Part shown: positions 1-64,000 of the stretch, one piece after another
How positions within the stretch are numbered: position 1 is the stretch's first letter
Layout of the letters: every line of letters starts with the position of its first letter
Assembly (NCBI GenBank): GCA_943330745.2
Contig: CALQIX020000002.1
Location: 26,909-90,908 of the forward strand
Reading direction: 5' to 3'
Origin: Lishizhenia tianjinensis
GTDB lineage: Bacteria > Bacteroidota > Bacteroidia > Flavobacteriales_D > Crocinitomicaceae
DNA length: 64,000 nucleotides
Position numbers and translations under genes: made by a program
The notes under the pieces: generated by a model
What the model saw: only the letters and a program-made list of their open reading frames with translations
The model's database searches: none
Told to the model about the DNA's origin: nothing

Positions 1-701
1 TTTTTAATGGGATGTTACCTGAAATGCCCATGGAATATGCACGTTGGGGTGATCCTAATAATATTCAAGGCCAAATGGATGGGTTTATTCAAAACCACTT
101 AATATTTAAGAGTGAATTAGCTTGTCGGAACGATGTTGTTCGTTCTAACTTGGTTTCTGAATTTAATCTGGAAAAGCAAATAACCTTGGAGCTCTTAGTG
201 TCGCCAGACACAGCAGGGAGCATTCAATTAAACACGATTCAGCCAGAAGAATATCCGTGGACCGGAATCTATTTTGATGGTGTTCCTGTTACCATGAATG
301 CTATACCGCAAGCAGGATTTTTGTTCTCTCATTGGGAGCCAAATGGATATATAACAGACACATTAAATCCCGTATTTGAAGGAAATGTATCAGAGAACAC
401 GCCATTCAAAGCCTATTTTAGTGAGATTCCACCCCCTGTTGATGGACCAGACATTCATTTTTCGCTCTATCCCAATCCGGCTAGTAATCAATTGGTTCTT
501 TCTCATGACAATAAAACACAGGCTGAAGGATGTCTTTTTGAGATTTATGACTTAAATGGACGTGTTTTATACCAGGCACCACTCGATTTTGCATCAACCA
601 CAATGTCTATTGATATTTCAAAATTGCGGGCGTCGTTGTATTTTGTAAAAATCAAAAAAAACAATGCAACATTGGATGTAATCCGATTCGTGAAAAGCTA
701 A
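1..701 (+). CDS. 3' part of a gene for a secreted protein ending in a type IX secretion (Por) C-terminal sorting domain; open to the left window edge
   Basis: The frame is open from nt 3, with no stop upstream of the first ATG at 12. The last ~80 aa (FSLYPNPASNQLVL...SLYFVKIKKNNATLDVIRFVKS) fit the T9SS CTD pattern, which is seen again at the C-terminus of the 44929-48228 protein. Confidence 0.7.
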   Translation, partial: FNGMLPEMPMEYARWGDPNNIQGQMDGFIQNHLIFKSELACRNDVVRSNLVSEFNLEKQITLELLVSPDTAGSIQLNTIQPEEYPWTGIYFDGVPVTMNAIPQAGFLFSHWEPNGYITDTLNPVFEGNVSENTPFKAYFSEIPPPVDGPDIHFSLYPNPASNQLVLSHDNKTQAEGCLFEIYDLNGRVLYQAPLDFASTTMSIDISKLRASLYFVKIKKNNATLDVIRFVKS

Positions 702-1204
702 TTCCTTTTTTTGTAGATGGGAACAGTTGAACAGGGTTCGCCAAACATCAAAGATTTAACCACGGGGATTAAAAAACGAGTAAGTTCTAGCATAGCAAAT
801 TCAGGAAACGGAATATCGGAACAGCCCTTAACAATCACTTTCTCTCCTTGATAAGTCTCTAAATTAATTTTAGCAATTTCCATTCGAATTAATTCCTTAG
901 TAAGTTCCTCTTTACTCGTGTTCGAAAATGTATAAGCAATACCACTTAGTGCGGCCCCAATTAGCATATACGCCCAGGCAGGAATTATGGCATCCGTTGA
1001 GCACACAATCAAAACGGCTTTATCCTGATAAACAGACCAGTCTTTTTCCTTGATCCACCCCCGAAAACTCTTTTCTCTTAATACTAAGCCTTGCCAAAGC
1101 TGCTCGGATAAGTCAATTATAACAACTTCGTTTTTTGGTGTGAACTCCGCCAAATCCATTGCAATTAGGCCGCTTTGTTGAATTTTATTAATTATTTGTT
1201 CCAT
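698..1204 (-). CDS. conserved hypothetical protein, 168 aa (possibly DUF2480-like, from memory only)
   Basis: Clean ATG-initiated ORF, convergent with the previous gene with a 4-nt overlap. The family name cannot be verified without an HMM search. Confidence 0.55.
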   Translation of the reverse strand: MEQIINKIQQSGLIAMDLAEFTPKNEVVIIDLSEQLWQGLVLREKSFRGWIKEKDWSVYQDKAVLIVCSTDAIIPAWAYMLIGAALSGIAYTFSNTSKEELTKELIRMEIAKINLETYQGEKVIVKGCSDIPFPEFAMLELTRFLIPVVKSLMFGEPCSTVPIYKKRN

Positions 1205-1330
1205 AAATTTACTTCATGTAAAATTAAGTCTAATTGACCCAAATTAAACTTCTCTCTGCATTTATTTACACAAGAATTAATTTTTATTTAACACTTTTTC
1301 AAAAACCAGAAAAGTAAAGTGTGAATTCAT

Positions 1331-1338
1331 TAAATTTG
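1331..1338 (+). promoter_or_regulatory. candidate Bacteroidota sigma-A -7 box (TAnnTTTG) for etfBA
   Basis: taaatttg lies 60 nt upstream of the etfB ATG. A perfect 8-bp hairpin (1350-1371, ccttactt/aagtaagg) would sit in the resulting leader. Confidence 0.4.
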
Positions 1339-1397
1339 TCTTACTTAAGCCTTACTTCGTTTTAAGTAAGGATAAAAACAAGTTGCAAAATTTAGTT

Positions 1398-2138
1398 ATG
1401 AAAATATTAGTTTGTATCAGTAAAGCGCCAGACACCACCTCTAAAATAGCGTTTACCTCAGGCAATACTTCGTTTGATGAAAATGGGGTACAATACATTG
1501 TTAATCCATATGATGAATGGTATGCCTTGGTACGTGCCTTGGAATTGAAAGAAACCCTCGGTGGAAACGTAACCATTATTACTGTTGGAAATGCTGTTGA
1601 TGAGTCCATAATGAGAAAAGCCCTTGCTATTGGTGCTGACGACGCTGTGCGCATTGATGCTGAACCTAAAGACGCCTATTTTACAGCCATGCAAATAGCT
1701 GCATTTGCTAAAAACCAATCTTTTGATTTAGTTTTAGTTGGTAAAGAAACGATAAACTACAATGGCTCACAAGTTGGAGGGATGATTGCAGAAGCATTAG
1801 AATTGCCTTTCGTTTCATTGGCTTCCAAATTAGATATTGATGGTAATGTAATTAGGTTAGAAAGAGAGATTGCTGGTGGAGTTCAAGTAGTTGAAGTTTC
1901 AACCCCTGCGGTTATTTCTTGCGCCAAAGGAATGGCAGAACAACGCATTCCTAATATGCGTGGAATAATGGCCGCTCGCACAAGACAATTGACCGTTGTT
2001 CCTGCGGTTGATGTTCAAGAGTTGACATCATATGTTCAGTATGATCTTCCTGTATCTAAAAGCGCATGTAAAATGATTTCGCCGGATAACATGGATGAAT
2101 TAGTTCAGTTGTTACACAATGAAGCGAAAGTGATTTAA
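1398..2138 (+). CDS. etfB: electron transfer flavoprotein beta subunit
   Basis: MKILVCISKAPDTTSKI... is a typical EtfB N-terminus, and the gene is followed by etfA. The track start at 1383 is TTG; the ATG at 1398 gives the canonical N-terminus. Confidence 0.93.
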   Translation: MKILVCISKAPDTTSKIAFTSGNTSFDENGVQYIVNPYDEWYALVRALELKETLGGNVTIITVGNAVDESIMRKALAIGADDAVRIDAEPKDAYFTAMQIAAFAKNQSFDLVLVGKETINYNGSQVGGMIAEALELPFVSLASKLDIDGNVIRLEREIAGGVQVVEVSTPAVISCAKGMAEQRIPNMRGIMAARTRQLTVVPAVDVQELTSYVQYDLPVSKSACKMISPDNMDELVQLLHNEAKVI

Positions 2139-2157
2139 TCATTAGAAAATCAATAAA

Positions 2158-3099
2158 ATGACATTAGTTTACATACATTCAGAAAATGGTTTATCGAAAG
2201 CAGCTAAGGAAGTTGTTACCTATGCCAAAAAATTAGGAGACGGAGTTTCTGTAATTACGAACGGAAATACTACGGGTGATGTTCTTGCTGAACTAGGTGA
2301 ATACGGTGCCTCTTCAGTAATGGTCGATCGTTCCGTTTCAAGTGATGATCATCAACAATTACTTGATTTAGTGGTGTTTGCTGCAGAAAAAACGGGTGCG
2401 ACATCCATTGTTTTTTCACACGATTTAACTGCTAAAGCCATTGCGCCTCGTCTATCTGTAAGATTGAATGCAGGACTTGTTTCCGGCGCAACAGATGTGC
2501 CGAACGAATCTGGTGCAATCCGAGTAAATGTTTTTTCAGGGAAAGCATTTGGCTTTGTAAAGGTAAATTCTACAAAACAAATTATTTCTCTTCTTCCAAA
2601 TAGCATTCAGCCTGAAATTACAGGAGGTGCATGCGGTGTTGAGGAAATTAATTCGGGAGCATCAACAGGCCGCATAAAATTAATTACAACGAAAAAGCCA
2701 GAAGGCGAAATTCCTTTACCAGAGGCCGAATTAGTTGTTTCAGCAGGAAGAGGTTTAAAAGGTCCAGAGAATTGGGGAATGGTTGAAGACCTAGCAAAAT
2801 CGTTAGGGGCTGCAACTGCTTGTTCACGCCCAGTTGCTGATATTGGCTGGAGACCGCATCATGAACATGTTGGCCAAACGGGTGTAGCAATTCGCCCAAA
2901 CTTATATATTGCCGCTGGTATTTCCGGTGCGATTCAACATTTGGCGGGTGTTAATGGTTCAAAAGTTATTGTGGTAATTAATACCGATCAGGAAGCACCA
3001 TTTTTCAAAGCAGCTGATTATGGAGTTGTTGGAGACGCATTTGAAGTATTACCAAAATTAACAGAAGCAATTAGGAAGTTCAAAGCTGGCCAAAATTAA
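2158..3099 (+). CDS. etfA: electron transfer flavoprotein alpha subunit
   Basis: 313 aa with the FAD-binding C-terminal motif LYIAAGISGAIQHLAG, immediately downstream of etfB. Confidence 0.93.
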   Translation: MTLVYIHSENGLSKAAKEVVTYAKKLGDGVSVITNGNTTGDVLAELGEYGASSVMVDRSVSSDDHQQLLDLVVFAAEKTGATSIVFSHDLTAKAIAPRLSVRLNAGLVSGATDVPNESGAIRVNVFSGKAFGFVKVNSTKQIISLLPNSIQPEITGGACGVEEINSGASTGRIKLITTKKPEGEIPLPEAELVVSAGRGLKGPENWGMVEDLAKSLGAATACSRPVADIGWRPHHEHVGQTGVAIRPNLYIAAGISGAIQHLAGVNGSKVIVVINTDQEAPFFKAADYGVVGDAFEVLPKLTEAIRKFKAGQN

Positions 3100-3108
3100 T
3101 TTTAGCGC

Positions 3109-3708
3109 ATGCAAAAAATTAAATTAATCATATCAGCACTATCTTACAGCCAAACTCAATCTGGTGCCTATGCTTTAATGCTTACTGAAGTGGGTGGGAA
3201 GCGTAAACTACCTATTGTGATTGGGGGATTTGAAGCACAAGCGATTGCTGTTGAATTGGAGAAAATGAAACCCAATAGACCACTGACACATGATTTGTTT
3301 AAAAGTTTTGCCATTGCTTACGAAATTGAAGTTAAGGAAATTATCATTTACAAATTTGATGAGGGCATCTTCTTTGCCAAGATTATTTGTTCAAAAGACG
3401 GTGTTTTAACAGAAATTGATTCGCGTACTTCTGACGCGATTGCTATTGGTGTCCGCTTTGATTGTCCAATTTTTACGTATGATAAAATTTTAAAGGATGC
3501 CGGCACGCTCATAGATGATGAGTTTGATATGGAGGACATGGACGATCTTGATGATGATGAAGACGAATCAGATTTTGGTTCTGATGGTGGGGCTTTAGGT
3601 AATGCAACAAAAGACGACCTTGAAAATATGTTGAAAGAAGCCTTAGACAACGAAGATTATGAGGCCGCTTCTAAAATCCGTGATGAAATCCAAAAAAGAG
3701 TGGAATGA
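3109..3708 (+). CDS. bifunctional nuclease family protein (DUF151-type) with acidic linker and C-terminal UVR motif
   Basis: The N-terminal ~135 aa resemble the DNase/RNase bifunctional nuclease fold family. The C-terminus DDLENMLKEALDNEDYEAASKIRDEIQKR is a UvrB/UvrC-type motif. Confidence 0.75.
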   Translation: MQKIKLIISALSYSQTQSGAYALMLTEVGGKRKLPIVIGGFEAQAIAVELEKMKPNRPLTHDLFKSFAIAYEIEVKEIIIYKFDEGIFFAKIICSKDGVLTEIDSRTSDAIAIGVRFDCPIFTYDKILKDAGTLIDDEFDMEDMDDLDDDEDESDFGSDGGALGNATKDDLENMLKEALDNEDYEAASKIRDEIQKRVE

Positions 3709-4997
3709 ACACTGTAAAAGCCCGACTCACCTTAATGAGTTTCCTACAGTTTTATGTGTGGGGAGCCTGGTTAACTACCATTGGAACCTATTGTACAGAA
3801 GGCAAAGGTTGGACTTTTGGTCAGTTTGGCGCAATTTTTTCAACCTTAGCACTATCCTCAATTTTAATGCCGTCACTTATTGGAATCATAGCTGATAAAT
3901 GGATGAGAGCAGAACGCCTGTATGGATTATTGCATATTTTATATGGTTGTTTTTTATTGATGGTGCCAAATCTATCTTGGCTTCAAGGGCAAAACACGTT
4001 TTTTTCAACCATGCCAGAATATGATTTACTCTATTGGGTTATATTCGCAGCAATGATTTGTTATATGCCAACAATTTCATTGTCTAATTCAATTTCATAT
4101 CGCATTTTAAACATGTTTCATTTTGACGTTGTGAAAGATTTTCCTCCGATCCGCGTTTGGGGAACTATTGGATTTATTTTGGCGATGTGGACAACGAATT
4201 TATCTGGAAGTAAGGACAACTCAATGCAGTTTGTTATAGCGGGTTCAATTGCTATTTTATTAGGGATATATGCATTTACACTCCCGGCTTGTCAACCAGA
4301 AGAAAAAACGACTGAGAAAAAAAGCTTGATTGAATTACTTGGATTAAATGCCTTTAAATTATTTGGAAACTATCAAATGGCCTTGTTTTTTGTTTTTTCC
4401 ATGTTGTTGGGAGCTGCATTACAACTTTCCAATATGTATGGCGATGCTTATTTGAGCAGTTTTCCGAAAGATTCGATTGTTGAGAAATATTCAACAATAA
4501 TATATTCTATTTCACAAGTTTCAGAAACTGTATTTATTCTTTCTATTCCTTTTTTCTTGAGACGTTTTGGAATGAAAAAAGTAATGTTGTTTGCCTTGAT
4601 TGCATGGGTATTGCGTTATGGTTTCTTTTCAATAGGCGGCACAGATTATGGCAGCATTTTTATTGTTTTGAGCTGCATTGTTTACGGAATGGCTTTTGAT
4701 TTTTTCTTGATTTCAGGTTCAATGTACATTGAAACGACTACAAATCCCCGTATTCGTTCCAGTGCGCAAGGATTATTCATTATGATGACGAATGGTTTTG
4801 GTGCTTATTTTGGAACGGTCGCCAGTAGTTGGATGATTGATCATTACTACAAATTCCCGGATGGTTCAACGGATTGGACAGGAACCTGGACATTCTTTGC
4901 CGCGTATTCTTTGGTAGTTGCGATTTTATTTTGGTTGCTTTTTAAACAGAATGGGCAGGATTCGTCTAAGAAAGACATTTCAATCAGTCATCATTGA
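3705..4997 (+). CDS. nupG: nucleoside:H+ symporter (NupG/XapB-type MFS permease)
   Basis: The N-terminus LMSFLQFYVWGAWLTTIGTY parallels E. coli NupG (ILSFLQFCLWGSWLTTLGSY). About 12 predicted TM segments. 4-nt overlap with the upstream gene. Confidence 0.8.
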   Translation: MNTVKARLTLMSFLQFYVWGAWLTTIGTYCTEGKGWTFGQFGAIFSTLALSSILMPSLIGIIADKWMRAERLYGLLHILYGCFLLMVPNLSWLQGQNTFFSTMPEYDLLYWVIFAAMICYMPTISLSNSISYRILNMFHFDVVKDFPPIRVWGTIGFILAMWTTNLSGSKDNSMQFVIAGSIAILLGIYAFTLPACQPEEKTTEKKSLIELLGLNAFKLFGNYQMALFFVFSMLLGAALQLSNMYGDAYLSSFPKDSIVEKYSTIIYSISQVSETVFILSIPFFLRRFGMKKVMLFALIAWVLRYGFFSIGGTDYGSIFIVLSCIVYGMAFDFFLISGSMYIETTTNPRIRSSAQGLFIMMTNGFGAYFGTVASSWMIDHYYKFPDGSTDWTGTWTFFAAYSLVVAILFWLLFKQNGQDSSKKDISISHH

Positions 4998-5052
4998 TTG
5001 ATAGGGAGTCGAAATTCGCCTTAATCCCTTTTGTGATTTAGCAAAAAAAGCA

Positions 5053-5060
5053 TACCTTTG
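5053..5060 (+). promoter_or_regulatory. candidate -7 box (TAnnTTTG) with upstream TTG at 5031-5033, for prs
   Basis: tacctttg lies 20 nt before the GTG start. A TTG sits 19 nt upstream, matching the described Bacteroidetes -33/-7 promoter geometry. Confidence 0.5.
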
Positions 5061-5079
5061 CACCTCAAAAAGCAATTAG

Positions 5080-6015
5080 GTGTCATACGGAGTAAAATTA
5101 TTTTCTGGTCGAGCTTCTGAAAAATTAGCTCTTGATATATCAAAATCATATGGTACAGGACTTGGTGATGTGAAAGTAACTGTCTTTAGTGATGGTGAAT
5201 TCCAACCGTCCTTTGAAGAAACGGTGCGTGGTCAAGATGTATTTTTAATACAATCCACAATGCCGCCAAGTGATAATCTTTTTGAATTACTGTTACTTGT
5301 TGATGCCGCTCGAAGAGCATCGGCGCGAAAAATAATTGCTGTAATTCCTTATTTCGGTTTTGCACGTCAAGACAGAAAAGACAAACCAAGGGTTGCAATC
5401 GGAGCTAAATTAGTGGCAAACATGTTAATGGCCGCAGGTGTTGATCGTGTTATTACAATGGATTTACACGCGGATCAAATTCAGGGCTTTTTTGAGGTTC
5501 CGGTAGATCATCTTTTTGCATCTACTTTATTCATGAAAGAATTGGAAAAATTAGACTTGGATAATGTTGTTTTGGCTGCTCCAGATGTTGGTGGTGCAAA
5601 AAGAGCTAATTCATACGCTAAAAAATTAAATACAGGACTTGCACTTTGCCACAAGAACAGAAAAAAAGCCAATGAAATTGCTGAAATGACAGTTATTGGT
5701 GATGTTGAAGGGAAAGATGTAGTAATTATTGATGATATGTGTGATACAGCTGGTACATTAACAACAGCTGCAGATCTATTTATCTCTAAGGGAGCCAAAA
5801 GTGTTCGTGCGTTTTGTACACACGCCGTTCTTTCGGGGCCTGCATACGATAGAATTATTAATTCTAAATTAACTGAATTGGTTGTTACTGATACAATTCC
5901 ATTGTCACGAGCATGTGATAAAATCAGAGTGGTTTCTGTTTCAGATTTATTCGCAGATGTTATCAAGCGATTAATCAACAACGAATCTATTTCATCTCAT
6001 TTTGTAATATCTTAA
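5080..6015 (+). CDS. prs: ribose-phosphate pyrophosphokinase
   Basis: 311 aa, GTG start. Shows PRPP synthetase motifs (VIPYFGFARQDRK, DLHADQIQGFF, and the PRPP loop VVIIDDMCDTAGT). Confidence 0.95.
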   Translation: MSYGVKLFSGRASEKLALDISKSYGTGLGDVKVTVFSDGEFQPSFEETVRGQDVFLIQSTMPPSDNLFELLLLVDAARRASARKIIAVIPYFGFARQDRKDKPRVAIGAKLVANMLMAAGVDRVITMDLHADQIQGFFEVPVDHLFASTLFMKELEKLDLDNVVLAAPDVGGAKRANSYAKKLNTGLALCHKNRKKANEIAEMTVIGDVEGKDVVIIDDMCDTAGTLTTAADLFISKGAKSVRAFCTHAVLSGPAYDRIINSKLTELVVTDTIPLSRACDKIRVVSVSDLFADVIKRLINNESISSHFVIS

Positions 6016-6026
6016 ATAAATAAATA

Positions 6027-6620
6027 ATGAAAACAGCACAATTGAGCGGTTCACTCCGAGTGAACGTAGGGAAAAAGGATGCTACTGCGCTAAGAAATGC
6101 AGGAAGAGTTCCTTGTGTGCTTTACGGAACGGGTGAACAAACCCATTTCCACGTAAAGTTAAACGACATTGAAAAAATCGTTTTATCTCCAGAAGTGTAT
6201 CAAGTTCATCTTGATGTTGAAGGTAAAAAAGCGCGTGGAATTATCCGTGAATTACAACAGCATCCAGTTACTGATCGAATCAGACACGTTGATTTCCTTG
6301 AAATAACGGATACTAAACCAGTAACAGTTGGTTTGCCAGTAAGATTAACCGGTGCTTCACGTGGTGTATTGGCAGGTGGACGTTTGATGCAAGTGTTTAG
6401 AATCCTTCGCAGCACTGGTCTTGTCCAAGATTTACCAGACGCAATTACGTTAGACATTTCTAAATTACGAATTGGTCAATCAATTCGTGTAAAAGCAATT
6501 GATATTCCAGGAATAACTTTCTTAGATCCAGCAAATGCAGTTGTTGTTTCCGTTAAAATGGCTCGTGGAGCGGTTAAAGGAGCTGATGCAGATGATGATG
6601 AGGAAGAAGAGGAAGCTTAA
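6027..6620 (+). CDS. rplY: 50S ribosomal protein L25 / general stress protein Ctc, with acidic tail
   Basis: Long-form L25 (197 aa) in the typical position after prs. Poly-acidic C-terminus DADDDEEEEEA. Confidence 0.9.
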   Translation: MKTAQLSGSLRVNVGKKDATALRNAGRVPCVLYGTGEQTHFHVKLNDIEKIVLSPEVYQVHLDVEGKKARGIIRELQQHPVTDRIRHVDFLEITDTKPVTVGLPVRLTGASRGVLAGGRLMQVFRILRSTGLVQDLPDAITLDISKLRIGQSIRVKAIDIPGITFLDPANAVVVSVKMARGAVKGADADDDEEEEEA

Positions 6621-6645
6621 AATTTCTTTTTAGCTTATAAAAATT

Positions 6646-6671
6646 AAGTCGCTTTCGGGCGACTTTTTTTA
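6646..6671. terminator. bidirectional intrinsic terminator between convergent rplY and the decarboxylase gene
   Basis: Perfect 7-bp stem aagtcgc (6646-6652) / gcgactt (6659-6665) with a 6-nt loop, followed by a T-run to about 6670. An A-rich stretch precedes it, serving the other strand. Confidence 0.75.
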
Positions 6672-6673
6672 TG

Positions 6674-7912
6674 CTAAGCGAACGGATTAAATCGTTCTGA
6701 AAGAACTTCTAAGGTCTTAGTATTCATATTACTTCCAAGTACCTTAGGAACCATTCTCGAACAGTGTCTGGACCACAAACCGATTGAGTTAGATCCAGTA
6801 TTTACCAATCCAAGCCAATCTCCTTCTGTGGGATCTTGTAATTGTTGATTTTTACTGATATAATCTCCAGCAAAACATAAAGGACCAGCAATATCATAAA
6901 CAGAGGTGTCAGATTTTTTCAAGTTTCCGTTTCCATCGAAGGTTAAAAAAGTTAGCCCCCGAGGTTTTGAATAGGCATCTCGCATTAAAAAATCTGCTCC
7001 TAAATGTATAAAAATTATTTTTTTATCACCCCTTTTTAATGAGTATTCTATCCGAGAATAAGCATATCCCGTATAAAAATAACACCATTGTCCAAACTCT
7101 GTTATTAATTTGAAATTGAGAATTTCTGGACAGTTTTCAGTTATGGCTCTTGCATAACTTTGCATGTTTGACGGCTGATTTTTTTCCAAAATTTCCGGTG
7201 ACAGCCCACCGCCAATATCTAAGGCTGTTATTTGTCGTTCAATCCCATTTAATTCAAGAGTATTATTTGCTTCAATTGCAAGTTCCACCAAGGACTTTAC
7301 CGCTTCAATTGCACCTTTCAAGTCTGACATGTGACTGCCAGCATGTATATGTAACTGGGTCACAGGGCAACGTATTATTGCATCTATTATTTGCTTTTTT
7401 TCTGTTATTGGCACACCAAATTTTGACTCGTCACTGCTCACGTGATAGAGGTCAGGAGCTCCGGTTTCTATCATCGGATTTATTCGAATACCAACAGTGA
7501 AGGAAGGATTTTTTGGAATCCGTTTTAATTCCTCCAAACTATTTACGTTCAATCGAATACCGGGCAAATGTTGGTTGCAAAAGTCAATTTCTTGTCTTGT
7601 TTTTACAGGTGAATCAAAAATGATTTTAGAATATTCAGCACCTGCGTCAATCGCTAATTGCACTTCTTCAATGGACGCAGCTTCTAAACCAAACCCTAAA
7701 TCAATGATTTTTTTAAGAACTTTGGGTTGTGGATTTGTTTTAATAGCGATGGCATGTAATGTATTTGTTGGAAAACAATCTTTTAAATGGGTTAAATATA
7801 CTTCCAATTGATTCCACGATTGAAAAATTACGGCGGTGTCTTCTTCGGTGATTAAGTTATCTTGCAATGCTTTTTGTAATGCCCAATTTGCTTCTTTCTC
7901 AAGGGGGTTCAT
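6674..7912 (-). CDS. PLP-dependent decarboxylase, fold type III (Orn/DAP/Arg decarboxylase family)
   Basis: Shows a PLP-lysine context (HAIAIKTNP), the glycine-rich DIGGGL motif and GPLCFAGD near the C-terminus. ATGA start/stop overlap with the upstream gene. Confidence 0.8.
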   Translation of the reverse strand: MNPLEKEANWALQKALQDNLITEEDTAVIFQSWNQLEVYLTHLKDCFPTNTLHAIAIKTNPQPKVLKKIIDLGFGLEAASIEEVQLAIDAGAEYSKIIFDSPVKTRQEIDFCNQHLPGIRLNVNSLEELKRIPKNPSFTVGIRINPMIETGAPDLYHVSSDESKFGVPITEKKQIIDAIIRCPVTQLHIHAGSHMSDLKGAIEAVKSLVELAIEANNTLELNGIERQITALDIGGGLSPEILEKNQPSNMQSYARAITENCPEILNFKLITEFGQWCYFYTGYAYSRIEYSLKRGDKKIIFIHLGADFLMRDAYSKPRGLTFLTFDGNGNLKKSDTSVYDIAGPLCFAGDYISKNQQLQDPTEGDWLGLVNTGSNSIGLWSRHCSRMVPKVLGSNMNTKTLEVLSERFNPFA

Positions 7913-9303
7913 GCAAATAATTTAGTAACGGTTTCTTCAATAATTTCAATCATCCGCAAATCATTTTTCGGCTCAAATCTTCGATTCAATAATTGCCTTC
8001 TAACAGAATATGAACCGATTGCTAAGCGAATAAAAGAACGATCACCATATTGTACGGGCTGACCTAAAAACACCCTATTAAAACCATCTAAGCCTGTATG
8101 TTCTGATAATACTAATTCATCAAACAAGGTTTTTAATTCTGAATGATTCAACGCAATACCATTTGCCAGCACCATAAAAGAAACAATACTATCATTTGTC
8201 AATTCCATATTGGGCATAAGTTGAAAGGTATCGCTCTGTGCTAAGCGGCCTGTAACCACTTGATTCCATCTTCTTATCAGTGCGTTTGATTCGTTTTGAG
8301 GAAAAGACATATAAGCTTCCATTTCCCTCAAAGCAACTTCCCATCTGAGGCGTAATCCTTCGTTTTTATAAAGGGTTAAATGCTGTTGAATATTTTTCAG
8401 TGAATTTGGAAAATCATATGCTGAAAATAGTTTAGAAAATTGTTTTGCCGGTTCCCCTGAGACAAGAGTTAATTCTTTTGTCCAATGATGAGGTACTAGA
8501 AGTGCTCCACAAAATGGAGGTGCTTGGTAAAATTTTGACCCCGTTACCATTATCATTACTCCTTTATTGATTAAGTCGTGAATTAGTTTGCGGTCTGTGC
8601 GAAATTGACACATATCAACAACCCACATGATCTCTGGAAAATCATCAATGATTTGTAAATCATCTTTGATCCCAGATTTACTACCAAAAACTAAGTTTCC
8701 AATAATTGGTTCTCCTGGATTTTGTTCAATAATTGAACGAATTGCTTTATTTCTATCTGCAATATGCCCACTGTCTTCTCTGGCGGCAAGATAAAAAACT
8801 TTGGAATCAATTTCTTCTGAAATTTTTTCGCCAAAAGGAATTCGTTCGCTAAATTGATTCCAATCGGAATAGTAACAAAATTCAGCGGCTAATTTGGAAC
8901 CAGAACCCAATTCTTCCGGGCAAGAAACAATGTTTATGATTGGTTTATTTGGTTTTAACATTGCTTGAAATAGCAAGGGTAGATACATCATGTCGCTTCC
9001 GCTTGGTCCATAGTAAACATCGAATTGAATATCCGTGTTTTTCAATAATTCTTGAAGCCGTTCGGTTTGATCTTTTACTATAAATTCAAATTTAGCATCC
9101 TCATAATTTTGAACAAATTCTGTAGCAACCTCAAATCCAAAAGGAGTGAGTGTCCCGCACGTGCAAGAACCACGAGTAAATAATCCTTCAAAATGTAATG
9201 GATGTAAGTTGTATTTATTTGCGTTCGTTTCTGGCTTCAGAAAAATGCGTTCATCACACCCTGAAGTGATGATGTTAAGCAAATTATTTGAGTTTACCTC
9301 CAT
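7909..9303 (-). CDS. putative fold-type-I PLP-dependent enzyme (class-V aminotransferase/desulfurase-like)
   Basis: Order of motifs: GPSGSDMMYLPL ... VVDMCQ (Asp) ... VTGSKFYQAPPFCGALLV (Lys), as in class-V PLP enzymes. The assignment is motif-level only. Confidence 0.5.
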   Translation of the reverse strand: MEVNSNNLLNIITSGCDERIFLKPETNANKYNLHPLHFEGLFTRGSCTCGTLTPFGFEVATEFVQNYEDAKFEFIVKDQTERLQELLKNTDIQFDVYYGPSGSDMMYLPLLFQAMLKPNKPIINIVSCPEELGSGSKLAAEFCYYSDWNQFSERIPFGEKISEEIDSKVFYLAAREDSGHIADRNKAIRSIIEQNPGEPIIGNLVFGSKSGIKDDLQIIDDFPEIMWVVDMCQFRTDRKLIHDLINKGVMIMVTGSKFYQAPPFCGALLVPHHWTKELTLVSGEPAKQFSKLFSAYDFPNSLKNIQQHLTLYKNEGLRLRWEVALREMEAYMSFPQNESNALIRRWNQVVTGRLAQSDTFQLMPNMELTNDSIVSFMVLANGIALNHSELKTLFDELVLSEHTGLDGFNRVFLGQPVQYGDRSFIRLAIGSYSVRRQLLNRRFEPKNDLRMIEIIEETVTKLFA

Positions 9304-9312
9304 GTTTCTGTT

Positions 9313-10410
9313 TTATAACTTTCGATAAAAACGTTTTTTTTCATTCGTTTTTAGACAACACAAAGTTAACCAACAATAATGAGTATCGTGAACTAATTTA
9401 CATTCTAGGCGTTGAAGTTTTGAAATCCAATCTGTTGAAACAAGGTACTCTGCACAAAACTCCATTTCTCCTGCATAATCGTACCGAGTTAAAAAGAGCT
9501 TTAATTCAGTTGTAATTTCTATATTATGCCAAGCAGCCTCTCCAATTCCTCCTAAGTAAATACTTTCATCGGGCAAATTCATTGGTTTTTCATTTGGGAT
9601 ATCTGTTAAGCCAATTTTACTATCTGTAGGAAGATTTTGAGCTTTACTCGATAAAAATGATTCTAGGAGTTTAATAAATAAATCTTTTAAGGCATGATGA
9701 CGTGGCCTCTTATGATATTCACCTTTTCCATTTTCCCAAATTAGAAAACGCCCATCTGAAGCTGCTGCAACGACATTAAAATAAGGGGTGGGAGCTATTG
9801 TTATTGGGGTTTTGAAACGCTTTCTGTATTGCGAATTTGAGTCCCATCCAGCCATCAAAGATTTGGAAACGAATCGAGCACAATTGGAATCTTTTGTTTT
9901 AAATGCATTGTACCGAGTATATCCCAAATCAATAACTGATTTTGCATACGTTAAAAGCTTGATTATGTCTGCATGATAATGAATTGATGCGAACATTGGT
10001 CCATCACCGTGTGTAGCAATTTTTATCTCCTCCAATTTTTGACAAAGTGCATCTAAATTCAGTAATTTTTTATCGTCAGACCATTCCGGAATTATGTTTA
10101 AAACAAGTTTAGGATCAGTTTCTGCAGAACGCGCACGACCAAATCCGAGAGGGGTTATGTATCTGCCAAAGTCAAAATAATGAAATTCATCATCTAAAGC
10201 AACAACCATTGCAGCATGTCCGACCTTAAAATTCACGTTTTTAACAATCTTAGCTTTGCGTAAAACATGCCAAATTTTTTCAGGACCTCGAGCTGTTAAT
10301 TCTGGCCATGCCAATGGAATGACAGCTGAATTTTTATTCCCCGAAAGTTTATCTAAAGTAACTTCGATAGAGTCAGTTATAAGATGAATGGATTGTTTAT
10401 CGGCCCTCAT
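9313..10410 (-). CDS. hypothetical protein with LRAT/NlpC-P60-like H-box and NCxxF motif
   Basis: Has GHAAMVVALDDEFHYFD (His-x11-His), followed ~110 aa later by DSNCARFV, reminiscent of the LRAT-family NCEHF catalytic cysteine. First gene of a three-gene operon. Confidence 0.35.
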   Translation of the reverse strand: MRADKQSIHLITDSIEVTLDKLSGNKNSAVIPLAWPELTARGPEKIWHVLRKAKIVKNVNFKVGHAAMVVALDDEFHYFDFGRYITPLGFGRARSAETDPKLVLNIIPEWSDDKKLLNLDALCQKLEEIKIATHGDGPMFASIHYHADIIKLLTYAKSVIDLGYTRYNAFKTKDSNCARFVSKSLMAGWDSNSQYRKRFKTPITIAPTPYFNVVAAASDGRFLIWENGKGEYHKRPRHHALKDLFIKLLESFLSSKAQNLPTDSKIGLTDIPNEKPMNLPDESIYLGGIGEAAWHNIEITTELKLFLTRYDYAGEMEFCAEYLVSTDWISKLQRLECKLVHDTHYCWLTLCCLKTNEKKRFYRKL

Positions 10411-10417
10411 AAGGGAC

Positions 10418-10425
10418 CAAAAATA
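10418..10425 (-). promoter_or_regulatory. candidate -7 box for the 10410-6674 operon
   Basis: Plus strand caaaaata equals minus-strand tatttttg (TAnnTTTG), ending 8 nt upstream of the ATG. Confidence 0.4.
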
Positions 10426-10488
10426 ACAATTTTATTTATTATGATTCTGATTTATGTCAAACATTAAAAAGGATGACAAGGGGATTTG

Positions 10489-12075
10489 TTATTTCAAAAA
10501 TGAAATAAAGTAATAAATGAGTGCCGCTAAAATACCACTCACAGGAATTGTTAAAATCCAAGCCCATAATAAATTAATCGTTACTCCCCATCGAACTGCA
10601 CTTAAGCGTTTGGTTGCTCCAACACCAATAATTGAACCGGTTATAGTATGTGTTGTGGATACAGGTATTCCCAAATTACTAACGGTAAACAAGGTTAATG
10701 CCCCAGCGGTTTCGGCACAAACCCCCTCTAGCGGGGTTACTTTTGTGATTTTAGTCCCCATTGTTTTAACGATTTTCCACCCGCCCATTAAAGTACCCAA
10801 TCCAATCATTAAATAACATCCAAAGGCTATCCAATAGGGCATTGTTTCGGATTGAACTTTGGTTTTAATTTTGTGCCCGGAAAGCAGTATTCCCTTTTTG
10901 GAGTCAATTTGAGAATGGAAAATAGCAGCATATTTGTACGATTTATTCAATGTTTTGTCAATGAATATTGCCTTGTTTAATTTTGCATCAAATAATGTAT
11001 CTCCTTTGGCATAAACTTCAATTTTATGCATTTTATTTTCAATTGATCTTAAATCAGGAGAATGAGCGATATCTCTATATTTTTTATTAATTTTCTTGTC
11101 GGTGTATACAACTTCTTGGTTCGATGCATCAATAATATCTTTACCTAATTTGTAAAAAACTTTCCCATTCAATTCGGCTACTTCAGGCTTGAATTTTTCT
11201 TTCTTTCCAGCTTTATTTTCGAATTCGATATGAACTAACTCGGTAATTTGGAATTCTTTGGGAACAGTATTTTCTAATTTTCCCTCACGACCCAGGTTAC
11301 CATATACTAATAATGCCGCACATATAATTCCCATTACCTTTTGTGAGTCCGCTCCACCATGTCCAAGCGAAAACGCTGCGGATGAAAGTAATTGTAATTT
11401 TTTATGCATTCCCGCTTCTTTAACGGCTGAAGGCCTTTTCCCATGAGCAATTTCGAACCAGATGTAAACCAAAATGAAAATACCGATCATTCCAATAACA
11501 ATATACATCATAATGGGCTTTACGTCTAGATAATCAACCATATAAATCATTCCTTTAATAGTGACTGCGGTGAGTACACCAATGGCGATCATTTTTTTCC
11601 AAAACGAACGACTAATGGTAACCAAGGCAATTACAAGCGCAATAAAACCACCAATAAAAGGAGCTAAGAAAATGAACAATGCGACTTTTAAAATTTCTGC
11701 ACCGGCAATTACGTCAAATCCTGCATGTGCAACCGCAGCACCAGCAAAACCCCCAATAAGTGTGTGAGAAGAGGAGGAGGGGATTCCCAGCCACCATGTT
11801 AACAGGTTCCAAAAAGTAGCAGCAAGTAATCCAGCCAAAATAACCCACAAATCTATTGCGTTGTTGTCAACCGTTTTTGCAACCGTATTCCCTACACTCA
11901 TATCAAACACCCAAAAGGCGATAATATTAAAGGTAGCAGCCCATATAACAGCTTGAAAAGGAGTTAATACTTTTGTTGAAACAACTGTAGCAATGGAATT
12001 CGCTGCATCATGAAACCCATTTACTAAATCAAACAAAAGAGCGATTACAATAACTACAATTAGTAGAGTAAACAT
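10489..12075 (-). CDS. inorganic phosphate transporter, PiT family
   Basis: Duplicated PiT signature (GFHDAANSIAT near the N-terminus, VSTTHTITGSIIGVG near the C-terminus) with a long Lys-rich central loop. Confidence 0.88.
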   Translation of the reverse strand: MFTLLIVVIVIALLFDLVNGFHDAANSIATVVSTKVLTPFQAVIWAATFNIIAFWVFDMSVGNTVAKTVDNNAIDLWVILAGLLAATFWNLLTWWLGIPSSSSHTLIGGFAGAAVAHAGFDVIAGAEILKVALFIFLAPFIGGFIALVIALVTISRSFWKKMIAIGVLTAVTIKGMIYMVDYLDVKPIMMYIVIGMIGIFILVYIWFEIAHGKRPSAVKEAGMHKKLQLLSSAAFSLGHGGADSQKVMGIICAALLVYGNLGREGKLENTVPKEFQITELVHIEFENKAGKKEKFKPEVAELNGKVFYKLGKDIIDASNQEVVYTDKKINKKYRDIAHSPDLRSIENKMHKIEVYAKGDTLFDAKLNKAIFIDKTLNKSYKYAAIFHSQIDSKKGILLSGHKIKTKVQSETMPYWIAFGCYLMIGLGTLMGGWKIVKTMGTKITKVTPLEGVCAETAGALTLFTVSNLGIPVSTTHTITGSIIGVGATKRLSAVRWGVTINLLWAWILTIPVSGILAALIYYFISFLK

Positions 12076-12096
12076 AATGGTAAGAATTAAATTGAA

Positions 12097-12744
12097 CTAA
12101 GCGTATTTCACAACGATGGATTCGATAACATTTCCTGCGTCTTCGCATTTATCCGTAACGATTTCAAGAATTTGGTATAGTTCTCTTCGTTTAATCAATT
12201 CTTTTGCATCAACATCAGAATCGAACAACTTTTCAATACAAGAATCAAATATTTCATCCGCCTGATTTTCTATGCTATTAATTTTTATTACACACTCAAC
12301 AATTTTGTGAGTATTCTTTAAGTTCCGAATTTCTGCAACTGCGCTTTTAACTGCCAAAACAGCCTCTAGTATAGCTTGAGCTGATTTTTGAATTCCGTTA
12401 TCAGAAATTGGATCAATGTGGTAAAAATTGATTTTTTTTCCGGCAGAATAAATGTAATCAGCAATATCGTCTAATGCTGACGCTAAACTATGAATGTCTT
12501 CTCGGTCGAATGGAGTTATGAAATTTCTTCCTAATTCAATAAAAATGTGATGAGTAACTTCATCATTTTTATGTTCTATATCCTCCATTTCTTTAATGAT
12601 AGAAGCTCTTTTGTTAAAGTCTGGTTCTTGAACAACTTGAAGTAGTTTTCGAGCAATTGATTCTAAATTAACAGAAGCATCCTCGAACAATGAATAAAAG
12701 ACTTTGTCTTTTGGTAAAAAATACTTTAAAAATCCTCCCGCCAT
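12097..12744 (-). CDS. DUF47 / PhoU-like Pit accessory protein
   Basis: About 215-aa helical protein directly upstream of the PiT gene, which is the usual pairing. The ATG at 12744 (MAGGFLKYF...) is preferred over the upstream alternative start at 12762. Confidence 0.75.
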   Translation of the reverse strand: MAGGFLKYFLPKDKVFYSLFEDASVNLESIARKLLQVVQEPDFNKRASIIKEMEDIEHKNDEVTHHIFIELGRNFITPFDREDIHSLASALDDIADYIYSAGKKINFYHIDPISDNGIQKSAQAILEAVLAVKSAVAEIRNLKNTHKIVECVIKINSIENQADEIFDSCIEKLFDSDVDAKELIKRRELYQILEIVTDKCEDAGNVIESIVVKYA

Positions 12745-12842
12745 AGTTTCTATTTTTAGCAAATGTATAGCCTAGTTTTTAACTGTACTACTTTTCTTTA
12801 TTTGTTAACGTAAAGTTAACCTTAGGATTCGGTTCTGTTTTA

Positions 12843-13349
12843 TCACTTTCGCACATAGTGAATTACCTGAAAAGACGCTTCATGTGCGTCGTCTATCAAT
12901 TGATTAAAGACATTATTTTCTTCCCATTTCGATTTATCGAAGCTTGGAAAAAATGTGTCTGCGCCAAATGATTTATCAATGTAGGTTATATACATTTCAT
13001 CAATGCGTTCAGATTCAAGTGCCATTTTATATATTTCTCCTCCGCCAATAATAAAAATCGTTTTCTCCTTTTCTTCCTTAAAAAAATCAAAACAAACTTC
13101 CAATGAAGTGAAAACTTTGCATCCAGGAGCCTGAAAATCAGGGTTTCTGGTTAAAACCACATTTAGCCGATTAGGCAATGGCCGAAATCTTTCTGGAATG
13201 GAGTCATAATTTTTTCGACCCATTACAACAATTTGATTTTGTGTCGTTTCTTTGAAAAACTTCATATCATTAGGCAAATGCCACATGAGGTCATTGTCCT
13301 TTCCAATTCCACGATTAGCATCAATAGCTACGATTAGCGCTGTTTTCAT
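12843..13349 (-). CDS. folA: dihydrofolate reductase
   Basis: 168 aa with NRGIGKDNDLMWHLPNDMKFFKETT and GGGEIY motifs, downstream of thyA. Confidence 0.93.
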   Translation of the reverse strand: MKTALIVAIDANRGIGKDNDLMWHLPNDMKFFKETTQNQIVVMGRKNYDSIPERFRPLPNRLNVVLTRNPDFQAPGCKVFTSLEVCFDFFKEEKEKTIFIIGGGEIYKMALESERIDEMYITYIDKSFGADTFFPSFDKSKWEENNVFNQLIDDAHEASFQVIHYVRK

Positions 13350-13352
13350 GAG

Positions 13353-14147
13353 TTAAATGGCTACTGCCGCTTTGATGTGTGGGTGTGGATCGTAATTGAC
13401 TAATTCAAAATCTTCGTATTTGAAATCAAAAAGATCTTTTATTTCCGGGTTGATTTTCAGTTGAGGAAGGGGCCTGAAATCTCTAGTTAATTGCAATTTT
13501 GCTTGTTCTAAATGATTGGAATACAAATGAGCATCACCTAAAGTATGCACAAAATCACCCGGTTTCAAACCACAAACTTGTGCCATCATCATGGTTAATA
13601 AGGCATAGGAAGCAATGTTAAACGGCACGCCCAAGAAAGTGTCTGCGCTTCGTTGATACAATTGACAACTCAATTTTCCGTCCGCCACATAAAACTGAAA
13701 GAATGCATGACAGGGTGGTAGTGCCATTTTATCAATTTCGCCCACATTCCATGCTGAAACGATTATGCGGCGTGAATCTGGATTGTTTTTTAGTTGATCT
13801 AATACTTGAGTAATTTGGTCAATATGCCTTCCATCAGCCGCGGGCCAACTTCTCCATTGAGAGCCATAAACGGGGCCTAAATTCCCGTCTTCATCTGCCC
13901 ATTCGTCCCAAATAGACACATTGTTTTCCTTCAAATACTGAATATTTGTGTCGCCTTTCAAAAACCATAAAAGTTCATGAATTATTGAACGTAAATGCAG
14001 TTTTTTTGTTGTTAAACAAGGAAATCCTTCGTTTAAATCAAAGCGCATTTGATATCCAAAAACAGATACTGTACCAGTTCCGGTTCTATCCTCTTTTTTG
14101 GTTCCGTTGTCTAAAATATGCTGAAGTAAGTCATGGTATTGTTTCAT
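13353..14147 (-). CDS. thyA: thymidylate synthase
   Basis: 264 aa with [26 protein letters not shown] and the active-site segment [13 protein letters not shown]. Confidence 0.97.
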
Positions 14148-14169
14148 ACTTAATATCTATTCTATAAAA

Positions 14170-14177
14170 CAAAAGTA
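14170..14177 (-). promoter_or_regulatory. candidate -7 box for thyA-folA
   Basis: Plus strand caaaagta equals minus-strand tacttttg, 23 nt upstream of the thyA ATG. Confidence 0.45.
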
Positions 14178-14241
14178 GAAGAAAAACCTTGGTGAATTTA
14201 AACTTTGAATGTTCTTTTTGAAAAAGTTTTCACGAACGAAT

Positions 14242-14472
14242 TTATTTCGAACACTTTTCTAAAAGCGATTTTGCTAATACAAGATCCTTTCCGCCTTTTT
14301 CGTTAAAATCACTCGCGTTTGGATATTTTTCTTTGACCAATTTCAGAGAACAATCACAATCAAAAGAAGGTGATTTTTTACAACTATCTAAAAATGCGTT
14401 TTCTTGTCCTTTAGACCAACCACCGCAACTAGTTAAAGCTGCGCAAGTTGCTATAATTAAGATTAATTTCAT
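14242..14472 (-). CDS. small Cys-rich lipoprotein, 76 aa
   Basis: Signal peptide with lipobox (AALTSC), then six further cysteines. No family recognised. Confidence 0.6.
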   Translation of the reverse strand: MKLILIIATCAALTSCGGWSKGQENAFLDSCKKSPSFDCDCSLKLVKEKYPNASDFNEKGGKDLVLAKSLLEKCSK

Positions 14473-14547
14473 GTTTTTTTCTATTTTATGGTGCGAAAAT
14501 AGCTAAAAATCTTTACTGAATTGATGGTTTCATAAACAAACCCTGCT

Positions 14548-14555
14548 TATTTTTG
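14548..14555 (+). promoter_or_regulatory. candidate -7 box for the thioredoxin-domain gene
   Basis: tatttttg ends 1 nt before the track's TTG start at 14557. This argues that the real start is the ATG at 14584. Confidence 0.45.
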
Positions 14556-14583
14556 GTTGATTAAAATAAATCTTTCAAACTCG

Positions 14584-16566
14584 ATGCATACCAATCAACT
14601 CATTCACGAATCATCGCCCTACTTATTACAGCACGCACACAATCCTGTTAACTGGGTTCCATGGTCTAAAGATGCCTTAGATTTGGCAAAACAAGAAAAT
14701 AAATTAGTTCTAATAAGTATTGGTTATTCTGCCTGTCACTGGTGCCACGTCATGGAACATGAATGCTTTGAAGACCAAGATGTTGCTGCATTAATGAACC
14801 AACATTTTATCAATATAAAAGTCGACAGAGAAGAACATCCCGATGTTGATCAAGTGTATATGACAGCAGTACAATTGATGACTCAAAAAGGTGGTTGGCC
14901 ATTAAATTGTTTTACTCTTCCGGATGGAAGTCCGGTTTATGGAGGCACTTATTTTCCGAAGGATCAATGGATACATGTTTTAAAGTCGTTGGTGCATACC
15001 ATCCAGAACGATAAAGAAAAAGTATATGACTATGCTGCTAAACTTAAGGAGGGTGTTCAGCAAAGTGAATTGGTGGAAGAACCGAGCGCGATTCAATCTT
15101 GGAATCCTGAGAAATTGCATGAATTGGTCTTGCGTTGGTCTCATTCGTTTGATTCTTCTCACGGTGGACCTACGAGAGCGCCTAAATTCCCCTTACCATC
15201 GAATTTGGAGTTTTTATTGACTTATGGAGTTTGGCAAGAGGATGAAAAATCGCTTGGATATGTTGAGCTTACTTTAGACAAAATGGCAATGGGGGGAATA
15301 TACGATCAATTGGGAGGAGGGTTTTCGCGTTACTCAGTAGATATTTTATGGAAAGTACCTCATTTTGAAAAAATGCTTTATGATAATGGTCAATTACTGG
15401 AAGTGTACGCAAAAGCCTATAAGTACTTCGGAAAAGAGTTATATAAAGAAACGTGCTACGGAATTTTGAATTGGTTGCAACGAGAAATGCTTTCTGATAG
15501 TGGAGCCTTTTACAGCGCTTTGGATGCAGATAGCGAGGGTGAGGAAGGTAAATTTTATTGTTGGGAAGACGAAGAATTAAAGACGTTGCTTGGACAAGAT
15601 TTTGATTGGGTGAAGGACTATTTCAATATCAATCAACTTGGATTTTGGGAAGAGGAAAAATATATTTTACTCAGAAACGAAACAGACGAATCCTTTGCCC
15701 AAAGAAATGGCTGGGAAGTTTCATTTTTTAAACAAAAACTTCAATCTGTTAAAGATTCACTCTTACATATTAGAAATCAACGAATTAAACCAGGTATGGA
15801 TGATAAATGCCTCACCGCTTGGAATGCAATGTTAATTTCTGGTCTCTGCGAGGCCTATGGCGCATTTGATGATGAGTTGTTTGTAATTGCGGCTAGAAAA
15901 ACGGCAACCTGGATTGAAAATGAACAGTTAAAATCGGATTGTACTCTTTGGAGAACACACAAAAATGGGATCTCAAAAATAGATGGTGTACTAGAAGACT
16001 ATGCTTTTGTTATAAAGGGCTTTATCGATTTATATCAAGTTACATTTGAGGAAAAATGGATTGAAATAGCGAAGAATCTCACAGAAACAGTTGAAACCAA
16101 TTTTCAGGATACCCCGACTAAAATGTGTTATTATACCTCAGTGACAACGGAATTAATTGCTCGTAAAATGGAATTAAACGACAATGTCATCCCGGCAAGT
16201 AATTCGGTTATGGCGCATAATTTCCACAGGCTCTCCTATTTTTATAGGAACCCAGCATGGCGCGGATATGCCGAACAAATGCTTGCCAATGTGTATGAAG
16301 GAATGGAACTGTATGGTTCCGGTTATTCGAACTGGGCTTTACTTCTTTTGCAACTCATTGATTCCATGGAAGAAATAGAAATTGTAGGTCTAAATGCGAA
16401 TGAAATAAGACAAAAAACGAACAAAAAGTTCAAAACAGGAACAATTTATTCTGGAGGCGCTCATTTTTTGCTTCCCATTCTGAAAGAAAAGCAAGTGTTA
16501 ACCAATAAAACCATTTTATATCGGTGTAAAGGAGAAATGTGCGATGCGCCGCTAGAGTTTGAATGA
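14584..16566 (+). CDS. thioredoxin-domain protein of the DUF255 / YyaL (SSP411-like) family with six-hairpin glycosidase-like C-terminal domain
   Basis: Shows [24 protein letters not shown] and a CHWCH redox motif. The ATG at 14584 is in frame with the track ORF. Confidence 0.85.
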
Positions 16567-16567
16567 T

Positions 16568-17407
16568 TTAAGGATTACAAAACGAGCAGTACATCGGATC
16601 TTCTACTCGCTTACCGTTGGGGAAATAATCAGTTGAAGTGAACCCACAACAGGAGCATTGAGATTGATGATACAAAGTCGACTGAGTGGGGAAAGAACAT
16701 AACTCGCAAGGCAATCCTTTAAAACTCTCGGTTACTCCAAAACCGGGTGTTTGACATTCTAGGCACTTACTGCTAATTTTCTCCATCAACTTTATTGCTG
16801 CCTTTTGTATGACCTTCATTCTTGATGGATTGTACATGGCACGCATGTCTGTTTCCAAGAAAACAGAACCATATTTTTCCATGCAATCGGTGAAGCATTG
16901 TTTCAAATCTTCGTGGTTATTGACCCCCTTTCGGATATAATCAAAAACCTCCTGTTGATTTTTCACAATTAAAGCATGCTGTGGAAACCCATGCCGCGTT
17001 GCAAATTCCTCTGCCTCGTTCCAATTTTCTATGACCAGACCACCAAAATTCGTTTCTACTGAAAGTTCACGAGCATAAATTTCCAACTTGTTTTTGGTGT
17101 CTATAAAGACCATTAATTCATCATCTGCAGGAGCAAAGAAAAGTGTTGGATGAGGCCCAAATGAACCTTCACTAGCAATTCCTAAATCGCAGGAGTTTTT
17201 TTCCATTGCAGCCAAACATTTATTTCGCAAGGTGGTTAACGCATCATTTTTTCTCTCTACTTCACCACAAAATGTTCCCAATAAATCAGTATCAAAGTTT
17301 TTATCCACGAACCATTTTGAACCAAGGTGCTCTTCCACGAGCGGACCAATGACTTTTTCTTTATGATGCTTGGTTGCTATGATTAATTTCCGGCCTAAAA
17401 AATCCAT
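16568..17407 (-). CDS. conserved hypothetical protein with C-terminal 4x CxxC zinc-ribbon-like region
   Basis: Cysteine pairs CLEC, CELC, CSCC and CSFC fall in the last ~65 aa. It starts 10 nt after the TolC-like gene stop, so it is possibly co-transcribed. Confidence 0.6.
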   Translation of the reverse strand: MDFLGRKLIIATKHHKEKVIGPLVEEHLGSKWFVDKNFDTDLLGTFCGEVERKNDALTTLRNKCLAAMEKNSCDLGIASEGSFGPHPTLFFAPADDELMVFIDTKNKLEIYARELSVETNFGGLVIENWNEAEEFATRHGFPQHALIVKNQQEVFDYIRKGVNNHEDLKQCFTDCMEKYGSVFLETDMRAMYNPSRMKVIQKAAIKLMEKISSKCLECQTPGFGVTESFKGLPCELCSFPTQSTLYHQSQCSCCGFTSTDYFPNGKRVEDPMYCSFCNP

Positions 17408-17416
17408 AAAGTAGCA

Positions 17417-18811
17417 TTAAATCAATTTGGCTAAACTGAAATTTAAACGCAGAAATGATTGCTTTGATTTTGCTATACTTTCAACCCATTTAAGTTTTGC
17501 TTGTATGTATGCCATTTCTCTTGCATTGATTAAAAAAAGGGAACTTTCCCCTGTTTCAAACATTTCTATCTCAGCGTCTAATAATTTTTTAGTGTCGGAG
17601 GTTGATTGCTCGAAAATGGCAACTTGGTCAATTGCATTAGTATACTCAACGATAGCGTTTTTAATTTTATATTCTAAATAGGCTCTACTGTTTTCTAAAT
17701 TATAGTTTTCATCTTGAAGTTTTAGTTGAGTTTTTGCTAATTCTCCCCTTTCTTTTCTCAGTAAAATGGGCATTTCAAACGTTAATCCCCACTTGTAATT
17801 ATTCAGGGACATGTTAGAAAAAGGATTGTTTTGTATGGGTTGATTCAGAAAATTATAATGAATCTCAACTTCTGGTTTTAGTTGTTCTCGTTTGAGTTTT
17901 TTTTCAATTTCGAGACTTTTGATTTTAAAATTTGTAATTTGTAGATACGGGTGATTGGCAACAGCTGAATCAATTTCTTGATTTGTTAAAACAGGACTCA
18001 GTGGATTTCTAATACTGTCAATTGATAGCGGCAATGTGAGACTGTCTAATTCAAGCGGAATCATTTGTTCGCTCCATAGATAGCTTGCTATTTTGTATCC
18101 ACTACTCAAGTATTCTGTTTCAAAATTTCGTAACATAGATTCTCTATTTTGAACTTGAATTTGGGCTTCAACGGCATCTATTTCTGGCCGATCTCCCAGT
18201 TCTGCTGTTCGTTTTACGGCAGTAAATCGTTCATTCGCTAAGCGAAAAGCGTCATCCAAAATTTGCATGGAATGATAGGCCATAAACCAATTCCAATAAG
18301 CATATCCAGATTCATAGATTAGCTCATTGAGTTGTAATTTTTGTTCAAAAAACGTACTTTGATAGTATACTTTTGCTTTAAAAAGTTCAGCTCTACGTTG
18401 ATCGATAAATAGACCCTTGCCTAAATTAAATGATGCTCCCGCATACCAGAGTCCGCTTGGTGGTGTTTTTTCTTGAGGATTTAAAAAGTTACCTTGATTG
18501 GATTCAAACCCACTTTTAACTTCAACACCATACCAGGTTGGCACTTTTAATCCAATGTTCAGTAAATTATAATAAGACGTAGAATTAAAGTTTTTTTGAT
18601 TGGATTGGGCATATGCTTTTGGGTCAAATCCACCTTGAGCAGACAACACCGCTTTTTCTCCTAGTTGCGTTTCAAGTTTGGCTTGCTTGGCAAGTGGGTG
18701 GTTCTTTATCACTACGTCAAAGAATTGTTGGTCAGAAAAACGAATTTGAGCAGTTATCTTATTAGAAAACAAGCCACATACAAAAATAATTAAGCCGAAT
18801 CGCATGCTCAT
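17417..18811 (-). CDS. TolC-family outer membrane efflux protein
   Basis: 464 aa with a signal peptide and two repeated OEP-type halves. 4-nt overlap with the upstream HlyD-like gene. Confidence 0.8.
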   Translation of the reverse strand: MSMRFGLIIFVCGLFSNKITAQIRFSDQQFFDVVIKNHPLAKQAKLETQLGEKAVLSAQGGFDPKAYAQSNQKNFNSTSYYNLLNIGLKVPTWYGVEVKSGFESNQGNFLNPQEKTPPSGLWYAGASFNLGKGLFIDQRRAELFKAKVYYQSTFFEQKLQLNELIYESGYAYWNWFMAYHSMQILDDAFRLANERFTAVKRTAELGDRPEIDAVEAQIQVQNRESMLRNFETEYLSSGYKIASYLWSEQMIPLELDSLTLPLSIDSIRNPLSPVLTNQEIDSAVANHPYLQITNFKIKSLEIEKKLKREQLKPEVEIHYNFLNQPIQNNPFSNMSLNNYKWGLTFEMPILLRKERGELAKTQLKLQDENYNLENSRAYLEYKIKNAIVEYTNAIDQVAIFEQSTSDTKKLLDAEIEMFETGESSLFLINAREMAYIQAKLKWVESIAKSKQSFLRLNFSLAKLI

Positions 18812-20157
18812 TTTTCAGTTTTTTTGGTGGACTTATCTGCTTTAGAATAAAAATCAGGAGGAAAACCATTAATCAAACGCCACAATTCATACCCAACTTT
18901 AACATCGTTTAGCAGAACCATGGTTTTAGCCCCGCCTCCTACGCGCAATTGCTTTGGCCAGGGGTGATCTTTTTCATCTGGAACAACCAACACTCTAAAA
19001 TTGCCGTCTTCCCCTGCAAAATTATCGACAGCTAAAATCTCCCCACCAAAAGTCCCAAAACTTTTACTTGGCCATCCTGAAAACACAATCGCTGGCCATC
19101 CATCAAACTGAACACGCACATGTTGTCCTTTTTGCACAAGGGGAAGATCTAGAGGTCTTATAAATAATTCGAGCGCTAAATCATAATTTGAAGGCATAAT
19201 GGTAGCAATAGCATCCCCTTGTTTTATTGTTTCACCAATACCACTAGACAGAATTTTGGTAACCACGCCATCTTGAGGAGCCAAGATAAAATACATTCCA
19301 TTCCGAACGGAATAGTTGACTACTTGTGTTTGAAGTTTGGTGACATCTATTTCTGCATCGTACATATTTGAAAGTGCAGAAAATTTATCGGACTCCGCTT
19401 TTGAAACCTCATCCTTAAATTTGGCTCCGATAGAATTTAATGCAAGTTTTGCATCAATAATATCGTTTTTGCTTTGAAGGTATTTCTGCTGTGTTGTAAT
19501 TTGATTTGCTGTTGTTCTTTGAAAGGCCAATTTTTTTGCTTCAAGTTCAGTTTGTGATTTAAGCTTTTCTTGTTTTAATTTTTCAAATCGATTGTATTGT
19601 TGCTCAGCAATTTTATTATTCTCAACAGCTGTGACAAATTCGATACTGTCCGATTTTACTCTTAATTGGGCCTGTTGCATTTTTAATTGAGCTTGTTGCA
19701 ACTGTAATTGGCCGTTTTCTAGTAATGCGTCCACCCGATTGTCAAGCGAGTTGATTTTATCCTCATAAGACAAAACTGAAAGTTCTTTATTTTTTAATTG
19801 TGATTGGGTTCTTCCGATTAAATTTGGGTCAAAATATTCCTCCTTGATTTCAGAAAGGTATAAAATAGTATCACCCTTCTTGACAATATCACCATCTTTA
19901 ACAAACCACTTTTCAATTCTACCTGAAATCATAGTATTTATTGTTTGTGGGCGCTGTTCGGGACGCAATGCTGTGACTTTTCCATTTGATTGAATATTCT
20001 GAGTCCAAGGCATAAAAAGTAAAATAATAAGCACTCCGAATAGTATGGAAATAGCAACGATCAACTTCCGTGACGATGATTTATTCTCAACTCGGTTATA
20101 AGACGTTAATTCGTGTGAATTAAGTAAGACTTTATTTTGCGGCGATAAATTTAACAT
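18808..20157 (-). CDS. HlyD-family periplasmic adaptor (membrane fusion protein)
   Basis: N-terminal TM anchor, lipoyl-like segment (GDIVKKGDTILYL), a long coiled-coil rich in Q/L, and a beta-barrel C-terminus. Confidence 0.85.
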   Translation of the reverse strand: MLNLSPQNKVLLNSHELTSYNRVENKSSSRKLIVAISILFGVLIILLFMPWTQNIQSNGKVTALRPEQRPQTINTMISGRIEKWFVKDGDIVKKGDTILYLSEIKEEYFDPNLIGRTQSQLKNKELSVLSYEDKINSLDNRVDALLENGQLQLQQAQLKMQQAQLRVKSDSIEFVTAVENNKIAEQQYNRFEKLKQEKLKSQTELEAKKLAFQRTTANQITTQQKYLQSKNDIIDAKLALNSIGAKFKDEVSKAESDKFSALSNMYDAEIDVTKLQTQVVNYSVRNGMYFILAPQDGVVTKILSSGIGETIKQGDAIATIMPSNYDLALELFIRPLDLPLVQKGQHVRVQFDGWPAIVFSGWPSKSFGTFGGEILAVDNFAGEDGNFRVLVVPDEKDHPWPKQLRVGGGAKTMVLLNDVKVGYELWRLINGFPPDFYSKADKSTKKTEK

Positions 20158-21851
20158 GATTTCGTGTGATTAGAATATGTTTCAAAGTTTCCGATATATA
20201 CAATTTCACCCTTTTTAATTTCAATTATTTTATCAGAAAGAGCATGAATTTTTGGGTCTTTGGATACTATTAATGTGCTACAATGTGGAAGGGAAAATAG
20301 GGAGTCGACCACAAGCTTTTTATCGCTTTCATTTAATCCTGATGTTGGCTCCTCAAGTAAAAGTAGTTTCGGGTTTCTACTTAGGGCTCTTGCCAAAAGA
20401 ATTTTCTTTTCTATTTCAGCTGGAATTAAATATGAATCTGGATTTATTTCCGCTTCGAATTTATTAGGCATTGAATCCACAAACTCACTCATTCCTAATT
20501 GGTGGGTAATGTTTATTATTTGATCAAAAGGGATATTCGGGTCATAAAAAGATATATTTTCATGAAAGGTTCCAAAAAGTAATTTATCTTGGGCTATTAA
20601 TGTAGACGTAACTCTTCTAAGCGATTCAATCGTTAGGTTTTCGATGGGTATGTTATCAATATTAATAGTTCCTGTTTGTTTTTCATATATTCCGAGTATT
20701 AACATAAAAAGTACATTGCTCGAAACACTGGAGTCTGAAATTATACTCACTTTTTCATTCGGAACCACATCAAAAGAAATGTTTTTTAAAATCGCATTAC
20801 TAAATTCATTTGATTCATAATTCATGTTTTTAACTGTAATTTGTAGTCCTGAATTTTCGGATGTCAATTTATTCCCCTCCGCCTTGTCATCTAGAGAGAT
20901 ATCGGATACTTGACCTATTTTTTCAATTGCGGTTATTACATCATAAACTAAATCGAGGTTTAAAATGATTTTTTCTACCGATGAAAGGACAAGGACAATA
21001 ATAATTTCGGATGCCACAAATTGTCCAATATTCATTTGTTGATTAACTACTAAAACCCCTCCTAAAATCAATAGGCATAATGTAATGAGCACCTTAAAAA
21101 GCACAAGGTATTTATATTGAGTTACCAAGATTTTAAAATGATTTTTTCTAGCATCTAAATAATCATTCAGTAATGAATCCGTTTTGCGCAATTGTGATTT
21201 AGAATCAGTCATTTTAAATCCGGCCCTAGACATATTAATTTCGCTCAACCAATTTGCTATTTTGTACTTAATAGAGGATTCTTTCAAACTTGTGGAATAT
21301 CCAGCCCTTGATGTAAATCGGATCAGTAAGAACAACAAGGTTAATAAACTTAAGCCAAAAAAAATGAAGAAACTATGGTAAAAAGCCAACAAACCTAGTC
21401 CAAAAATTATCTGTAAGGAAGCAGCCATGAAATCAATCAGTAATTTGGAAATTGATTTTTGAATAGTTAATGTATCAAAAAATCGAGAACTCAATTCAGG
21501 GGAATAAAATCTTCGTATTGCTTCCATTTTAAATTGTGGAATGCGACACGAAAAATCAAATGCAGAACGCGTAAAAATGCGTTGTTGTAAATTCTCCATA
21601 ATCCTGAGTTGAAGAATATTCATGATGCCTGAAATACCAATAGCAACAACCACTAATCCAACAAGAAGAAACCACGAAGCACTTAGTTGACCTAATTGTA
21701 TAAAATTGATGATCATCTGAATTCCCAGTGGAAGACCAAGGGAGAGAACTCCACTAAAAACAGCAAACAAATAACTATTTCTAATTTCAATTTTGTCTGG
21801 TTTAAGTAAATTCCAAACACGAGTAACTATAAAATCTGGGGCTCTATTCAT
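20151..21851 (-). CDS. ABC exporter-type TMD-NBD fusion with a degenerate (probably non-catalytic) nucleotide-binding domain
   Basis: Six-TM ABC_membrane-like N-terminal half. The NBD fold is recognisable (Q-loop TLIAQDKLLF). Walker A is IISDSSVSSNV (no GK[ST]), the signature is LIPAEIEKK instead of LSGGQ, Walker B is LLLLEEPTSGL, and the H-loop is SKDPK. Confidence 0.75.
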   Translation of the reverse strand: MNRAPDFIVTRVWNLLKPDKIEIRNSYLFAVFSGVLSLGLPLGIQMIINFIQLGQLSASWFLLVGLVVVAIGISGIMNILQLRIMENLQQRIFTRSAFDFSCRIPQFKMEAIRRFYSPELSSRFFDTLTIQKSISKLLIDFMAASLQIIFGLGLLAFYHSFFIFFGLSLLTLLFLLIRFTSRAGYSTSLKESSIKYKIANWLSEINMSRAGFKMTDSKSQLRKTDSLLNDYLDARKNHFKILVTQYKYLVLFKVLITLCLLILGGVLVVNQQMNIGQFVASEIIIVLVLSSVEKIILNLDLVYDVITAIEKIGQVSDISLDDKAEGNKLTSENSGLQITVKNMNYESNEFSNAILKNISFDVVPNEKVSIISDSSVSSNVLFMLILGIYEKQTGTINIDNIPIENLTIESLRRVTSTLIAQDKLLFGTFHENISFYDPNIPFDQIINITHQLGMSEFVDSMPNKFEAEINPDSYLIPAEIEKKILLARALSRNPKLLLLEEPTSGLNESDKKLVVDSLFSLPHCSTLIVSKDPKIHALSDKIIEIKKGEIVYIGNFETYSNHTKSC

Positions 21852-22525
21852 TTTTTAATTGCTTTAAAAACTAAGTCTACATAAAAAGATTCAACCATGT
21901 CAATGCTATGATGTGAGTTTGTTAATTTGGGTAAATGATCAGCAAAAAACCGTTGTTGGTTGCTTCCTTCAATCATACTGGATACTAACATATTTGGGTA
22001 AGGATAGTTCTCGTTTATTTCTTTTATTATTTCAACAATAGAACTCACTATTGATTTATAAACAGAAAAAATACCTGATTTATTATCTGCGTCAACCTCC
22101 TTCGTAATTACAACTTTTGATGATTCATTAATTGCAAGTTGTTTTAATTTTTGTTCATTCTTCAGTAATGAATCTTTAGTGGGGTTTGGAAGACCTGTTA
22201 GCACATGAATGGCTTTTTTTAACTTTTCCTCTGGAGAATTTATATTCTTAGTTTCGAAAAGCAAGCGGGTTGCAATGCACCCCCAATACCAATTTACTAA
22301 GTACAATAAAAGTTTGTTTTTGTTTTCAAAATAACGGTAAATAGAAGCTTCAGTGGTTGCAATTTCCTTGGCTAATTTTTTAAAAGTGAAGTGCTCAAAA
22401 CCGAGTTGGTCAATTAAATTGATTGACCCATTTAGTATTTTATTTCCTAATTCAGAAGTTATCGGATCTTTAATAAACAAATGAATATTTACCGGAACCC
22501 GTATCGATTGATAAAACTGCTGCAT
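21848..22525 (-). CDS. TetR/AcrR-family transcriptional regulator
   Basis: N-terminal HTH (FTFKKLAKEIATTEASIYRYFENK). First gene of the efflux operon, with 4-nt overlaps throughout. Confidence 0.85.
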   Translation of the reverse strand: MQQFYQSIRVPVNIHLFIKDPITSELGNKILNGSINLIDQLGFEHFTFKKLAKEIATTEASIYRYFENKNKLLLYLVNWYWGCIATRLLFETKNINSPEEKLKKAIHVLTGLPNPTKDSLLKNEQKLKQLAINESSKVVITKEVDADNKSGIFSVYKSIVSSIVEIIKEINENYPYPNMLVSSMIEGSNQQRFFADHLPKLTNSHHSIDMVESFYVDLVFKAIKK

Positions 22526-22539
22526 AAAAGTAATTTATG

Positions 22540-22547
22540 CAAAATTA
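22540..22547 (-). promoter_or_regulatory. candidate -7 box of the tetR-ABC-HlyD-TolC operon
   Basis: Plus strand caaaatta equals minus-strand taattttg, 15 nt upstream of the tetR ATG. Confidence 0.45.
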
Positions 22548-22562
22548 ATAGTAATACTATTA
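22546..22562. promoter_or_regulatory. 17-bp perfect palindrome, candidate TetR operator
   Basis: taatagta-a-tactatta has 8-bp arms around one central base. It abuts and overlaps the -7 box just upstream of tetR. Confidence 0.5.
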
Positions 22563-22606
22563 TCCACGCAAGTAAAACCCTTAAATGAAGTTAAAAAACA
22601 CCTTTT

Positions 22607-23779
22607 TTACTCATTTTTCTTCCCCACAAAACGCGGTAGAATCCAAGCTCCAATAAACAAGTAAGGAAAATAAGAAATTAATCTCCAGATAACTGCCATT
22701 CCAGCAAGCAATAGTGCTGAACTGGAAAAAGAGATGAGCAATTCACCAAAAGCATACTCAGCAACTCCGCTAGCACCGGGTGTTGGGCTCACGAGCATAA
22801 ACAACCAAAGCACGAATTGTTTTCCCAAAACCAATGCATGGTCGTACAATGACAAGTTCAAAAAGGCTTGAAGTATGGAATTTATTACCAAGTAACGAGA
22901 AATCCAACTTCCGCAGGTAACTAAATAAACTTTAATCCAATTCTGGATGGGTTCTTTCCGCATTTCTGATGAAGTAGTGATAATGTCGTTTCCTGTTTGT
23001 TCTGCGGCTACTTTCCATCGTTTTAAAAAAGGGAGTGAAAATAATCCACCAAGTAATTTTTTGGATAACTGCGGCCAAACAAAAATGGCAAGGAAAAGTA
23101 ATATAGCAGCAAGTGCAATGAGTGAATATCCAGACCAAAAAACAACTTCTATTGCACCTGAGCCCCCAAAATGAGTGGGAAACAAATCCACATGATTGAT
23201 GAATAGAAAAGTAATTGGTATCATCATTACATAGAATAAGTTATCCATCATTGTCGATATTATTACAATAGCAGTTGACCTTCCCAATGCGATTTTCTCT
23301 TTATTTAAAATGAACATTGCAACCGCAGCACCACCAACAACACCCGGGGATAAGGCAGAAGCAAATTCCCATAACATGATTACTGAAAAGCTTTTTTTCC
23401 AACTTAACTGCTGATTTGTCAATAACCGTATGCGCCACATGTAAAAAAAATCACGCCCAACCATGCATATAAGCGCGATGAATAGCCAAAAAAAGGTTGC
23501 CGAAGACCAATTAATTTCAGATAAAACATCGGTAATTGATTCTATTTTGTAGTCGCCATCACTGGATAATGTAAAATCATAGGTGTTTGATTGGTCTATT
23601 ACTTGATTTTTGTTCCCATCAATCCAGCGATGTGTTCCTTCACCTTGTTTTACTTTAATAAATCGAATTTCATTTAGAGAACGATGCAACATGAATGCGG
23701 CTACCAATACCCCCAAAGCGATAGCTGTCCATATTTTCCATTTCTGTAAAGAATTTTTTATAACATCTGAATCATTCAT
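22607..23779 (-). CDS. polytopic membrane protein, lysylphosphatidylglycerol-synthase TM region / flippase-like (UPF0104) family
   Basis: About 8-10 TM segments, with the characteristic late motif SPTPGASGVAEYAF. Confidence 0.65.
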   Translation of the reverse strand: MNDSDVIKNSLQKWKIWTAIALGVLVAAFMLHRSLNEIRFIKVKQGEGTHRWIDGNKNQVIDQSNTYDFTLSSDGDYKIESITDVLSEINWSSATFFWLFIALICMVGRDFFYMWRIRLLTNQQLSWKKSFSVIMLWEFASALSPGVVGGAAVAMFILNKEKIALGRSTAIVIISTMMDNLFYVMMIPITFLFINHVDLFPTHFGGSGAIEVVFWSGYSLIALAAILLFLAIFVWPQLSKKLLGGLFSLPFLKRWKVAAEQTGNDIITTSSEMRKEPIQNWIKVYLVTCGSWISRYLVINSILQAFLNLSLYDHALVLGKQFVLWLFMLVSPTPGASGVAEYAFGELLISFSSSALLLAGMAVIWRLISYFPYLFIGAWILPRFVGKKNE

Positions 23780-25325
23780 TTTTAGGTGCTAAATCAACTT
23801 TGATCTCCCAATTTGCCCGCACTTTTGTTGGTGTAGTGAACCACATTACTTTTTCGGGAGTTGTTCTTGTTTGCATTTTCCATCCATCCCAACGATAGTT
23901 GTTATTGATATCGCGGATTACTCTAAAATTATATTCACCCGGTAACAAGTCTTTAAAATCTAATTGTTTTTTATTTCCGCTATGTTGACTTTCAATAACC
24001 TTATTGTTAAAAATAAGTTGCACCAAGTCCGTTGTGTCTAATCTTGAAACATCCACCTGCAAGACGCCTAACTCCCGATCAGAAAAGCGTGTAATCGCTG
24101 TTTTAAGTCGCGCAGATTTCAACCCTGTCTTTCCTGTAACAGCGCCTTGCTCTACAGTAAATTCAATTTCTTTTGAATCTGTTTTCACCAACTTAATTTT
24201 TAATTGATTGGCAGAAAAATCAATTTGTTCGATTTTAACAGTGTCTTTTGTTGATTTATCTAGAACGAGTATTTTGCTTGAATCAACCGCAGTGATAATA
24301 TCTGAAATTTCAAATACGAAAGAACTATTCATCTTAACCCAATTTGCATTACTTTTTATCTTTAGCGATTTAATTTCCTCACTATTGGAAACAATTTTAA
24401 TAGAATCCAAAGATCCATTTTCGGGTTGAAAAAACAACTTTGTACTCGGGGTTTTTATCGAGTTAAAAGGAAGCAACAAACTATCTTTACCCACCCAAAT
24501 AAGTTCATCATTTTTGATTAAAGTTTCATTTTGGAAATAAAACGCATCGTTTACTGTATGGGTGTTCAGCGCAACACTAACTAATCCGGGCTCGATAAAG
24601 GCAGCACTTCGAATTGGTTTTTCAAATTCAGTTATTGCTAGCCGAAGCGGAATCGTATCAGTTATACTATCTTTGATTACTAATTCTTCTGTTCGAAAAG
24701 CAACGCGCTCGGTTGAATCGTATTTACCGTTGCTATTTGCATCCTCCCAAGACATTGCGGCATATTTTCCCGGCTTGATGAATGAAAACACGGCCGTTCC
24801 TTGATCATTTGTTTTTTGCAAGTATTTGGGAGTTTTGTTCAGTGTGTCAAATAGTCCTAAAAACAGTCTTTTTACCGGCCGAGCAGTAAAGGCATCAACT
24901 ACCTTTGTACTATAATAGGAGGAGTCTAATGTGTTTCCAGTAGAAAAAACAAAGACCATTAACGAATCATTTCCTTCATTGATATCTTTAATGGCGCTAT
25001 TAAAAAGCAATTGATAAGTAGTATTTGCTTGAAGTGAATCTAGAAATTCAACCCGTAATTTTTTGCCGATATTGGTCGATTTTATTCGCGCATGATTTGG
25101 GGCGATGGATATGGTTGTTTGTGGATTCGATAACTGGAAATACTCATCGAATTGAAATTCTATGGTGTTTTTATTGAAATTAGTTGATCCATTTTTTATA
25201 GTAGATTGAATTATTTGCGGTGCTGTGGTATCTTTTGCTCCACCGTCAATCGTTCCGAGTTGCGCACAACTAAGTAGAAGAGTGCATAATCCAAAAATTA
25301 TAATACTGTACCTAGCCAATCGCAT
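23772..25325 (-). CDS. lipoprotein with N-terminal bacterial Ig-like (SbsA/Big_5-type) domain
   Basis: Lipobox LLLSC, followed by DTTAPQIIQSTIKNGSTNF...FQFDEYF, typical of Big_5 domains. Confidence 0.6.
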   Translation of the reverse strand: MRLARYSIIIFGLCTLLLSCAQLGTIDGGAKDTTAPQIIQSTIKNGSTNFNKNTIEFQFDEYFQLSNPQTTISIAPNHARIKSTNIGKKLRVEFLDSLQANTTYQLLFNSAIKDINEGNDSLMVFVFSTGNTLDSSYYSTKVVDAFTARPVKRLFLGLFDTLNKTPKYLQKTNDQGTAVFSFIKPGKYAAMSWEDANSNGKYDSTERVAFRTEELVIKDSITDTIPLRLAITEFEKPIRSAAFIEPGLVSVALNTHTVNDAFYFQNETLIKNDELIWVGKDSLLLPFNSIKTPSTKLFFQPENGSLDSIKIVSNSEEIKSLKIKSNANWVKMNSSFVFEISDIITAVDSSKILVLDKSTKDTVKIEQIDFSANQLKIKLVKTDSKEIEFTVEQGAVTGKTGLKSARLKTAITRFSDRELGVLQVDVSRLDTTDLVQLIFNNKVIESQHSGNKKQLDFKDLLPGEYNFRVIRDINNNYRWDGWKMQTRTTPEKVMWFTTPTKVRANWEIKVDLAPKNE

Positions 25326-25777
25326 AATTTTTCTAAATATAAAACGTCCACTTCATCAAAGTCATTGAGCGTATCACTATCAACATCCAGAACTCCCATT
25401 ATTAAGTTATTTTTACGAATGGGAATAACAACCTCACTTTTGGACAAAGAGCTGCAAGCGATGTGTCCCGGAAACTCCTCTACATTTGGTACTAAAAGTG
25501 ATTTATTTTGATCCCATGCGGCCCCGCAAACACCTCTTCCATAAGCGATTCGAGTACAAGCAATATGACCTTGAAAAGGACCAAGCACCAATTCATTGTT
25601 TTCTACCAAATAAAACCCTACCCAAAAAAAATCAAAAAACTCTTTCAACCCTGCCGCAACATTTGCTAAATTGGCAACTGCATTTTTTTCGTCTCCAATT
25701 AAATGAACAAGTTGTTGGATTAAAGCTTCATATTGCTCTGCTTTTGTGGTTCCCGATTTCAAAAGTGATTCTGCCAT
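25298..25777 (-). CDS. GAF-domain protein (free methionine-R-sulfoxide reductase / YebR-like)
   Basis: 159-aa single GAF domain with conserved cysteines (IACTRIAYGRGVCG, HIACSS). Confidence 0.75.
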   Translation of the reverse strand: MAESLLKSGTTKAEQYEALIQQLVHLIGDEKNAVANLANVAAGLKEFFDFFWVGFYLVENNELVLGPFQGHIACTRIAYGRGVCGAAWDQNKSLLVPNVEEFPGHIACSSLSKSEVVIPIRKNNLIMGVLDVDSDTLNDFDEVDVLYLEKLCDWLGTVL

Positions 25778-25778
25778 A

Positions 25779-26564
25779 TTAAATACTCTTAAGAAACGTT
25801 TCTAAGCGCTCATTCGGCACGAAAAAGTAATCTCCCGATTCTTTCTGATTTCCTTTTTCTTGAATAAATTGGTAGTTATGGATTCCAAATTGTATATAGC
25901 CATTTCGATCGAACAGCGCCAACATATTTTCTCTGTTTTCATCTCCAATTTCGAGTTGCACAAATGGTTTGTGTTTAGCGATCAGGAGTTCTAATTCTTG
26001 AAAAACCACCCATTCATACCCTTCAATGTCGCACTTTATGTAATCTATTTTTTCCAGATTCCCTAATAATTCAGACCCTCTAACAATGGCGACTTCTTGA
26101 TTTTGATATTTTTCAAGCTCGGCATCATTTTGCGCTACATGTGGCAAACCCGTTCGGATCATTCCATCATCTGTGGGCAGTACCATAATCGCTTTCCCTT
26201 CTTCTGAACCAAGCGCTACATTGTGGACTGTAACATGCTTGTATTTCCTGACCAATATAGAAAGCACGTCGTAAAATAAAGGAATCGGCTCAATGGAAAC
26301 TACCTTTCCTTGTGGGGTTAATCGCGCAAAATTTTTGGAAAAATAGCCCAGATTTGCACCAATGTCAACGACGGTAAAATCGGGTTGAATTACTTTTTTT
26401 ATCAAATAGTGGTATTTAAATGCAGGTTTTCCTTTAAGGACATTCCAATCGTACATCCAATAAAAAACAACCTGTAAGACTTGTAAATATTGTTTTGGAC
26501 TAAGGATTTTATACAATAAGCGTTTAACTAATTTCATGAAATGAATTGAATAACGAAGGTACAA
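25779..26564 (-). CDS. FkbM-family SAM-dependent methyltransferase
   Basis: SAM motif VVDIGANLGYFS and an FkbM-type C-terminal half. The track start is TTG; an in-frame ATG at 26537 (MKLVKRLL...) is an alternative. Confidence 0.75.
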   Translation of the reverse strand: MYLRYSIHFMKLVKRLLYKILSPKQYLQVLQVVFYWMYDWNVLKGKPAFKYHYLIKKVIQPDFTVVDIGANLGYFSKNFARLTPQGKVVSIEPIPLFYDVLSILVRKYKHVTVHNVALGSEEGKAIMVLPTDDGMIRTGLPHVAQNDAELEKYQNQEVAIVRGSELLGNLEKIDYIKCDIEGYEWVVFQELELLIAKHKPFVQLEIGDENRENMLALFDRNGYIQFGIHNYQFIQEKGNQKESGDYFFVPNERLETFLKSI

Positions 26565-26616
26565 TATTTATTGAAGAATACTTAATACAGTTGTGAGTTG
26601 TTTACCTCACTTAGTG

Positions 26617-26967
26617 CTATATTTTAAGTTCTTCTTCCGGATCCCAAAAATGCAATTTGAAATCAATGATTTGGTCAGCAACGACTTTCAACCCGTCTTT
26701 TTCTAGGCTCTTTTGCATGTCGTCTGGTGAAGAAAAGTGCATTTTTCCAGTCAAAAGTCCATTTCTATTCACTACCCTATGAGCAGGAATTTCCGGTTGA
26801 TTATGACAAGCATTCATAGCCCAACCTACCATTCGCGAAGATTTTTTTGCGCCTAAATAATTTGCAATTGCACCATAAGATGTTACCCTACCTTTAGGAA
26901 TTTCTTTCACAACGGCATAAACTTGCTCAAAGAAATCTTTACTAGTATCAGATAAACGACTAATCAT
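26617..26967 (-). CDS. alkyltransferase-like (ATL) protein of the MGMT DNA-binding-domain family, lacking the acceptor cysteine
   Basis: 116 aa with a winged-helix MGMT C-domain. The PCHRV active-site motif reads IPAHRVV (Cys replaced by Ala). Confidence 0.8.
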   Translation of the reverse strand: MISRLSDTSKDFFEQVYAVVKEIPKGRVTSYGAIANYLGAKKSSRMVGWAMNACHNQPEIPAHRVVNRNGLLTGKMHFSSPDDMQKSLEKDGLKVVADQIIDFKLHFWDPEEELKI

Positions 26968-27166
26968 AACTCAAATATAGTAAGGCTGTTAAAAAATGAA
27001 TAGGAAAAAATGAGATAAATTAACCTTTTCACCAATAGAATTTTCATTTGAGACTATTGAATTACTGAATGGAGCATTCTTTTTTTTAAAATTGATTTGT
27101 TTTCGTTAATTTTTTTTATCTTCATAGACTTCATGATAAAAAGAGTGTCAATAAGTTAAATTCAAT

Positions 27167-29794
27167 ATGAAAATTTTAAAAATTCAAGCCCTTCGTGGCC
27201 CCAATATTTGGAGCGTATCCAGAAAAAAATTAATTCAAATGCGCTTAGATTTAGAGGATTTGGAACAAAGACCTACTAATTTAATTGATGGATTTCGGGA
27301 CCGAATTGAAAAAATGTTCCCTACAATGATTGAACATCGTTGTTCTGAAGGTGAAAGGGGTGGTTTTTTTCACCGAGTTGAACGTGGTACATGGATGGGG
27401 CATGTTATTGAACACATTGCTCTGGAAATTCAGACTCTTGCTGGAATGGATGTTGGATACGGTCGAACCAGAGAAACCAAAACTCCAGGGGTTTATAATG
27501 TGGTCTTTAATTACATTGAAGAAAAAGTTGGGGAGTATGCCGCGGAATCTGCTGTTCGAATCGCGGAAGCATTAATTGCTGGTGAATCATACGATTTGAA
27601 TGTGGACATTCAAAAAATGAGAGAAATCCGCGAAGATGTTCGTTTGGGTCCAAGCACTGGTAGTATTGTTGAGGAGGCCGTTGCTCGCGATATTCCTTGG
27701 ATTCGCCTGGGCACAAATTCCTTGGTTCAACTGGGCTATGGGATTAATCAAATGCGCTTTCAAGCAACGATCACTTGTAAGACGAGTAATATTGCCGTTG
27801 ATATTGCGTGTAATAAGGAAGAAACAAAACGCATGTTGTCGGCCGCCTCAATTCCGGTTGCAAGTGGGTCAATATGCGTTGATGAGGAAGATTTGGAAGC
27901 AACAATAAAAAAGATTAATTACCCGATTGTTATTAAACCGCTGGACGGAAATCATGGTAAAGGAGCTTCCATCAATGTGATGAATTGGGAAGATGCGGTG
28001 GAAGGATTGGCTCATGCTAAAAAATATTCACGAAGAGTGATAGTTGAGAAGTTTATTACCGGTTTTGACTTTCGAATTCTTGTGATAGATAATAAGGTGG
28101 TTGCAGCCGCTCAACGAGTTCCTGCTCATGTAATTGGGGATGGTAACTCATCCATTCAAGAATTAATTGATGAAACGAACAAGGACTCTCGTCGAGGATA
28201 TGGTCACGAAAACGTATTGACTGAAATCACAGTCGATAGAGACACCACTGAGTTGCTCGAAAAATTGGGTTATACTGTGGAAACAGTCCTTCAAAAAGAG
28301 GAGGTTGTTTATTTAAAATCAACAGCAAATTTGAGTACGGGTGGAACATCGATTGATGTGACGGATATGATGCATCCTGAAAATATTTTCATGGCCGAAC
28401 GTATTTCACGTGTCATTGGACTTGATGTGTGTGGAATTGATATCATGGCTCAAAACCTAACAGAATCTTTGAAAGAAAATGGAGGGGTGATACTCGAAGT
28501 AAATGCCGCGCCAGGATTCAGGATGCATTTAGCTCCTTCTGTCGGATTACCTCGAAATGTGGCTGCGCCCGTTATTGATATGTTATATCCCCCCGGAAAA
28601 CCTTCACGCATTCCAATTATAGCAGTTACTGGAACAAATGGTAAAACAACCACAACACGTTTATTGTCCCATATCGTAAAAAATAATGGGTTTAAAGTAG
28701 GTTTTACTACTTCAGATGGGATTTATATTCAAAATCACATGATGGAAAAAGGAGATACAACTGGCCCAATAAGTGCAGAATATATTTTGAAAGACCCTGC
28801 TGTTGATTTCGCAGTATTGGAAACGGCTAGAGGAGGTATTATACGAGCTGGCTTAGGATTTTCTCGCTGCGACATTGGAATTATCACCAATATCCAAGAA
28901 GATCATTTAGGCATAAGCGACATTCATGACTTGGATGATTTGGCGCGCGTAAAGGCCGTTGTTGTTCATAGCATTAAAAAAGATGGATGGGCGGTTCTAA
29001 ATGCAGAAGATGAAAAATGTGTTGAAATCGCAAAATCTTTGAGTTGCAATGTTGCATTTTTCAGTTTGGATGAGAACAACCCAGTTATTTCGGATCACTG
29101 CAATAAAGGAGGGATTGCTGCGATTGCCGAAAATGGATTTATTACGATTAAAAAAGGCGATTGGAAAATTAGGGTTGAACGCATTACTCAAGTACCGTTG
29201 ACTGTTAATGGAAAGGCAAAATTCATGATTGCCAATGCATTAGCCGCAACTTTAGCTTCCTATTTATGGGGTTTCAAAACAGAAGACATAAAATTATCCT
29301 TAAACACTTTTTTACCGAGTGCTGCTCAAACACCAGGCAGATTGAATATTTTCGAATTTTCTAAATTCAAGGTAATGATTGATTTTGCACACAACCCAAG
29401 TGGTTATCGTGGAATCGAAGATTTCCTTCAATCAGTGGATGCCACACGAAAAATTGGAATTATTTCAGGCGTTGGTGATAGAAGAGATGAAGACATTAAA
29501 GAGTGTGCTCGAATCGCCGCTCGAATGTTTGACCATATAATTATCAGGCAAGAAAAACACCTTCGTGGCAGAACCGAGGATGAGATAATTAACCTCATTT
29601 TAGATGGAATCAAAGAAACCGATTCGTCCGTGACCTATGAGGTTATTACACTTGAAGTTGAAGCAATTAAACACGCAATATCATTGGCAGAAGAAGGAAC
29701 ATTTATCACAGCCTTGAGTGATGTGATTGATAACGCAATTGATATTGTGCAAAAGTATTTGGATACTGAAATAGAACAAGTGGCTTTATCTTAA
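27167..29794 (+). CDS. cphA: cyanophycin synthetase
   Basis: 875 aa. The N-terminus MKILKIQALRGPNIWS...GTWMGHVIEHIALEIQ, a central ATP-grasp domain and a C-terminal Mur-ligase-like domain (VTGTNGKTTT) match the CphA architecture. Confidence 0.93.
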   Translation: MKILKIQALRGPNIWSVSRKKLIQMRLDLEDLEQRPTNLIDGFRDRIEKMFPTMIEHRCSEGERGGFFHRVERGTWMGHVIEHIALEIQTLAGMDVGYGRTRETKTPGVYNVVFNYIEEKVGEYAAESAVRIAEALIAGESYDLNVDIQKMREIREDVRLGPSTGSIVEEAVARDIPWIRLGTNSLVQLGYGINQMRFQATITCKTSNIAVDIACNKEETKRMLSAASIPVASGSICVDEEDLEATIKKINYPIVIKPLDGNHGKGASINVMNWEDAVEGLAHAKKYSRRVIVEKFITGFDFRILVIDNKVVAAAQRVPAHVIGDGNSSIQELIDETNKDSRRGYGHENVLTEITVDRDTTELLEKLGYTVETVLQKEEVVYLKSTANLSTGGTSIDVTDMMHPENIFMAERISRVIGLDVCGIDIMAQNLTESLKENGGVILEVNAAPGFRMHLAPSVGLPRNVAAPVIDMLYPPGKPSRIPIIAVTGTNGKTTTTRLLSHIVKNNGFKVGFTTSDGIYIQNHMMEKGDTTGPISAEYILKDPAVDFAVLETARGGIIRAGLGFSRCDIGIITNIQEDHLGISDIHDLDDLARVKAVVVHSIKKDGWAVLNAEDEKCVEIAKSLSCNVAFFSLDENNPVISDHCNKGGIAAIAENGFITIKKGDWKIRVERITQVPLTVNGKAKFMIANALAATLASYLWGFKTEDIKLSLNTFLPSAAQTPGRLNIFEFSKFKVMIDFAHNPSGYRGIEDFLQSVDATRKIGIISGVGDRRDEDIKECARIAARMFDHIIIRQEKHLRGRTEDEIINLILDGIKETDSSVTYEVITLEVEAIKHAISLAEEGTFITALSDVIDNAIDIVQKYLDTEIEQVALS

Positions 29795-29854
29795 TTAAAG
29801 GTGTAACAAAATTTCAGGTTTGGGTTTTAGTGTAATAACCTTAAAATCAGCACC

Positions 29855-30871
29855 ATGAAATTCGGAATTTTGTTACTAGTTTTTCCTTTTCTTTTGAGTA
29901 AAGAAGAGAGAACCTTTAAACGGTTGAATAAACTGTATGATAAAAACACAGAAAAAGCATTCTTGTTAGCTAAGAAAATGAATGCGAGGGATAAGAATTT
30001 GGCTTCTCCTTATTATTTTCAGTTTTTGGTATACAGTAAAAAATCTGATTTATCAAAGGCCGCAAAAGACCAAGCTACGATTTTAGGAAGTGCTATAAGT
30101 ACAGGTTCGTCTTTTGAAAAAAAAGCGGGTGAATTCCTTTTAACACAAACTGATTGGGTAACCAAGAAGGAACTATTGCGCGAAAAAGTAGTTGCCTGCT
30201 TAACTAAGTTAAAAGCTGAAAAGAATGATTCTCGATTTAAGAAACTAAAGGAAAAAGCTACGAAATTCTTTTCAGAGGTCCCTGTTGAGTTGGTGGAACA
30301 AAAACAAGTTGAATCCACAAAAAACAAATCTACAGACAAAGAAATTGCAAAAACTACCTTTGCGGCGCCAAAACACTTGTTCCCCTCAATAAAAACAGAA
30401 TCTACCAAAATTAATTTTTCATTAAAACCAACGGGCAAGGAACAATTTTTTTCAATCAATGAAACCGAAGAACAAAAACTAATTGATCAACTGAATGAAG
30501 CTCGATTGTCCCAAAATCTTCAACCTCTTTCTATTGACCCTAATTTAGTTCGTGCTTCTCGCTACCATGCACGGGATATGGCGAAAGAAAATTATTTTGA
30601 TCACACGACACACAACAAGGTAAATGGAAAATTATCCAAATCAATTGGTGCATTTGAACGCATTGCCTTGTTTTACCCACAAGGAGGAAATACCGAAAAT
30701 ATAGCTGCCGGTAATTCCACGGCCGATGAAACCTATAATCAATGGTTCAATAGTCCGGGTCATTATGCCAATATGTTTAATGAAGCCGCAACTAAAGTTG
30801 GTATCGGAGTATATCACGATGAAAACAGTGAGTATGAATATTATTGGGTTTTTTGTACAGCAAGTAATTAA
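29855..30871 (+). CDS. secreted protein with C-terminal CAP (SCP/PR-1, YkwD-like) domain
   Basis: Signal peptide. The C-terminal ~130 aa contain RYHARDMAKENYFDH, GENIAAG and WFNSPGHYANMFN. Confidence 0.75.
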   Translation: MKFGILLLVFPFLLSKEERTFKRLNKLYDKNTEKAFLLAKKMNARDKNLASPYYFQFLVYSKKSDLSKAAKDQATILGSAISTGSSFEKKAGEFLLTQTDWVTKKELLREKVVACLTKLKAEKNDSRFKKLKEKATKFFSEVPVELVEQKQVESTKNKSTDKEIAKTTFAAPKHLFPSIKTESTKINFSLKPTGKEQFFSINETEEQKLIDQLNEARLSQNLQPLSIDPNLVRASRYHARDMAKENYFDHTTHNKVNGKLSKSIGAFERIALFYPQGGNTENIAAGNSTADETYNQWFNSPGHYANMFNEAATKVGIGVYHDENSEYEYYWVFCTASN

Positions 30872-30908
30872 TTTACCTTAACTTTAAATCTGAATTTATT
30901 AACTGATT

Positions 30909-30916
30909 TAATTTTG
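30909..30916 (+). promoter_or_regulatory. candidate -7 box for the repeat-protein/pnuC/kinase unit
   Basis: taattttg ends only 4 nt before the ATG at 30921, implying a leaderless or near-leaderless transcript. Confidence 0.4.
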
Positions 30917-30920
30917 TCTT

Positions 30921-31256
30921 ATGAAAAACTTCTTTTTCTTATTGCTTGCTGTTTCAGGTGCAAGCTTTTCCATGGCCCAGAAAATGTACACGGTAAAATA
31001 TGAAAGTCAAGCAAACGTAAAAGTGTTTGTTGTGAAATACGAAAGCCAGGCCGATTTAAAAGTGTATAAAGTGAAATATGATAGCCAAGCAGGTAGTAAT
31101 GACGGAAAATGGTTTTTTGTCGATTATGAAAGTCAAGCTAAGAAAAAACTTTATTTTGTCGATTACGAAAGCCAAGCAGACATAAAAATCTTTTTTGTCG
31201 ATTATGAAAGCCAGGCGGGTTGGAGAAACACTACAAAAAAACACTTACTCTATTAG
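30921..31256 (+). CDS. small secreted tandem-repeat protein (six ~13-aa [VK/VD]YESQA repeats)
   Basis: Signal peptide MKNFFFLLLAVSGASFSMA. YESQA/YDSQA occurs at residues 27, 40, 53, 69, 82 and 95. The stop codon abuts the pnuC GTG. Confidence 0.7.
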   Translation: MKNFFFLLLAVSGASFSMAQKMYTVKYESQANVKVFVVKYESQADLKVYKVKYDSQAGSNDGKWFFVDYESQAKKKLYFVDYESQADIKIFFVDYESQAGWRNTTKKHLLY

Positions 31257-31805
31257 GTGATTGGTTCTCTTGAGATTCTAGCTTCCCTTTTTGGTTTTGT
31301 ATATATCATTTTAATTGTACAGAAAAAGCCAATTGGCTGGTTTTTCGGTTTTGTATCTTCCCTAATTTACATTGAGGTTTGTTTTACCAATGAACTATAT
31401 ATACAAACAGGGCTTCAAGCAATTTATGCATTGGTTGGTGTGTTTGGTTTCTTTCGTTGGCAAATGAAGGGGATATCAATAAGAGCTATTTCATTCAAAA
31501 ATCGTTTAATTGTTTTGGTGAGTGGACTAGTTGCTTCAATGATTTTGGGTTATTTATTCAGTAAATCAAATCAAGTACTGCCATATTTGGATGCTCTAAT
31601 TAGTGTCTTTGGTATAATTGCAACCTATCTAACAACTGATAAAAGAGTAGAAAATTGGATAATTTGGATGGTAATTAATGTGTTGAGCATTTATCTGTTT
31701 GCTTATCAATCGCTCTATTTTTCAGTAGCGTTGTTCAGTGTTTATTTTATTGTGTCATTTTGGGGTTATTTAAATTGGAGGAAAGACATTGAAGCGAATG
31801 AATAA
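31257..31805 (+). CDS. pnuC: nicotinamide riboside transporter PnuC
   Basis: 182 aa, about 7 TM segments, PnuC-like N-terminus (ILASLFGFVYIILIVQKKPIGW) and a W-rich C-terminal region. GTG start. Confidence 0.8.
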   Translation: MIGSLEILASLFGFVYIILIVQKKPIGWFFGFVSSLIYIEVCFTNELYIQTGLQAIYALVGVFGFFRWQMKGISIRAISFKNRLIVLVSGLVASMILGYLFSKSNQVLPYLDALISVFGIIATYLTTDKRVENWIIWMVINVLSIYLFAYQSLYFSVALFSVYFIVSFWGYLNWRKDIEANE

Positions 31806-32304
31806 GCTGAAAATTGCCTTTACTGGTCCCGAATCGAGTGGAAAAACAACCTTAGCCAAGTGGTTATCTGAAGAGCTGTCAGCAGTATGTTGTGATGAAT
31901 ACGCGAGAAAACACCTGGAAAAAAAAGAGAAGTATGATCAAGAAGACCTTACGGAAATAGCAAAGGGTCAATTGACGGAATGGGACAAAAACACCGAGTC
32001 AAGTCCGCTAATTGCAGACACAGAAATGTTGGTGCTGCAAATTTGGAGTTTGTGGAAATATAGCTCTTGCGATTCATTTATTGTATCCGCCTTGCACAAC
32101 CAACAATTCAACCATTATTTTTTGTGTAAACCAGACATTCCTTGGGAACCGGATGAATTGCGCGAATCTGAACATGAACGCGATCAATTGTTTGATTTTT
32201 ATGAGCAAAAAATAATTGAACTTGGGTGGAATTACACGGTGGTTTGTGGCGATTTAAACACCCGAAAAACAACAATAAGAAACGCGTTGAAAAATCTATA
32301 TTGA
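31798..32304 (+). CDS. AAA/P-loop ATPase, NadR C-terminal (ribosylnicotinamide kinase)-like
   Basis: Walker A IAFTGPESSGKTTL. Overlaps the pnuC 3' end, the classical pnuC-nadR pairing. The ATG at 31798 is preferred to the TTG at 31789. Confidence 0.7.
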   Translation: MNKLKIAFTGPESSGKTTLAKWLSEELSAVCCDEYARKHLEKKEKYDQEDLTEIAKGQLTEWDKNTESSPLIADTEMLVLQIWSLWKYSSCDSFIVSALHNQQFNHYFLCKPDIPWEPDELRESEHERDQLFDFYEQKIIELGWNYTVVCGDLNTRKTTIRNALKNLY

Positions 32305-32377
32305 ATTGCTAACTATTAAAGGTTGAAAAGTTTTTCATAGATTTTTTAGAAAGATTTTGAAGAGTGAACAAATCCAT

Positions 32378-32385
32378 TAATTTTG
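32378..32385 (+). promoter_or_regulatory. candidate -7 box with TTG 18 nt upstream
   Basis: taattttg lies 30 nt upstream of the ATG at 32415, with ttttg at 32355-32359. Confidence 0.45.
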
Positions 32386-32414
32386 CCACCGAGAAATTTT
32401 AATGAACGATAAAA

Positions 32415-32756
32415 ATGTCAAAAAGAAGATCTATTATTAGTTACGACAAACTGACGATTGAACAAAAAAAACAAATTTTAAGGGAGTTCCCTGATGGTTA
32501 TATTAATCATTTAACATCGATCAAAACGCCAACGGGAGAAATTCTTGATGCCTTAATTTGGGAAACTGAAGAGGTGATTTATTTGGTGAAAATCAACAAA
32601 GTTATGGGCAAACCAAAACCGGTAGCAGATGACGATGACGATGATTTTGAAGAAGAATTGGATGAAAAAGCTCCGGATTTAAAGGATGACGAATTGGACG
32701 ATGAGGAAGAAGACGAATATGATAAGCCTGAAGATGATGACGACGACGATGAATAA
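32415..32756 (+). CDS. hypothetical protein with conserved N-terminal domain and poly-acidic tail
   Basis: 113 aa. The last ~45 residues are almost entirely D/E. No family recognised. Confidence 0.55.
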   Translation: MSKRRSIISYDKLTIEQKKQILREFPDGYINHLTSIKTPTGEILDALIWETEEVIYLVKINKVMGKPKPVADDDDDDFEEELDEKAPDLKDDELDDEEEDEYDKPEDDDDDDE

Positions 32757-32789
32757 ATAGGTTGACTTTCATCTTCAAATCCTCATTAT

Positions 32790-34196
32790 ATGACATTCAA
32801 ATCCGCTCTAACATTTCTTTTTTTATGCTGTGCTATTTCTACTCTTCAAAGCCAAGAGGTGTATAAATATGCGATTTTCTTTAAAAAAAAGGGGATTAAT
32901 AATCCCTATTCAGTCAATCAACCTGAAGCGTATTTATCAAAACGGGCCATCGAGAGAAAAAATCGGATGGGCATAAAGATATCTAAGACAGACTTGCCGG
33001 TAAATCCTAAATATGTGGGAGAAATCAAAAAATTGATTCCGAGTGCTCTAGTGTTGAATAAATCCAAATGGCTAAATTTTGTGGTTATTCAAACCACGGA
33101 CAGTTCCTGGCAAAAAACAATCAAGCTTCCAAATTATGTAAAGGAAATTAAATTGATTTATGCAGGTAAACCTCCTAAATCTACCAGCCAACGTGTTTTT
33201 ACTCCTTCCACAGCTGGAAATGATTGTTCCAAAATTGATTTAAAATCAATTCAATATGGTTCCGCTGATTTTCAGGTTAAATCACTGAATTTAAATGATT
33301 TACACCAGAAAAATTATCTTGGGCAAGACGTCGTAATTGCAGTATTGGATGGCGGGTTCAGTAATGTAGATAAAATTGAAGCCTTTCATCATTTGCGACA
33401 AGCAAATCGCATACTTGGCACGTTTGATTTTGCGGGAAATGAAACAGAAGTATATGGTGACGGTGAACATGGCACGATGGTTCTAGGTTGCATGGCAGGA
33501 TATGTTGAAAATAAAATTCTAGGTACTGCTCCATTTGCCTCCTACTATCTTTTAAGAACGGAAGAAACAGGTTCAGAAACAGTTTCAGAGGAATATAATT
33601 GGGTTTCAGGTGCTGAATTTGCCGATAGTGTTGGTGCTGATTTAATTAATAGTTCCTTGGGTTACACTAAGTTTGATAAAAATAGTGGAAGTTATACATA
33701 TGCTGACATGAATGGTAAAACAGCCTTAATTTCTAGAGGAGCTAATATGGCCGTTTCTAAAGGAATTCTGGTTGTAAATAGTGCAGGGAATTCTGGAAAT
33801 GATTCTTGGAAGTACATTGGGGCACCAGCAGATGCTGAAAAAGTTTTTTCTATCGGGGCTACTAATAAAACAAATGAACGAGTTGCATTTAGCTCAGTGG
33901 GCCCAACATCCGATGGAAGAATAAAACCCAATGTGATGGCGCTTGGTTCTTATTCTGCAGTAATTAATGCTTCTGGATCAGTAACGAATGCAAGTGGAAC
34001 TTCATTTTCAAGTCCAATAATGTGTGGAGCCTTGGCTTGTCTTATGCAAAAACACAAATATCTGAAACCAGAATTAATTATGCGTGCTGTGGAAGCTTCA
34101 AGTAATAATGCAACGAATCCAAATCCTGAAATGGGCTATGGGATACCAGACTTTACTAAGGCGGATAAACTGTTGTCTGAAAAAAAGAAAAGGTAA
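32790..34196 (+). CDS. secreted S8-family (subtilisin-like) serine peptidase
   Basis: Signal peptide. Catalytic triad contexts VIAVLDGG (Asp), GEHGTMV (His) and SGTSFSSPIM (Ser). Confidence 0.9.
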   Translation: MTFKSALTFLFLCCAISTLQSQEVYKYAIFFKKKGINNPYSVNQPEAYLSKRAIERKNRMGIKISKTDLPVNPKYVGEIKKLIPSALVLNKSKWLNFVVIQTTDSSWQKTIKLPNYVKEIKLIYAGKPPKSTSQRVFTPSTAGNDCSKIDLKSIQYGSADFQVKSLNLNDLHQKNYLGQDVVIAVLDGGFSNVDKIEAFHHLRQANRILGTFDFAGNETEVYGDGEHGTMVLGCMAGYVENKILGTAPFASYYLLRTEETGSETVSEEYNWVSGAEFADSVGADLINSSLGYTKFDKNSGSYTYADMNGKTALISRGANMAVSKGILVVNSAGNSGNDSWKYIGAPADAEKVFSIGATNKTNERVAFSSVGPTSDGRIKPNVMALGSYSAVINASGSVTNASGTSFSSPIMCGALACLMQKHKYLKPELIMRAVEASSNNATNPNPEMGYGIPDFTKADKLLSEKKKR

Positions 34197-34234
34197 AATT
34201 ATTCCTTTGAAGTCAGATAAACCATTGATTCTTG

Positions 34235-34242
34235 TATATTTG
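34235..34242 (+). promoter_or_regulatory. candidate -7 box for the deoC-ALDH cluster
   Basis: tatatttg lies 18 nt upstream of the deoC ATG. Confidence 0.4.
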
Positions 34243-34259
34243 ATTTAATTCTTTTAACT

Positions 34260-35174
34260 ATGAATAAGTCCTTAGCTCTCGAAAAAATCCGTGCGTTTTC
34301 TCCACAAATTGATAAGGTTGGTGTGGAAGAAAGAGTGGCTCGATTTCAAACAAGAAGTATTAAAAACGAATCAAAAATGCAAGGCCTAAAATTGGCGCTT
34401 AGCATGATTGATTTAACTACCTTGGAAGGAAAAGACACACCAGGGAAAGTAAAACAGATGTGTTACAAGGCAGCCCATTTGCATGATGCATATCCAGACT
34501 TACCGACAGTAGCCGCTGTTTGTGTTTATCCCTCAATGGTCAGAATAGCTGCTCAAGCACTCAAAGAAACTCAAATACAAATAGCTTCTGTTTCAACTGC
34601 ATTTCCAAGTGGTCAAGCTCCTTTGGATGTTAAAATACGAGATACAGAGTTTGCCGTTGCTGAAGGAGCCACGGAAATTGACATGGTGATTTCAAGAGGT
34701 AAATTTCTTTCGGGAGAATATTCTTATGTGTTTGATGAAATAGCTAAGATAAAAGAATGCTGCGGCAAGGCTCGCTTAAAAGTGATTCTTGAAACAGGTG
34801 AATTAGCCACCTTAGATAATGTCCGAAAAGCAAGTGATATTGCCATTTATGCGGGCGCGGATTTTATTAAAACATCCACCGGAAAAATTCAACCGGCAGC
34901 CACCATGCAAGTAACTTATGTTATGCTGCAAGCTATTAAAGATTATTTTGACTCAACCGGAAAAATGATTGGAATGAAGCCTGCAGGCGGAATTTCTACA
35001 GCTAAATTGGCGTTGCATAATCTAGTCATGGTCAATGAGATTTTAGGTCCAACCTGGCTCACAAATGAGTGGTTTCGTTTCGGGGCAAGTAGCTTAGCGA
35101 ATGATGTCTTGATGCAAATAGGAAAATCCCAAACAGGAATTTATCAATCAGCAGATTATTTTACTATAGATTAG
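34260..35174 (+). CDS. deoC: deoxyribose-phosphate aldolase (long, DERA-like form)
   Basis: 304 aa with KVILETGEL and the Schiff-base lysine context DFIKTSTGK. Confidence 0.88.
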   Translation: MNKSLALEKIRAFSPQIDKVGVEERVARFQTRSIKNESKMQGLKLALSMIDLTTLEGKDTPGKVKQMCYKAAHLHDAYPDLPTVAAVCVYPSMVRIAAQALKETQIQIASVSTAFPSGQAPLDVKIRDTEFAVAEGATEIDMVISRGKFLSGEYSYVFDEIAKIKECCGKARLKVILETGELATLDNVRKASDIAIYAGADFIKTSTGKIQPAATMQVTYVMLQAIKDYFDSTGKMIGMKPAGGISTAKLALHNLVMVNEILGPTWLTNEWFRFGASSLANDVLMQIGKSQTGIYQSADYFTID

Positions 35175-35176
35175 AT

Positions 35177-36643
35177 ATGACAAAAAAAACTCCTCAAACG
35201 GCACCATTATCATGGGATTATGCACCATCTCCTGAAAGCACTTCTCATATTCAATTAAAAGAAAAATATGATTTGTATATCAATGGAAAATGGGAAAAAC
35301 CAACCTCTGGTAAGTATTTTGACACGATAAATCCTGCAAATGAAAAAATATTAGCTCGAATCGCTCATGCAAATGAAGGAGATGTTGACAAAGCAGTTCA
35401 AGCAGCAAGAATTGCTTATGACACTGTGTGGTCCAAACTATCTGGAGCAGAACGTGGAAAGTACATTTATCGCATTGCACGCTTGATGCAAGAACGAGCA
35501 AGAGAATTAGCAGTGATTGAAACATTGGATGGCGGAAAGCCAATTCGTGAATCGCGTGATATTGATATTCCATTGGCTTGCAATCATTTTTTCTATTATG
35601 CCGGTTGGGCCGATAAATTGGAGTATGCCTTTCCAACGCGCAAAGTTGAATCTTTAGGCGTTGCCGGTCAAATTATTCCCTGGAATTTTCCTTTATTAAT
35701 GGCTGCTTGGAAAATCGCTCCAGCATTAGCCGCAGGAAATACCGTGGTACTTAAACCAGCAGAATCAACTTCTTTGACTGCTTTAAAATTGGCAGAAATT
35801 ATACATGATGCTGGTTTGCCTCCGGGTGTAGTGAATATTGTTACCGGTTTTGGCGATACAGGAGCAGCTATTGTTAATCACCAGGATATTAATAAAATCG
35901 CTTTTACCGGATCAACAGCTGTAGGAAAAATCATTCAAAAATCAATTGCCGGTACAGGAAAAAAAGCCACTTTGGAACTGGGTGGAAAATCAGCAAACAT
36001 TATTTTTGAGGACGCTCCAATTGACCAAGCGGTTGAGGGAATTGTAAATGGAATTTTCTTTAATCAAGGACACGTTTGTTGTGCGGGATCACGACTTTTT
36101 GTGCAAGAGTCTGTCGCTGAATTGGTTATTCAAAAACTAAAACAACGAATTCAAACGTTGTATGTAGGAGATCCGCTTGATAAAAACACAGATATTGGTG
36201 CAATAAATAGCCAGGAACAATTGAAAACAATTGAAAAGTATATAAAAATAGGGATAGCGGAAGGGGCTGAAATGTATCAACCTACTTGTGATATACCTAA
36301 AAAAGGATTTTATTGTCCTCCTACGTTGTTTATCAATGTTGCTCAATCAAGTCGTATTGTACAGGAAGAGATTTTTGGTCCGGTTCTAACCATTCAAACC
36401 TTCAGAACAGTGGATGAGGTTATTCAGAAAGCAAACAATACGCCGTATGGATTGGCTGCTGGGGTTTGGACAGACAAAGGCTCCAGAATCTTTAATCTAA
36501 CCACCAAGTTACGCGCAGGAGTTGTTTGGGCAAATACCTACAATAAATTCGACCCAACATCTCCTTTCGGAGGATACAAAGAAAGTGGATTTGGTAGAGA
36601 GGGAGGAGTACATGGAATTAGTAGTTATGTAAAACTAAGTTGA
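35177..36643 (+). CDS. NAD(P)-dependent aldehyde dehydrogenase
   Basis: 488 aa. Shows ALAAGNTVVLKPAE, the catalytic Glu context LELGGKS and the catalytic Cys context FFNQGHVCCAGSR. Confidence 0.92.
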   Translation: MTKKTPQTAPLSWDYAPSPESTSHIQLKEKYDLYINGKWEKPTSGKYFDTINPANEKILARIAHANEGDVDKAVQAARIAYDTVWSKLSGAERGKYIYRIARLMQERARELAVIETLDGGKPIRESRDIDIPLACNHFFYYAGWADKLEYAFPTRKVESLGVAGQIIPWNFPLLMAAWKIAPALAAGNTVVLKPAESTSLTALKLAEIIHDAGLPPGVVNIVTGFGDTGAAIVNHQDINKIAFTGSTAVGKIIQKSIAGTGKKATLELGGKSANIIFEDAPIDQAVEGIVNGIFFNQGHVCCAGSRLFVQESVAELVIQKLKQRIQTLYVGDPLDKNTDIGAINSQEQLKTIEKYIKIGIAEGAEMYQPTCDIPKKGFYCPPTLFINVAQSSRIVQEEIFGPVLTIQTFRTVDEVIQKANNTPYGLAAGVWTDKGSRIFNLTTKLRAGVVWANTYNKFDPTSPFGGYKESGFGREGGVHGISSYVKLS

Positions 36644-36671
36644 TTGAATTTTTTATTATAAACAAGTAATT

Positions 36672-37544
36672 ATGTCAAGATTGGAAATTCTAAAAACATA
36701 CAAAATTTATATCGGCGGACAGTTTCCTAGAACGGAATCCGGTAGGTATTATGTGGTTAACGATCAACAAGATCAACCGTTAGCAAATGTTTGTCTTTCT
36801 TCGCGTAAAGATGTTCGGAATGCGGTTGTGGCAGCCCGCAAGGCATTTGGTTCTTGGTCTGAAAAAACAGCATTTAATCGCAGTCAAGTTTTATATAGAA
36901 TTGCAGAAATGCTTGAGGGTAGAAGGGATCAGTTTATTCAAGAATTAACAAAGCAAGGCTCTTCACCCAGTACAGCGATTCAAGAAATCGATTTAGCAAT
37001 TGATAGAATTGTTTATTACGCAGGTTGGTGTGATAAATATCAGCAAATTGGGAGCTCTGTTAACCCAGTTGCATCTTCTCATTTTAATTTTTCTGTTTTG
37101 GAACCCATGGGCGTTGTAGGGATAATTGCTCCTCAGAATTCTTCTTTAATTGGATTAGTGTCTCTACTTATGCCTGTTCTCGCTGGTGGAAATACTGCTG
37201 TAATTCTAGCATCAGAAAATCTTCCTTTGTGCGCCATTACATTTGCAGAAGTCCTTCATTCATCGGATGTACCCGGAGGGGTTGTTAATGTTTTAACAGG
37301 GAAAACGACTGAAATGGATACAACATTAGCGGCACATATGGATGTTAATGCATTGGTTGGTGAACAACAATCTTTGGGGTGTGTCCAAGTAGAATCGGTT
37401 GAAAATTTAAAACGATTATTTTCTTTCGATGCAGATTGGATGAATTCAAATGCTCAGGGATTACATTTTATTACAGATATTCAAGAGGTTAAAACAACGT
37501 GGCATCCTATCGAAAATATTGGTGGGGCAAGCAGTTCTTATTGA
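36672..37544 (+). CDS. ALDH-superfamily paralog comprising only the N-terminal/cofactor-binding part (no catalytic Cys/Glu region)
   Basis: 290 aa aligning to the first ~290 residues of the neighbouring ALDH (VLAGGNTAVILASE versus ALAAGNTVVLKPAE). It ends before any ELGGK or catalytic-Cys motif. It is followed by an 81-nt spacer and an unrelated gene. Confidence 0.7.
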   Translation: MSRLEILKTYKIYIGGQFPRTESGRYYVVNDQQDQPLANVCLSSRKDVRNAVVAARKAFGSWSEKTAFNRSQVLYRIAEMLEGRRDQFIQELTKQGSSPSTAIQEIDLAIDRIVYYAGWCDKYQQIGSSVNPVASSHFNFSVLEPMGVVGIIAPQNSSLIGLVSLLMPVLAGGNTAVILASENLPLCAITFAEVLHSSDVPGGVVNVLTGKTTEMDTTLAAHMDVNALVGEQQSLGCVQVESVENLKRLFSFDADWMNSNAQGLHFITDIQEVKTTWHPIENIGGASSSY

Positions 37545-37604
37545 TATTATAATTAGTTAACATTTTTATCATTTTTTTAAAATCTTTATAGCTATTACTA
37601 AGCG

Positions 37605-37612
37605 TAACTTTG
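37605..37612 (+). promoter_or_regulatory. candidate -7 box for the MarC-family gene
   Basis: taactttg lies 14 nt upstream of the ATG at 37626. Confidence 0.4.
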
Positions 37613-37625
37613 CCGAAAAAAGCAA

Positions 37626-38252
37626 ATGTACTTTTCATTATTCATCGCTAGTTGTATTTCCCTTTTTTCACTTATCAATCCGCTCAGTGCGCTGCCCGTT
37701 TTTATTTCCTTGACTTCCAATCAACCTTCGAAGTGGAGGAATTACCAGATTCGTAAAACGGCGATGTATATTATTCTAATTTGCTTGGTTTCCTTCTATG
37801 CTGGATCTTATATTTTATCTTTTTTTGGAATTTCCATTCACGCCCTGAAAATGGCAGGAGGGATTGTAATTGCTCGATCTGGGTTTATGTTGTTAAATGC
37901 TCAGCATAAAGGAGATGTGAAAGGAAAAATAAAAGAAGAATCACTTCAAAAAGAAGACATATCATTTAGCCCATTAGCGATGCCTTTATTGGCGGGTCCC
38001 GGATCTATTTCCCTTTTAATAAACATGTCCATTGACGCAAGATTATGGGAACAAAAGGCGATGATTGTATTGGCAATACTAGCAGTAGCGTTAGCCATTT
38101 TCCTTTTGTTTACCGTCGCGCCTCGAGTAATTAAATACATCGGTGAAGCTGGGTTGAAATCCATTTCAAAAATTATGGGTTTCTTGGTATTAGCAATTGG
38201 AATTCAGATGGTTACCGACAGTATCATCCATTTATTTAAAATTCCAATTTAA
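37626..38252 (+). CDS. MarC-family (UPF0056) integral membrane protein
   Basis: 208 aa, 6 TM segments, with an N-terminal LINPLSALPVF motif typical of MarC/YhgN proteins. Confidence 0.8.
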   Translation: MYFSLFIASCISLFSLINPLSALPVFISLTSNQPSKWRNYQIRKTAMYIILICLVSFYAGSYILSFFGISIHALKMAGGIVIARSGFMLLNAQHKGDVKGKIKEESLQKEDISFSPLAMPLLAGPGSISLLINMSIDARLWEQKAMIVLAILAVALAIFLLFTVAPRVIKYIGEAGLKSISKIMGFLVLAIGIQMVTDSIIHLFKIPI

Positions 38253-39772
38253 GGAATTAGTAGCTTTTGACCAATTTGTAGGTTATCGTTTTTCAATCGA
38301 TTCGCCTTTTTAATTTGTGCTACAGAGACTTTGTATTTTGCGGCTAATCCATAAAGAGTATCGCCTTTTTTCACCGTGTGACTTTTCGTTTTAGCTATCG
38401 GTTTTTTCACTTCTGGTTTTTTAATTACTGGAGGTGTTTTTATTTCCGTTTTGGGTTTATCTACTTTCTTAGGTGCTTCTAGTGCCGGCTCAATTTTCTT
38501 GGGCGCTTCTGCCGTTGTTTGCACAATGTCTTTCGATTCTGTGTAGGCCAACAAAAGCTCAGAAACAGCAGGGTTTTTTTGAATGGAATCCATTGAGTTT
38601 TTAATTGCTTCAAAAAGTAATTGTCCTTTTAATTCATATCCCTTGCTGGTTAAATGCACCAAGTCTGTTTGCGCATATCCAGCATCTCTCCATTTAGTCA
38701 ATGATTTTTTTCCACCAGCTACAGCATACCAATCCCAGAAAAGGCACTTATTTTTTTTTGCTAAGGAGTCAACTAAATTCCGAAAGGTAATTCCCTCGGT
38801 TACATGTTTCGACTTGTAATATAAATCTTGTGTACTCGTTAACAAAATCAATGCTTTTGGGCACATAACCCGCAAATCGGTTATAATTTTTTCTATTTGT
38901 ACGCCTAATTCAGGTTTTACTTGATTGTCATAGAGGTAATTATTTGTTCCAAAGTCTAATACAATCAAATTGGGTGAAAGTGCAGGCAATTGATCATCCA
39001 AGAGTTCTTCTAATAATAAAGAGCCGTATTGAGATGCACCAACACCCACAGAATGGTATAACACTCCTTTTTTGGAAGGAGTTTCCAAGGACATTCCGTA
39101 GAATTCAAACTGATTTTGAGTTGCTCTATTTTGAACTGTTTCCAATGTAAAACTTGTTTGATTACCAATAATTGGAATTTCAATGTAGGGCAAGGATGAC
39201 GATAAATAATCAGCCAATTTAATGCGAATTGTTGCCTCGTTCGTGATTAAATTGAAATCAAAAGAGGAAGTATCTTTTTTAATAAATACTTTCAGATTTT
39301 GATAGCTTGGAGATGGTTTTTTGAGTGTAAAGATGAGTTTGACATTTTTTTCGTCTGTGCGAACAGTCATTCCCGTTACACCGAGTGGTAATTTGGGTGC
39401 ACTCTGAAAGCTTTTTGCATAGGTCCAATTCCCGGTGTGACTGGTAGAATATAATACAGAAGAGTATGAGTTTGCGGCAGAATAGGCGAACATCATTCCT
39501 TTTCCACCATCTCCGTATTCAGCTTGAAGGGTTTTACGTGTGACTGCAGTTGGGTTTTCCGCTTGAATATGACTATCACCAAAATGTACAATCGTAAATC
39601 CATTTGTTTTTGCCCCTTGTAAGCCAGTAACTAATTTTTTCACCAAAGTAGGATCATTGAACTGAATGAAGTTATAGTTTTTTTTAACGTGTAAGGCATC
39701 AGGAATTGACGAGGTTTGAGCGAAGGAGCAAGTCCAACTCAATGTGCAAAGTAAGATTAGGAATTTAGTCAT
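38249..39772 (-). CDS. secreted SGNH/GDSL-like hydrolase with C-terminal LysM domain
   Basis: Signal peptide begins at the ATG at 39772 (MTKFLILLCTLSWTCSFAQ). Has a GDSH block (VHFGDSHIQ), a Lys/Pro-rich linker and a LysM domain (HTVKKGDTLYGLAAKYKVSVAQIKKANRL). The track start at 39814 adds 14 aa. Confidence 0.8.
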   Translation of the reverse strand: MTKFLILLCTLSWTCSFAQTSSIPDALHVKKNYNFIQFNDPTLVKKLVTGLQGAKTNGFTIVHFGDSHIQAENPTAVTRKTLQAEYGDGGKGMMFAYSAANSYSSVLYSTSHTGNWTYAKSFQSAPKLPLGVTGMTVRTDEKNVKLIFTLKKPSPSYQNLKVFIKKDTSSFDFNLITNEATIRIKLADYLSSSLPYIEIPIIGNQTSFTLETVQNRATQNQFEFYGMSLETPSKKGVLYHSVGVGASQYGSLLLEELLDDQLPALSPNLIVLDFGTNNYLYDNQVKPELGVQIEKIITDLRVMCPKALILLTSTQDLYYKSKHVTEGITFRNLVDSLAKKNKCLFWDWYAVAGGKKSLTKWRDAGYAQTDLVHLTSKGYELKGQLLFEAIKNSMDSIQKNPAVSELLLAYTESKDIVQTTAEAPKKIEPALEAPKKVDKPKTEIKTPPVIKKPEVKKPIAKTKSHTVKKGDTLYGLAAKYKVSVAQIKKANRLKNDNLQIGQKLLIP

Positions 39773-39957
39773 GTTGATTTTACAGCAAGTTAAGAAAATG
39801 TTAGTCACAGTCAAAATTAGTTTCGAGTATCCAGATTTTTATTTAGTATAATTAACTAAAAATGGAAATGTTACTTTTTATCAGTAATACTCTAAAGAAG
39901 ATTGAATTGTTTCAATCTTACGCTGTTTTTTACCATGAAAGTTCTATTCGAACTGAT

Positions 39958-40010
39958 ACCCCACCTTTTTTGAGACAATGAGGGAAGATAAATAAATTCC
40001 TTATTCATTT
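39958..40010 (-). repeat. copy A (degenerate) of a 3'-end repeat family; also a 53-nt direct repeat with 41349-41401
   Basis: ccccaccttttttgagacaatgagggaagataaataaattccttattcatttt is 42/53 identical to copy B. It overlaps the last codons and the stop of the ATPase gene. Confidence 0.7.
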
Positions 40011-41248
40011 TCGAGTAACCACGTGAATACGTTCAAGTGTTTAATTCCAAATCGATCCTGGGTAAAACTATCAGTTGTTAGCAAAAATTTCGGGTAATTA
40101 TCACGGATTTTTTCCAAAGATCGGAACTCACGTTCGCTTGTTTTTTCATCGGATAATTGCCAGGCCACTTGAAAGTAATTAATATGGCCACTTGGTGTTT
40201 TACAAACATAATCTACTTCCGAATTTCTATCCGTTCCTGTCCAAATTTTATTCCCCCTACGTAACAACTCCAAATAAACAATATTCTCAAGAATATGGCC
40301 CCGGTCTGTTATTCGATCTTTCCCGACGAGAACATTTAATAATCCTACATCAACGAGATAATACTTTTCTTGAGTCGCTAGCTGTTTTCTGCCCTTCAAA
40401 TCAAAACGATTTACCTTGTAAAACACGAAGCTTTTTTCTAAGTATTCTAAATATTGTTCTACTGTGGTATTGTGTGTAGTTTGGCCATCTTGTTTTAACG
40501 TTTTAGCAATGTTACCAGGTGATAATGCACTACCAATGTTGGAAGCAACAAATTTGACAATATTTCCAAAAGCTCGTTTATCATTAATTTGATGGCGTTG
40601 AGTGATATCTTTTTCAATAATTGTGGTATAAATGGCTTCCAGATACTCAAAAATTTTGTCGTAACCCCCTCCTCTTAATTTCACGCCAGCAGGCAAAGAT
40701 GTTTCATTTACATATTCAAAAAACAAGGGTTCATAATTGAGATACTTGTTTTTAACGTCAATTTTCCGTGCTTCAAGATACTCGCTGAATGAAAAAGGCA
40801 AAATAGAAATCTCAATATAACGACCACTTAACAATGTCGCTAATTCTCCACTTAATAAAAATGCATTAGACCCCGTTATGTAAACATCAATATTGGGTTT
40901 TACGAATAACCCATCTACCAAACGCTCGAACTGATTTACATTTTGAATTTCATCTAAAAAAACGTAACATGGTTGTGATAAATCTAATTGGTCAATGATG
41001 TATTTATATAAATTGTCGATATCATCAAGAAATGTCCGCAATTCCATTTCCTCAAAATTCAAAGAAACGATTTGTTTTTTTTTGACACCTTGTTTCTGTA
41101 GCTCAGATCGAAACATTTCTAAAAGCGTAGATTTACCAGATCGCCTCAATCCAGATACTACTTTAATCAAGTCCTGATCTTTGTATGATAAAAGTTTTTC
41201 AATGTATTGTTTTCTACCCGTGTATTTAATCATGTAGCTAAAATACAC
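40001..41248 (-). CDS. AAA+ ATPase of the AAA_14/DUF4143 (COG1373) type
   Basis: Walker A GLRRSGKSTL, Walker B VFLDEIQ, and a C-terminal DUF4143-like region. An in-frame ATG at 41233 is an alternative to the GTG at 41248. Confidence 0.8.
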   Translation of the reverse strand: MYFSYMIKYTGRKQYIEKLLSYKDQDLIKVVSGLRRSGKSTLLEMFRSELQKQGVKKKQIVSLNFEEMELRTFLDDIDNLYKYIIDQLDLSQPCYVFLDEIQNVNQFERLVDGLFVKPNIDVYITGSNAFLLSGELATLLSGRYIEISILPFSFSEYLEARKIDVKNKYLNYEPLFFEYVNETSLPAGVKLRGGGYDKIFEYLEAIYTTIIEKDITQRHQINDKRAFGNIVKFVASNIGSALSPGNIAKTLKQDGQTTHNTTVEQYLEYLEKSFVFYKVNRFDLKGRKQLATQEKYYLVDVGLLNVLVGKDRITDRGHILENIVYLELLRRGNKIWTGTDRNSEVDYVCKTPSGHINYFQVAWQLSDEKTSEREFRSLEKIRDNYPKFLLTTDSFTQDRFGIKHLNVFTWLLENE

Positions 41249-41341
41249 AATAAATCATTAAAACTTGCATTTTTTACGAGTTTTAATGATTGTAACAATT
41301 CTAATCCAACAAATATCTGCGTTAAGAAAATTACAGAAAAC

Positions 41342-41401
41342 AAAAATTCCCCACCGTTTTGAACGCGATGATAGAAGATACATAAATTCATTATTCATTT
41401 G
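41342..41401 (-). repeat. copy B of the 3'-end repeat family (hybrid: the half at lower plus-strand coordinates resembles copies C/D, the other half resembles copy A)
   Basis: aaaaattccccaccgttttgaacgcgatga, followed by tagaagatacataaattcattattcattt. It lies 24 nt downstream of the YhcG-remnant stop. Confidence 0.7.
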
Positions 41402-41424
41402 TAAACTACGAATAGAATACACTC

Positions 41425-41605
41425 TCATTTTTTACCAAACAACTCAATTTCCAATTCTGAAACAGTTGGCATATCTTCTTTTAATTTTTCGCTTTTTTTA
41501 ACCAACAACAATAGGATATTGCCGTTCAACAAATGCAAAACCCTTACCCAATTCAAGCAAAAATTTTGTGATATTTTCAGTCAGGTTCTTTTCTATTCCT
41601 GTAAT
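41425..41605 (-). pseudogene. internally deleted, N-terminally truncated remnant of a YhcG/DUF1016-type PDDEXK nuclease gene
   Basis: The minus strand of 41605-41501 reads ITGIEKNLTENITKFLLELGKGFAFVERQYPIVVG, bounded by stops, and matches the DUF1016 LLELGxGFAFVGRQ motif. A different frame at 41472-41428 reads MPTVSELEIELFGKK*, resembling the family C-terminus. The PDDEXK core between them is missing. Confidence 0.55.
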
Positions 41606-41663
41606 TTAACATTGAGACATTTTCATCATCTAATTTTTGGTTATTTACAAAAATTAGATTCAA

Positions 41664-42521
41664 TTAATTTTTTGGTACATACTGCTTATTACCCTTACTA
41701 TTAATTTTATAAATTCCCCCTCGTTTTCCACGATACAAACCCTTTCCACAGGAATTACATCCACCTCCCAAGTAATCACTGCCCACAGTCAATTTTTGAG
41801 CCCACCATTCTTGGTATTCCTCAAACGACATCCCCATCTTCACCCATTCTGGATAGTTATCCGAAATAGCCTGATACTTTGCATCAATAGCCGTTTTCTC
41901 GATCCAATTAGAAACTTCAATAATTTTTTTTACACTAATATCATAGGTTAATTTATCGAAGCACGTGTCGCGAAAAAACTTAAGTCTGTAAAATTGATTT
42001 TCAGCGATCATTTGACCCGCTAAAGCAATGTTAGATGCTGACTTGAACAGTTTGTGTGCTTTATCGATATCTGTGTTAAACTGTTTCTGCAGAGTTGTAT
42101 TAAATTGGCATTTCAATTTGGATATTTCCTTTGAAAATGAATACCAACCCAAATCGCTGCTTGACAAGTAATAATCAAGATCGTCCAAAAGTTTTATGTT
42201 CTCAATAGATACAATGTAGGTTTTGGATTGAATTTCTACCTTGGTCAATTCAATGAGTGTATCCGAAATATAATTTAAATAACCCAAGTAATTAAGCACA
42301 TTGGTATCGCCTTGTTGAGACCTTTCACTCAAGACCTGAGTCAATTCCTCAAAATTGGATTCCAAAAACAAAGAATCTAGAATAACCATATCAGATGCAT
42401 CTTTATTTGTCTGGGTAATATTCGCTTCTTTTGCGGTGTTTGATTGGCAATAGGAAGTGAAATGAACTAGAAATATTGTCAAGCACATTAAATGTATTGC
42501 AATGATTTTTTCTTTTAGCAT
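41664..42521 (-). CDS. secreted hypothetical protein with C-terminal PBCV-type basic adaptor-like motif
   Basis: Signal peptide (LMCLTIFLVHFTSYCQ). The C-terminus GKGLYRGKRGGIYKINSKGNKQYVPKN resembles the G-x-RGG-x-Y-x-I-x3-G-x-K-x-YV motif. Confidence 0.6.
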   Translation of the reverse strand: MLKEKIIAIHLMCLTIFLVHFTSYCQSNTAKEANITQTNKDASDMVILDSLFLESNFEELTQVLSERSQQGDTNVLNYLGYLNYISDTLIELTKVEIQSKTYIVSIENIKLLDDLDYYLSSSDLGWYSFSKEISKLKCQFNTTLQKQFNTDIDKAHKLFKSASNIALAGQMIAENQFYRLKFFRDTCFDKLTYDISVKKIIEVSNWIEKTAIDAKYQAISDNYPEWVKMGMSFEEYQEWWAQKLTVGSDYLGGGCNSCGKGLYRGKRGGIYKINSKGNKQYVPKN

Positions 42522-42548
42522 TGTTGTTGATTTGAAATTAGAACATAG

Positions 42549-44744
42549 TTATAACCCAAGTTCTTTTCGTATCACTTCAAAAGCACTAGGATTTACACCG
42601 CCGCTTACAAATTCTCCAAAATCATTAAGAATAATTGTTTTGACGTTCATATTCAACTCAGGGGAAATTGCATCTAAAGGAAACTTCAAATAAAGATCTT
42701 TAGCCTTTTTCAAGTCTCCGTTTAACAAATAAGCATGTGCCAAATTCAATGTGATCATGATGTTGTCATTCGATACTTTCGTTGCCTCTTTTAAAAATTT
42801 CGCAGCAACCTGATACTCAAAATTCAATAAACAACGCCAACCCAATGAATTCAAAATTGATATTGTTTTCTCCCCTTTTATGTAAGCATTGTAATCATTT
42901 AAAAACCTTGTTTCACCGTTATTGTAAGAGATAATGAAAAGATCCAGAGCAGTATTATCAACTGTATTCGAATTTTGATTCAAAACAGGAATCAAATCAT
43001 TCGAATTCGTCAATAATTTATATTTCCCTATGAAGTCTGCTCTGTTTGTCCTTAATGACAATTTGATTATTCTCAGTTCATCAAGTATACTTGACAACTG
43101 AATTTTATCCGCAGCCCAGATTGAATCGTTCATTTTATTCAATTGAAGCATATAATCGTTTTGATAATAAGCTTTTAGATTGGTCTTTTCCATTGCCTGA
43201 TTGTACCAATCTTTCAAAACTTTATCATTAAGACCTGACATGAGGAAATCATTACAAATACTTTTAAAATAAGCAGATGCTAAAATTAAATCATGCTTAA
43301 TTTCAAATACTAGAAAACTCTCTCTATCAAAATTGGCAACATTTTCTAAATAAACTTTTGGTTTTTCATTTATGTAAAACCAAGGTGTTGAATTCGGTAC
43401 GATTTTACTCAAGTTCAAAATATTATTTTTATTCTTTAATAAATAGTTGGCACGTGCGTCAGTATTAACCATTTCCAAAGCCACGCTATATTCTAATGCG
43501 TCAAAATTAAACTTATCTTTTTTTGGATCGTATGAACTAAAAATCCAAAATTGAGTGTTGTTAAAAAGTTGTGATAAAAGTGAATTCTTAAAATCTAGTG
43601 AACTTACCAAATATGCCAAAGCCAAAGCATTGCTCGAATTGGCCATTTCTTCGCTATACATTGCGTTTTGATCAATTAGCATGTTTTTCACCTCAACCGG
43701 AACCATCCAAGAACTAAAAATAGAATTATCTACGTAATCCGAAAATACAACATTTGAGTACTTAAATCCTTCGTTTGAAATATCAATTTTCAACTGATTC
43801 ATTTGCACAGCAAACTCCATTAATTTAGGTTCAAGAGCTAATTTATGACTTACCATATTGTAATTATACATAGGATTGCTATTCGATAAATCTGTGAACT
43901 CCTTTGAAATCATTAAATGCCAATTGGCATATGCACATTTCAAATATGCAATAATGGATCGACTTCTGTTCAGCAAGAAAACTTCATAACAGACAGGCCG
44001 CAGTCTTTTGAACATTTGAAGTTCTACATTGAGAAAGGATGATGGAAGGAATGCATCTATTACACGAGCATCCCAACGTTTGAATGGCTTTGAATTCACT
44101 TCAGTTGAAATCTCTTCAAAATATCGAATTCCCTCTGTCAGCAGTGCATTTTTCTTTTCTTGAATGCTATTCATTTGTTTCAGAAAATCCATTTCTGGTA
44201 TACCTCTAAAGTTGTTCATCTTGTTGAATTCTACATTCAACACATCTAATCTTTCATAGAAATTGATCAAAAAAAGCTCGTAAACACATTGAAATTCAGT
44301 TCGGTCATTGTAACCGTCATGTTCATCAGTGAAGACTAAATCATGAATTGAAGCTTTTATTGTGTTGAATGACTTTAATGTCGTTTCACCCTTCGAGATC
44401 ATTTTCTTATAATACTCTTGACGTTCTTCCACCGTTTGTGAATATGACACAAAAGGACAAGTCCCTATAATACAGGTCAACATGACAATCTTAAAAAGAT
44501 TTTTCATTACTGAAAAATGACCAAACTTTTCTTTAACTTGACTAAAAATGATGTCCATTCCTTCTTTAATTTTAATGAGAAACTTACTCTTGAAATTGAT
44601 GATTGATTCCATATTTACAGTACTATTTAGGGAGATTAAAAAATTAATTTTGCTTTCTTTACCATTTTTCAGGATTAATCCAACTTCAAATTTTAACTGT
44701 TCTTCTGGTGATAATTTCTGCATAATCGTTTTTTCGAGAAGCAA
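42549..44744 (-). CDS. hypothetical protein with internal signal/anchor sequence and C-terminal TPR-like repeats
   Basis: The hydrophobic stretch MKNLFKIVMLTCIIGTCPFVSYSQ begins at residue 80 (ATG at 44507). The real product is therefore either a 652-aa secreted protein or a type-II anchored protein starting at ATG 44723 or TTG 44744. The C-terminus (LNLAHAYLLNGDLKKAKDLYLKF) is TPR-like. Confidence 0.6.
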   Translation of the reverse strand: MLLEKTIMQKLSPEEQLKFEVGLILKNGKESKINFLISLNSTVNMESIINFKSKFLIKIKEGMDIIFSQVKEKFGHFSVMKNLFKIVMLTCIIGTCPFVSYSQTVEERQEYYKKMISKGETTLKSFNTIKASIHDLVFTDEHDGYNDRTEFQCVYELFLINFYERLDVLNVEFNKMNNFRGIPEMDFLKQMNSIQEKKNALLTEGIRYFEEISTEVNSKPFKRWDARVIDAFLPSSFLNVELQMFKRLRPVCYEVFLLNRSRSIIAYLKCAYANWHLMISKEFTDLSNSNPMYNYNMVSHKLALEPKLMEFAVQMNQLKIDISNEGFKYSNVVFSDYVDNSIFSSWMVPVEVKNMLIDQNAMYSEEMANSSNALALAYLVSSLDFKNSLLSQLFNNTQFWIFSSYDPKKDKFNFDALEYSVALEMVNTDARANYLLKNKNNILNLSKIVPNSTPWFYINEKPKVYLENVANFDRESFLVFEIKHDLILASAYFKSICNDFLMSGLNDKVLKDWYNQAMEKTNLKAYYQNDYMLQLNKMNDSIWAADKIQLSSILDELRIIKLSLRTNRADFIGKYKLLTNSNDLIPVLNQNSNTVDNTALDLFIISYNNGETRFLNDYNAYIKGEKTISILNSLGWRCLLNFEYQVAAKFLKEATKVSNDNIMITLNLAHAYLLNGDLKKAKDLYLKFPLDAISPELNMNVKTIILNDFGEFVSGGVNPSAFEVIRKELGL

Positions 44745-44873
44745 ATAAACAAATAAAAATCACCCCTATTAACGGCAACTAACTGCAACTAACCTGGGTG
44801 CTAAAAAGTAATCGTATTTTCGGGTGTAAATTCTTTTCTTTGTTTCATAAAGGATAAAGAACCTCTTAAAAAG

Positions 44874-44916
44874 AAAAATTCCCCCACCGTTTTGAACGCG
44901 ATGAGGGAATGCAGCG
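44874..44916 (-). repeat. copy C of the 3'-end repeat family; terminator-like hairpin on the minus strand
   Basis: 37 nt (44880-44916) are identical to 50108-50144. The minus-strand RNA folds CCCUCAUCG-(9 nt)-CGGUGGGGG (7 Watson-Crick and 2 G-U pairs), followed by AAUUUUUCUUUUU. It lies 12 nt past the stop of the 1099-aa gene. Confidence 0.65.
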
Positions 44917-44928
44917 ATTTGTTAATTT

Positions 44929-47900
44929 TTATTGCTTGATGAGCTTCGTTACAGCTGAACTATTTTCAATTGAAAGGTAGTATGCGCCACGAGCAACATG
45001 TTGCAAATCAATTTGCTCTTGGGTGGAAGTAATTTTTCCATCACGAATCGTTCTACCCGAAAAATCACGAATTGAATACCTTTTTCCAACTAGTTCTAAT
45101 GAAACCTCAAACGTAATGTTGCTGTTTGTTGGATTGGGGTATACAAGAATGTTTGTGTTCACGACTTCTATCACGCCCGATACGCCATTGTTTACGATGT
45201 TTGAACGTGATACTCCGTAATTCACTATTTTAGTTGGATCACAATTTACTGGATTTACGACCTCAATTTGGTAATACAAAGGGCCTGTTGGAGGAGATAA
45301 ATCTGTATATGAGTTCAAATTGCTTTGAATGGTTGTGAGTAAACTGATATTTGATGGATCTGTTCCTCTGTAAATATTGTAGCTACCAAAGGTTAAACCT
45401 TCGTAATGACTCCAAATTAAGTTCCATGCTCCGCCAATTCCTTGGTTGATAGTTAAGTGAATGGTTTTGTGGAAATCACCAACATTAGTTTCAACACCAC
45501 ACGTGTCTTTCGCTGAAATTTTATAGCGATAAGCCTGTACAGCAGGGTTTGAATTTACATCAAGGAAAACTGCCAATTGGTTATAATCCGTTGCGCCAAT
45601 CTTTGTGTAAATATTGGAAACGTTGGTTTCTTTGTACACATAGAAGGAATCAATTCCTAATGTTAAAGGTTTCTCCCACACCACTCGATTTTCATTGGTT
45701 AAGGAATCTACTCCCACGATACAGACTTGCGGAGCTGCCATAAAGGAAGCATTTACAGCAAATGGATTGGAAGTTTGTGAACAGCCATTGGAATTGGTTA
45801 CCGAAACAGAATAATTTCCAGATTGTGAAACCACCAACGAACTTGCCGTTGAACCGGTATTCCATAAATAGCTACTGAAACCACTAGGAGCAGTTAAAGT
45901 CATTGAACCTCCCGAACATGGCGTAATGGTTCCACTAGAGGAAATAGTTGGAACTGATGGAAGTGGATTAAACGTTACCGAAATACCAGCCGAAGTTACA
46001 GGACAATTGTTTTGATAAATGGTAACGGTATATGAACCACTTTGAGTTGGGTAAAATGAACTAGTTGTTGCTCCGCTTACTGGAATTCCATTTCTGTTCC
46101 ATTGATAGGTGAATGATGGATTCGTGTTGCAACTTAACAACAGTGAATCTCCTACACAGCCGCTCAAAGGACCAGTTTGATTAAGCGTTGCGGTATGTGT
46201 GCAAGTAACTCCGCCTATCACAAAAATTAGATCATTGAAGGTTTGTGAACTCGAACAGCCCGTTGTTAGGTTATCAGCAACAACGGTGACATCGGCATAG
46301 CCGTTTTGCGTATAAATGTGACTCAAGAATGGCGCATTGGATTGCTGAGAGGTTCCATCTCCGAAATACCATGTAAAATTATAGTTGCTCAAGTTTTGTG
46401 TTTGATTGGCAAAAGCTACATTGAGTGGGGCATTACCAAAAGCTGGGTTGGGGGTGATGGAGATGTTGTCGTTGGTATTTACATTTAAAGTAAGCGTTAC
46501 AACACTATCACAACCAAATTGATTTGTCAATGTTTGCGAATATTGACCTGGTTGAGTGTATTGTTGCCCGTTCCACGTGTAAGTGTCGCCGTTGCAGATA
46601 GTTGCGGAAAAAGAGGAAACAGAATTTAAGATGGTTAAATTTATTTCTAATATTACACTATCACAGTAATCTTGATAAATTGGATGATTATAAAATAACG
46701 CTTCATAATAGATTCCTGTTTCTGAATAGGATTGATTAGTTGGAGAAATATAGGGACTGCAAGAACTAACATTCATTATTTCAGTTGGAACAGTAGGTAA
46801 TTGTACATTTATATTTAGATAAACACTATCACAACCAGAAATATCGTCAATAACTTCAAAATAACTACCTGGACCATACGTCACTCCAGAAGGTGAAACA
46901 TAAGGAAAACACCAAGATGCAGCAGTATTTACTGTGTCAGAATATGGTGCACATTGCTTGAGTCTAATAATATTATTTGAATTATTTGAATTGAAAGTTG
47001 AAAACGCTCCTCCGGCAATTATTTTTCCATCTGACTGCAAACCTAATGAGTTTACCGGACCATTAAAAGCAAGGCCTGGATTAAACGTATTATCAATTGT
47101 CCCATCAGTATTAATACAAATAAAATTTTGATGATTATAGTACATATATAATGGATAATCTCCGGTCTGAATTGCCCAGAGACCCACACCTCCCATGCAA
47201 CCATTATAAGAAGGGTCATTGCAATTATCATTCATCCATGAACCTCCTATTATAAATTTTCCATTAGGCAAAGCAACAACTGATTGAGAATCTCCGTTAA
47301 TTTGAACATTGCTTGCAAATGCATTGTCGACTGTTCCATCATTTTGATTTAATAGATATGCAATAGGGTAAGGCCCGCAACAGCCTAACGCTCCGACCAC
47401 TATAATTTTGTTGTTAGTAAGTATTTTAAAATCATATACGCCTCCCCATGCCAAGTTAATAGGAGCAGAAAATGAATTATCAATTGTTCCATTTGAATTA
47501 AGTCTAATAATATCAGAAACAGCTATATTATTGAAATAATTTATAAAACCTGAAACAATTATTTTGCCATCACTCTGCACTGATATGCAATAAACATCTC
47601 CCACACTTACAGTTCCAGCGCTTGGATTTATTTGCATCATTATACCAGTGCCGGGATTAAAGGTTGTATCTAAAGACCCATCAGGATTTAGTCTCAAAAT
47701 AGAGTTGCGAAACGCACCATTATATGCCGAAAAGTAACCACCAACTAGTATTTTTCCATCGTTTTGGACACAAATTGCCCCAATGTTACAAAATACATTT
47801 TGATATACATTCTCACTAAATCCCGTTCCAATATTAAATGTTAAATCAATAGTACCATTAGTATTAAGTCTGACAAGGCGATTTCTTGTAAAACCATTAA

Positions 47901-48228
47901 ATTCAGTAAAACGGCCACCAACTAAAATTTTTCCATCATTTTGAACTGCAATGGCATCAACTGTACCATTAAATCCACTTCCAATATCAAATGAATTATC
48001 CAGAGTTCCATGTGAATTTAACTTTACTAAGCGATTAGCCGTTACACCATTATAAGTTGTAAAATCTCCTCCAATAATTAATTGGTTATTAGGTAATACA
48101 ACAATACCACTTCGCCCTGTTGCCCCGTTTAATCCAGCTCCGTTTATAAAAGATAAATCTTTATAAACATTTTGAGAAAAAATAGAAAATGAAACAAAAA
48201 AATTAAGTATAAACAGAATTACTTTCAT
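44929..48228 (-). CDS. large T9SS-secreted protein: N-terminal delta-60/DUF5122-type beta-propeller repeats, Cys-containing modules, PKD/Ig-like domains, T9SS C-terminal sorting domain
   Basis: Signal peptide. At least 6 repeats of G-[TS]-[LIV]-D-x-[ST]-F...DGKI[LI]VGG. CDSV-containing modules, a PKD-like FGDGT, and C-terminal VYPNPTNSNITFEV...YYLSIENSSAVTKLIKQ. Confidence 0.85.
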   Translation of the reverse strand: MKVILFILNFFVSFSIFSQNVYKDLSFINGAGLNGATGRSGIVVLPNNQLIIGGDFTTYNGVTANRLVKLNSHGTLDNSFDIGSGFNGTVDAIAVQNDGKILVGGRFTEFNGFTRNRLVRLNTNGTIDLTFNIGTGFSENVYQNVFCNIGAICVQNDGKILVGGYFSAYNGAFRNSILRLNPDGSLDTTFNPGTGIMMQINPSAGTVSVGDVYCISVQSDGKIIVSGFINYFNNIAVSDIIRLNSNGTIDNSFSAPINLAWGGVYDFKILTNNKIIVVGALGCCGPYPIAYLLNQNDGTVDNAFASNVQINGDSQSVVALPNGKFIIGGSWMNDNCNDPSYNGCMGGVGLWAIQTGDYPLYMYYNHQNFICINTDGTIDNTFNPGLAFNGPVNSLGLQSDGKIIAGGAFSTFNSNNSNNIIRLKQCAPYSDTVNTAASWCFPYVSPSGVTYGPGSYFEVIDDISGCDSVYLNINVQLPTVPTEIMNVSSCSPYISPTNQSYSETGIYYEALFYNHPIYQDYCDSVILEINLTILNSVSSFSATICNGDTYTWNGQQYTQPGQYSQTLTNQFGCDSVVTLTLNVNTNDNISITPNPAFGNAPLNVAFANQTQNLSNYNFTWYFGDGTSQQSNAPFLSHIYTQNGYADVTVVADNLTTGCSSSQTFNDLIFVIGGVTCTHTATLNQTGPLSGCVGDSLLLSCNTNPSFTYQWNRNGIPVSGATTSSFYPTQSGSYTVTIYQNNCPVTSAGISVTFNPLPSVPTISSSGTITPCSGGSMTLTAPSGFSSYLWNTGSTASSLVVSQSGNYSVSVTNSNGCSQTSNPFAVNASFMAAPQVCIVGVDSLTNENRVVWEKPLTLGIDSFYVYKETNVSNIYTKIGATDYNQLAVFLDVNSNPAVQAYRYKISAKDTCGVETNVGDFHKTIHLTINQGIGGAWNLIWSHYEGLTFGSYNIYRGTDPSNISLLTTIQSNLNSYTDLSPPTGPLYYQIEVVNPVNCDPTKIVNYGVSRSNIVNNGVSGVIEVVNTNILVYPNPTNSNITFEVSLELVGKRYSIRDFSGRTIRDGKITSTQEQIDLQHVARGAYYLSIENSSAVTKLIKQ

Positions 48229-48242
48229 AAAAATATTATTAG

Positions 48243-48785
48243 TTAAAAATTAAACAGCCCTGAAAGATTCCTCGGATTAGTTTTATTGATTAATTGTATT
48301 TGCGGAAAACGTTTCTTGAACAGAAATATCAAATCGTTTTCTAATCGATGTATCGGTTTTTCAGAATTTTGAGAGTTGCTATTTTTTATAAGCACCTCTT
48401 TAGAAACTGCGAATAAAACCACTTTTGACTGTAAAAAAACTTGTTGGTTATTTATAAAATAATCTTTGTTAACCTCTTGATGACCGAGCCCTTTGAGGAC
48501 AGCATTAAATCCGCCCCATCTTCTCCCATCAATATGTTTAGCAATTCGTTCCAGCAAAGTGCAACTACTCGCTTTGCCTACATAATATTTTCCATCTGTA
48601 AAACGAAAGATATACATACCATTTTCGTGAAGTTCATCGTCAAATGTGATTCCTCTTGTGTAGTCTAAAAAATTAAAATCTTTTAAAACTACACTGTAAT
48701 CACTTTCCAAATGATTGATTATACGATCAACCAATGTAATATCTGCAACGTTTTGCCAACTAGGTAAAAAAAGACTTTTCTTCAT
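48243..48785 (-). CDS. GIY-YIG nuclease-superfamily domain protein (~180 aa)
   Basis: GMYIFRFTDGKYYVGKASSCTLLERIAKH gives GIY-x9-YVG-x(n)-R-x3-H spacing, and a later Glu context sits in HRLENDLIFLF. The ATG at 48785 lies downstream of a -7 box, whereas the track start at 48824 lies upstream of it. There is no signal peptide. Confidence 0.65.
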   Translation of the reverse strand: MKKSLFLPSWQNVADITLVDRIINHLESDYSVVLKDFNFLDYTRGITFDDELHENGMYIFRFTDGKYYVGKASSCTLLERIAKHIDGRRWGGFNAVLKGLGHQEVNKDYFINNQQVFLQSKVVLFAVSKEVLIKNSNSQNSEKPIHRLENDLIFLFKKRFPQIQLINKTNPRNLSGLFNF

Positions 48786-48801
48786 TTTCAAAATTTCACT
48801 C

Positions 48802-48809
48802 CAAATATA
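48802..48809 (-). promoter_or_regulatory. candidate -7 box for the GIY-YIG / 1099-aa protein unit
   Basis: Plus strand caaatata equals minus-strand tatatttg, 17 nt upstream of the ATG at 48785. Confidence 0.4.
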
Positions 48810-48828
48810 CCCCCCTCCAACCACTCTT

Positions 48829-48871
48829 CTTGCTTCACTCTTGCTTCACTTTATGCTTCGTTAGTGCTTCG
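48829..48871. promoter_or_regulatory. four helically phased TGCTTC boxes in the divergent intergenic region
   Basis: TGCTTC occurs at 48831, 48842, 48854 and 48865 (spacing 11/12/11 nt). The first two lie in a perfect tandem cttgcttcact x2. The last two lie in ta(g)tgcttcg x2. Confidence 0.45.
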
Positions 48872-48896
48872 ATTGATATATCTTCTATTTTTGTTT

Positions 48897-50003
48897 ATGC
48901 TAAATGCACTCAAAAGTGAATTGGAAAAGAAAGTGGGGTTTGCGCTCGATTCGTTTAAGAACTGTCGGCGCTTAGAAAACCTACTGCAACACAAAGGGCT
49001 CTACATTTCCTACAGCAGTTTGGCGCGCATGTTTTCGGTTGGCAACAAAACCACAGAACCGAGACTTTCCACACTCAACGAATTGAGTGTTTTCTTAGGG
49101 TATCAATCGTATGAGCATTTTAACCAATTCAATGAGAATTCAGCCGAAAAGTTGGAAGCCTATACACGCAAGGTCTTGGAAATGAAATCGGAACTGTTTT
49201 TCGGTAATCGCCTCAAAGGACTGGAACTATTTATTGATATCCGTAAAAAGTTTGGGTCATTATCTGATTTGCTTTCGCAGGAACTTGCCCTGCATCTTTT
49301 TAATAAACAGGATCTACCAAAAAACGAACTGGAACACCTCGTGGCTAAGGGTATTACTGAAGTGAATTTCATGGATTTTTTCATCTACGAAGACGACCCC
49401 TTCGGACATTACGAATGGTTTATTCAACATGCTTCTGGAGCTCAAAAACAAAGTCAAGATTTTCAACACTTCAAGAATCTATTTTCACAGCGAAAAGAAT
49501 TATTGAAAGGCAAGACCACAGTTGAAAAAGCTTTGCCAATCCAAAACATCAATCAATCTGTTCATCTGTATGCTAGAATATTGGAAATCGAAGTCTTGCA
49601 AATGGCTGCAAACCAACCTAAAAACTTGTTGGAGTTTTACCAGGAGCGCCTCGATCAAACTATCAGCTTATTGAAAAATCGCCACGAATACGATAAAATA
49701 ATAGTTCTTGGCAGGCTGTTTCGCGCTGCTTGTCATACAGGAATCGATAAAAAAATACTTCTGGACAATGAAACCAAGCAATTCTGCGTGGAGGTAATCA
49801 ATTCAAATGCCCTAGAACTTGAATTTCAAGCGCCCATTTACGCTGTCCTGAAAAATGATCCGAAATTAAATTTAAGCTTAGCTTTCTTGCACAACAATTA
49901 CTGGAAAAACGCACAATTTGAGTCTGAAATGTTAATAGCCAGAGCATTGGGCCTGAAAAAAGTATATGAAACGTATAAGAAAGGAGTGTTAAAGAAAACC
50001 TAA
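48897..50003 (+). CDS. XRE-like HTH protein with ~300-aa helical C-terminal domain, paralog 1 (3' end frameshifted relative to paralog 2)
   Basis: The N-terminus KVGFALDSFKNC...ISYSSLARMFSVGNKTTEPRLSTLNELSVFLGYQSYEHF follows the XRE HTH pattern and aligns to 52453-53667. The ATG at 48897 is preferred to the GTG at 48864, which lies inside the TGCTTC boxes. Confidence 0.6.
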   Translation: MLNALKSELEKKVGFALDSFKNCRRLENLLQHKGLYISYSSLARMFSVGNKTTEPRLSTLNELSVFLGYQSYEHFNQFNENSAEKLEAYTRKVLEMKSELFFGNRLKGLELFIDIRKKFGSLSDLLSQELALHLFNKQDLPKNELEHLVAKGITEVNFMDFFIYEDDPFGHYEWFIQHASGAQKQSQDFQHFKNLFSQRKELLKGKTTVEKALPIQNINQSVHLYARILEIEVLQMAANQPKNLLEFYQERLDQTISLLKNRHEYDKIIVLGRLFRAACHTGIDKKILLDNETKQFCVEVINSNALELEFQAPIYAVLKNDPKLNLSLAFLHNNYWKNAQFESEMLIARALGLKKVYETYKKGVLKKT

Positions 50004-50053
50004 ATTCATTTGCCCAAAAAACCGGAAATAGTTGGGTGCTGAATGTGTTGAAA
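49995..50053 (+). repeat. right-end patch, copy 1 (near-identical to 53606-53664)
   Basis: 50007-50053 is 46/47 identical to 53618-53664 (catttgcccaaaaaacSggaaatagttgggtgctgaatgtgttgaaa). Here it lies just after the stop codon and out of frame. Confidence 0.85.
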
Positions 50054-50102
50054 ATAAGTTGTTACACACTATTTCTTAATCTAATAACCTTCCGTTTAGC
50101 GT

Positions 50103-50144
50103 AAAAATCCCCCACCGTTTTGAACGCGATGAGGGAATGCAGCG
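50103..50144 (-). repeat. copy D of the 3'-end repeat family; terminator-like hairpin on the minus strand
   Basis: The 37-nt core is identical to copy C. On the minus strand the hairpin is followed by AUUUUUAC. It lies 18 nt past the stop of the 699-aa gene. Confidence 0.65.
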
Positions 50145-50162
50145 CAAATATTTTATGGTTTA

Positions 50163-52262
50163 TTATTTTATTGTTCGGACAGCTCTGAAAGCTGATCTAG
50201 TTACACCCCCCACCCAGAAGAGATTATTAACCCAAATTGGCTGTTTACCAGGACTTACAAATTGTAAACATTCATAATATGTATATGTTTCTTCTCTGTC
50301 TTGTGGGGCTCTACCTAGACCAACAAGAACATTTTCCTTTACAATAGTTTTAGAAAATGTTTCACTAGTAAAATACAAATTGTAGTTTTTTCCATCATGA
50401 AATGTAGATTTATTTGAAACACAAAGAGAATCATAAATTAATTTTAATTCATCTTTAGTGGGCAATCTCCATCCTTCTCCCAATTTAGTACAAGTATAGT
50501 TAAGAGCTTCAAAATTAAACTTATCTTCAACATATACAGGAAAATCAAATTCAGCTACTTCTATGTTACCCAAAATAAATGGTTTGCCAATTATTTCTTC
50601 TGCGAACTTTTCACCAAAATAAGAAGGGTGCGACCGCTTATCGATGACTTTGCCATCCATTCTGTAATATAAGTGCATCAACACATCTTGTACCCATTGC
50701 GAGCCCTTGTAATATCCTTGTTCGTGGTATTCGAAATAATCACCAAAAAAATGATCTTGTGCCTTAGAAAGAGTATCTATATTTCCTTTAGACTTTAGAC
50801 TACCAGATGGATAATACAACTCAAATGTGCCTTGATTCTTATTGTTTTTTATTGAATTCATTTGTTTTTTTCTTCCAAGAGAATCGTATAAATCTCTTTT
50901 TGTCAATGAACCGTAATTGTAAGTTTCAATATTTTTTTTATCTGCATTTCTTCGAGATTTTTCAATTTCAGTTGCATATTCTTCGTTGAGTATTTCTTTT
51001 GGTTCTTTCGTTGTATGATTCCAGTATAAAATTTCATCTTTGTGTTTTTTCCCTTTCAAATATGTTGTTTCTCGCTCCAAATTACCTGATTCATAATACG
51101 CTATTTCAAATCCATTCTTCAAATCATTGAAATAGGTTGTTTCTAGCTTTTTATAACCGTTTTCGTAAAAAAGTGTCTCCTTTTTATTATGTGCCTCATC
51201 ATCTCTTTTTATGGTTTTCCCCGTATTATGATCATAATTTGACTCAAGATTTAAAACATCATAAAAACTCGTAGTTTGAGTCAAAGTACCCAACTCATTA
51301 AATAGAGATAATTTACTTTTTTTATTTTCTAGAAACTCTTCCACTTTAGAAATCTTGCCATTCTCATAAAATATTGAATCAATACTTCTATTTTCATTTG
51401 GTAATTTATATTCTACTCGGTTAATTTTACCGTCCTGGTAGCTTGTTTTTCTATTTTCTGTAACAACACTCGACAGCAAGTTATTTATATAAAATCGCTT
51501 TTCTCCATGTATTTCCTCTAAGAGTTTGTTCTCGTTTTGGTCAAAATGCGTTATCGATAATGGAACATATATTTTTATCATTTTCTTTTTTCCATTTTTA
51601 TGGAACGCTGTATATGGGCCAACTATTCGCTTTGGATCACTTCCACTACCTTGATAATTTTCAATTTCAGCAATAATACCTACATGTACTTGTTTTGATT
51701 TTTCTCGTTCAATGGTTGTTGCAAGAACCTGTAGATTGCCTAATTTTTTTTGTTGAATTTCTTTTTTGTCTTTATGATTCTTTATTAAAGACTGACCTTT
51801 ATCCCATAGTGTTTTTGAATCATCTTTCAAATTTCCGTCATTCGCTTTTGCTTGTATTTTTTCCCATTTTTTTACCCCGCCAGCATCTTCTAATATGAAA
51901 AGTGACAACTGATTATTACTTTCAACTGTATCCTTAGTGGCATGAGAGCATTCCTCATCGAGCAAGGATTTTTCGACCAATAATTTAGTTAATAACAGGG
52001 TGTCCTGAAACTTTTCTGTACTAAAAGCTGAATCCAAATAAAATGTTTTATAAAAACCAAATAAAACACCATTTTTCACTTCAAAAATTGATTTGATTTG
52101 TTGATTATTAAATCGACTGATTACTAAGCCGTTATATGGCTTTTCATTTTTATAATGCCATCCATCATTATCAATTTTTAATTCCTTTTCTTCTGTTATG
52201 AGCTGTGAAGTAGCTGTGAGATGAATAAAAACTAAAACAAGAAAAATAAAAAGTGTTTTCAT
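50163..52262 (-). CDS. secreted protein with MORN-variant (YwqK-like) repeats and C-terminal DUF1566/Lcl-C-like domain
   Basis: Signal peptide. Repeated G-x-x-x-x-[FY]-[YH]-x-N-G-type motifs throughout. The C-terminus CTKLGEGWRLPTKDELKLIY ... AFRAVRTIK matches the DUF1566 pattern. Confidence 0.65.
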   Translation of the reverse strand: MKTLFIFLVLVFIHLTATSQLITEEKELKIDNDGWHYKNEKPYNGLVISRFNNQQIKSIFEVKNGVLFGFYKTFYLDSAFSTEKFQDTLLLTKLLVEKSLLDEECSHATKDTVESNNQLSLFILEDAGGVKKWEKIQAKANDGNLKDDSKTLWDKGQSLIKNHKDKKEIQQKKLGNLQVLATTIEREKSKQVHVGIIAEIENYQGSGSDPKRIVGPYTAFHKNGKKKMIKIYVPLSITHFDQNENKLLEEIHGEKRFYINNLLSSVVTENRKTSYQDGKINRVEYKLPNENRSIDSIFYENGKISKVEEFLENKKSKLSLFNELGTLTQTTSFYDVLNLESNYDHNTGKTIKRDDEAHNKKETLFYENGYKKLETTYFNDLKNGFEIAYYESGNLERETTYLKGKKHKDEILYWNHTTKEPKEILNEEYATEIEKSRRNADKKNIETYNYGSLTKRDLYDSLGRKKQMNSIKNNKNQGTFELYYPSGSLKSKGNIDTLSKAQDHFFGDYFEYHEQGYYKGSQWVQDVLMHLYYRMDGKVIDKRSHPSYFGEKFAEEIIGKPFILGNIEVAEFDFPVYVEDKFNFEALNYTCTKLGEGWRLPTKDELKLIYDSLCVSNKSTFHDGKNYNLYFTSETFSKTIVKENVLVGLGRAPQDREETYTYYECLQFVSPGKQPIWVNNLFWVGGVTRSAFRAVRTIK

Positions 52263-52389
52263 TATAGGATTTGATTTTTAATAACTAATTCATTACTCTG
52301 TTATTTAACAAAAAGTCTATATATTAAGATGTAATTATTTTATTTCAAATCTACTTAGTTATCATAAAATCTTGCTTTGACTTTCATTT

Positions 52390-52406
52390 CAACTTGTTCC
52401 AAGTTG
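52390..52406. promoter_or_regulatory. 17-bp palindrome upstream of HTH paralog 2 (candidate operator)
   Basis: caacttg-ttc-caagttg has perfect 7-bp arms, 47 nt upstream of the ATG at 52453. TTGYTY boxes occur at 52372, 52394 and 52404. Confidence 0.3.
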
Positions 52407-52452
52407 CTCTACGCTGAAAAACTGTTAACTTTAAATACCTTTTTTTGTTTGT

Positions 52453-53667
52453 ATGGGCACAGATGCTGGTCTTGATAAGAATATTCAGAAGTTAAAGAAA
52501 AACCTTGAGTTCAAGTTGGGGTTTGCTGTCTTGACTTACCATGACTGTAAAAAAGCATCCGCGCGGCTGAAACTGGACAAGATTTCACTTTCACCGCTTA
52601 CAATTGGTCGTTTATTTTCTGTTTTCAAAGACACAAAACGCCCCTACAATAGTACCTTAGATTTACTCACTCGTTTTTTGGGCTACGAATCTTTTTCTTC
52701 GTTTTGCATAGACACTTCCGATTTGGTAGGTACTCGCTTGTACAATCCCTCGTTTGAAATCGTAAATGGATCTTTTCAAGCCTTGGAACTAGCCTGCCAG
52801 CAAGCAGATTGGAAAATGGTAAAAACAATCTTGGAAGAAATTAATCCCCACAAAGACGACTATGAATTCCCCATGTTTTTGGGAAATATTGTTAGAAACC
52901 ACCCAGAGCGCAACGATTTTATTAAAGCACTTATGGATGTAGAAGTAGGAAGAGTTTATTTCTTTGAACGCTTCGTAGATGAAGACGATCCAGACGGCTA
53001 TTTTTCGCATGCGCTTACTTCGTTTTGTTCGAATTACCGAAGAGATATTGGCAGTCAAATTTTTAAGGTCTGTTTTCAATTGGCTAAGCAGATTTATCAA
53101 GAAAATAAATTTAACGTATCTGAATGGAGGACCTTTGAACAGATGGGACTGAATTTGAAAGAGTTACACTTTCATCAAATTTCGCGCTGGTTTGAATTAA
53201 AGTTACTCTTTGCTTCACGAGAAATAAATCCTTTACAAAAAACCCAAAAAATTATTGCCGAATTGTTTGAAATTTTACCTCATTACAGCAATGGTGATCA
53301 ATGTTGGATTCTGGCAAGACCATTGAAAGCCCTGGCACACATGGGTTTATTGAATGAAGTACTGAGCGTTTCAGAAATAAAAGAGCGTGTTTTTAACGTG
53401 TTTATTGCTATGGATGGCCGCGTTTCTTCAATTGGAGATTTGATAGTTCAATTTGTTTGCCATGCCTATGTTGATACACAACAAACAGTGAGTAATCCAA
53501 AATCTATTTCTGCATCACATTTCAATGAAACATTTAGCCGAATTGCCATTGAATCTGCCACGTCGTTATTGTATGTTCAGGAACCTACAAGAAACCGTAT
53601 TGAAAAAAACCTCAAACCATTTGCCCAAAAAACGGGAAATAGTTGGGTGCTGAATGTGTTGAAATAA
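52453..53667 (+). CDS. XRE-like HTH protein with helical C-terminal domain, paralog 2
   Basis: KLGFAVLTYHDC...SLSPLTIGRLFSVFKDTKRPYNSTLDLLTRFLGYESFSSF aligns to paralog 1. Shares the EDDPxGxY motif. The intact C-terminal tail is KPFAQKTGNSWVLNVLK. Confidence 0.6.
   Translation: MGTDAGLDKNIQKLKKNLEFKLGFAVLTYHDCKKASARLKLDKISLSPLTIGRLFSVFKDTKRPYNSTLDLLTRFLGYESFSSFCIDTSDLVGTRLYNPSFEIVNGSFQALELACQQADWKMVKTILEEINPHKDDYEFPMFLGNIVRNHPERNDFIKALMDVEVGRVYFFERFVDEDDPDGYFSHALTSFCSNYRRDIGSQIFKVCFQLAKQIYQENKFNVSEWRTFEQMGLNLKELHFHQISRWFELKLLFASREINPLQKTQKIIAELFEILPHYSNGDQCWILARPLKALAHMGLLNEVLSVSEIKERVFNVFIAMDGRVSSIGDLIVQFVCHAYVDTQQTVSNPKSISASHFNETFSRIAIESATSLLYVQEPTRNRIEKNLKPFAQKTGNSWVLNVLK
53606..53664 (+). 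repeat. right-end patch, copy 2 (encodes the last ~16 codons of paralog 2)
   Basis: See 49995-50053. In this copy the patch is in frame and ends at the stop codon. Confidence 0.85.
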
Positions 53668-53681
53668 AAAGGAGTGATCTG

Positions 53682-54998
53682 TTATTTAATGGAATCTGAT
53701 ACTTGTTTTCCATTACTATCACCAGATTTATTTTCTTTTTTGGCTTTTGTATTAGCCGGGTTTTTAGTACTTCCACTATCCGTTATTGCGTGTTTGATGA
53801 TTCGTTGTCGTTGCGTATGGGAAAGTGTATTGGCAGAAAAAACATTGTGGAAGAAGATCACATCGTCTATGCCTTCTGATTTGATGAGGTTCAATAATCC
53901 TTTATTGAAATAACGGTAGTCAACCACATGTACGGTCTCGTAATTGTTTACCAAAAAAGTAGCAAACGGATTCCCAAATGAGTTTTTAATCAACACCACA
54001 CTTCGACCATTTTTGACAGATGTTTTAATTTTCATGTGTGGTATATCACCGCCTAAAAATACGCCATATGAATTTCCTCCAGCTGCATATTCTGCAAATA
54101 TTTTTGTTTCTGTTGTCACCGGTGGAATGAAGTATTCAACGGAATCTTTATTGTTTTTGATGGATTCATCTTTGGTTAAATTATACAGCGTCCCCAAAAA
54201 ATTCTTTTTCACTTTTTTAGTCATTTTTGACAAGGGAGTGGGTTTGAGTCCTGCTGCCTGACAAAAAGCTGTATACGCATAATACGCTCCTAATCCCGTC
54301 CAGTGGTGGTCTGATGCAAAATAGATATATTCATCTTGATGTTGCACCAAGGCTTCTTTGGCGCGCACATTGATTACTCCAGATTCAGAAAAAGAATAGG
54401 CGTCATCGATATTCGCAAATTCTTTATTCCGTAAATAGTCATATTCTTTCACAAAGACAAAGGAGCTACCGGTTGGCACTACACAATTGAAAACGCGCAC
54501 TTCGGAAGGGAGTAATTTGCGGTATTCATTGACCACCTCGGTATAGCTTTTCACCGAAGACTTGTTCCCTCCAAACACCTGAAACGCACGCCCACCAATG
54601 ATTAATAATCCATGTGATGCGGACGACTCAGCATTTACTAAATAGTCAACATCGCGCGCTGCCTTATCTAAATCAATTTTCTTTTCGTCAATTTTTCGCG
54701 CTCCTTCTTTAACAATTAGTCGAGCATTGTTGGCAGCCTTCATTCCTTTTCCTTCATTCATTAAAAAAGCCAATTCAACCAATGAACTTCTAAACGGAAA
54801 ATGATCATCGATATACTTTTGGTATTGATGCATCAACGAGCCATCTAATAATCCAGCAAGGTGTATGCCAGGCCAAGTAGTAAGTTTTCGCTTTTCAGAT
54901 TCAGAAATTTCCTTTTTTTCTGAAAAGACAAACAACACGGATCCACCGATTAATGTACCAGAAAAGGCGATTGCATGTATGATTTTAAGTGCTTTCAT
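53682..54998 (-). CDS. DHHW-family protein (AlgJ/AlgX-like SGNH-fold O-acyltransferase partner)
   Basis: N-terminal membrane anchor and the signature FASDHHWT. 1-nt overlap with the upstream MBOAT gene. Confidence 0.8.
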   Translation of the reverse strand: MKALKIIHAIAFSGTLIGGSVLFVFSEKKEISESEKRKLTTWPGIHLAGLLDGSLMHQYQKYIDDHFPFRSSLVELAFLMNEGKGMKAANNARLIVKEGARKIDEKKIDLDKAARDVDYLVNAESSASHGLLIIGGRAFQVFGGNKSSVKSYTEVVNEYRKLLPSEVRVFNCVVPTGSSFVFVKEYDYLRNKEFANIDDAYSFSESGVINVRAKEALVQHQDEYIYFASDHHWTGLGAYYAYTAFCQAAGLKPTPLSKMTKKVKKNFLGTLYNLTKDESIKNNKDSVEYFIPPVTTETKIFAEYAAGGNSYGVFLGGDIPHMKIKTSVKNGRSVVLIKNSFGNPFATFLVNNYETVHVVDYRYFNKGLLNLIKSEGIDDVIFFHNVFSANTLSHTQRQRIIKHAITDSGSTKNPANTKAKKENKSGDSNGKQVSDSIK

Positions 54999-56407
54999 TA
55001 AAAACGGAAATATAAAAATGGATTGTAGGTGCTACCCACCAAAAACGAAGTGCAAATTAACAACACACCAATGTGAAGGATGATTTTTCCCGAAAGGAGA
55101 ACAGGATGTGTTGATAGGGAGGTTAATTTTTGATTCACAAACCCGAACTCATTCCACGGAATGCAAAACATAATGACCAAGCCAAACCAGAAGATGTTTT
55201 GTTTTAAATCAAAGGAAAAAGACACGGACTCATTGGGTCCAAAATTCACTAATGCCATACAGAATTCACCAAATTTGGAAAGATCTTCAAAATAGAACAA
55301 AGACCATCCAAAGACCACTAAAATTAAAGTTATTGTATAACGAAATATAGATGGTACCATATCATATAATTTTAACAAAAATGCTTTTTCCGCAAACATC
55401 AACAAGGCAAAATACAATCCCCACAACATGTAATTCCAGCTGGCTCCATGCCACATTCCCGTAAGTGTCCAAACAATTAATATATTTAAATACATTCTGC
55501 CAGCTCCTTTTTTGTTTCCTCCTAATGGGATATATACATAGTCGCGGAAAAACGTTGACAAAGAGATATGCCACCTGCGCCAAAAATCGGTTATTGAATT
55601 GGCTGCATATGGGTTTTTGAAGTTTTCATCGTAGTGAAACCCGAACATGCGTCCCAGCCCAATTGCCATGTCGGAATAGCCAGAAAAATCAAAATAAATT
55701 TGAACGGCGAACAGTGTTATACCAAACCAAGCGGTTACACTTGTCAACGAATCAAATTGATTAATTAAATAACTATCTACCAGGGCCCCAGCGGCATTGG
55801 CAATCACAATTTTTTTGAAAAGTCCCAAGCTGAAACGCCCAATGCCAGAAGAAAAATCGTCCCAATGAAATTTCCGACCATTTATTTCATCAGCAATGGT
55901 TTTGTAGCGTACGATTGGCCCGGCCACCAACTGGTGATACAAGCTCACAAAAAGTAAAAAGTTCATCGGGTTTCGTTGTGCTTTGACGTCGCCCCTGTAC
56001 ACATCCACCGTATAGGAAATAGTTTGAAAGGTGTAGAATGAAATGCCAATAGGTAGTGTTACCGTTGGGCGATCAAACGGAAGGCTAATAATGGCAGCTA
56101 TATTATCATAAATGAAGCCGCTATACTTGAAGGCGATCAATAAACCCAAATTCACTGCAATGGAAAAAACGACTACCCATTTCGCCTTTGCTTTGTTGTT
56201 TAATCGCTCAATCCAAATCCCGTTTCCATAATCGAAAAGGGCAGAAAATAAGAGCAAAACAATCCAAATAGGTTCACCCCAAGCATAAAAGAAGAAGGAA
56301 AATAAGGTTAAGAGGATGTTTCTGTACATCAAATTCCCTGATACATAATACAATATCAGATTAATCGGTAGAAAGAAATATAAAAAAACGAGACTAGAAA
56401 AAACCAT
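54998..56407 (-). CDS. MBOAT-family membrane O-acyltransferase (AlgI/DltB-like)
   Basis: Polytopic, with the signature FWRRWHISLSTFFRDYVYIPLGGN. Confidence 0.9.
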   Translation of the reverse strand: MVFSSLVFLYFFLPINLILYYVSGNLMYRNILLTLFSFFFYAWGEPIWIVLLLFSALFDYGNGIWIERLNNKAKAKWVVVFSIAVNLGLLIAFKYSGFIYDNIAAIISLPFDRPTVTLPIGISFYTFQTISYTVDVYRGDVKAQRNPMNFLLFVSLYHQLVAGPIVRYKTIADEINGRKFHWDDFSSGIGRFSLGLFKKIVIANAAGALVDSYLINQFDSLTSVTAWFGITLFAVQIYFDFSGYSDMAIGLGRMFGFHYDENFKNPYAANSITDFWRRWHISLSTFFRDYVYIPLGGNKKGAGRMYLNILIVWTLTGMWHGASWNYMLWGLYFALLMFAEKAFLLKLYDMVPSIFRYTITLILVVFGWSLFYFEDLSKFGEFCMALVNFGPNESVSFSFDLKQNIFWFGLVIMFCIPWNEFGFVNQKLTSLSTHPVLLSGKIILHIGVLLICTSFLVGSTYNPFLYFRF

Positions 56408-56440
56408 TTTTGCTTCACCCTTTTTGGTGGAGCGTTGTCT

Positions 56441-57637
56441 TTAGTTGTTTCGAATTGCTTTGATACCCGGAAGTTCAATACCTTCTAAATATTCAAGCAT
56501 TGCACCACCTCCTGTTGAAACATATGAAACTTGATCAGCAAGACCAAATTTATTAATTGCAGCAACTGAATCTCCTCCGCCAACTAGTGAAAACGCACCT
56601 TGTTCGGTGGCCTTTACGATATCGTGTGCAATTTGTTTCGTTCCCTGTTGAAAATTTTCAAACTCAAAAACACCCATTGGTCCATTCCATAAAATCAGTT
56701 TGGAAGATTGTATGACTTCTTGAAAAAGAATGGCGGATGCGGCACCTGTGTCTAATCCCATCCATCCATCCGGGATTTCATTGATTTTCACTTCTTTTAT
56801 TGTTGTTTCATTGGAAAATGAATCGGCTATTAAGGTATCTGTTGGTAAAATAATTTGAACATTTCTTGCTTTGGCCTTTTCCAAAATACTCAATGCCATG
56901 GCCAAATAATCATCCTCTACGAGCGATGAACCTACTTTTCCTCCCTGTGCCTTGATGAAGGTATACGCCATTCCTCCGCCTATAATGATGTTATCCATTT
57001 TATGGATCAAATTTTCAATAATCGTAATTTTAGATGAAACTTTTGCGCCGCCAACAATGGCCGTTTTCGGTTTTTCAGTGCTATTCAATACTTTATCAAC
57101 ACTTACAATTTCTGCTTCTAAAAGTAAACCAAACATCTTGTCTGTTGGAAAATAATTAGCAATCACCGTGGTACTTGCATGTGCACGATGTGCCGTTCCA
57201 AAAGCATCATTGATGTAACAATCTCCGAGGGAAGCTAGTTTTTTAGCAAATTCCGCATCACCGGATGTTTCTTCCGAATAAAAGCGCACATTCTCAAGAA
57301 GTAAAATTTGACCTGGTTTTAATTCTGTGCTCATTTTTTGAGCTTCTTCACTGATGCAATCAGAACAAAAAAGTACAGGAGCCTGACAAAGTTCTTCAAT
57401 ACTTTTAAGAATGTGTCGCAATGAGAAGGCATCTTCAGGCCCATTTTTTGGTCTTCCTAAATGCGATAATAAAATAACAGACCCACCCGCTGAAAGTACT
57501 TTTTGTATAGTTGGAACAGCCGCTTTTATTCTTGTTGAATCTGTTACTTCAAAAGTTGTTTTATCCAATGGAACATTGAAATCAACTCGAATAAGTGCTT
57601 TTTTATTAGCGAAAGAATAGGTGTGGATAGATTGCAT
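56441..57637 (-). CDS. pgk: phosphoglycerate kinase
   Basis: [21 protein letters not shown]-like and GGGDS motifs. The ATG at 57637 gives 398 aa. The track's TTG at 57655 lies inside the predicted -7 box. Confidence 0.95.
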
Positions 57638-57652
57638 AAATGGTATTTTCTG

Positions 57653-57660
57653 CAAAAATA
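57653..57660 (-). promoter_or_regulatory. candidate -7 box for pgk
   Basis: Plus strand caaaaata equals minus-strand tatttttg, 16 nt upstream of the ATG at 57637. Confidence 0.45.
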
Positions 57661-57738
57661 GCTAAATTCATTCATCCATTTGTTGTGTTTTACATGCAAA
57701 AAAGCATGAAATTATGTCCGTTTTTGTTTGTGATTCCT

Positions 57739-57746
57739 TAAATTTG
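57739..57746 (+). promoter_or_regulatory. candidate -7 box for the YebC-family gene
   Basis: taaatttg lies 16 nt upstream of the ATG at 57762. Confidence 0.45.
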
Positions 57747-57761
57747 GGACAAAATTGAAGA

Positions 57762-58472
57762 ATGGGAAGAGCATTTGAATACAGAAGAGCAGCAAAAGAG
57801 AAACGTTGGGATAAAATGTCTAAAATGTTTCCGAAATTAGGAAAGGCGATCACCATGGCTGCTAAGGAAAGCGGAATGGATCCAAGCACTAACGCGAAAT
57901 TGCGTACAGCGATTCAAAACGCCAAGGCAGAAAACATGCCGAAGGACAATATTGAATCAGCGATTAAGCGTGCTGCACAAAAAGACGTTGCATCATTTAC
58001 TGAAGTAAATTATGAAGGCAAGGGTCCGCATGGCGTGTTAATTTTTGTTGAATGTGCTACAGATAATCCAACTCGAACGGTTGCCAATGTAAAATCCTAT
58101 TTCAACAAAAGCGGTGGTGGATTGGTGCCAACAGGATCGTTGGAATTTATGTTTGAACGAAAAAGCGTTTTCGAAATCAATAAATCAGATGAGATTGACG
58201 CCGAAATGTTAGAGCTTGAGTTAATTGATGCGGGGTGTGAAGAAATTGAAGTAACGGAAGACCAAGTGGAGGTTTGGGGTGATTATACCGCCTTTGGAAC
58301 TTTGGCTAAAGCGCTTGAAGACAAACAAATTGAAGTGAAAAAATCAAGTCTGAAACGCGTTCCAACCTCACCGGTAGAATTTTCGGAAGAACAGTTAGTA
58401 GACATTGAAAAGGTATTGGATAAAATCGAAGACGATGATGACATCCAACAGGTATTTACAAACATTGCTTAA
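57762..58472 (+). CDS. YebC/PmpR-family DNA-binding transcriptional regulator
   Basis: [21 protein letters not shown]... is the family-typical N-terminus. 236 aa. Confidence 0.92.
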
Positions 58473-58537
58473 TTTTTTATTCAAGCAATAAATGAGTAGT
58501 TTAGTCGTTTAATGTTAGATTATACCTTGTTACTTTC

Positions 58538-61189
58538 ATGAAGTTTTTTCGTTGGACAATCATTTTTTTATTTATTATTGGCTTGGCAAGTTCTTGCTCT
58601 ACGGAAAAAAACACCCTAATTAATCGTAAATATCATTCTGTTACTGCTAAATACAATGGGTATTTTAATGCAAATGAATTAATTAATTTATCAATTCGAA
58701 GCTATAAAGCATCTTATAAAGAAGATTTTTACGTTCAACTGCCAATAGAACGGCTGCCAAGTGAAAAAGAAGTGGAGGGGATTTTACCAGCAATTGATAC
58801 GGCTATATCCAAATGCACCAAAGTAATTCAAAATCATAGTATGCCTTCCATTAAAGGAGCCTACAAAAAAGTGGAGTATAATACCTACATTGATGAGAAT
58901 TTCTTAACGGTTGGTCAAGCCAATTTCTACAAAAGAAATTTTGAAAGTGCTGCAAGAAATTTTGAATTTGTCTCGCGTTTATTTGCGGCAGATAAATCAA
59001 ACTTTATCGCAAAGTTGTGGCAAGCTAGGATTGATATTGAATTGGGAAATTTTTCTGAGGCATTGATTGCATTAGAGTCTTTAGATGACGTTGTAGAGGA
59101 ACAATATGGAGAAGACGCGAAGGAAAATAAGCAAAAAGCAAAGTCTAAGTCCAAATCAAGCAAGAAAAAATCGAAATCTAAAAAAGTGAAGGAAAAGGCG
59201 CCCGCCAAATTCCCTAAGTATTTACGCGATGACTTGGAACGGGTGAAAGCAGAATTTTACAACAAGAAAAAAGAAACCAAATTAGCAATAGCGGCACTTG
59301 AAAAAGCAGTTGTTCTTGCTCCAAAGAAAGAAAAAGCACGATTGCATTTTATCTTAGGTCAGTTACATGCACTAAACAAAGCGCCATCCAAATCAAATGA
59401 AAGTTATTCCAAGTGCTTGCAATACCCTGCGCCATACGTCATGCATTTTAACGCAAAAATGAACAAAGCACTTTCCGGAAAAGATAAGGGTATTAAAACT
59501 CAATTAGTGCGCATGCTCAAAGAGGCTAAAAACACTGAGTATCGCGACCAGATATATTACGCGCTGGCAGCGATTGAATTGCAGGAAAGCCACAAAAAGC
59601 AGGCAACAGTTTATTTAACTCAATCTGCTCAAGCCACAACGACCAACAAGCGTCAAAAGGCAATGTCATATGAAAAGTTGGGAGATTTATCTTTTGATAA
59701 AAGTGACTATGTGGCTGCGCAAAAATATTATGACTCTTGTGCGACCGTTATGCCCGAAAATTATCCAAACGGAGAAGAAATAAAAAATAAAGCAGCGAAG
59801 TTGAAGTCTTTAGTTCAAGCGGTTGAAACCGCAACATTTGAAGACAGTGTGCAACGAATAGCGCTTTTATCTGAATCTGATCGTAAAGAGTATTTGGAGG
59901 ATGTATTGGATCAAATGAAAAAGGACCTTGCACGTAAAAAAAGAGTAGAGGCACAAAAAATGCAAGAAATGCAAGAGGCCTTGAACAAACAAAATGAGGC
60001 AAGTGGCAAAAAAGGATATTGGAACAATAACAAAACCCTTCAAGAGGGCTTAGCAGAATTTAAAAAGAATTGGGGGGATCGAGAAAATAAAGATGACTGG
60101 AGGAGAAGTGAAAAATTGCCCGCGAATTTTGGTGCAAATGAAAATGATAGTATTGCTTCCAGCGATGTAAAAAAAGAAGAAGAAGATTCCTTAACGATTG
60201 AATCACTTGCCGCAAATCTTCCTTTAACGGAAGAGGCAATGAAAAAATCAATTGATAAATTACTCAATGCCTGGTTTGATGCAGCTGTGATTTATAAAGA
60301 TCAGCTGAATGAGGAGGAAATAGCAATAACCTATTTCAAAAAGATACTAGATAAAAAGTACGTTAACGAAATTGATTTAAGCGCAGCATTTCAGCTATAT
60401 CGAATCAATGATGGAAAATCAATGGCTGAAACCTACAAGGCCCATATACTGAAAAATTATCCAACATCAGATTATGCTTCTTACTTAAAAGATCCTGAAT
60501 TTTTCTTAAAGTTAAAAAATCAGGCAGTGCAAGAAGAAAAGAAATACTTGGATATATTCGAAAAGTACCAAAAGAAGCAATTTTCAACGGTTATCTCTGC
60601 CATTGATGATTTTTTAAAAACTGCGGTTAAGACCGATTTGAATGCTAAATTTAAGTTGTTACGCGTAAATGCTTTGGCAAATATTACGATTGACAAAAAA
60701 ACGCTCATTCCGGATTTGACTGAAATCACCAAAGAGTTCCCTGGAAGTGACGAAGAGAAACGGGCCAATGAGATGATCCGAATTATTCAAACTGGGTTTT
60801 CTAAAAATGATTCACTCCCAATTAAAAAAGAAAGTCCGTATATTTATTCGGATGATGCGATACATTATGCTATTGTTGTTACAGAAAAAGCGGTCAACGT
60901 AACGGATGTTCAGAATAAGGTAAACACACTGAACGCAGAAAAATTTGTTAATTTGAAACTTAAATCTTCAACTCTCGTATTGAACGAAGGTAAAAGTTTA
61001 GTATTATTAAAAGAATTTAAATCACTAAAAAAGGGAAAAGAGTATATTTCTACATTCAAATCTAGTAAAAGAGAGCTGGGAAAATTCAATGAGTTAAAAA
61101 TTGTATTGATTAGTGCAGAGAACTTGAAAAAATTACTGGAGTTAAAAAATATAGAAGAATATGAATTGTTTCACGACGAAAATTATTAA
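58538..61189 (+). CDS. TPR-repeat lipoprotein, probably the T9SS component PorW/SprE
   Basis: Lipobox (LASSCS), then TEKNTLINRKYHSVTAKYNGYFNA, as I recall for SprE/PorW N-termini. About 880 aa, TPR-like helices and a Lys-rich insert. Not verified by search. Confidence 0.5.
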   Translation: MKFFRWTIIFLFIIGLASSCSTEKNTLINRKYHSVTAKYNGYFNANELINLSIRSYKASYKEDFYVQLPIERLPSEKEVEGILPAIDTAISKCTKVIQNHSMPSIKGAYKKVEYNTYIDENFLTVGQANFYKRNFESAARNFEFVSRLFAADKSNFIAKLWQARIDIELGNFSEALIALESLDDVVEEQYGEDAKENKQKAKSKSKSSKKKSKSKKVKEKAPAKFPKYLRDDLERVKAEFYNKKKETKLAIAALEKAVVLAPKKEKARLHFILGQLHALNKAPSKSNESYSKCLQYPAPYVMHFNAKMNKALSGKDKGIKTQLVRMLKEAKNTEYRDQIYYALAAIELQESHKKQATVYLTQSAQATTTNKRQKAMSYEKLGDLSFDKSDYVAAQKYYDSCATVMPENYPNGEEIKNKAAKLKSLVQAVETATFEDSVQRIALLSESDRKEYLEDVLDQMKKDLARKKRVEAQKMQEMQEALNKQNEASGKKGYWNNNKTLQEGLAEFKKNWGDRENKDDWRRSEKLPANFGANENDSIASSDVKKEEEDSLTIESLAANLPLTEEAMKKSIDKLLNAWFDAAVIYKDQLNEEEIAITYFKKILDKKYVNEIDLSAAFQLYRINDGKSMAETYKAHILKNYPTSDYASYLKDPEFFLKLKNQAVQEEKKYLDIFEKYQKKQFSTVISAIDDFLKTAVKTDLNAKFKLLRVNALANITIDKKTLIPDLTEITKEFPGSDEEKRANEMIRIIQTGFSKNDSLPIKKESPYIYSDDAIHYAIVVTEKAVNVTDVQNKVNTLNAEKFVNLKLKSSTLVLNEGKSLVLLKEFKSLKKGKEYISTFKSSKRELGKFNELKIVLISAENLKKLLELKNIEEYELFHDENY

Positions 61190-61192
61190 ATC

Positions 61193-61609
61193 ATGATAAA
61201 AAGAGATTTTTTTGGTTCTGAAAACAACGGAGGTTTCAATAAGATTATTGAAGGCACCGAAATCACAGGCGACATCGTTTCTGATTCAAACATTATCATT
61301 GAAGGTGATGTAATTGGCAATGTTTCTTGTTCTGGAAAAGTAATTATTGGTAATACCGGTAAGATTTCAGGCAATTTGGTTTGTATTGATGCTGATATCG
61401 AAGGAACGTTAGAGGGTGAGTTAACAATCGAGAACTTATTAGTACTTCGTACAACCGCACGAATAACGGGTGATATTGAAACAGTTCGTTTGGCAATTGA
61501 AGAAGGAGGATTCTTTGAAGGTGCTTGTATCATGAAAAAACCTGGCGAAACTAGTTCTAGATTGCTTCGCGATAATGCTGAAAAAACAGCGTTAGAAGAC
61601 GAGGATTAA
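61193..61609 (+). CDS. bactofilin-family polymer-forming cytoskeletal protein
   Basis: 138 aa of repeated beta-helix windings (IEGTEITGDIVSDSNIIIEGDVIGNVSCSGKVIIGNTGKISGNL...). Confidence 0.8.
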   Translation: MIKRDFFGSENNGGFNKIIEGTEITGDIVSDSNIIIEGDVIGNVSCSGKVIIGNTGKISGNLVCIDADIEGTLEGELTIENLLVLRTTARITGDIETVRLAIEEGGFFEGACIMKKPGETSSRLLRDNAEKTALEDED

Positions 61610-62067
61610 TCCAGGTTTTCTAAAATCATAGGGAGTTCATACCCACAAGACGCCAAATATCTAATGAGTTTGGCTTTTTGTTTTTGCTTGTCTTTTTCAA
61701 TAAATAGCTCATTCATTTTTCGTTTCATCAAGTAATTCATGTTTTCAATGAAAGTTGAAGAGTCTATTTTTTTAAGCGCACGCTCAATAGAAAGGGGCGG
61801 AAGTGATTTTGCTTTTAAACCGGCTTTTATTTTTTGTATACCCCAACGCTTAATTTTAACATGATCGTTAGTAAAAGCCTCGCAATATCTATCATGGTCA
61901 ATAAATCCTTTTTCAATTAAAACGAGAATAATTTTTTCGCTTTCTGAATTAGGAACACCTAAATCGCGCAATTTTTTGCGGACATCAAACGAACATTTTT
62001 CTTGAAAAGCACAATACCGTTCAACTTTTTTATATTCTTCTTTAAATTCAGCGGGAATAGTAGGCAT
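61606..62067 (-). CDS. recX: RecX-family regulatory protein
   Basis: 153 aa of three-helix repeats (CSFDVRKKLRDLGV, KAKLIRYLASCGYE). Confidence 0.7.
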   Translation of the reverse strand: MPTIPAEFKEEYKKVERYCAFQEKCSFDVRKKLRDLGVPNSESEKIILVLIEKGFIDHDRYCEAFTNDHVKIKRWGIQKIKAGLKAKSLPPLSIERALKKIDSSTFIENMNYLMKRKMNELFIEKDKQKQKAKLIRYLASCGYELPMILENLD

Positions 62068-63614
62068 TAAAGCTCTATTTCAATGTTGTCTTTAGATTTG
62101 AAGCGATATTCCAATAACTGATTGTCCGTTCGACTCCGAACTGGAATCCATTGTTTGTATTTGAAATACCATTTCCATTGACGTGAAATAAGTCCTTTGG
62201 TAAAATAGGCTTGTAAATAGGGGTGAACCTCCAACGAAACGCCTTTTTCTTTCTTGTCAAGCACGAGATAATTGAGATTTAGTTCAATTTCTTCAGCAAA
62301 TAAAATACTTGCTTGAATCTCACCTGTACCGTTACATGTCGGACATTTTTCAGATGTTTGAATATTTGTTTCTGGTTTTACTCGTTGTCGCGTGATCTCA
62401 ATAACGCCAAATTTTGAAGGGGGTAAAATGTTGTGTTTTGCACGATCAGATTTCATGAATTCTTTCATTTTTTCAAAAAGAATTCGGTTGTTTTCTTTGT
62501 CGTGCATATCGATGAAGTCGATACAAATAATTCCGCCCATATCACGCAATTGAAGCAAACGAGCGATCTCTTCGGCAGCTTCAGTATTGGTGGATAGCGC
62601 ATTGGACTCTTGTCCATCAGCACCTTTTCTATTTCCACTATTCACGTCTATTACGTGCATAGCCTCCGTGTGTTCAATAATTAAATAACCTCCGCTATTC
62701 AAAGGAACTTTTTTACCAAACAATGTTTTAATCTGTTTATTAATCCCGAACTTTTCAAACAAACTAATTCGATTGTCGTGTTGTTTAAGGATTTTTTCCT
62801 TGCCAGGAGCAATATCAGAAATATATTCCTTCATTTCGTCTAACATCACTTGATCATTCAAATGGATGTGCGTAAAGTCACCATTCAACAAATCCCTTAA
62901 AATTGAATTTGTCTTATTTAATTCACCCAAAACACGAAAAGGAGGAGTAGCCTTTTTCAAATTCTGATGCATTTCTTTCCATTTGTCTAATAGACTAAAC
63001 AAATCCTGTTCTAAATCAGCTGTTTTTTTCTCCTCAGCAACTGTTCTTATTATTACTCCAAAGTTTTTGGGCTTAATACGGTTCATTAAATCACGTAAAC
63101 GATCCCGTTCAGATTGCTCTTTAATTTTCTGAGAAATGGAAATTTTTTCGGAAAACGGAACAAGAACCAAATACCTTCCTGCCAATGTAATCTCAGAACA
63201 AAGTCGTGGACCTTTGGAAGAAATAGGTTCTTTGGCTACTTGAACTAGTATTGGTTGAGAAGATGATAATATTTCGTCTATTTTACCTTCTTTCTCAATG
63301 TCTTTTTCCTGCTTGAAATATTGTAAATCACCAACGTTTTGTTTTCCCTTTAGGGTTTCACGTGTAAACCTATTCAGGGAATTAAACTGTGCACCGAGGT
63401 CTAGGTAATGTAAAAAGGCATCTTTTTCATAACCCACATCAACAAACGCTGCATTTAAGCTTGGCACAAGCTTTCGCACTCGGCCCAAATAAATATCACC
63501 CACTGAAAAATCTGACTTACCTTGTTCTTCCTGAAGCTCTATAAGCTTTCCATCACGTAACAAAGCAATCCAGACACCACCAGATCGGGCCTCTACGACT
63601 AATTCGAGATTCAC
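62067..63614 (-). CDS. rng: ribonuclease G (Rne/Rng family)
   Basis: 515 aa with an S1 domain (GDIYLGRVRKLVPSLNAAFVDVG), the DNase-I-like/catalytic region (HVIDVNSG) and a Zn-link CPTCNGTG. Confidence 0.92.
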   Translation of the reverse strand: MNLELVVEARSGGVWIALLRDGKLIELQEEQGKSDFSVGDIYLGRVRKLVPSLNAAFVDVGYEKDAFLHYLDLGAQFNSLNRFTRETLKGKQNVGDLQYFKQEKDIEKEGKIDEILSSSQPILVQVAKEPISSKGPRLCSEITLAGRYLVLVPFSEKISISQKIKEQSERDRLRDLMNRIKPKNFGVIIRTVAEEKKTADLEQDLFSLLDKWKEMHQNLKKATPPFRVLGELNKTNSILRDLLNGDFTHIHLNDQVMLDEMKEYISDIAPGKEKILKQHDNRISLFEKFGINKQIKTLFGKKVPLNSGGYLIIEHTEAMHVIDVNSGNRKGADGQESNALSTNTEAAEEIARLLQLRDMGGIICIDFIDMHDKENNRILFEKMKEFMKSDRAKHNILPPSKFGVIEITRQRVKPETNIQTSEKCPTCNGTGEIQASILFAEEIELNLNYLVLDKKEKGVSLEVHPYLQAYFTKGLISRQWKWYFKYKQWIPVRSRTDNQLLEYRFKSKDNIEIEL

Positions 63615-63674
63615 TTAATGAAATTCTAAGTTAAAACTAAGAACCCACAAACCTTATGTGGGTTGAAAGAAATA

Positions 63675-63767
63675 TTATTTCTTTTTCTTGTGACGGTTTT
63701 TACGAAGTCTTTTTTTACGCTTGTGCGTAGCCATTTTGTGTCTTTTTCTTTTTTTTCCGCTTGGCAT
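63675..63767 (-). CDS. 30-aa Arg/Lys-rich peptide (bS22 / AURKAIP1-COX24-like small ribosomal-type protein); absent from the supplied ORF track
   Basis: Hand translation of the minus strand gives MPSGKKRKRHKMATHKRKKRLRKNRHKKKK*. It is co-directional with, and 60 nt upstream of, rng. Confidence 0.6.
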   Translation of the reverse strand: MPSGKKRKRHKMATHKRKKRLRKNRHKKKK

Positions 63768-63896
63768 ATCTTATACTTAAAGTGTTATAATTCAGTGTTT
63801 TACAAAAACGAGGTAAATTTCCTATGTTTTTGGGAATGCAAAGATAGAATAAAAAACGAAAAAACCCAGAAATATCGTTTATAAACTCCTAAAAGA

Positions 63897-64000
63897 TTAA
63901 TATAACGATTCTTTTAATGAAGTTCGATAATCTTTAATTTCTTCTCGATTAACTTTGTGGTCAGCGTTTCGCAATAGATTTAGCAAGTATGAAAGGTTTT
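63897..64000 (-). CDS. 3' end of an unidentified minus-strand gene running off the right edge
   Basis: The open frame reads ...NLLRNADHKVNREEIKDYRTSLKESLY* with its stop at 63897-63899. Only 34 codons are visible. Confidence 0.3.
   Translation of the reverse strand, partial: NLSYLLNLLRNADHKVNREEIKDYRTSLKESLY

Follow-up and report, generated by a model that had tools for sequence, protein, structure and literature searches.

The SbmA-like SLiPTs arose from full-length ABC transporters through loss of the nucleotide-binding domain (NBD) and are proton-driven by means of a glutamate ladder (PMC13316013), and transport by MsbA has also been reported to be proton-coupled (PMC4979069). In heterodimeric ABC exporters, of which TM287/288, TmrAB, BmrCD, TAP1/2 and CFTR were compared here, a degenerate ATP site has a structural or regulatory role (PMC7756269). 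The known heterodimers of this kind always retain a consensus site that hydrolyses ATP, and both of their sites bind it. Among tripartite pumps, EmrAB-TolC joins an inner-membrane transporter driven by the proton-motive force (PMF) to an anchored HlyD/EmrA-type adaptor and an outer-membrane factor (OMF), and is a functional analogue of the system described here, although EmrB belongs to the MFS rather than having an ABC fold. The truncated membrane domain of LmrA (LmrA-MD) reportedly behaves as a secondary transporter; that truncation was engineered, whereas the present case would be natural and conserved.

Here, we describe a locus from a freshwater, Crocinitomicaceae-like flavobacterium, lying in a stretch of 64,000 nucleotides that we refer to as the window. 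We consider it probable, at roughly 0.6, that the locus encodes a TetR-regulated, envelope-spanning tripartite exporter whose inner-membrane subunit has the ABC type IV fold and is predicted to work without ATP. No published description of this family was found in the literature.

A tripartite operon with a probable TetR control

The open reading frames of the window place four genes on the minus strand in the order tetR, ABC, HlyD adaptor and TolC-like OMF, with a further gene downstream:

22547..22561, no strand assigned: probable TetR operator, palindrome AATAGTA-T-TACTATT with 7-bp arms (function inferred from sequence)
22540..22547, minus strand: putative Bacteroidota-type -7 promoter box TAATTTTG (function likewise inferred)
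21848..22525, minus strand: TetR-family regulator, 225 aa (PF00440, 38.7 bits)
20151..21851, minus strand: ABC-fold inner-membrane component, 566 aa, type IV exporter transmembrane domain (TMD) plus dead NBD (Pfam, AF2, Foldseek)
18808..20157, minus strand: HlyD/EmrA-type membrane-fusion protein (MFP), 449 aa, with N-terminal TM anchor (HlyD_3, HlyD_D23, Biotin_lipoyl_2)
17417..18811, minus strand: TolC-like OMF, 464 aa, with signal peptide (PF02321 OEP, 101.8 bits, two repeats)
16568..17407, minus strand: DUF6671 protein, 279 aa (PF20376, 307.6 bits)

An earlier note, made from the sequence, had described overlapping tetR, ABC, HlyD and TolC genes, and the letters bear this out, with ATGA at the tetR/ABC junction (a 4-nt overlap), ATGTTAA at the ABC/HlyD junction (7 nt) and ATGA again at the HlyD/OMF junction (4 nt). 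An inner-membrane transporter, an adaptor and an OMF thus appear to be co-transcribed, as judged by these start and stop codons and by their domains, and are predicted to assemble into a tripartite pump. The arrangement extends well beyond the window, as the MFP gene lies immediately 3' of the ABC gene in 73 of 74 related loci, an OMF gene lies downstream in all 68 loci with enough flanking sequence, and a homologous TetR gene lies upstream in 54 of 75. Conservation is higher for the MFP, with identities of 40-53%, than for the ABC protein, with 38-43%; the MFP matches the EmrA/EmrK family of NCBIfam as well as the type_I_hlyD model, the latter at 89 bits, which is under its cut-off.

The regulator matches PDB entries in its DNA-binding domain only, FadR-type regulators being the best. 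Upstream of it, the palindrome AATAGTAWTACTATT recurs 5' of tetR at the orthologous loci L006 and L010. The -7 box abuts the palindrome, 14 nt 5' of the tetR ATG, and its conserved counterparts at L006 and L010 read TAAATTTG and TATATTTG, respectively; the Bacteroidota -7 consensus is TAnnTTTG. We saw no gene in the operon that could encode a candidate substrate.

An exporter fold with a dead nucleotide-binding domain

The fold of the 566-aa protein is that of an ABC exporter. Its NBD matches PF00005 (ABC_tran) along the whole profile (positions 1-137 of 137), scoring 41.6 bits (cut-off 25), while the TMD scores 22 bits against Pfam ABC_membrane, under the cut-off of 28. The AF2 model (mean pLDDT 75, NBD about 80-89) has six long helices, as expected of a type IV TMD. 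The protein begins some 20 residues ahead of TM1. The top Foldseek matches were the PCAT1 core, TM287/288, MsbA, PrtD and HlyB, with a probability of 1.00 and TM-scores of 0.55-0.68 over the listed matches, which include PCAT1, TM287/288, Sav1866 and MsbA. The surrounding NBD fold is therefore retained, as had been proposed.

The nearest relatives by fold and sequence are T1SS and PCAT exporters, which share the type IV fold (best Foldseek matches PCAT1 8vox, PrtD 5l22 and HlyB 8dck); the best NCBIfam matches are NHLP bacteriocin and T1SS ABC models, and the PCAT ComA is the sole PDB sequence match of the TMD. The adjoining membrane-anchored HlyD-type adaptor and TolC-type OMF further recall HlyB/HlyD/TolC. 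However, none of the curated T1SS/bacteriocin ABC models scored above its cut-off (TIGR03796, 149 bits against 853; TIGR01842 PrtD, 126 against 510), Pfam places no N-terminal C39 or C39-like domain on the protein, in contrast to PCATs, and the operon is TetR-regulated, as is typical for small-molecule efflux rather than protein secretion. Unlike these exporters, moreover, the protein has lost its ATPase motifs save for the catalytic Glu and the Q-loop Gln.

Motifs were called by residue-by-residue phmmer alignment to the NBDs of ABCB1 and ABCB4, which placed them as follows:

20154..20831, minus strand: degenerate NBD, residues 341-566
20712-20738, minus strand: Walker A position, SDSSVSSNV, residues 372-380
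20415-20429, minus strand: signature position, LIPAE, residues 475-479
20349-20366, minus strand: Walker B position, LLLLEE, residues 496-501
20256-20267, minus strand: H-loop position, VSKD, residues 529-532

Walker A has changed from GSSGCGKST to SDSSVSSNV, without any Gly or Lys, and the AF2 model shortens the P-loop region to a turn of two residues, the helix beginning at residue 375. The signature LSGGQ has become LIPAE, the D-loop SALD has become SGLN, and the H-loop His is replaced by Asp or Lys within SKD, while the A-loop aromatic Y345 is kept. The alignment thus upholds the reported loss of Walker A, the signature and the H-loop His, but the claim that Walker B and its catalytic Glu had gone holds in part only: ILLLDE has become LLLLEE, so that the Asp is changed to Glu and the catalytic Glu after it remains. 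The Q-loop Gln said to be retained is indeed present (Q421), although the family does not conserve it (27 of 80 loci). No intact Walker A or LSGGQ was found elsewhere in the 566-aa protein, either in the profile alignment or by regular expression.

On its sequence, the NBD is unable to make up a canonical ATP site and is predicted neither to bind ATP nor to hydrolyse it. It resembles the degenerate heterodimers, whose non-canonical substitutions fall at the signature, the H-loop and the catalytic Glu; unlike them, it lacks both P-loop and signature, so that a homodimer would have no competent site, and the operon holds no second ABC gene. The expectation that such a homodimer would not hydrolyse ATP accordingly finds support.

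Conservation and loss across the Bacteroidota

Close orthologs carry the same dead motifs. Among the 120 best matches (50-70% identity), the Walker A segment reads [IV]SDSS[LVS]S[ST]N and the signature segment [FLV][IL]Px[DE][IV] in all 119 full-length proteins, that is those above 500 aa. The SDSSxSxN clade, found in Crocinitomicaceae, is monophyletic with a support of 99 in a TMD-only tree, and dN/dS is 0.097 for the NBD and 0.030 for the TMD. These values indicate that the replacement motifs are held under purifying selection in this clade, and selection of such strength on a dead NBD implies that the domain does something. Walker B varies within the clade between EE, ED and EN, and a few members have DE; L072 and L074 keep LLLLDE.

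The family as a whole, of which we counted at least 597 loci in the Bacteroidota, was surveyed for motifs in 80 named loci. LSGGQ occurs in none of them, a Walker B DE in three and an H-loop His in about five. In distant orthologs, at about 40% identity, Walker A is kept while signature, H-loop and canonical Walker B have already gone, so that the copy in the window is the extreme of a family-wide trend rather than a case of lone decay. A perfect Walker A persists in 60 of the 80 loci, and a tree of 203 tips shows at least 44 changes of its strict state. Retention by most members implies that nucleotide binding has kept its importance in a large part of the family, and subclades may differ in mechanism. 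This retention, the selection on the dead NBD, the catalytic Glu kept in the window and the LLLLDE of L072 and L074 are points against an ATP-free reading.

At the other end of the range, some orthologs of 334-340 aa lack the NBD altogether, PF00664 being their sole match, and lie directly 5' of HlyD and OMF genes in three genomes. Orthologs with a truncated NBD (536-555 aa) occur in the window's own GTDB family and likewise sit ahead of HlyD and OMF genes. The NBD-less forms branch within NBD-bearing clades, and even they keep the intracellular loop motifs NRFFD and ESxYKY. Longer relatives carry an N-terminal extension of 150-190 aa without a Pfam match.

Conserved carboxylates in the membrane domain

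The TMD is the better conserved part of the protein, with a mean column conservation of 0.80 in the close clade (NBD 0.54) and of 0.60 in the superfamily (NBD 0.40). Four acidic residues stand out in the superfamily alignment:

20892..21851, minus strand: TMD, residues 1-320 (column conservation)
21594-21596, minus strand: E86, on TM2, 100% conserved
21006-21008, minus strand: E282, on TM6, 98% conserved
20973-20975, minus strand: E293, on TM6, 95% conserved
20940-20942, minus strand: D304, on TM6, 96% conserved

The three residues on TM6 are spaced 11 apart. E86, E282 and E293 read EEE in 79 of 80 loci, and the corresponding positions are non-acidic in the four canonical exporters of the same genome. 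The PCAT ComA has L, N and E there; since E293 is also Glu in a canonical transporter, not all residues of this putative ladder are family-specific.

The parallel with SbmA/BacA lies in an ABC type IV membrane domain predicted to work without ATP, in a family with NBD-less members and invariant TM carboxylates. The two are of independent origin, the present family having PF00664 matches, PCAT-like relatives and no TM0 helices, and the protein itself having no Pfam match to SbmA_BacA or ABC_membrane_2. In the window protein the NBD is still attached, and the family keeps the NRFFD and ESxYKY loops where SLiPTs have lost their coupling helices. Whereas SbmA is a stand-alone importer, the system here presumably exports through an MFP/OMF duct.

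A proposed mechanism and its alternatives

Conservation of the motif loss under selection, together with deletion of the ATPase domain in some relatives, makes an ATP-free pump the most likely reading. The 566-aa protein would most likely form a homodimer in the inner membrane and dock the membrane-anchored HlyD-type adaptor, which in turn would join the TolC-like outer-membrane duct. Transport would be energised, or at least gated, inside the strongly conserved TMD, with PMF acting through E86 on TM2 and E282, E293 and D304 on TM6 as the most plausible source of energy; the protein is possibly PMF-driven as SbmA is, a suggestion that draws only on the conserved carboxylates and the analogy. 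The dead NBD may persist for dimerisation, as a scaffold or in a regulatory role, and the TetR repressor would sit on the palindrome abutting the -7 box and leave it when a small-molecule substrate is present. The idea that the ABC scaffold is put to a non-canonical use alongside an MFP and OMF, one of two options offered in the earlier note, is thus favoured by the conserved dead motifs, the purifying selection on the NBD, the family-wide operon with its signature-less NBDs, and the NBD-truncated and NBD-less orthologs.

The other option, a partner encoded elsewhere, would have the dead subunit pair with an intact exporter that hydrolyses ATP. The genome does hold four intact TMD-NBD exporters, and heterodimeric ABC exporters of which one site is degenerate are common (PMC7756269); however, all four are on other contigs, are MsbA/SmdA-like and fall outside the family. 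A subunit lacking both Walker A and the signature would also leave both composite sites of any heterodimer defective, where the degenerate heterodimers known so far have a fully canonical site left. With a single family copy per genome, a canonical extra NBD gene within 5 kb at only 1 of 80 loci, family-specific TMD residues that favour a homodimeric interface, and orthologs that have no NBD, we regard such a partnership as very unlikely. Decay, in which the ABC gene would be turning into a pseudogene within a non-functional operon, as classical motifs altered throughout might suggest, has next to no chance of being correct, given a full-length frame kept in over 100 cluster representatives (50-70% identity), the low dN/dS of both domains, the intact overlapping junctions and the conserved promoter and operator.

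Two further readings were weighed. The ABC-fold dimer could be a gated inner-membrane entry port, its TMD free of energy coupling, through which an endogenous metabolite, lipid or peptide leaves down its own gradient via the HlyD/OMF duct. The missing ATP site and the NBD-less orthologs would suit such a port, and the sequence offers no proof that transport is coupled to an energy source of any kind. It is nonetheless unlikely, because MFP/OMF systems under TetR are typically active pumps (reviewed in PMC8277102), invariant intramembrane carboxylates at helical-turn spacing suggest ion coupling over a simple pore, and ungated passage through both membranes would be costly for the cell. Alternatively, the NBD might have become a new ligand site, made up of the conserved Ser-rich loop SDSSxSxN together with IPxE, that gates or powers transport; its ligand might be the N-terminus of HlyD, a phosphorylated metabolite, or a nucleotide in another pose. 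Conservation of the replacement motifs, purifying selection on the NBD and a Walker A kept by most of the family, which suggests ancestral ligand-dependent regulation, speak for this, but the loop has an Asp and neither Gly nor Lys, its modelled turn has shrunk, and the NBD-less and NBD-truncated orthologs show that the core function can do without the domain; we judge it decidedly unlikely.

Returning to the ATP-free exporter, a more tentative extension, to which we give somewhat less than even odds, is that these Bacteroidota systems are in natural transition from an ABC primary pump to a PMF-powered secondary transporter using the acidic ladder, with the NBD as a vestigial scaffold. The stages would run from motifs partly intact, through Walker A alone and the catalytic Glu alone (as in the window), to a truncated and finally a deleted NBD. 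If true, this would add a new energisation class of TolC-dependent pumps beside ABC, RND and MFS.

The downstream DUF6671 gene

The gene 3' of the operon had been noted as encoding a Zn-ribbon protein 10 nt downstream. The gap is in fact 9 nt, and the product is a DUF6671 protein with Cys4-type motifs at its C-terminus (CxxC...CxxC...CxCC...CxxC); a PDB search gave nothing significant (best E-value 0.15). The gene lies directly 3' in the close relatives L006, L054, L058, L060, L067 and L078 and is missing at L008 and L010. Across the 80 loci it occurs within a few kb, at varying positions, in six, and is a loosely associated neighbour rather than a core component.

A predicted dead NBD in a conserved fold

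The NBD of the ABC protein, the inner-membrane component of a pump operon, keeps its fold and is predicted, from alignment and structural modelling, to be catalytically dead. With the DUF6671 gene next to it, the operon makes up five co-directional ORFs on the minus strand, from 22525 to 16568, whose domain assignments are borne out by Pfam and NCBIfam.

Genes and putative control elements
22525..21848, minus: TetR regulator
21851..20151, minus: TMD-NBD protein (the ABC protein), 566 aa
20157..18808, minus: HlyD-type adaptor, 449 aa
18811..17417, minus: TolC-like outer-membrane factor (OMF), 464 aa
17407..16568, minus: DUF6671 protein (PF20376, 307 bits), 279 aa
22547-22561, 5' of tetR: palindrome AATAGTA-T-TACTATT, read as operator
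22540-22547, abutting the palindrome: Bacteroidota-type -7 box TAATTTTG, read as promoter

The PF00005 profile matches the NBD over its full length (41.6 bits; cut-off 25). An AlphaFold2 model, of mean pLDDT 75 overall and ~80-89 in the NBD, superposes on the PCAT1 core, TM287/288, MsbA, PrtD and HlyB; the P-loop of this model is only a two-residue turn. The individual motifs were placed by phmmer alignment with the ABCB1 and ABCB4 NBDs.

NBD motifs, canonical form and form in the ABC protein
Walker A: canonical GSSGCGKST; ABC protein SDSSVSSNV
Signature: canonical LSGGQ; ABC protein LIPAE
Walker B: canonical ILLLDE; ABC protein LLLLEE
D-loop: canonical SALD; ABC protein SGLN
H-loop: canonical His; ABC protein Asp/Lys (SKD)
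Q-loop: canonical Gln; kept
A-loop: canonical aromatic; kept

An earlier note on this DNA had held that every ATPase motif was lost, including the catalytic Glu; the alignment bears this out for Walker A, the signature, the H-loop and the Walker B Asp, but the catalytic Glu is still present. The rest of the protein was searched for intact copies of Walker A, Walker B and the signature, and has none. A homodimer has no canonical ATP site. The evidence presented here is computational throughout.

Motif erosion across the family

A scan using one genome per species found at least 597 loci, and the family counts used here refer to the 80 best of these, drawn from Flavobacteriales, Cytophagales, Chitinophagales/Saprospiraceae and Sphingobacteriales and including cultured members of Tenacibaculum, Olleya, Flavobacterium, Salegentibacter, Pontibacter, Roseivirga and Flavilitoribacter. 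Among these best loci HlyD lies downstream in 73 of 74 and an OMF in 68 of 68, with a homologous TetR upstream in 54 of 75. None of the 80 has the LSGGQ signature, three have the canonical Walker B DE and around five the H-loop His, and Walker A is intact in 60. Orthologs with 38-44% identity, found in the same TetR-ABC-HlyD context, keep Walker A and have a Walker B of hhhhED or hhhhEE; their signature and H-loop are gone, usually along with the Q-loop.

A library of 1.84 billion representative proteins yielded 1414 sequences at E<1e-30, the best 150 of which repeat the pattern of the 80 loci, with Walker A eroded independently many times. Distant relatives from other classes (28-32% identity, 700-800 aa, with an N-terminal extension) have Walker A, the Walker B DE and the H-loop His, the signature and Q-loop being already missing, and they branch nearest the root of a tree rooted with canonical exporters. 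On these sequence comparisons, the Crocinitomicaceae clade is the far end of a trend running across the whole family.

In about 40% of the superfamily the protein has a cytoplasmic extension of 150-190 aa at its N-terminus (e.g. proteins P0128, P0130, P0149 and P0152 and those of loci L042-L052). The extension matches nothing in Pfam, even at E<=10. Because it is placed where PCATs bear their C39 peptidase and HlyB its C39-like domain, it could be a domain of the C39-like kind that has diverged strongly.

Orthologs with a truncated or absent NBD

Three genomes encode an NBD-less ortholog of 334-340 aa, which has PF00664 as its sole match and stops shortly beyond TM6, with HlyD and then the OMF immediately 3' of it. 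Two genomes of the window's GTDB family encode a form of 536-555 aa, still 5' of HlyD and OMF, in which the C-terminal domain is truncated and without a Pfam match.

NBD-less and NBD-truncated orthologs, by locus
L061 3991-5004: NBD-less
L062 4099-5103, minus: NBD-less
L063 3984-5003, minus: NBD-less
L064 4001-5611: NBD-truncated
L065 4003-5667: NBD-truncated

In L061 and L062 the last 8 nt of the TMD ORF are shared with the HlyD ORF, comparable to the 7 nt shared by the ABC and HlyD genes in the window, and no NBD gene was found within 4 kb of the NBD-less orthologs. Since the NBD-less forms nest within NBD-bearing clades (FastTree), the loss of the NBD would be derived. All NBD-less and NBD-truncated forms have the family TMD hallmarks. 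The family appears, from its gene content, to work with the NBD truncated or absent; these orthologs are ready-made natural constructs for tests of ATP independence. Beside the NBD-less pump of L062 (genome G179), a 1027-aa open frame at 6893-9976 (minus) matches the C-terminal half of AcrB (ACR_tran) and OEP repeats, and represents an RND::OMF fusion or, alternatively, a pair of adjoining genes read through by ORF choice.

The membrane domain and a possible energy source

Conservation is higher in the TMD than in the NBD, at 0.80 versus 0.54 within the clade and 0.60 versus 0.40 across the superfamily, the reverse of the usual ABC pattern. The TMD carries nearly invariant family-specific polar residues, among them E86, S192 and K195 (each 100%), E282 (98%), E293 (95%) and D304 (96%), with E86/E282/E293 reading EEE in 79 of the 80 best loci. 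None of this genome's four canonical exporters has an acidic residue at the positions of E86, E282 or E293, and the aligned residues of ComA are L, N and E. E282, E293 and D304 lie on one face of TM6 at an 11-residue spacing (~three helical turns), TM6 being the helix that lines the pathway in type IV exporters.

We propose that the membrane domain drives or gates transport through the HlyD/OMF duct, for which the most plausible energy source would be the proton-motive force via the acidic ladder, and that the dead NBD persists probably as a dimerisation, scaffold or regulatory module. The proton-driven reading has a precedent in SbmA/BacA, proton-driven secondary transporters that arose from full-length ABC transporters via NBD loss and have a glutamate ladder (PMC13316013); proton coupling has also been reported for MsbA transport (PMC4979069).

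One rival, that the gene is decaying, is effectively refuted by the conservation of the replacement motifs, by their monophyly and by dN/dS. The best 120 database matches (50-70% identity) are mostly from freshwater Crocinitomicaceae MAGs, and in the 119 that are full-length (>500 aa) the Walker A position reads [IV]SDSS[LVS]S[ST]N, the signature position [FLV][IL]Px[DE][IV] and Walker B hhhhE[EDN]. In a tree built from TMD columns only, the dead-motif sequences group as one clade with support of 99, our trees being provisional FastTree runs on quick alignments. The one clade pair with usable divergence gave dN/dS values of 0.097 (NBD) and 0.030 (TMD); comparison of the window with its closest metagenomic copies offered too few substitutions to inform. 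On these values the dead NBD is maintained by selection, some three-fold looser than that on the TMD.

ATP could alternatively be used by a heterodimer with a distant canonical exporter, the earlier note having allowed for a partner encoded elsewhere. As that note stated, there is no second ABC gene among the operon genes; the genome does hold four other TMD-NBD exporters, but these are unlinked and MsbA/SmdA-like, an extra canonical NBD lies within 5 kb in just one of the 80 best loci, and the family has one copy per genome. A partner ATPase is not co-encoded, and such a heterodimer is unlikely. We give a lower probability to a passive conduit than to the proton-driven transport favoured here, and a slightly lower one again to the NBD having gained a new ligand site.

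Relation to known systems

The ABC protein resembles T1SS/PCAT ABC exporters in fold and gene neighbourhood, but it lacks most of their catalytic membership features and falls below every curated score cut-off. Assignment to the SbmA/BacA-like secondary transporters (SLiPT) was rejected on Pfam search. Database names for the family, 'ABC transporter ATP-binding protein' or 'bacteriocin exporter with peptidase domain', are misleading because the protein has neither an ATP-binding loop nor a peptidase domain.

What powers the inner-membrane component decides the class of a TolC-type tripartite pump: ATP in ABC pumps, the proton-motive force in RND and MFS pumps. Here, an ABC-fold component predicted to be unable to use ATP is yet conserved, selected and tied to HlyD and TolC in Bacteroidota genomes numbering in the hundreds. 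Should the protein prove to pump actively, SbmA/BacA would no longer be the only case of an ABC membrane domain acting as a secondary transporter; this one would be independent of it, and the first in export and in a tripartite machine. Full-text literature and reviews on tripartite pumps and degenerate ABC sites gave no account of an ABC exporter whose two sites are both dead, nor of HlyD and TolC paired with an ABC domain that lacks the NBD; T1SS-like genes with SecA_DEAD have been described in other phyla, as a different system (PMC4452313). Living members cover every stage between a partly intact NBD and its absence, which opens to comparative biochemistry the old question of how closely alternating access in ABC exporters depends on the ATPase.

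Regulation and neighbouring genes

The tetR, ABC, HlyD and OMF genes overlap at their starts and stops through ATGA, ATGTTAA and ATGA, in gene order, and 9 nt separate the OMF gene from DUF6671. The palindrome, AATAGTATTACTATT, is a putative TetR operator and the -7 box a candidate promoter, both being kept at orthologous loci where identity of the ABC protein is just 51-58%. A sigma-70 promoter/terminator scan, which does not cover Bacteroidota promoters, gave sites not above shuffled sequence, and scans of the window for tRNAs and Rfam families gave no hits. Control by a TetR regulator points to a small molecule as the substrate; when a clue to it was sought by homology, TetR matches were confined to the DNA-binding domain, with FadR-type regulators weakly best. 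A PDB sequence search with the HlyD-type adaptor gave no match.

The DUF6671 protein, which has four Cys pairs at its C-terminus and no significant match in the PDB, was rejected as a core pump component, since its gene adjoins only in close relatives and elsewhere occupies variable positions. In distant lineages, Crocinitomicaceae and Flavobacterium among them, it recurs within a few kb of the pump genes, in varying positions and orientations, which may reflect loose functional linkage or conserved synteny. Convergent with the operon 3' end, a 669-aa thioredoxin-domain protein (14557-16566, plus; Pfam Thioredox_DsbH on homologs in relatives) is also kept in the related loci L006 and L054 and appears ordinary. 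On the other side, 5' of tetR (22607-25325, minus), genes for a 390-aa LPG_synthase_TM-type membrane protein and a 517-aa Big_5/DUF2141-type lipoprotein, whose Pfam assignments come from homologs in loci L058-L060, overlap by 4-8 nt and form a pair that is syntenic among close relatives.

Follow-up and report, generated by a model that had tools for sequence, protein, structure and literature searches.

Within the window (the whole 64,000-nt stretch analysed here, which lies on contig C2 of the source genome G000, a 54-contig metagenome-assembled genome of 3.06 Mb), positions 39815-53681 (~13.9 kb) form an insertion that splits a conserved cell-envelope operon, MBOAT-DHHW-SGNH/LysM. On the left, the last gene of this cluster encodes an SGNH (GDSL) hydrolase that carries LysM at its C terminus (38249-39814, minus strand; Pfam Lipase_GDSL_2 2.7e-10, LysM 1e-18). 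On the right are the genes for a DHHW protein (53682-54998, minus; Pfam DHHW 9.2e-47) and a DltB/AlgI-like MBOAT acyltransferase (54998-56407, minus; TIGR04091 6e-44, below the cut-off of that model). The cluster, with its AlgX-like DHHW protein, probably represents a glycan O-acyl-transfer system. The SGNH/LysM gene directly follows the DHHW gene, leaving an empty site, in seven relatives (G011, G010, G008, G026, G004, G012 and G009), six of which carry the whole cluster contiguous and co-oriented; in the source genome it is interrupted by the island. The empty spacer in G011 measures 16 nt in tool coordinates, or ~40 nt to the first ATG, and lacks the island-borne leader found upstream of the SGNH gene in the window (module L2; 39815-39959, minus).

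Two close relatives, G080 and G041, carry an island at the identical site, between flanks that are 87-95% identical in nucleotides, with other gene content. The partial contigs L044 and L053 likewise have the DHHW|SGNH site filled with different content, and the L2 leader is common to all four. Arrays also occupy at least two further chromosomal sites within the lineage (BNR|CrcB and GcpE|SSF). The accessory island between two envelope genes proposed in the preliminary description is therefore real: one site has variable content in three genomes and is empty in seven relatives, and the synteny comparison reveals a variable insertion, not a conserved gene order. As the island cuts an envelope-modification operon, expression of the SGNH/LysM gene may change.

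All genomes compared are metagenome-assembled genomes or metagenome contigs, with strain-level linkage inferred from the assemblies. The fragmented state of the source genome and the coincidence of the junctions with 27-68-nt repeats could point to an assembly chimera, in which strain variants were linked through the repeats they share. However, the exact array was recovered with 99.9% identity over 20.8 kb on a 288-kb scaffold of an independent ENA assembly from another sample, a JGI contig contains it at 97.1% over 6.8 kb, and its order is carried by seven contigs in all, which renders a chimera exceedingly improbable. Composition, put forward earlier as a means of telling the island from its surroundings, does not set it apart from the genome: its GC content of 0.339 lies at the 12.6th percentile of equally sized genome windows (0.352 ± 0.013), and its tetranucleotide distance is ordinary. 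Such native-like composition does not refute an island, since it fits exchange within the lineage.

Four minus-strand units of the island are each followed by a copy of a 27-nt core, CCCACCGTTTTGAACGCGATGAGGGAA, starting at 39960, 41350, 44883 and 50111. Three copies are close and the first is degenerate, in agreement with the four copies of a short repeat described earlier. No copy was detected outside the island in the 3.06-Mb genome, even with 5 mismatches allowed. The core is an imperfect palindrome (11 + 9 + 11; an 11-12-bp stem with a 9-nt loop). Copy r3 (44883-44909, minus) is perfect; its hairpin has 12 bp, including two G.U pairs, and leads into a U run (-19.9 kcal/mol, z -2.5). Copy r4 (50111-50137, minus), also perfect, folds at -21.3 kcal/mol; both lie ~20 nt after stop codons. 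Copy r2 (41350-41376, minus) has two mismatches that weaken the hairpin, and copy r1 (39960-39986, minus) folds weakly and has no U tract, because 19 nt have been deleted here, as in G080. The hairpin is strand-specific, as the two G.U pairs on the minus strand become C.A mismatches on the plus strand, and in nearly all core copies the hairpin is trailed by T5-7 despite differing downstream flanks. With a GC-rich hairpin and U run at the 3′ end of a gene in r3 and r4, the core, which ends many cassettes as a 27-43-nt element, is predicted to act as an intrinsic (rho-independent) terminator on the sense RNA. Longer repeats are also present: a 55-nt pair (39956/41346) is 80% identical, and the 53-nt direct-repeat pair noted previously (41324/44857) is 77% identical.

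One cassette of the island encodes an ATPase with Pfam AAA_14 and DUF4143 domains (40001-41248, minus), as the preliminary description had recognised. It matches the PADLOC PDC-S01 profile PDLC04787 over its full length (E 4e-146); PDC-S01 is a candidate single-gene defence whose anti-phage activity awaits validation (PMC12988326). G014 matches the segment 39959-41371 at 92.8% nucleotide identity, from core to core, and metagenome contigs contain the same cassette between two perfect cores 1390 nt apart. Relatives possess a second DUF4143 ATPase cassette, and eight other DUF4143 paralogs are encoded elsewhere in G000. Adjacent to the ATPase is the remnant of a cassette for a YhcG/DUF1016 PDDEXK nuclease (41377-41605, minus), which retains the 3′ UTR and two pieces of the gene but has lost ~208 codons at the N terminus and 254 nt from the interior. 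A stop-bounded fragment of 35 codons (41501-41605, minus) still matches YhcG_C at 36.7 bits (cut-off 32.5; 4.9e-9), and all that is left of a DUF1016_N plus YhcG_C frame is this fragment and a second piece. The nuclease is thus dead, as its earlier designation as a remnant implied. In G008, an intact YhcG gene (354 aa) lies between two cores.

The next two genes encode orphan secreted proteins with signal-peptide-like N termini, p285 (285 aa; 41664-42521, minus) and p731 (731 aa; 42549-44744, minus), consistent with their previous description as two signal-peptide proteins of unknown function. Apart from a weak C-terminal TPR match of p731, neither belongs to a Pfam, NCBIfam, PADLOC or PHROG family. 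A search of 100 other genus genomes found no full-length p731, and two of them have matches to its C-terminal TPR region alone. In L064/L065 and L062, the p731-p285 pair adjoins a divergent gene of the family that we call par (see below), of which it forms the cargo in these relatives.

The giant T9SS substrate reported earlier is a 1099-residue protein (44929-48228, minus) with a DUF5122/delta-60 β-propeller, PKD and Por_Secre_tail. Its sorting domain scores above both cut-offs (Por_Secre_tail 38.5 bits, cut-off 27; TIGR04183 37.2 bits, cut-off 23), and the T9SS component SprA is encoded on contig C14 of G000. The gene is mosaic, in that its C-terminal 522 residues are 91% identical to G080 and its N-terminal half differs. 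Next to it is a gene for a small cytoplasmic-type protein of 193 residues (48243-48824, minus), which probably starts at M14. It is GIY-YIG-like, and the GIY-YIG assignment previously given to it is possible: 10 of 19 family members match PF01541 (best 2.5e-5), and the protein itself scores 20.2 bits, below the 22.6 cut-off. The family has an invariant G-x-Y...Y-V-G motif, R93 and E162, and no PDB match was found for the protein by sequence. In G080 and others, a PD-(D/E)xK-like protein of 145-160 residues occupies the position of this gene. A secreted protein of 699 residues (50163-52262, minus) has weak Pfam matches to MORN_2 and Lcl_C, with the Lcl_C/DUF1566-like domain at its C terminus, which upholds its earlier MORN/DUF1566 label. 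It is the cargo of parB, with orthologues (66-90%) beside parB in G104, L041 and L044.

The genes parA (48864-50003, plus) and parB (52453-53667, plus) are divergent from these cargoes. They belong to one all-α family that lacks a description and has no Pfam family, and their products are 21% identical overall. They are indeed the two paralogs of the preliminary description; the helix-turn-helix (HTH) assigned to them there finds no support in any Pfam or NCBIfam profile, and the lone structural match, of the AlphaFold2 model of the N-terminal domain (pLDDT 84) to EspR, is not significant (TM 0.46, E 2.2). The parB model (pLDDT 85.5) is all-α; its best Foldseek match in the PDB (E 0.23) is not significant, and no match of recombinase type was found. 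ParA is 95.5% identical to its counterpart in G008 and 90% in L064, with different cargo in each, and the 61 homologues of ParB are all unnamed. It is a new protein family, for which Pfam has no model and which comprises ~2,200 cluster representatives at E ≤ 0.001. A conserved segment at the 3′ end of both genes accounts for what had been listed as a 59-nt repeat pair; it is in fact a 68-nt pair (49986-50053 and 53597-53664, plus) with 90% identity. On the right, the island ends with the 3′ end of parB, which lies 14 nt away from the stop codon of DHHW; the homology to G104 stops at 53677.

We infer that the par proteins are putative regulators consisting of an HTH and an α-solenoid. Longer relatives combine the N-terminal domain of par with STAND-type NTPases in one protein, an arrangement that fits a regulatory role without demonstrating one. 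The region upstream of parA has TGCTTC direct repeats. A perfect palindrome, CAACTTG-TTC-CAAGTTG (52390-52406), lies 47 nt upstream of parB, is conserved where G080, G041, G104 and L041 have an intergenic region of the parB type, and has one perfect copy in the genome; it is a candidate operator.

These contents bear on the "defence-type" character suggested for the island. The PDC-S01 match, the dead YhcG nuclease with its intact counterpart in G008, the second ATPase cassette of relatives, the small GIY-YIG-like or PD-(D/E)xK-like proteins encoded upstream of the T9SS gene and the fusions of the par domain to STAND-type NTPases could all be taken to mean that this is chiefly an anti-phage defence island, with modules that are defence systems not yet described. 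However, most of the coding sequence is devoted to secreted or surface proteins and putative regulators: ~7 of 12 kb encodes signal-peptide or T9SS proteins (propeller/PKD and MORN/Lcl_C here; Fib_succ_major in G041). The ATPase is the sole PADLOC match, to a system itself awaiting validation, and eight more of its paralogs lie elsewhere in the genome. A predominantly defensive island is thus distinctly improbable, and the defence-type label stands for the ATPase, the nuclease and possibly the GIY-YIG-like protein. The accompanying statement that no known defence system is recognisable holds, with the qualifier that the ATPase matches an unvalidated candidate.

Comparison of the flanks of 39 core occurrences from 23 sources (the window and 22 other loci, among which some records are represented more than once) revealed that the sequences to the left and right of the core re-assort. 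One left flank, the promoter of the AAA ATPase, is joined to six different right flanks, and one right flank, the 3′ end of the T9SS gene, is joined to four different left flanks. Together with the YhcG remnant and the differing N-terminal half of the T9SS gene, this re-assortment justifies the earlier description of the island as degraded and mosaic. Homology breaks at cores (39959, 41371, 44869, 50103 and 50137), 95-116 nt upstream of par genes (48769, 52337 and 52344) and inside a gene (46469). The cassettes are also shared across species: the ATPase is 95% identical in G014, ParA 95.5% in G008 and ParB 85% in G104, far above the values for the housekeeping protein Pgk (60, 62 and 55% for the three genomes in this order); a second housekeeping protein, aldehyde dehydrogenase, reaches 80, 83 and 78%. 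The core occurs in seven of 100 other genus genomes searched.

The direct repeats and degraded genes of the insertion might suggest a decayed integrated element (prophage, ICE or transposon). However, no recombinase, transposase, RNA family or tRNA target was seen within the interval, which also lacks phage-like content and conjugation genes; no integrase, resolvase or Y1 transposase was found on contig C2, and the six PF00589 matches in G000 all lie on other contigs. The composition is native, and close relatives differ module by module and not as a unit, making such an origin very improbable.

Alternatively, the core could be a site-specific recombination site of an integron-like cassette platform, with an unlinked or unrecognised recombinase, par in the position of intI and entry beside par. 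The cores all point the same way and one follows each cassette; the same, imperfectly palindromic core is common to unrelated genes; the ATPase cassette runs precisely from one core to the next both in G014 and in metagenome contigs; and, relative to L064, the window gains the GIY-YIG-like gene, the T9SS gene and core r3 in the first slot beside parA. Yet contig C2 encodes neither a tyrosine nor a serine recombinase, nor a Y1 transposase, and the all-α par model resembles no PDB entry significantly. The core is far shorter than attC and has its GTT/AAC triplets in the loop and not at the base of the stem. Moreover, many breakpoints are away from cores, par modules occur at other sites without any core, and the core is missing from the empty sites and from 93 of the 100 genus genomes. 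We consider this platform unlikely. It is quite unlikely that the terminator hairpin doubles as an attachment site of a new, integrase-unlinked exchange system in Flavobacteriales, with par or an unrecognised trans-acting enzyme as the integrase; if so, cassettes would enter beside par and be expressed from a par-controlled promoter.

We favour, with a probability of roughly 0.7, an additive flexible genomic island whose modules recombine at shared terminators, in par-proximal intergenic regions and occasionally within genes. The island would consist of self-contained transcription modules of two kinds. In par modules, a par gene with its own repeat or palindrome operator would be divergent from variable secreted or surface cargo, making par a recurrent head of surface-protein modules; single-gene cassettes would carry defence-type genes (the DUF4143 ATPase, the YhcG nuclease and, in relatives, the second ATPase). 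Arrays of co-occurring relatives may recombine at the shared terminator, at the par-proximal part of the divergent intergenic region and in conserved stretches within genes (for example, the T9SS gene in its C-terminal half), so that cassettes are added, deleted or replaced; later decay would leave remnants such as the YhcG fragment and degenerate core r1. Homologous, rather than site-specific, recombination would thus drive the change in content, and the island may have an adaptive role in surface and defence variation. Against this, a patch of 27-43 bp is short for RecA-dependent exchange, and homologous recombination does not account for how one core first came to follow unrelated genes. 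As the examined empty sites have no pre-existing core, the first insertion at DHHW|SGNH must have involved an illegitimate or site-specific event at least once.

In aquatic bacteria, much of the diversity between strains resides in flexible islands. The present one offers a clear example of integrase-free, tRNA-free cassette exchange, a poorly understood route, in an abundant uncultured freshwater lineage of Crocinitomicaceae, and combines an empty site, at least three alternative fillings, cassettes at other sites and in other species, and a short, conserved predicted terminator at many junctions. Module exchange may rely on shared terminators and regulator-proximal regions as movable patches of homology, or possibly as recombination sites.

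The closest known systems are the additive flexible genomic islands of aquatic bacteria, as modelled in Alteromonas (PMC4898812, PMC4033161). Both have a fixed chromosomal hot spot with different cassette combinations in related genomes, near-identical cassettes in divergent species, and niche, surface and defence genes as cargo. Here, however, the hot spot lies within an operon, many cassettes end 3′ in one conserved terminator and par genes are recurrent module heads; the usual, although not obligatory, mark of a tRNA, integron or integrase was not seen at this site. Integron arrays and CALINs (attC clusters without an integrase) resemble this island in that their cassettes all point one way, have an imperfect-palindrome repeat behind each of them, vary in order and are common to several hosts. 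Unlike integrons, the island has no IntI nearby (the PF00589 matches are all off contig C2), its cassettes bring their own 5′ regions and breakpoints also occur away from the repeat. An attC site has the organisation R″-L″...L′-R′, with GTTRRRY at the base and usually at least 55 nt; by inspection, the 27-43-nt core lacks R″/L″/L′/R′ and has GTT/AAC in its loop. Phage morons are promoter-gene-terminator blocks between operon genes, and in the "boundary sequence" view of how phages evolve by modules, short conserved junctions could mediate exchange. The same block layout and conserved short junctions are found here, although in a chromosomal and not a viral context and with one terminator reused many times. 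Recombinase-free modules that are exchanged between conserved flanks or short conserved sites also exist in Neisseria (minimal mobile elements) and Acinetobacter (pdif modules). The discrete modules of the island similarly have no recombinase of their own, but the core is not dif-like and its copies are direct, not alternating in orientation as in pdif modules. The island is thus of a known kind, a flexible genomic island, with new features.

In the relative G011, the SGNH/LysM hydrolase gene directly follows the DHHW gene, the two genes being 73% and 66% identical to those of the window, and the same adjacency, contiguous with MBOAT, is found in G010, G008, G026, G004, G012 and G009. Thus, a conserved three-gene envelope cluster has been split by 13,867 bp (window 39815–53681) in the source genome, G000 (3.06 Mb in 54 contigs; the window is G000:C2:26909–90908). 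The same junction is occupied by an island of other content in two close relatives. The ~7 kb island of G080 (flanks 87–92% identical at the nucleotide level) carries an ATPase, one copy of a short repeat (the core), a 1195-aa type IX secretion (T9SS) protein, a 160-aa PD-(D/E)xK-like protein and parB, one of two paralogs described below. The island of G041 (flanks 95% identical) consists of a core, a DUF1016_N remnant, a core, a 426-aa Fib_succ_major protein, parB, a core and the 3′ end of the ATPase gene. Further combinations occur on metagenome and MAG contigs, such as a MORN protein, core, second DUF4143 ATPase, core, ATPase and SGNH in locus L044. The related records are freshwater MAGs labeled Crocinitomicaceae, 'Lishizhenia' or Flavobacteriia. 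The empty sites, and the different contents of G080 and G041 at the same site, support the preliminary description of this interval as a hypervariable accessory island. The gene order of the window is no artefact of assembly: a 288-kb scaffold in ENA, built from a different sample, matches it with 99.9% identity along 20.8 kb, and a JGI contig does so with 97.1% along 6.8 kb.

ORF listing and profile searches bear out the gene inventory proposed earlier. On the minus strand, the island encodes a 415-aa AAA_14 + DUF4143 ATPase (40001–41248), which matches the PADLOC candidate PDC-S01 with an E-value of 4e-146; a stop-bounded YhcG_C fragment of 35 codons (41501–41605; FLLELGKGFAFVERQYPIVVG; 36.7 bits against a cut-off of 32.5); two signal-peptide-like orphans of 285 aa (41664–42521) and 731 aa (42549–44744), the latter with a weak C-terminal TPR match; a 1099-aa protein with a DUF5122/delta-60 propeller, PKD and Por_Secre_tail (44929–48228); a 193-aa GIY-YIG-like protein (48243–48824), whose match lies under the Pfam cut-off and is shared by 10 of 19 homologues; and a 699-aa protein (50163–52262) with weak MORN_2 and Lcl_C matches. 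The plus strand carries the two paralogs, parA (379 aa, 48864–50003) and parB (404 aa, 52453–53667), which match no known family. G000 encodes the T9SS translocon SprA. Eight additional DUF4143-type ATPase paralogs (21–46% identity) are located on contigs C38, C11, C6, C26, C19, C36, C1 and C15, and a second, intact YhcG-like gene is also on C11. In G008, two cores flank a complete YhcG gene, of which the window retains just two fragments. Part of this content fits the proposed label of a defence-type island, and the remainder does not.

The T9SS protein is a mosaic. Its C-terminal 522 residues (PKD/Ig-like stalk and sorting domain) are 82–92% identical across arrays (91% in G080, where the N-terminal half is unlike that of the window protein), whereas the N-terminal propeller region varies in length and sequence, with totals of 829–1195 aa (window 44929–48228 versus 10047–13634 of locus L033). 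In other arrays (L033 13644–14126, and the equivalents in L047, L049, L052 and L053), the slot of the GIY-YIG-like gene, upstream of the T9SS gene, holds a 145–160-aa protein with a PD-(D/E)xK-like motif (GEYAV...D-IIIVD...IEVKT) and a weak NOV_C match. Depending on the array, this slot is therefore shared by two unrelated nuclease-like small proteins.

The core is 27 nt long (CCCACCGTTTTGAACGCGATGAGGGAA) and occurs in perfect form at 44883 and 50111, with two mismatches at 41350 and in degenerate form at 39960; no further copy was found in G000 with up to five mismatches allowed. Every copy follows a minus-strand unit, ~20–45 nt past its stop codon, and on that strand the core can form an 11–12-bp hairpin with a U run behind it (−19.9 kcal/mol for the copy at 44883 and −21.3 kcal/mol for that at 50111). 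The hairpin is strand-specific, since two stem pairs are G·U, which become C·A mismatches on the plus strand. Among 29 distinct copies from other loci, the T5–7 run is kept in nearly all, despite differing downstream flanks; hairpin variants mostly keep or convert the wobble pairs, clear double changes were not seen, and some copies show plain decay. From its position and predicted folding, we infer that the core is an intrinsic terminator. A simple terminator scan did not detect it because the permitted loops were 3–8 nt and that of the core is 9 nt. An Rfam scan of 38000–56000 gave no match at E ≤ 1, which sets the core apart from the known RNA families. A REP/RAYT origin was rejected, as the core is not genome-wide and the sole Y1 transposase is on contig C7. 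The copy at 39960 lacks the U run owing to a 19-nt deletion common to G080 (window 39940–39990; L033 about 8590–8640), so that transcription of the ATPase gene could continue into SGNH/LysM. We speculate that such read-through might reach a gene that has been severed from the rest of its operon by the insertion.

Pattern searches of 100 other genomes of the genus located the core in 7, and it was also found in 8 GTDB records and 7 metagenome contigs. When 200 nt on each side of 39 occurrences were clustered, the left flank with the ATPase promoter was found joined to six different right flanks, and the right flank with the T9SS 3′ end to four different left flanks. Taken from core to core (39959–41371), the ATPase cassette is 92.8% identical to that of G014, and three metagenome contigs carry it flanked by a pair of perfect cores with a spacing of 1390 nt. 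Other breakpoints are off the core: those at 48769, 52337 and 52344 are each 95–116 nt upstream of a par gene, and one (46469) falls within the T9SS gene. Compared with locus L064, the segment comprising the GIY-YIG-like gene, the T9SS gene and the core at 44883 (44705–48825) takes the place of a 257-aa gene, with parA on one side and the orphan pair (41664–44744, minus strand) on the other.

These junctions are best explained by exchange of modules through recombination at the shared putative terminators, par-proximal regions and conserved gene segments, which would have been followed by decay. Site-specific, integron-like cassette exchange is less probable and has no positive support: no recombinase is linked to the island, the core lacks attC organisation, and neither the empty sites nor 93 of the 100 genus genomes contain it. 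No integrase or resolvase was found on contig C2; the six PF00589 matches, one resolvase and one Y1 transposase of G000 are all on other contigs. A prophage was rejected, as the only PHROGs match is a PKD-type 'tail protein' on the T9SS protein and that search showed nothing phage-like.

Module exchange would extend across species. The cassette ATPase of G014 is 95% identical to that of the window, compared to 60% for Pgk and 80% for aldehyde dehydrogenase; the corresponding values are 95.5% (parA), 62% and 83% for G008, and 85% (parB), 55% and 78% for G104. Arrays are also located downstream of a BNR/Sortilin gene adjoining CrcB (G104, G014, L049, L051, L052 and L064) and, in L062, beside an SSF transporter gene. 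These sequence comparisons indicate that cassettes are mobile, both across species and among sites. A further locus of G000 (C5:66700–74800; L055 6732–14804), between GcpE and an SSF transporter, contains two par modules and no cores. Both of its par genes are paired, in divergent orientation, with a small lipoprotein-like gene; after one of these lipoprotein-like genes comes a T9SS protein of 880 aa, which matches residues 485–1098 of the 1099-aa protein at 73% identity. Foreign origin is unsupported by composition, since neither GC content (0.339 versus 0.352 ± 0.013) nor tetranucleotide distance sets the island apart; ordinary composition is consistent with exchange within the lineage.

One parB (85–98% amino acid identity) heads three distinct cargos: a MORN protein, a Fib_succ_major protein, and a nuclease-like plus a T9SS protein. 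Each par type has motifs of its own in that portion of the intergenic region which is conserved and closest to the par gene. The parA motif consists of TGCTTC direct repeats. That of parB is a perfect 7-3-7 palindrome, CAACTTGTTCCAAGTTG (CAACTTG-TTC-CAAGTTG; 52390–52406), 47 nt upstream of the gene. This palindrome is a candidate operator; it has one perfect copy in the G000 genome, and its conservation extends to the parB-type intergenic regions of G080, G041, G104 and L041. On its right side, the island ends with the 3′ end of parB. Although overall protein identity is ~21%, the terminal 68 nt of parA and parB (49986–50053 and 53597–53664) are 90% identical, suggesting either gene conversion or, at the 3′ end of par, a functional DNA/RNA element.

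An AlphaFold2 model of par (pLDDT 85.5) is all-α, with a 90-residue N-terminal helical domain and an α-solenoid. Structural comparison pointed to no function for par: the PDB matches of the full-length model were non-significant, with E never below 0.2 (TPR-like folds, AimR and MalT domain III; TM about 0.3), and the par profile matched no PDB sequence. The best match of the N-terminal domain alone, the HTH protein EspR, is not significant either. Longer proteins of 690–845 aa (P0171, P0175, P0187 and P0193) carry this domain in fusion with regions of the NACHT/STAND-type NTPase and TPR kinds. The family has no Pfam model and comprises 2,216 cluster representatives at E ≤ 0.001; a comparison of 81 genomes from the order showed full-length members in this genus alone.

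A literature search on conserved-terminator cassette boundaries found no precedent. The module exchange proposed here matches the additive flexible genomic islands described for Alteromonas (PMC4898812, PMC4033161); what is unusual in the window island is the reuse of a single putative terminator as the cassette boundary, together with modules that are headed by par.

Follow-up and report, generated by a model that had tools for sequence, protein, structure and literature searches.

A modular flexible genomic island with a recurrent terminator-like element in a freshwater Crocinitomicaceae-type flavobacterium

Two adjacent gene modules with the same layout, near-identical ends and divergent interiors raise the question of whether such ends are sites at which whole modules are exchanged. 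Analysis of the window, meaning the entire 64-kb stretch studied here, confirmed the repeats that a first-pass annotation had reported. A 37-nt core occurs in exactly two identical copies (44880-44916 and 50108-50144; shuffles expect 0) and widens to 42 nt at 41/42 identity (44875-44916 and 50103-50144), and a right-end patch is identical at 46 of 47 positions (50007-50053 and 53618-53664), its similarity widening to 68 nt at 90% (49986-50053 and 53597-53664). The interiors are indeed divergent, with a module DNA alignment near random level until the last ~70 nt, unrelated 1099-aa and 699-aa cargo proteins (best E 6.2) and two helical proteins, HTH1 and HTH2, that are true paralogues at 23% identity (E 2e-14). 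Both modules belong to a variable island of ~14 kb (39.9-53.7 kb) bounded by LysM/SGNH and DHHW genes, which qualifies as a true flexible genomic island with a modular build. Its host is a freshwater Crocinitomicaceae-type flavobacterium, and the island contains three modules, of which the first-pass annotation had missed module 0:

40001-41248, minus strand: g415, a 415-aa AAA_14 + DUF4143 protein (Pfam; PADLOC PDC-S01, E 4e-146), a candidate anti-phage defence gene in the left part of the island
41664-44744, minus strand: cargo of module 0 (285-aa and 731-aa proteins), whose regulator is gone except for a ~90-nt remnant
44874-50053: module 1, DUF5122 cargo, small protein and HTH1
50103-53664: module 2, 699-aa cargo and HTH2
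53682-54998, minus strand: DHHW-family gene (Pfam; syntenic in L010), the conserved right border of the island

The left-end repeat, hereafter T, had been described as terminator-like, and its minus strand forms a hairpin (stem 10-12 bp, loop 9 nt) that runs into UUUUU, directly after the cargo stop codons. In the 64-kb window, a covariance model run with filters off found four copies, each of them on the minus strand and within 39.9-50.2 kb, that is, in the island; on this count T does not behave as a generic genome-wide terminator:

39949-39998, minus strand: T0, degenerate copy directly 3' of g415 (TTCCCTCATTG..GGTGGGG; covariance model 23 bits, E 0.007)
41339-41388, minus strand: T', third strong copy (blastn-short; model match 62.5 bits)
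44872-44921, minus strand: T1, behind the 1099-aa cargo gene (fold with 12-bp stem, 9-nt loop and U-tract, preceded by the conserved CGCTGCA; model match 73.8 bits)
50100-50149, minus strand: T2, behind the 699-aa cargo gene (fold; model match 67.1 bits)

T' and T0 were absent from the first-pass annotation. The 3' arm of T' carries point mutations (GGG to TAG) in comparison with L015 11206-11255, and T' would have terminated a YhcG-like gene, now decayed. Fold energies are -16.8 (T1) and -18.9 kcal/mol, with z scores of -2.95 (T1) and -3.45, and T lies 13 nt (T1, 1099-aa gene), 19 nt (T2, 699-aa gene) or 3 nt (T0, g415) after the stop codon; in most related loci too, T lies just past a stop codon in gene orientation. 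A simple terminator scan, which allows loops of up to 8 nt, missed T only because of this limit. No Rfam family matches T, which we regard as the predicted intrinsic terminator of the minus-strand cargo genes, where transcription would end.

Third-codon positions of the neighbouring cargo gene reach just 48-73% identity where T itself keeps 95-100%, and none of 11 stem pairs shows a compensatory change, so that the sequence, and not the structure alone, is conserved. Also conserved are the 7 nt that adjoin the hairpin on its 5' side (CGCTGCA), for which a plain terminator has no need. Exact-match scans of the GTDB and JGI collections found T in 7 GTDB MAGs and ~20 JGI metagenome contigs, many of them from freshwater Crocinitomicaceae; the loci compared span up to 21 kb. 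Whether the repeats always bracket HTH-plus-secreted-protein units had been posed as a check, and they do not: T also stands behind several small ORFs and behind genes for an AAA_14/DUF4143 protein (PDC-S01) and a YhcG nuclease. The copies checked against flanking ORFs are all terminator-oriented to the gene ending alongside, save two (L018, L034), and single genes enclosed by two T copies include YhcG in L015, a 240-aa VanZ/cNMP gene in L018 and L034, and g415 in L022, L024 and L036.

T might be viewed as a small repeat that moves or copies itself, like REPs or MITEs, and was inserted independently behind many genes, with the modular appearance as a by-product. The same 42 nt do stand behind unrelated genes, their edges are sharp in ~10 unrelated contexts with no similarity beyond them, T is palindromic like REP elements, and its flanks fall into a CGCTGCA-type and an AATTTA-type. 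However, copies are few and clustered (all four in the window within 10 kb; 1-2 exact core matches per GTDB genome, always on one contig) and, with the two exceptions above, terminator-oriented. The flanks of 34 distinct copies have in common only an A-run, the complement of the U-tract, and CGCTGCA, without duplicated bases suggestive of a target site and without terminal inverted repeats beyond the hairpin, and no pair of empty and filled sites differing in T alone was found among the compared loci. We therefore consider independent insertion of T unlikely, and favor the reading in which modules closed by T are assembled by recombination.

The genes and intergenic features of modules 1 and 2 are as follows:

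44929-48228, minus strand: 1099-aa T9SS cargo (Pfam: DUF5122 beta-propeller repeats, PKD, Por_Secre_tail)
48243-48824, minus strand: 193-aa small partner of the DUF5122 cargo (GIY-YIG 20.2 bits, cutoff 22.6)
48831-48871: four phased TGCTTC(A/G) repeats, spacing 11, 12 and 11 nt, read from the sequence of the divergent intergenic region of module 1
48897-50003, plus strand: HTH1, all-helical putative regulator, intact, ~368-379 aa (42 homologues, 51-97% identity)
50007-50053, plus strand: orphan patch after HTH1, non-coding; the other frame reads (ENLNS)FAQKTGNSWVLNVLK
50054-50102: 49-nt spacer between the modules, which moves with the patch and is 95% identical in L015 and L023
50163-52262, minus strand: 699-aa cargo of module 2
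52390-52406: palindrome CAACTTG-TTC-CAAGTTG in the divergent intergenic region of module 2
52453-53667, plus strand: HTH2, all-helical putative regulator, 404 aa (61 homologues, 30-98% identity)

The earlier domain calls held in part. DUF5122, PKD and Por_Secre_tail are solid in the 1099-aa protein (PF18962, E 1.4e-9, 38.5 bits, above cutoff), whereas the GIY-YIG match of its partner and the MORN_2 and Lcl_C/DUF1566 matches of the 699-aa protein stay under Pfam cutoffs. No Por_Secre_tail-type sorting domain was detected in the 699-aa protein, which has orthologues at 67-90% aa identity in L008, L009, L012 and L032, and the 193-aa protein is kept with a DUF5122 cargo in L018, L026 and L038 (62-75% aa). 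In module 0, the 285-aa protein matches no Pfam family and the 731-aa protein shows weak, sub-threshold TPR matches.

The XRE-HTH label given to HTH1 and HTH2 could not be confirmed, as neither has an HTH match in Pfam or NCBIfam, nor do 40 distant relatives; their first 100 residues have no Pfam match at a threshold as lax as E 10. Structure prediction bore out an all-helical architecture (AF2 pLDDT 87 for HTH2; an N-domain of 5 helices, pLDDT 83), with weak fold matches: the N-domain best resembles the HTH regulator EspR (E 2.0, TM 0.45), and the top Foldseek matches, RRNPP-type (ComR, Rgg, PrgX, Rap) and MalT-type regulators, are not significant (E 0.25 or worse, TM 0.3 or lower). Like these regulators, HTH1 and HTH2 appear to combine a small N-terminal helical, possibly HTH-like domain with a TPR-like solenoid at similar size, and their genes lie beside the gene or genes that they would control. 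Unlike them, they belong to the phylum Bacteroidota, have neither a Pfam HTH or TPR nor an identified peptide gene, and share invariant residues (EDD...H..R..E..R) that are not a feature of those families. Divergent pairing of a family member with a DUF5122/CTD cargo persists at 30% identity (L046). Gene arrangement and the weak fold resemblance suggest that the helical proteins are putative, probably DNA-binding regulators of the divergent cargo. The intergenic repeats noted earlier are present, and the phased TGCTTC(A/G) repeats of module 1 and the palindrome of module 2 may serve as their operators.

The right-end patch proved to be of another nature than T, contrary to the proposal that both module ends are recombination or regulatory sites. 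In HTH2, it forms the last 16 codons (53618-53664) and encodes a motif, ..NLxPFAQKTGNSWVLNxL, that 60 HTH2 homologues, with identities as low as 30%, conserve at their C-termini. HTH1-family proteins, with a natural C-terminus of ..KKGVLK(KT), stop ~25 residues before the patch-encoded C-terminus. In L038, HTH1 (aa 8-346) is fused to HTH2 (aa 342-404), and in L023 a real HTH2 3' end is followed by the same patch and spacer as in the window. The patch is thus the coding C-terminus of the HTH2 family, not an end site; behind HTH1 it is an orphan, namely the 3' piece of an HTH2-type gene, and out of frame.

The window contains further relics:

41428-41596, minus strand: YhcG/DUF1016-type nuclease pseudogene in two fragments, which tblastn aligns with aa 211-242 (90.6%) and aa 333-354 (81.8%) of the L015 YhcG protein
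44775-44862, plus strand: HTH0, remnant of an HTH2-like regulator gene of 412 aa, comprising its promoter region and ~7 initial codons (blastn matches at L015 18500-18605 and L037 4799-4887)

HTH0 has lost its start codon (ATG to ATA at 44847), carries a tandem 10-nt repeat, (G/T)GCAACTAAC, at 44774-44793, and is cut off against T1. In related loci, block 52334-52446 of the module 2 intergenic region is left as a relic (L031, L040), 3' stumps of old cargo genes adjoin T over ~32 (L012), 105 (L011), 195 (L015) or 228 nt (L037), about 32-266 nt overall, and HTH2 3'-end stumps measure 47-189 nt. The varied lengths point to homologous and illegitimate recombination and not to a dedicated cassette recombinase or to precise cassette excision.

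Comparison across related loci showed that the units behave as modules, with borders that coincide with the repeats, and that they occur alone, reversed or relocated. Window positions 40505-41371 are joined straight to 44869-46469 in L010, and 41245-41371 straight to 50103-53672 in L009. The left flank upstream of g415 has at least three different right-hand partners, joined through T, and the 699-aa cargo has four different left flanks. Module 2 stands alone in L009, L008 and L032, with homology from exactly 50103 to 53672-53677; module 1 lies in a quite different, unrelated neighbourhood in L018; an HTH2 module precedes an HTH1 module in L026 and L032; and L038 carries two near-identical tandem modules. 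Between the LysM/SGNH and DHHW genes, module number and order thus vary: L010 and L025, with flanks at 92-95% DNA identity, hold one module rather than three (in L010, between g415 and DHHW), and L010, L025 and L011, which share these flanks, lack the module 0 cargo between them. The 1099-aa gene is itself mosaic, its 3' 1.6 kb (to ~46470) being conserved at 78-90% in many relatives and its 5' part replaced, with a breakpoint recurring at 46469-46478. Defence candidates in the island or related loci comprise PDC-S01, YhcG, a KAP NTPase and GmrSD.

Synteny breaks that fall exactly at T could also be expected if T were the attachment site of a dedicated site-specific recombination, comparable to integron attC or neisserial dRS3, with modules as true cassettes and the recombinase elsewhere in the genome. 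The sharp T boundaries, which include the unpaired CGCTGCA beside the hairpin, the single genes flanked by T on both sides and the conservation of T above synonymous sites without covariation would all suit such a site. Yet neither the window ORFs scanned nor the related loci compared revealed an integrase, transposase or RAYT-like gene, many junctions are imprecise, with cargo and HTH2 stumps of varied length, and the modules have their own promoters and opposite-strand genes. Integron arrays do resemble the island in having variable cargo and a similar imperfect palindrome at the gene 3' end of each unit, mostly in one orientation. attC sites are ~55-140 nt long, with R''/L''/L'/R' boxes and extrahelical bases. 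T is shorter (42 nt), with a continuous near-perfect stem and neither this layout nor a GTTRRRY core, and the island has neither IntI integrase nor attI or Pc. Phage_integrase or another recombinase family was found neither among the island genes and 28 further window ORFs nor in the gene tables of related loci; the imprecise junctions and opposite-strand regulator genes likewise set the modules apart from integron cassettes. We thus hold a site-specific system to be improbable. An old tandem duplication of one module, its ends held by purifying selection on a terminator and a protein C-terminus, or by local gene conversion, without module exchange, is least credible: paralogous helical proteins of the same architecture, repeats lying in functionally constrained sequence and near-identical strains (L001-L005) that keep both modules unchanged agree with it, but the cargo genes are unrelated, HTH1 and HTH2 have their own orthologue families elsewhere, paired and ordered differently, the out-of-frame patch behind HTH1 is non-coding and so beyond protein-level selection, and the cross-genome mosaics, with one module instead of three in L010 and L025, already contradict it, as the first-pass annotation had also judged.

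Drawing on the repeats, terminator structure, mosaicism, relics and the patch's coding nature, all directly observed, we consider it most likely that modules are swapped, lost and re-ordered at T by ordinary recombination rather than by a new mobile-element system. The grammar that probably best explains the island as a whole reads T, cargo, divergent promoter, regulator, with minus-strand cargo mostly secreted or T9SS-dependent. Cargo genes would be driven from a divergent promoter shared with the plus-strand regulator gene, and the same ~42-nt T would close the far end of each module. Selection on its sequence would hold T nearly invariant, and 35-42 nt of identical DNA in direct orientation would therefore be present at every module border. 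Crossovers between T copies, whether these share a genome or one arrives with incoming DNA, could then delete, duplicate or exchange whole modules, by RecA-type recombination or slippage, we infer, rather than site-specifically; illegitimate joining, both of regulator paralogues to one another and within cargo genes, would account for the remaining rearrangements, and the joining of an HTH1 module to the 3' end of an HTH2-type gene would have left the patch relic. Recombination alone is insufficient to explain one T common to unrelated genes; either the cargo upstream of T must have been replaced repeatedly while T was retained, or T must have spread to some extent. Taken as a whole, we find this assembly of the island somewhat better than an even bet.

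In aquatic bacteria, flexible (metagenomic) genomic islands encode cell-surface and defence functions. As in these, the segment studied here varies between strains within conserved housekeeping flanks, its variants are exchanged by recombination, and secreted or surface proteins and candidate defence genes abound in it; it differs by its internal repeated module grammar, and, to our knowledge, such a grammar with one specific terminator per joint is undescribed for flexible islands. Two further element classes were considered and rejected: REP/BIME with RAYT, on copy number, which is high and dispersed there (4 T in 64 kb, 1-2 exact per GTDB genome), and MITEs, on terminal inverted repeats and target-site duplication (34 distinct T copies). 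Neisserial NIME (dRS3) and minimal mobile elements also have short palindromic intergenic repeats clustered beside surface-protein genes, alternative genes at one site between conserved flanks from strain to strain, and an exchanged unit without transposase. In genomes related to ours, different genes likewise occupy the same site between the same flanks with T at the junction, a functional analogy for which no homology is claimed. dRS3 repeats have been proposed to raise recombination with incoming DNA (PMC1797815). They are 20 bp long, form long non-coding arrays with hundreds of copies genome-wide and are a known phage integration site, whereas T is a predicted 42-nt terminator with few copies in one island, one closing each module, in another phylum and without sequence relationship; the ATTCCC...GGGAAT ends common to both are probably a coincidence. 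That T, with its invariant stem and conserved CGCTGCA leader, is more than a terminator, namely the recognition site of a dedicated recombination system that builds and reshuffles arrays of regulator-plus-secreted-protein and defence cassettes in Flavobacteriia, is a long shot; if true, it would give the phylum its first described system of an integron-like or dRS3-like kind.

The 37-nt identity between the left ends of the two tandem modules, which the first-pass annotation had seen by eye, was confirmed: the 37-mer occurs exactly twice in the window against no occurrence in 100 shuffles, and the match stretches to 42 nt with 41/42 identical positions (44875-44916 and 50103-50144). On the minus strand, this element (hereafter T) folds into a hairpin (10-12 bp stem, 9-nt loop) with five U after it, and lies 13 and 19 nt past the stop codons of the 1099-aa and 699-aa cargo genes, respectively. 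Given the hairpin, the U-tract, and the position just beyond stop codons, T has the anatomy of an intrinsic terminator, as predicted from sequence and fold. Rfam searches of the whole window at the gathering threshold and of both repeat regions at E values up to 10 yielded no meaningful match. Further copies were sought by short-word BLAST and with a covariance model built on 23 distinct copies, giving a total of four in the 64-kb window, all on the minus strand and within 39.9-50.2 kb. Two of these, T0 and T', were absent from the first-pass annotation.

39949-39998, minus strand: T0, degenerate copy directly past the AAA_14/DUF4143 gene (model match, 23 bits)
41339-41388, minus strand: T', copy at the left end of module 0 (model match, 62 bits)
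44872-44921, minus strand: T1, copy at the left end of module 1
50100-50149, minus strand: T2, copy at the left end of module 2

Beyond these four, the covariance model run with filters off detected no T copy in the 64 kb, and such clustering argues that T is not a generic genome-wide terminator. The possibility that T' (41342-41371) was truncated by an insertion was rejected, since the element is complete, carries point mutations and, with its own flank, is homologous to positions 11206-11351 of the related locus L015. T is 95-100% identical where third-codon positions of the neighbouring cargo gene are only 48-73% identical, and the 34 distinct copies compared have sharp edges, with an A-run, the hairpin, and then usually CGCTGCA on the 5' side of the transcript. 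No compensatory changes were seen in the stem, so that selection on structure is not demonstrable and the conserved feature is the sequence rather than merely the ability to pair. The hairpin starts with ATTCCC and ends with GGGAAT, as does the 20-bp neisserial dRS3 repeat with its 6-nt inverted termini (ATTCCC N8 GGGAAT; PMC1797815); with only 6 nt in common, this is probably a coincidence.

Synteny breaks were then read from DNA comparison of all related loci, drawn from other genomes and metagenomes, with the window. In L010 and L025, whose flanks are 92-95% identical to the window, 40505-41371 is joined directly to 44869-46469 and homology resumes at 52337-55381, leaving between the AAA gene and the DHHW gene at the right island border a single module in which HTH2, the helical protein of module 2, is paired with a DUF5122 cargo. 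L009 joins window positions 41245-41371 directly to 50103-53672, that is, module 2 alone, and in L008 and L032 module 2 (homology from 50103 to 53677) has a different left flank. The order of modules is reversed relative to the window in L032, where a DUF5122 module comes after module 2, and likewise in L026 (HTH2, T, cargo, small protein, HTH1). L015 has the same patch and spacer and a T copy after HTH1 (95%), and then a YhcG nuclease gene in place of the 699-aa cargo, while L018 holds module 1 among WYL, GmrSD, and caspase genes (amino acid identity to the window of 65% for the cargo, 62% for the small protein, and 75% for HTH1). The two near-identical tandem modules of L038 (together at 3518-9474), each made up of T, a 332-aa CTD cargo, a 192-aa protein, and HTH1, are explained either by a recent duplication in tandem or by an artefact of assembly. 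Overall, the left flank upstream of the AAA gene has three different right-hand partners and the 699-aa cargo four different left flanks. Module loss, swap, and reordering in these relatives break at T, in partial agreement with the cassette-like pattern first proposed from the window.

Traces of such exchanges also remain in the window. Positions 44775-44862 correspond by homology to a 412-aa HTH2-like gene of L015 and L037, covering its upstream region and initial seven codons; the ATG is mutated to ATA, and the remnant is cut off against T1. The 285-aa and 731-aa genes, T', and this remnant make up module 0, which has lost its regulator. Two fragments of a YhcG-like pseudogene adjoin T'; an AAA paralogue, considered for this remnant, was rejected. 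Elsewhere, the 3' ends of cargo genes survive next to T as stumps of about 32 nt (L012), 105 nt (L011), 195 nt (L015), and 228 nt (L037), and a stump of the HTH2 upstream block persists in L031 and L040. These variable, imprecise junctions point to general and illegitimate recombination rather than to a precise cassette recombinase. The minus-strand 1099-aa and 699-aa proteins are unrelated; among the domain calls for the cargo units, DUF5122, PKD, and the T9SS sorting domain of the 1099-aa protein are all solid, and the GIY-YIG, MORN_2, and Lcl_C calls fell below Pfam cutoffs. DUF5122 cargo genes are themselves mosaic: at a recurrent breakpoint (46469-46478), identity falls from 82-93% over the C-terminal ~520 residues to about 31-36% in the N-terminal propeller region. 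In at least seven related loci, cargo DNA homology runs from T1 to ~46470 at 78-90% and then ends, marking a recurrent intragenic exchange point.

The right-end patch (50007-50053 and 53618-53664) is present where it had been placed, with 46/47 identical positions, and stretches to 68 nt at 90% (49986-50053 and 53597-53664). Module interiors diverge as described, the plus-strand proteins HTH1 (379/368 aa) and HTH2 (404 aa) sharing 23% identity (E 2e-14) and their genes aligning at near random-level similarity until the last ~70 nt. The motif ..NLxPFAQKTGNSWVLNxL closes 60 HTH2 homologues, down to 30% identity, and the patch in module 2 is the best-conserved coding segment of the HTH2 gene. The HTH1 family stops ~25 residues earlier, at ..KKGVLK(KT), and since its 42 homologues share this end, HTH1 is intact and a frameshift with loss of the C-terminus was rejected. 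Just past the HTH1 stop codon, the patch starts in a different frame, in which its reading would be ENLNSFAQKTGNSWVLNVLK; it is a 3' fragment orphaned from an HTH2-type gene, not the recombination or regulatory end site suggested earlier. L023 has a genuine HTH2 3' end with the same spacer and a T copy behind it, and a second orphan patch there abuts the DHHW gene; the first HTH1 copy of L038 comprises codons 8-346 and then, out of frame, HTH2 codons 342-404 (the last 63). In L015, conservation of the patch and spacer (91-95%) is close to that of the block around them (48769-50137, HTH1 through T2; 93% DNA identity); both are passengers inherited neutrally, not a site singled out for conservation. 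Together, these three loci support a join between regulator paralogues.

The window derives from a freshwater metagenome-assembled flavobacterium, and contigs of near-identical strains show the same arrangement. Seven GTDB MAGs, assigned by label to Crocinitomicaceae, Lishizhenia, or Flavobacteriia, contain an exact 23-nt core of T, and a looser pattern matched 22 JGI metagenome contigs, with ~20 genuine copies. T had no match in IMG/VR and HTH2 none by tblastn against plasmid and phage collections, so that a phage or plasmid origin is unsupported. Flank classes were read by hand, automatic clustering of T flanks having been discarded as too lax because it merged distinct right flanks. T also lies 3' of the AAA gene (L022, L024, and L036), YhcG (L015), and several small ORFs, which contradicts the expectation that the 37-mer always brackets units of an HTH and a secreted protein; in L018 and L034, a plus-strand gene lies between two T copies.

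We propose that the island consists of self-contained modules in a row, with the same terminator closing each. Being near-invariant, T would give every module border a direct repeat of 35-42 identical nt, which should suffice for RecA-dependent exchange or replication slippage, and module deletions, duplications, and swaps would accordingly break at T; the patch identity would be the relic of a conserved coding end. Module recombination does not cover the terminator common to unrelated genes or the sequence-level conservation of CGCTGCA and the stem, which leaves room for two rivals. The first, that T is a small self-spreading repeat, would account for its presence behind unrelated genes, and we consider it unlikely. 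Less probable still is a recognition site for a so-far unnamed recombinase: conservation of CGCTGCA and the stem beyond pairing alone would fit, but the junctions lack the precision of a cassette recombinase product and no integrase or transposase, of which the first-pass annotation had also seen none, turned up in the genes of the island, in 28 further window ORFs, or in the related loci. Plain old duplication of one module, already disfavoured at first reading, is contradicted by the cross-genome mosaics.

The helical proteins had been named XRE-HTH proteins, a label that was not confirmed: no HTH family was detected in either, and neither matched Pfam, NCBIfam, PADLOC, or PHROGs. Their family profile recovers 2263 representative clusters at E 1e-3 or better. 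Forty distant members have no Pfam domain in common, one of them showing NACHT or other STAND-NTPase matches, and two long members (P0211 and P0213; 694 and 717 aa) match the profile only N-terminally. Besides this ~90-residue N-domain, P0211 has only a weak AAA_22 match, and the N-domain appears from sequence to be an independent, unannotated module. An AF2 model (pLDDT 87) is all-helical, with a five-helix N-domain and a solenoid. Foldseek similarities were all weak, with E 0.25-1 for ComR, MalT domain III, Rgg, and Rap and E 2 for EspR against the N-domain, and PDB-sequence profile searches with the regulator family and the N-domain gave chance-level matches only. Across 48 family members, some only ~20% identical to HTH2, twelve residues are invariant (S47, R53, T68, E177, D178, D179, F204, H241, R245, E248, R289, and A293). 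The EDD triad and H..R..E cluster inside the solenoid suggest a pocket for a ligand or for catalysis rather than a passive scaffold of repeats; a comparison by eye with tyrosine recombinase, HD-domain, and terpene-synthase-like motifs gave no fit.

Divergent pairing with a DUF5122/CTD cargo gene is still present at 30% identity (L046). The intergenic repeats seen in the first pass are real: module 1 has four TGCTTC(A/G) at 48831-48871, spaced 11, 12, and 11 nt apart, and module 2 a 7-3-7 palindrome, CAACTTG-TTC-CAAGTTG, upstream of HTH2 (52390-52406). A tandem 10-nt repeat, (G/T)GCAACTAAC twice, lies at 44774-44793 upstream of the deleted regulator gene, with TGCAACTTAC twice as its counterpart in L015 (~18520-18545) and L037 (~4810-4835). 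The CAACTT core common to the 10-nt repeat and the palindrome suggests a putative operator half-site used family-wide, and we infer that the helical proteins may regulate the divergent cargo genes through these repeats.

The AAA_14/DUF4143 protein (415 aa; 40001-41248, minus strand) matches the PADLOC candidate anti-phage family PDC-S01 (E 4e-146), the sole PADLOC or PHROGs match among the island regulators, the cargo proteins, and this protein itself. YhcG, KAP NTPase, GmrSD, caspase, and WYL genes also occur in related islands, so that the island serves as a defence island as well. Elsewhere in the window, a 365-aa protein (9313-10410, minus strand) combines a TseH-like domain of a type VI effector family (E 2e-38) with a C-terminal DUF6695 domain, in a genome otherwise showing T9SS features. 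A full-length aldehyde dehydrogenase gene (35177-36643, plus strand; 488 aa) is followed by a 290-aa ORF (36672-37544, plus strand) that matches only the N-terminal half of the family and may be a truncated duplicate.

The closest functional analogue of T-bordered modules is found in Neisseria, with its dRS3/NIME repeats and minimal mobile elements, where short palindromic repeats close to surface-protein genes have been put forward as promoting the exchange of adjacent genes (PMC1797815); flexible genomic islands of aquatic bacteria provide the general setting. Unlike an integron, the island has no IntI and no attC structure, and its modules have their own promoters. T copies are few and clustered in comparison with the REP/BIME family, and T lacks the TIR and TSD of a MITE. 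On present evidence, this is not a new kind of mobile element. What is newly defined is a previously unannotated 42-nt element absent from Rfam and an unannotated ~400-aa helical family that has no Pfam model and is consistently paired with T9SS cargo genes. Taken together, these results offer a nucleotide-resolution view of how a surface-protein and defence island is rebuilt in abundant, uncultured freshwater flavobacteria, with one conserved terminator as the common joint between self-regulated modules, and make T and the helical family usable markers for such islands and for testing how Bacteroidota generate cell-surface diversity.
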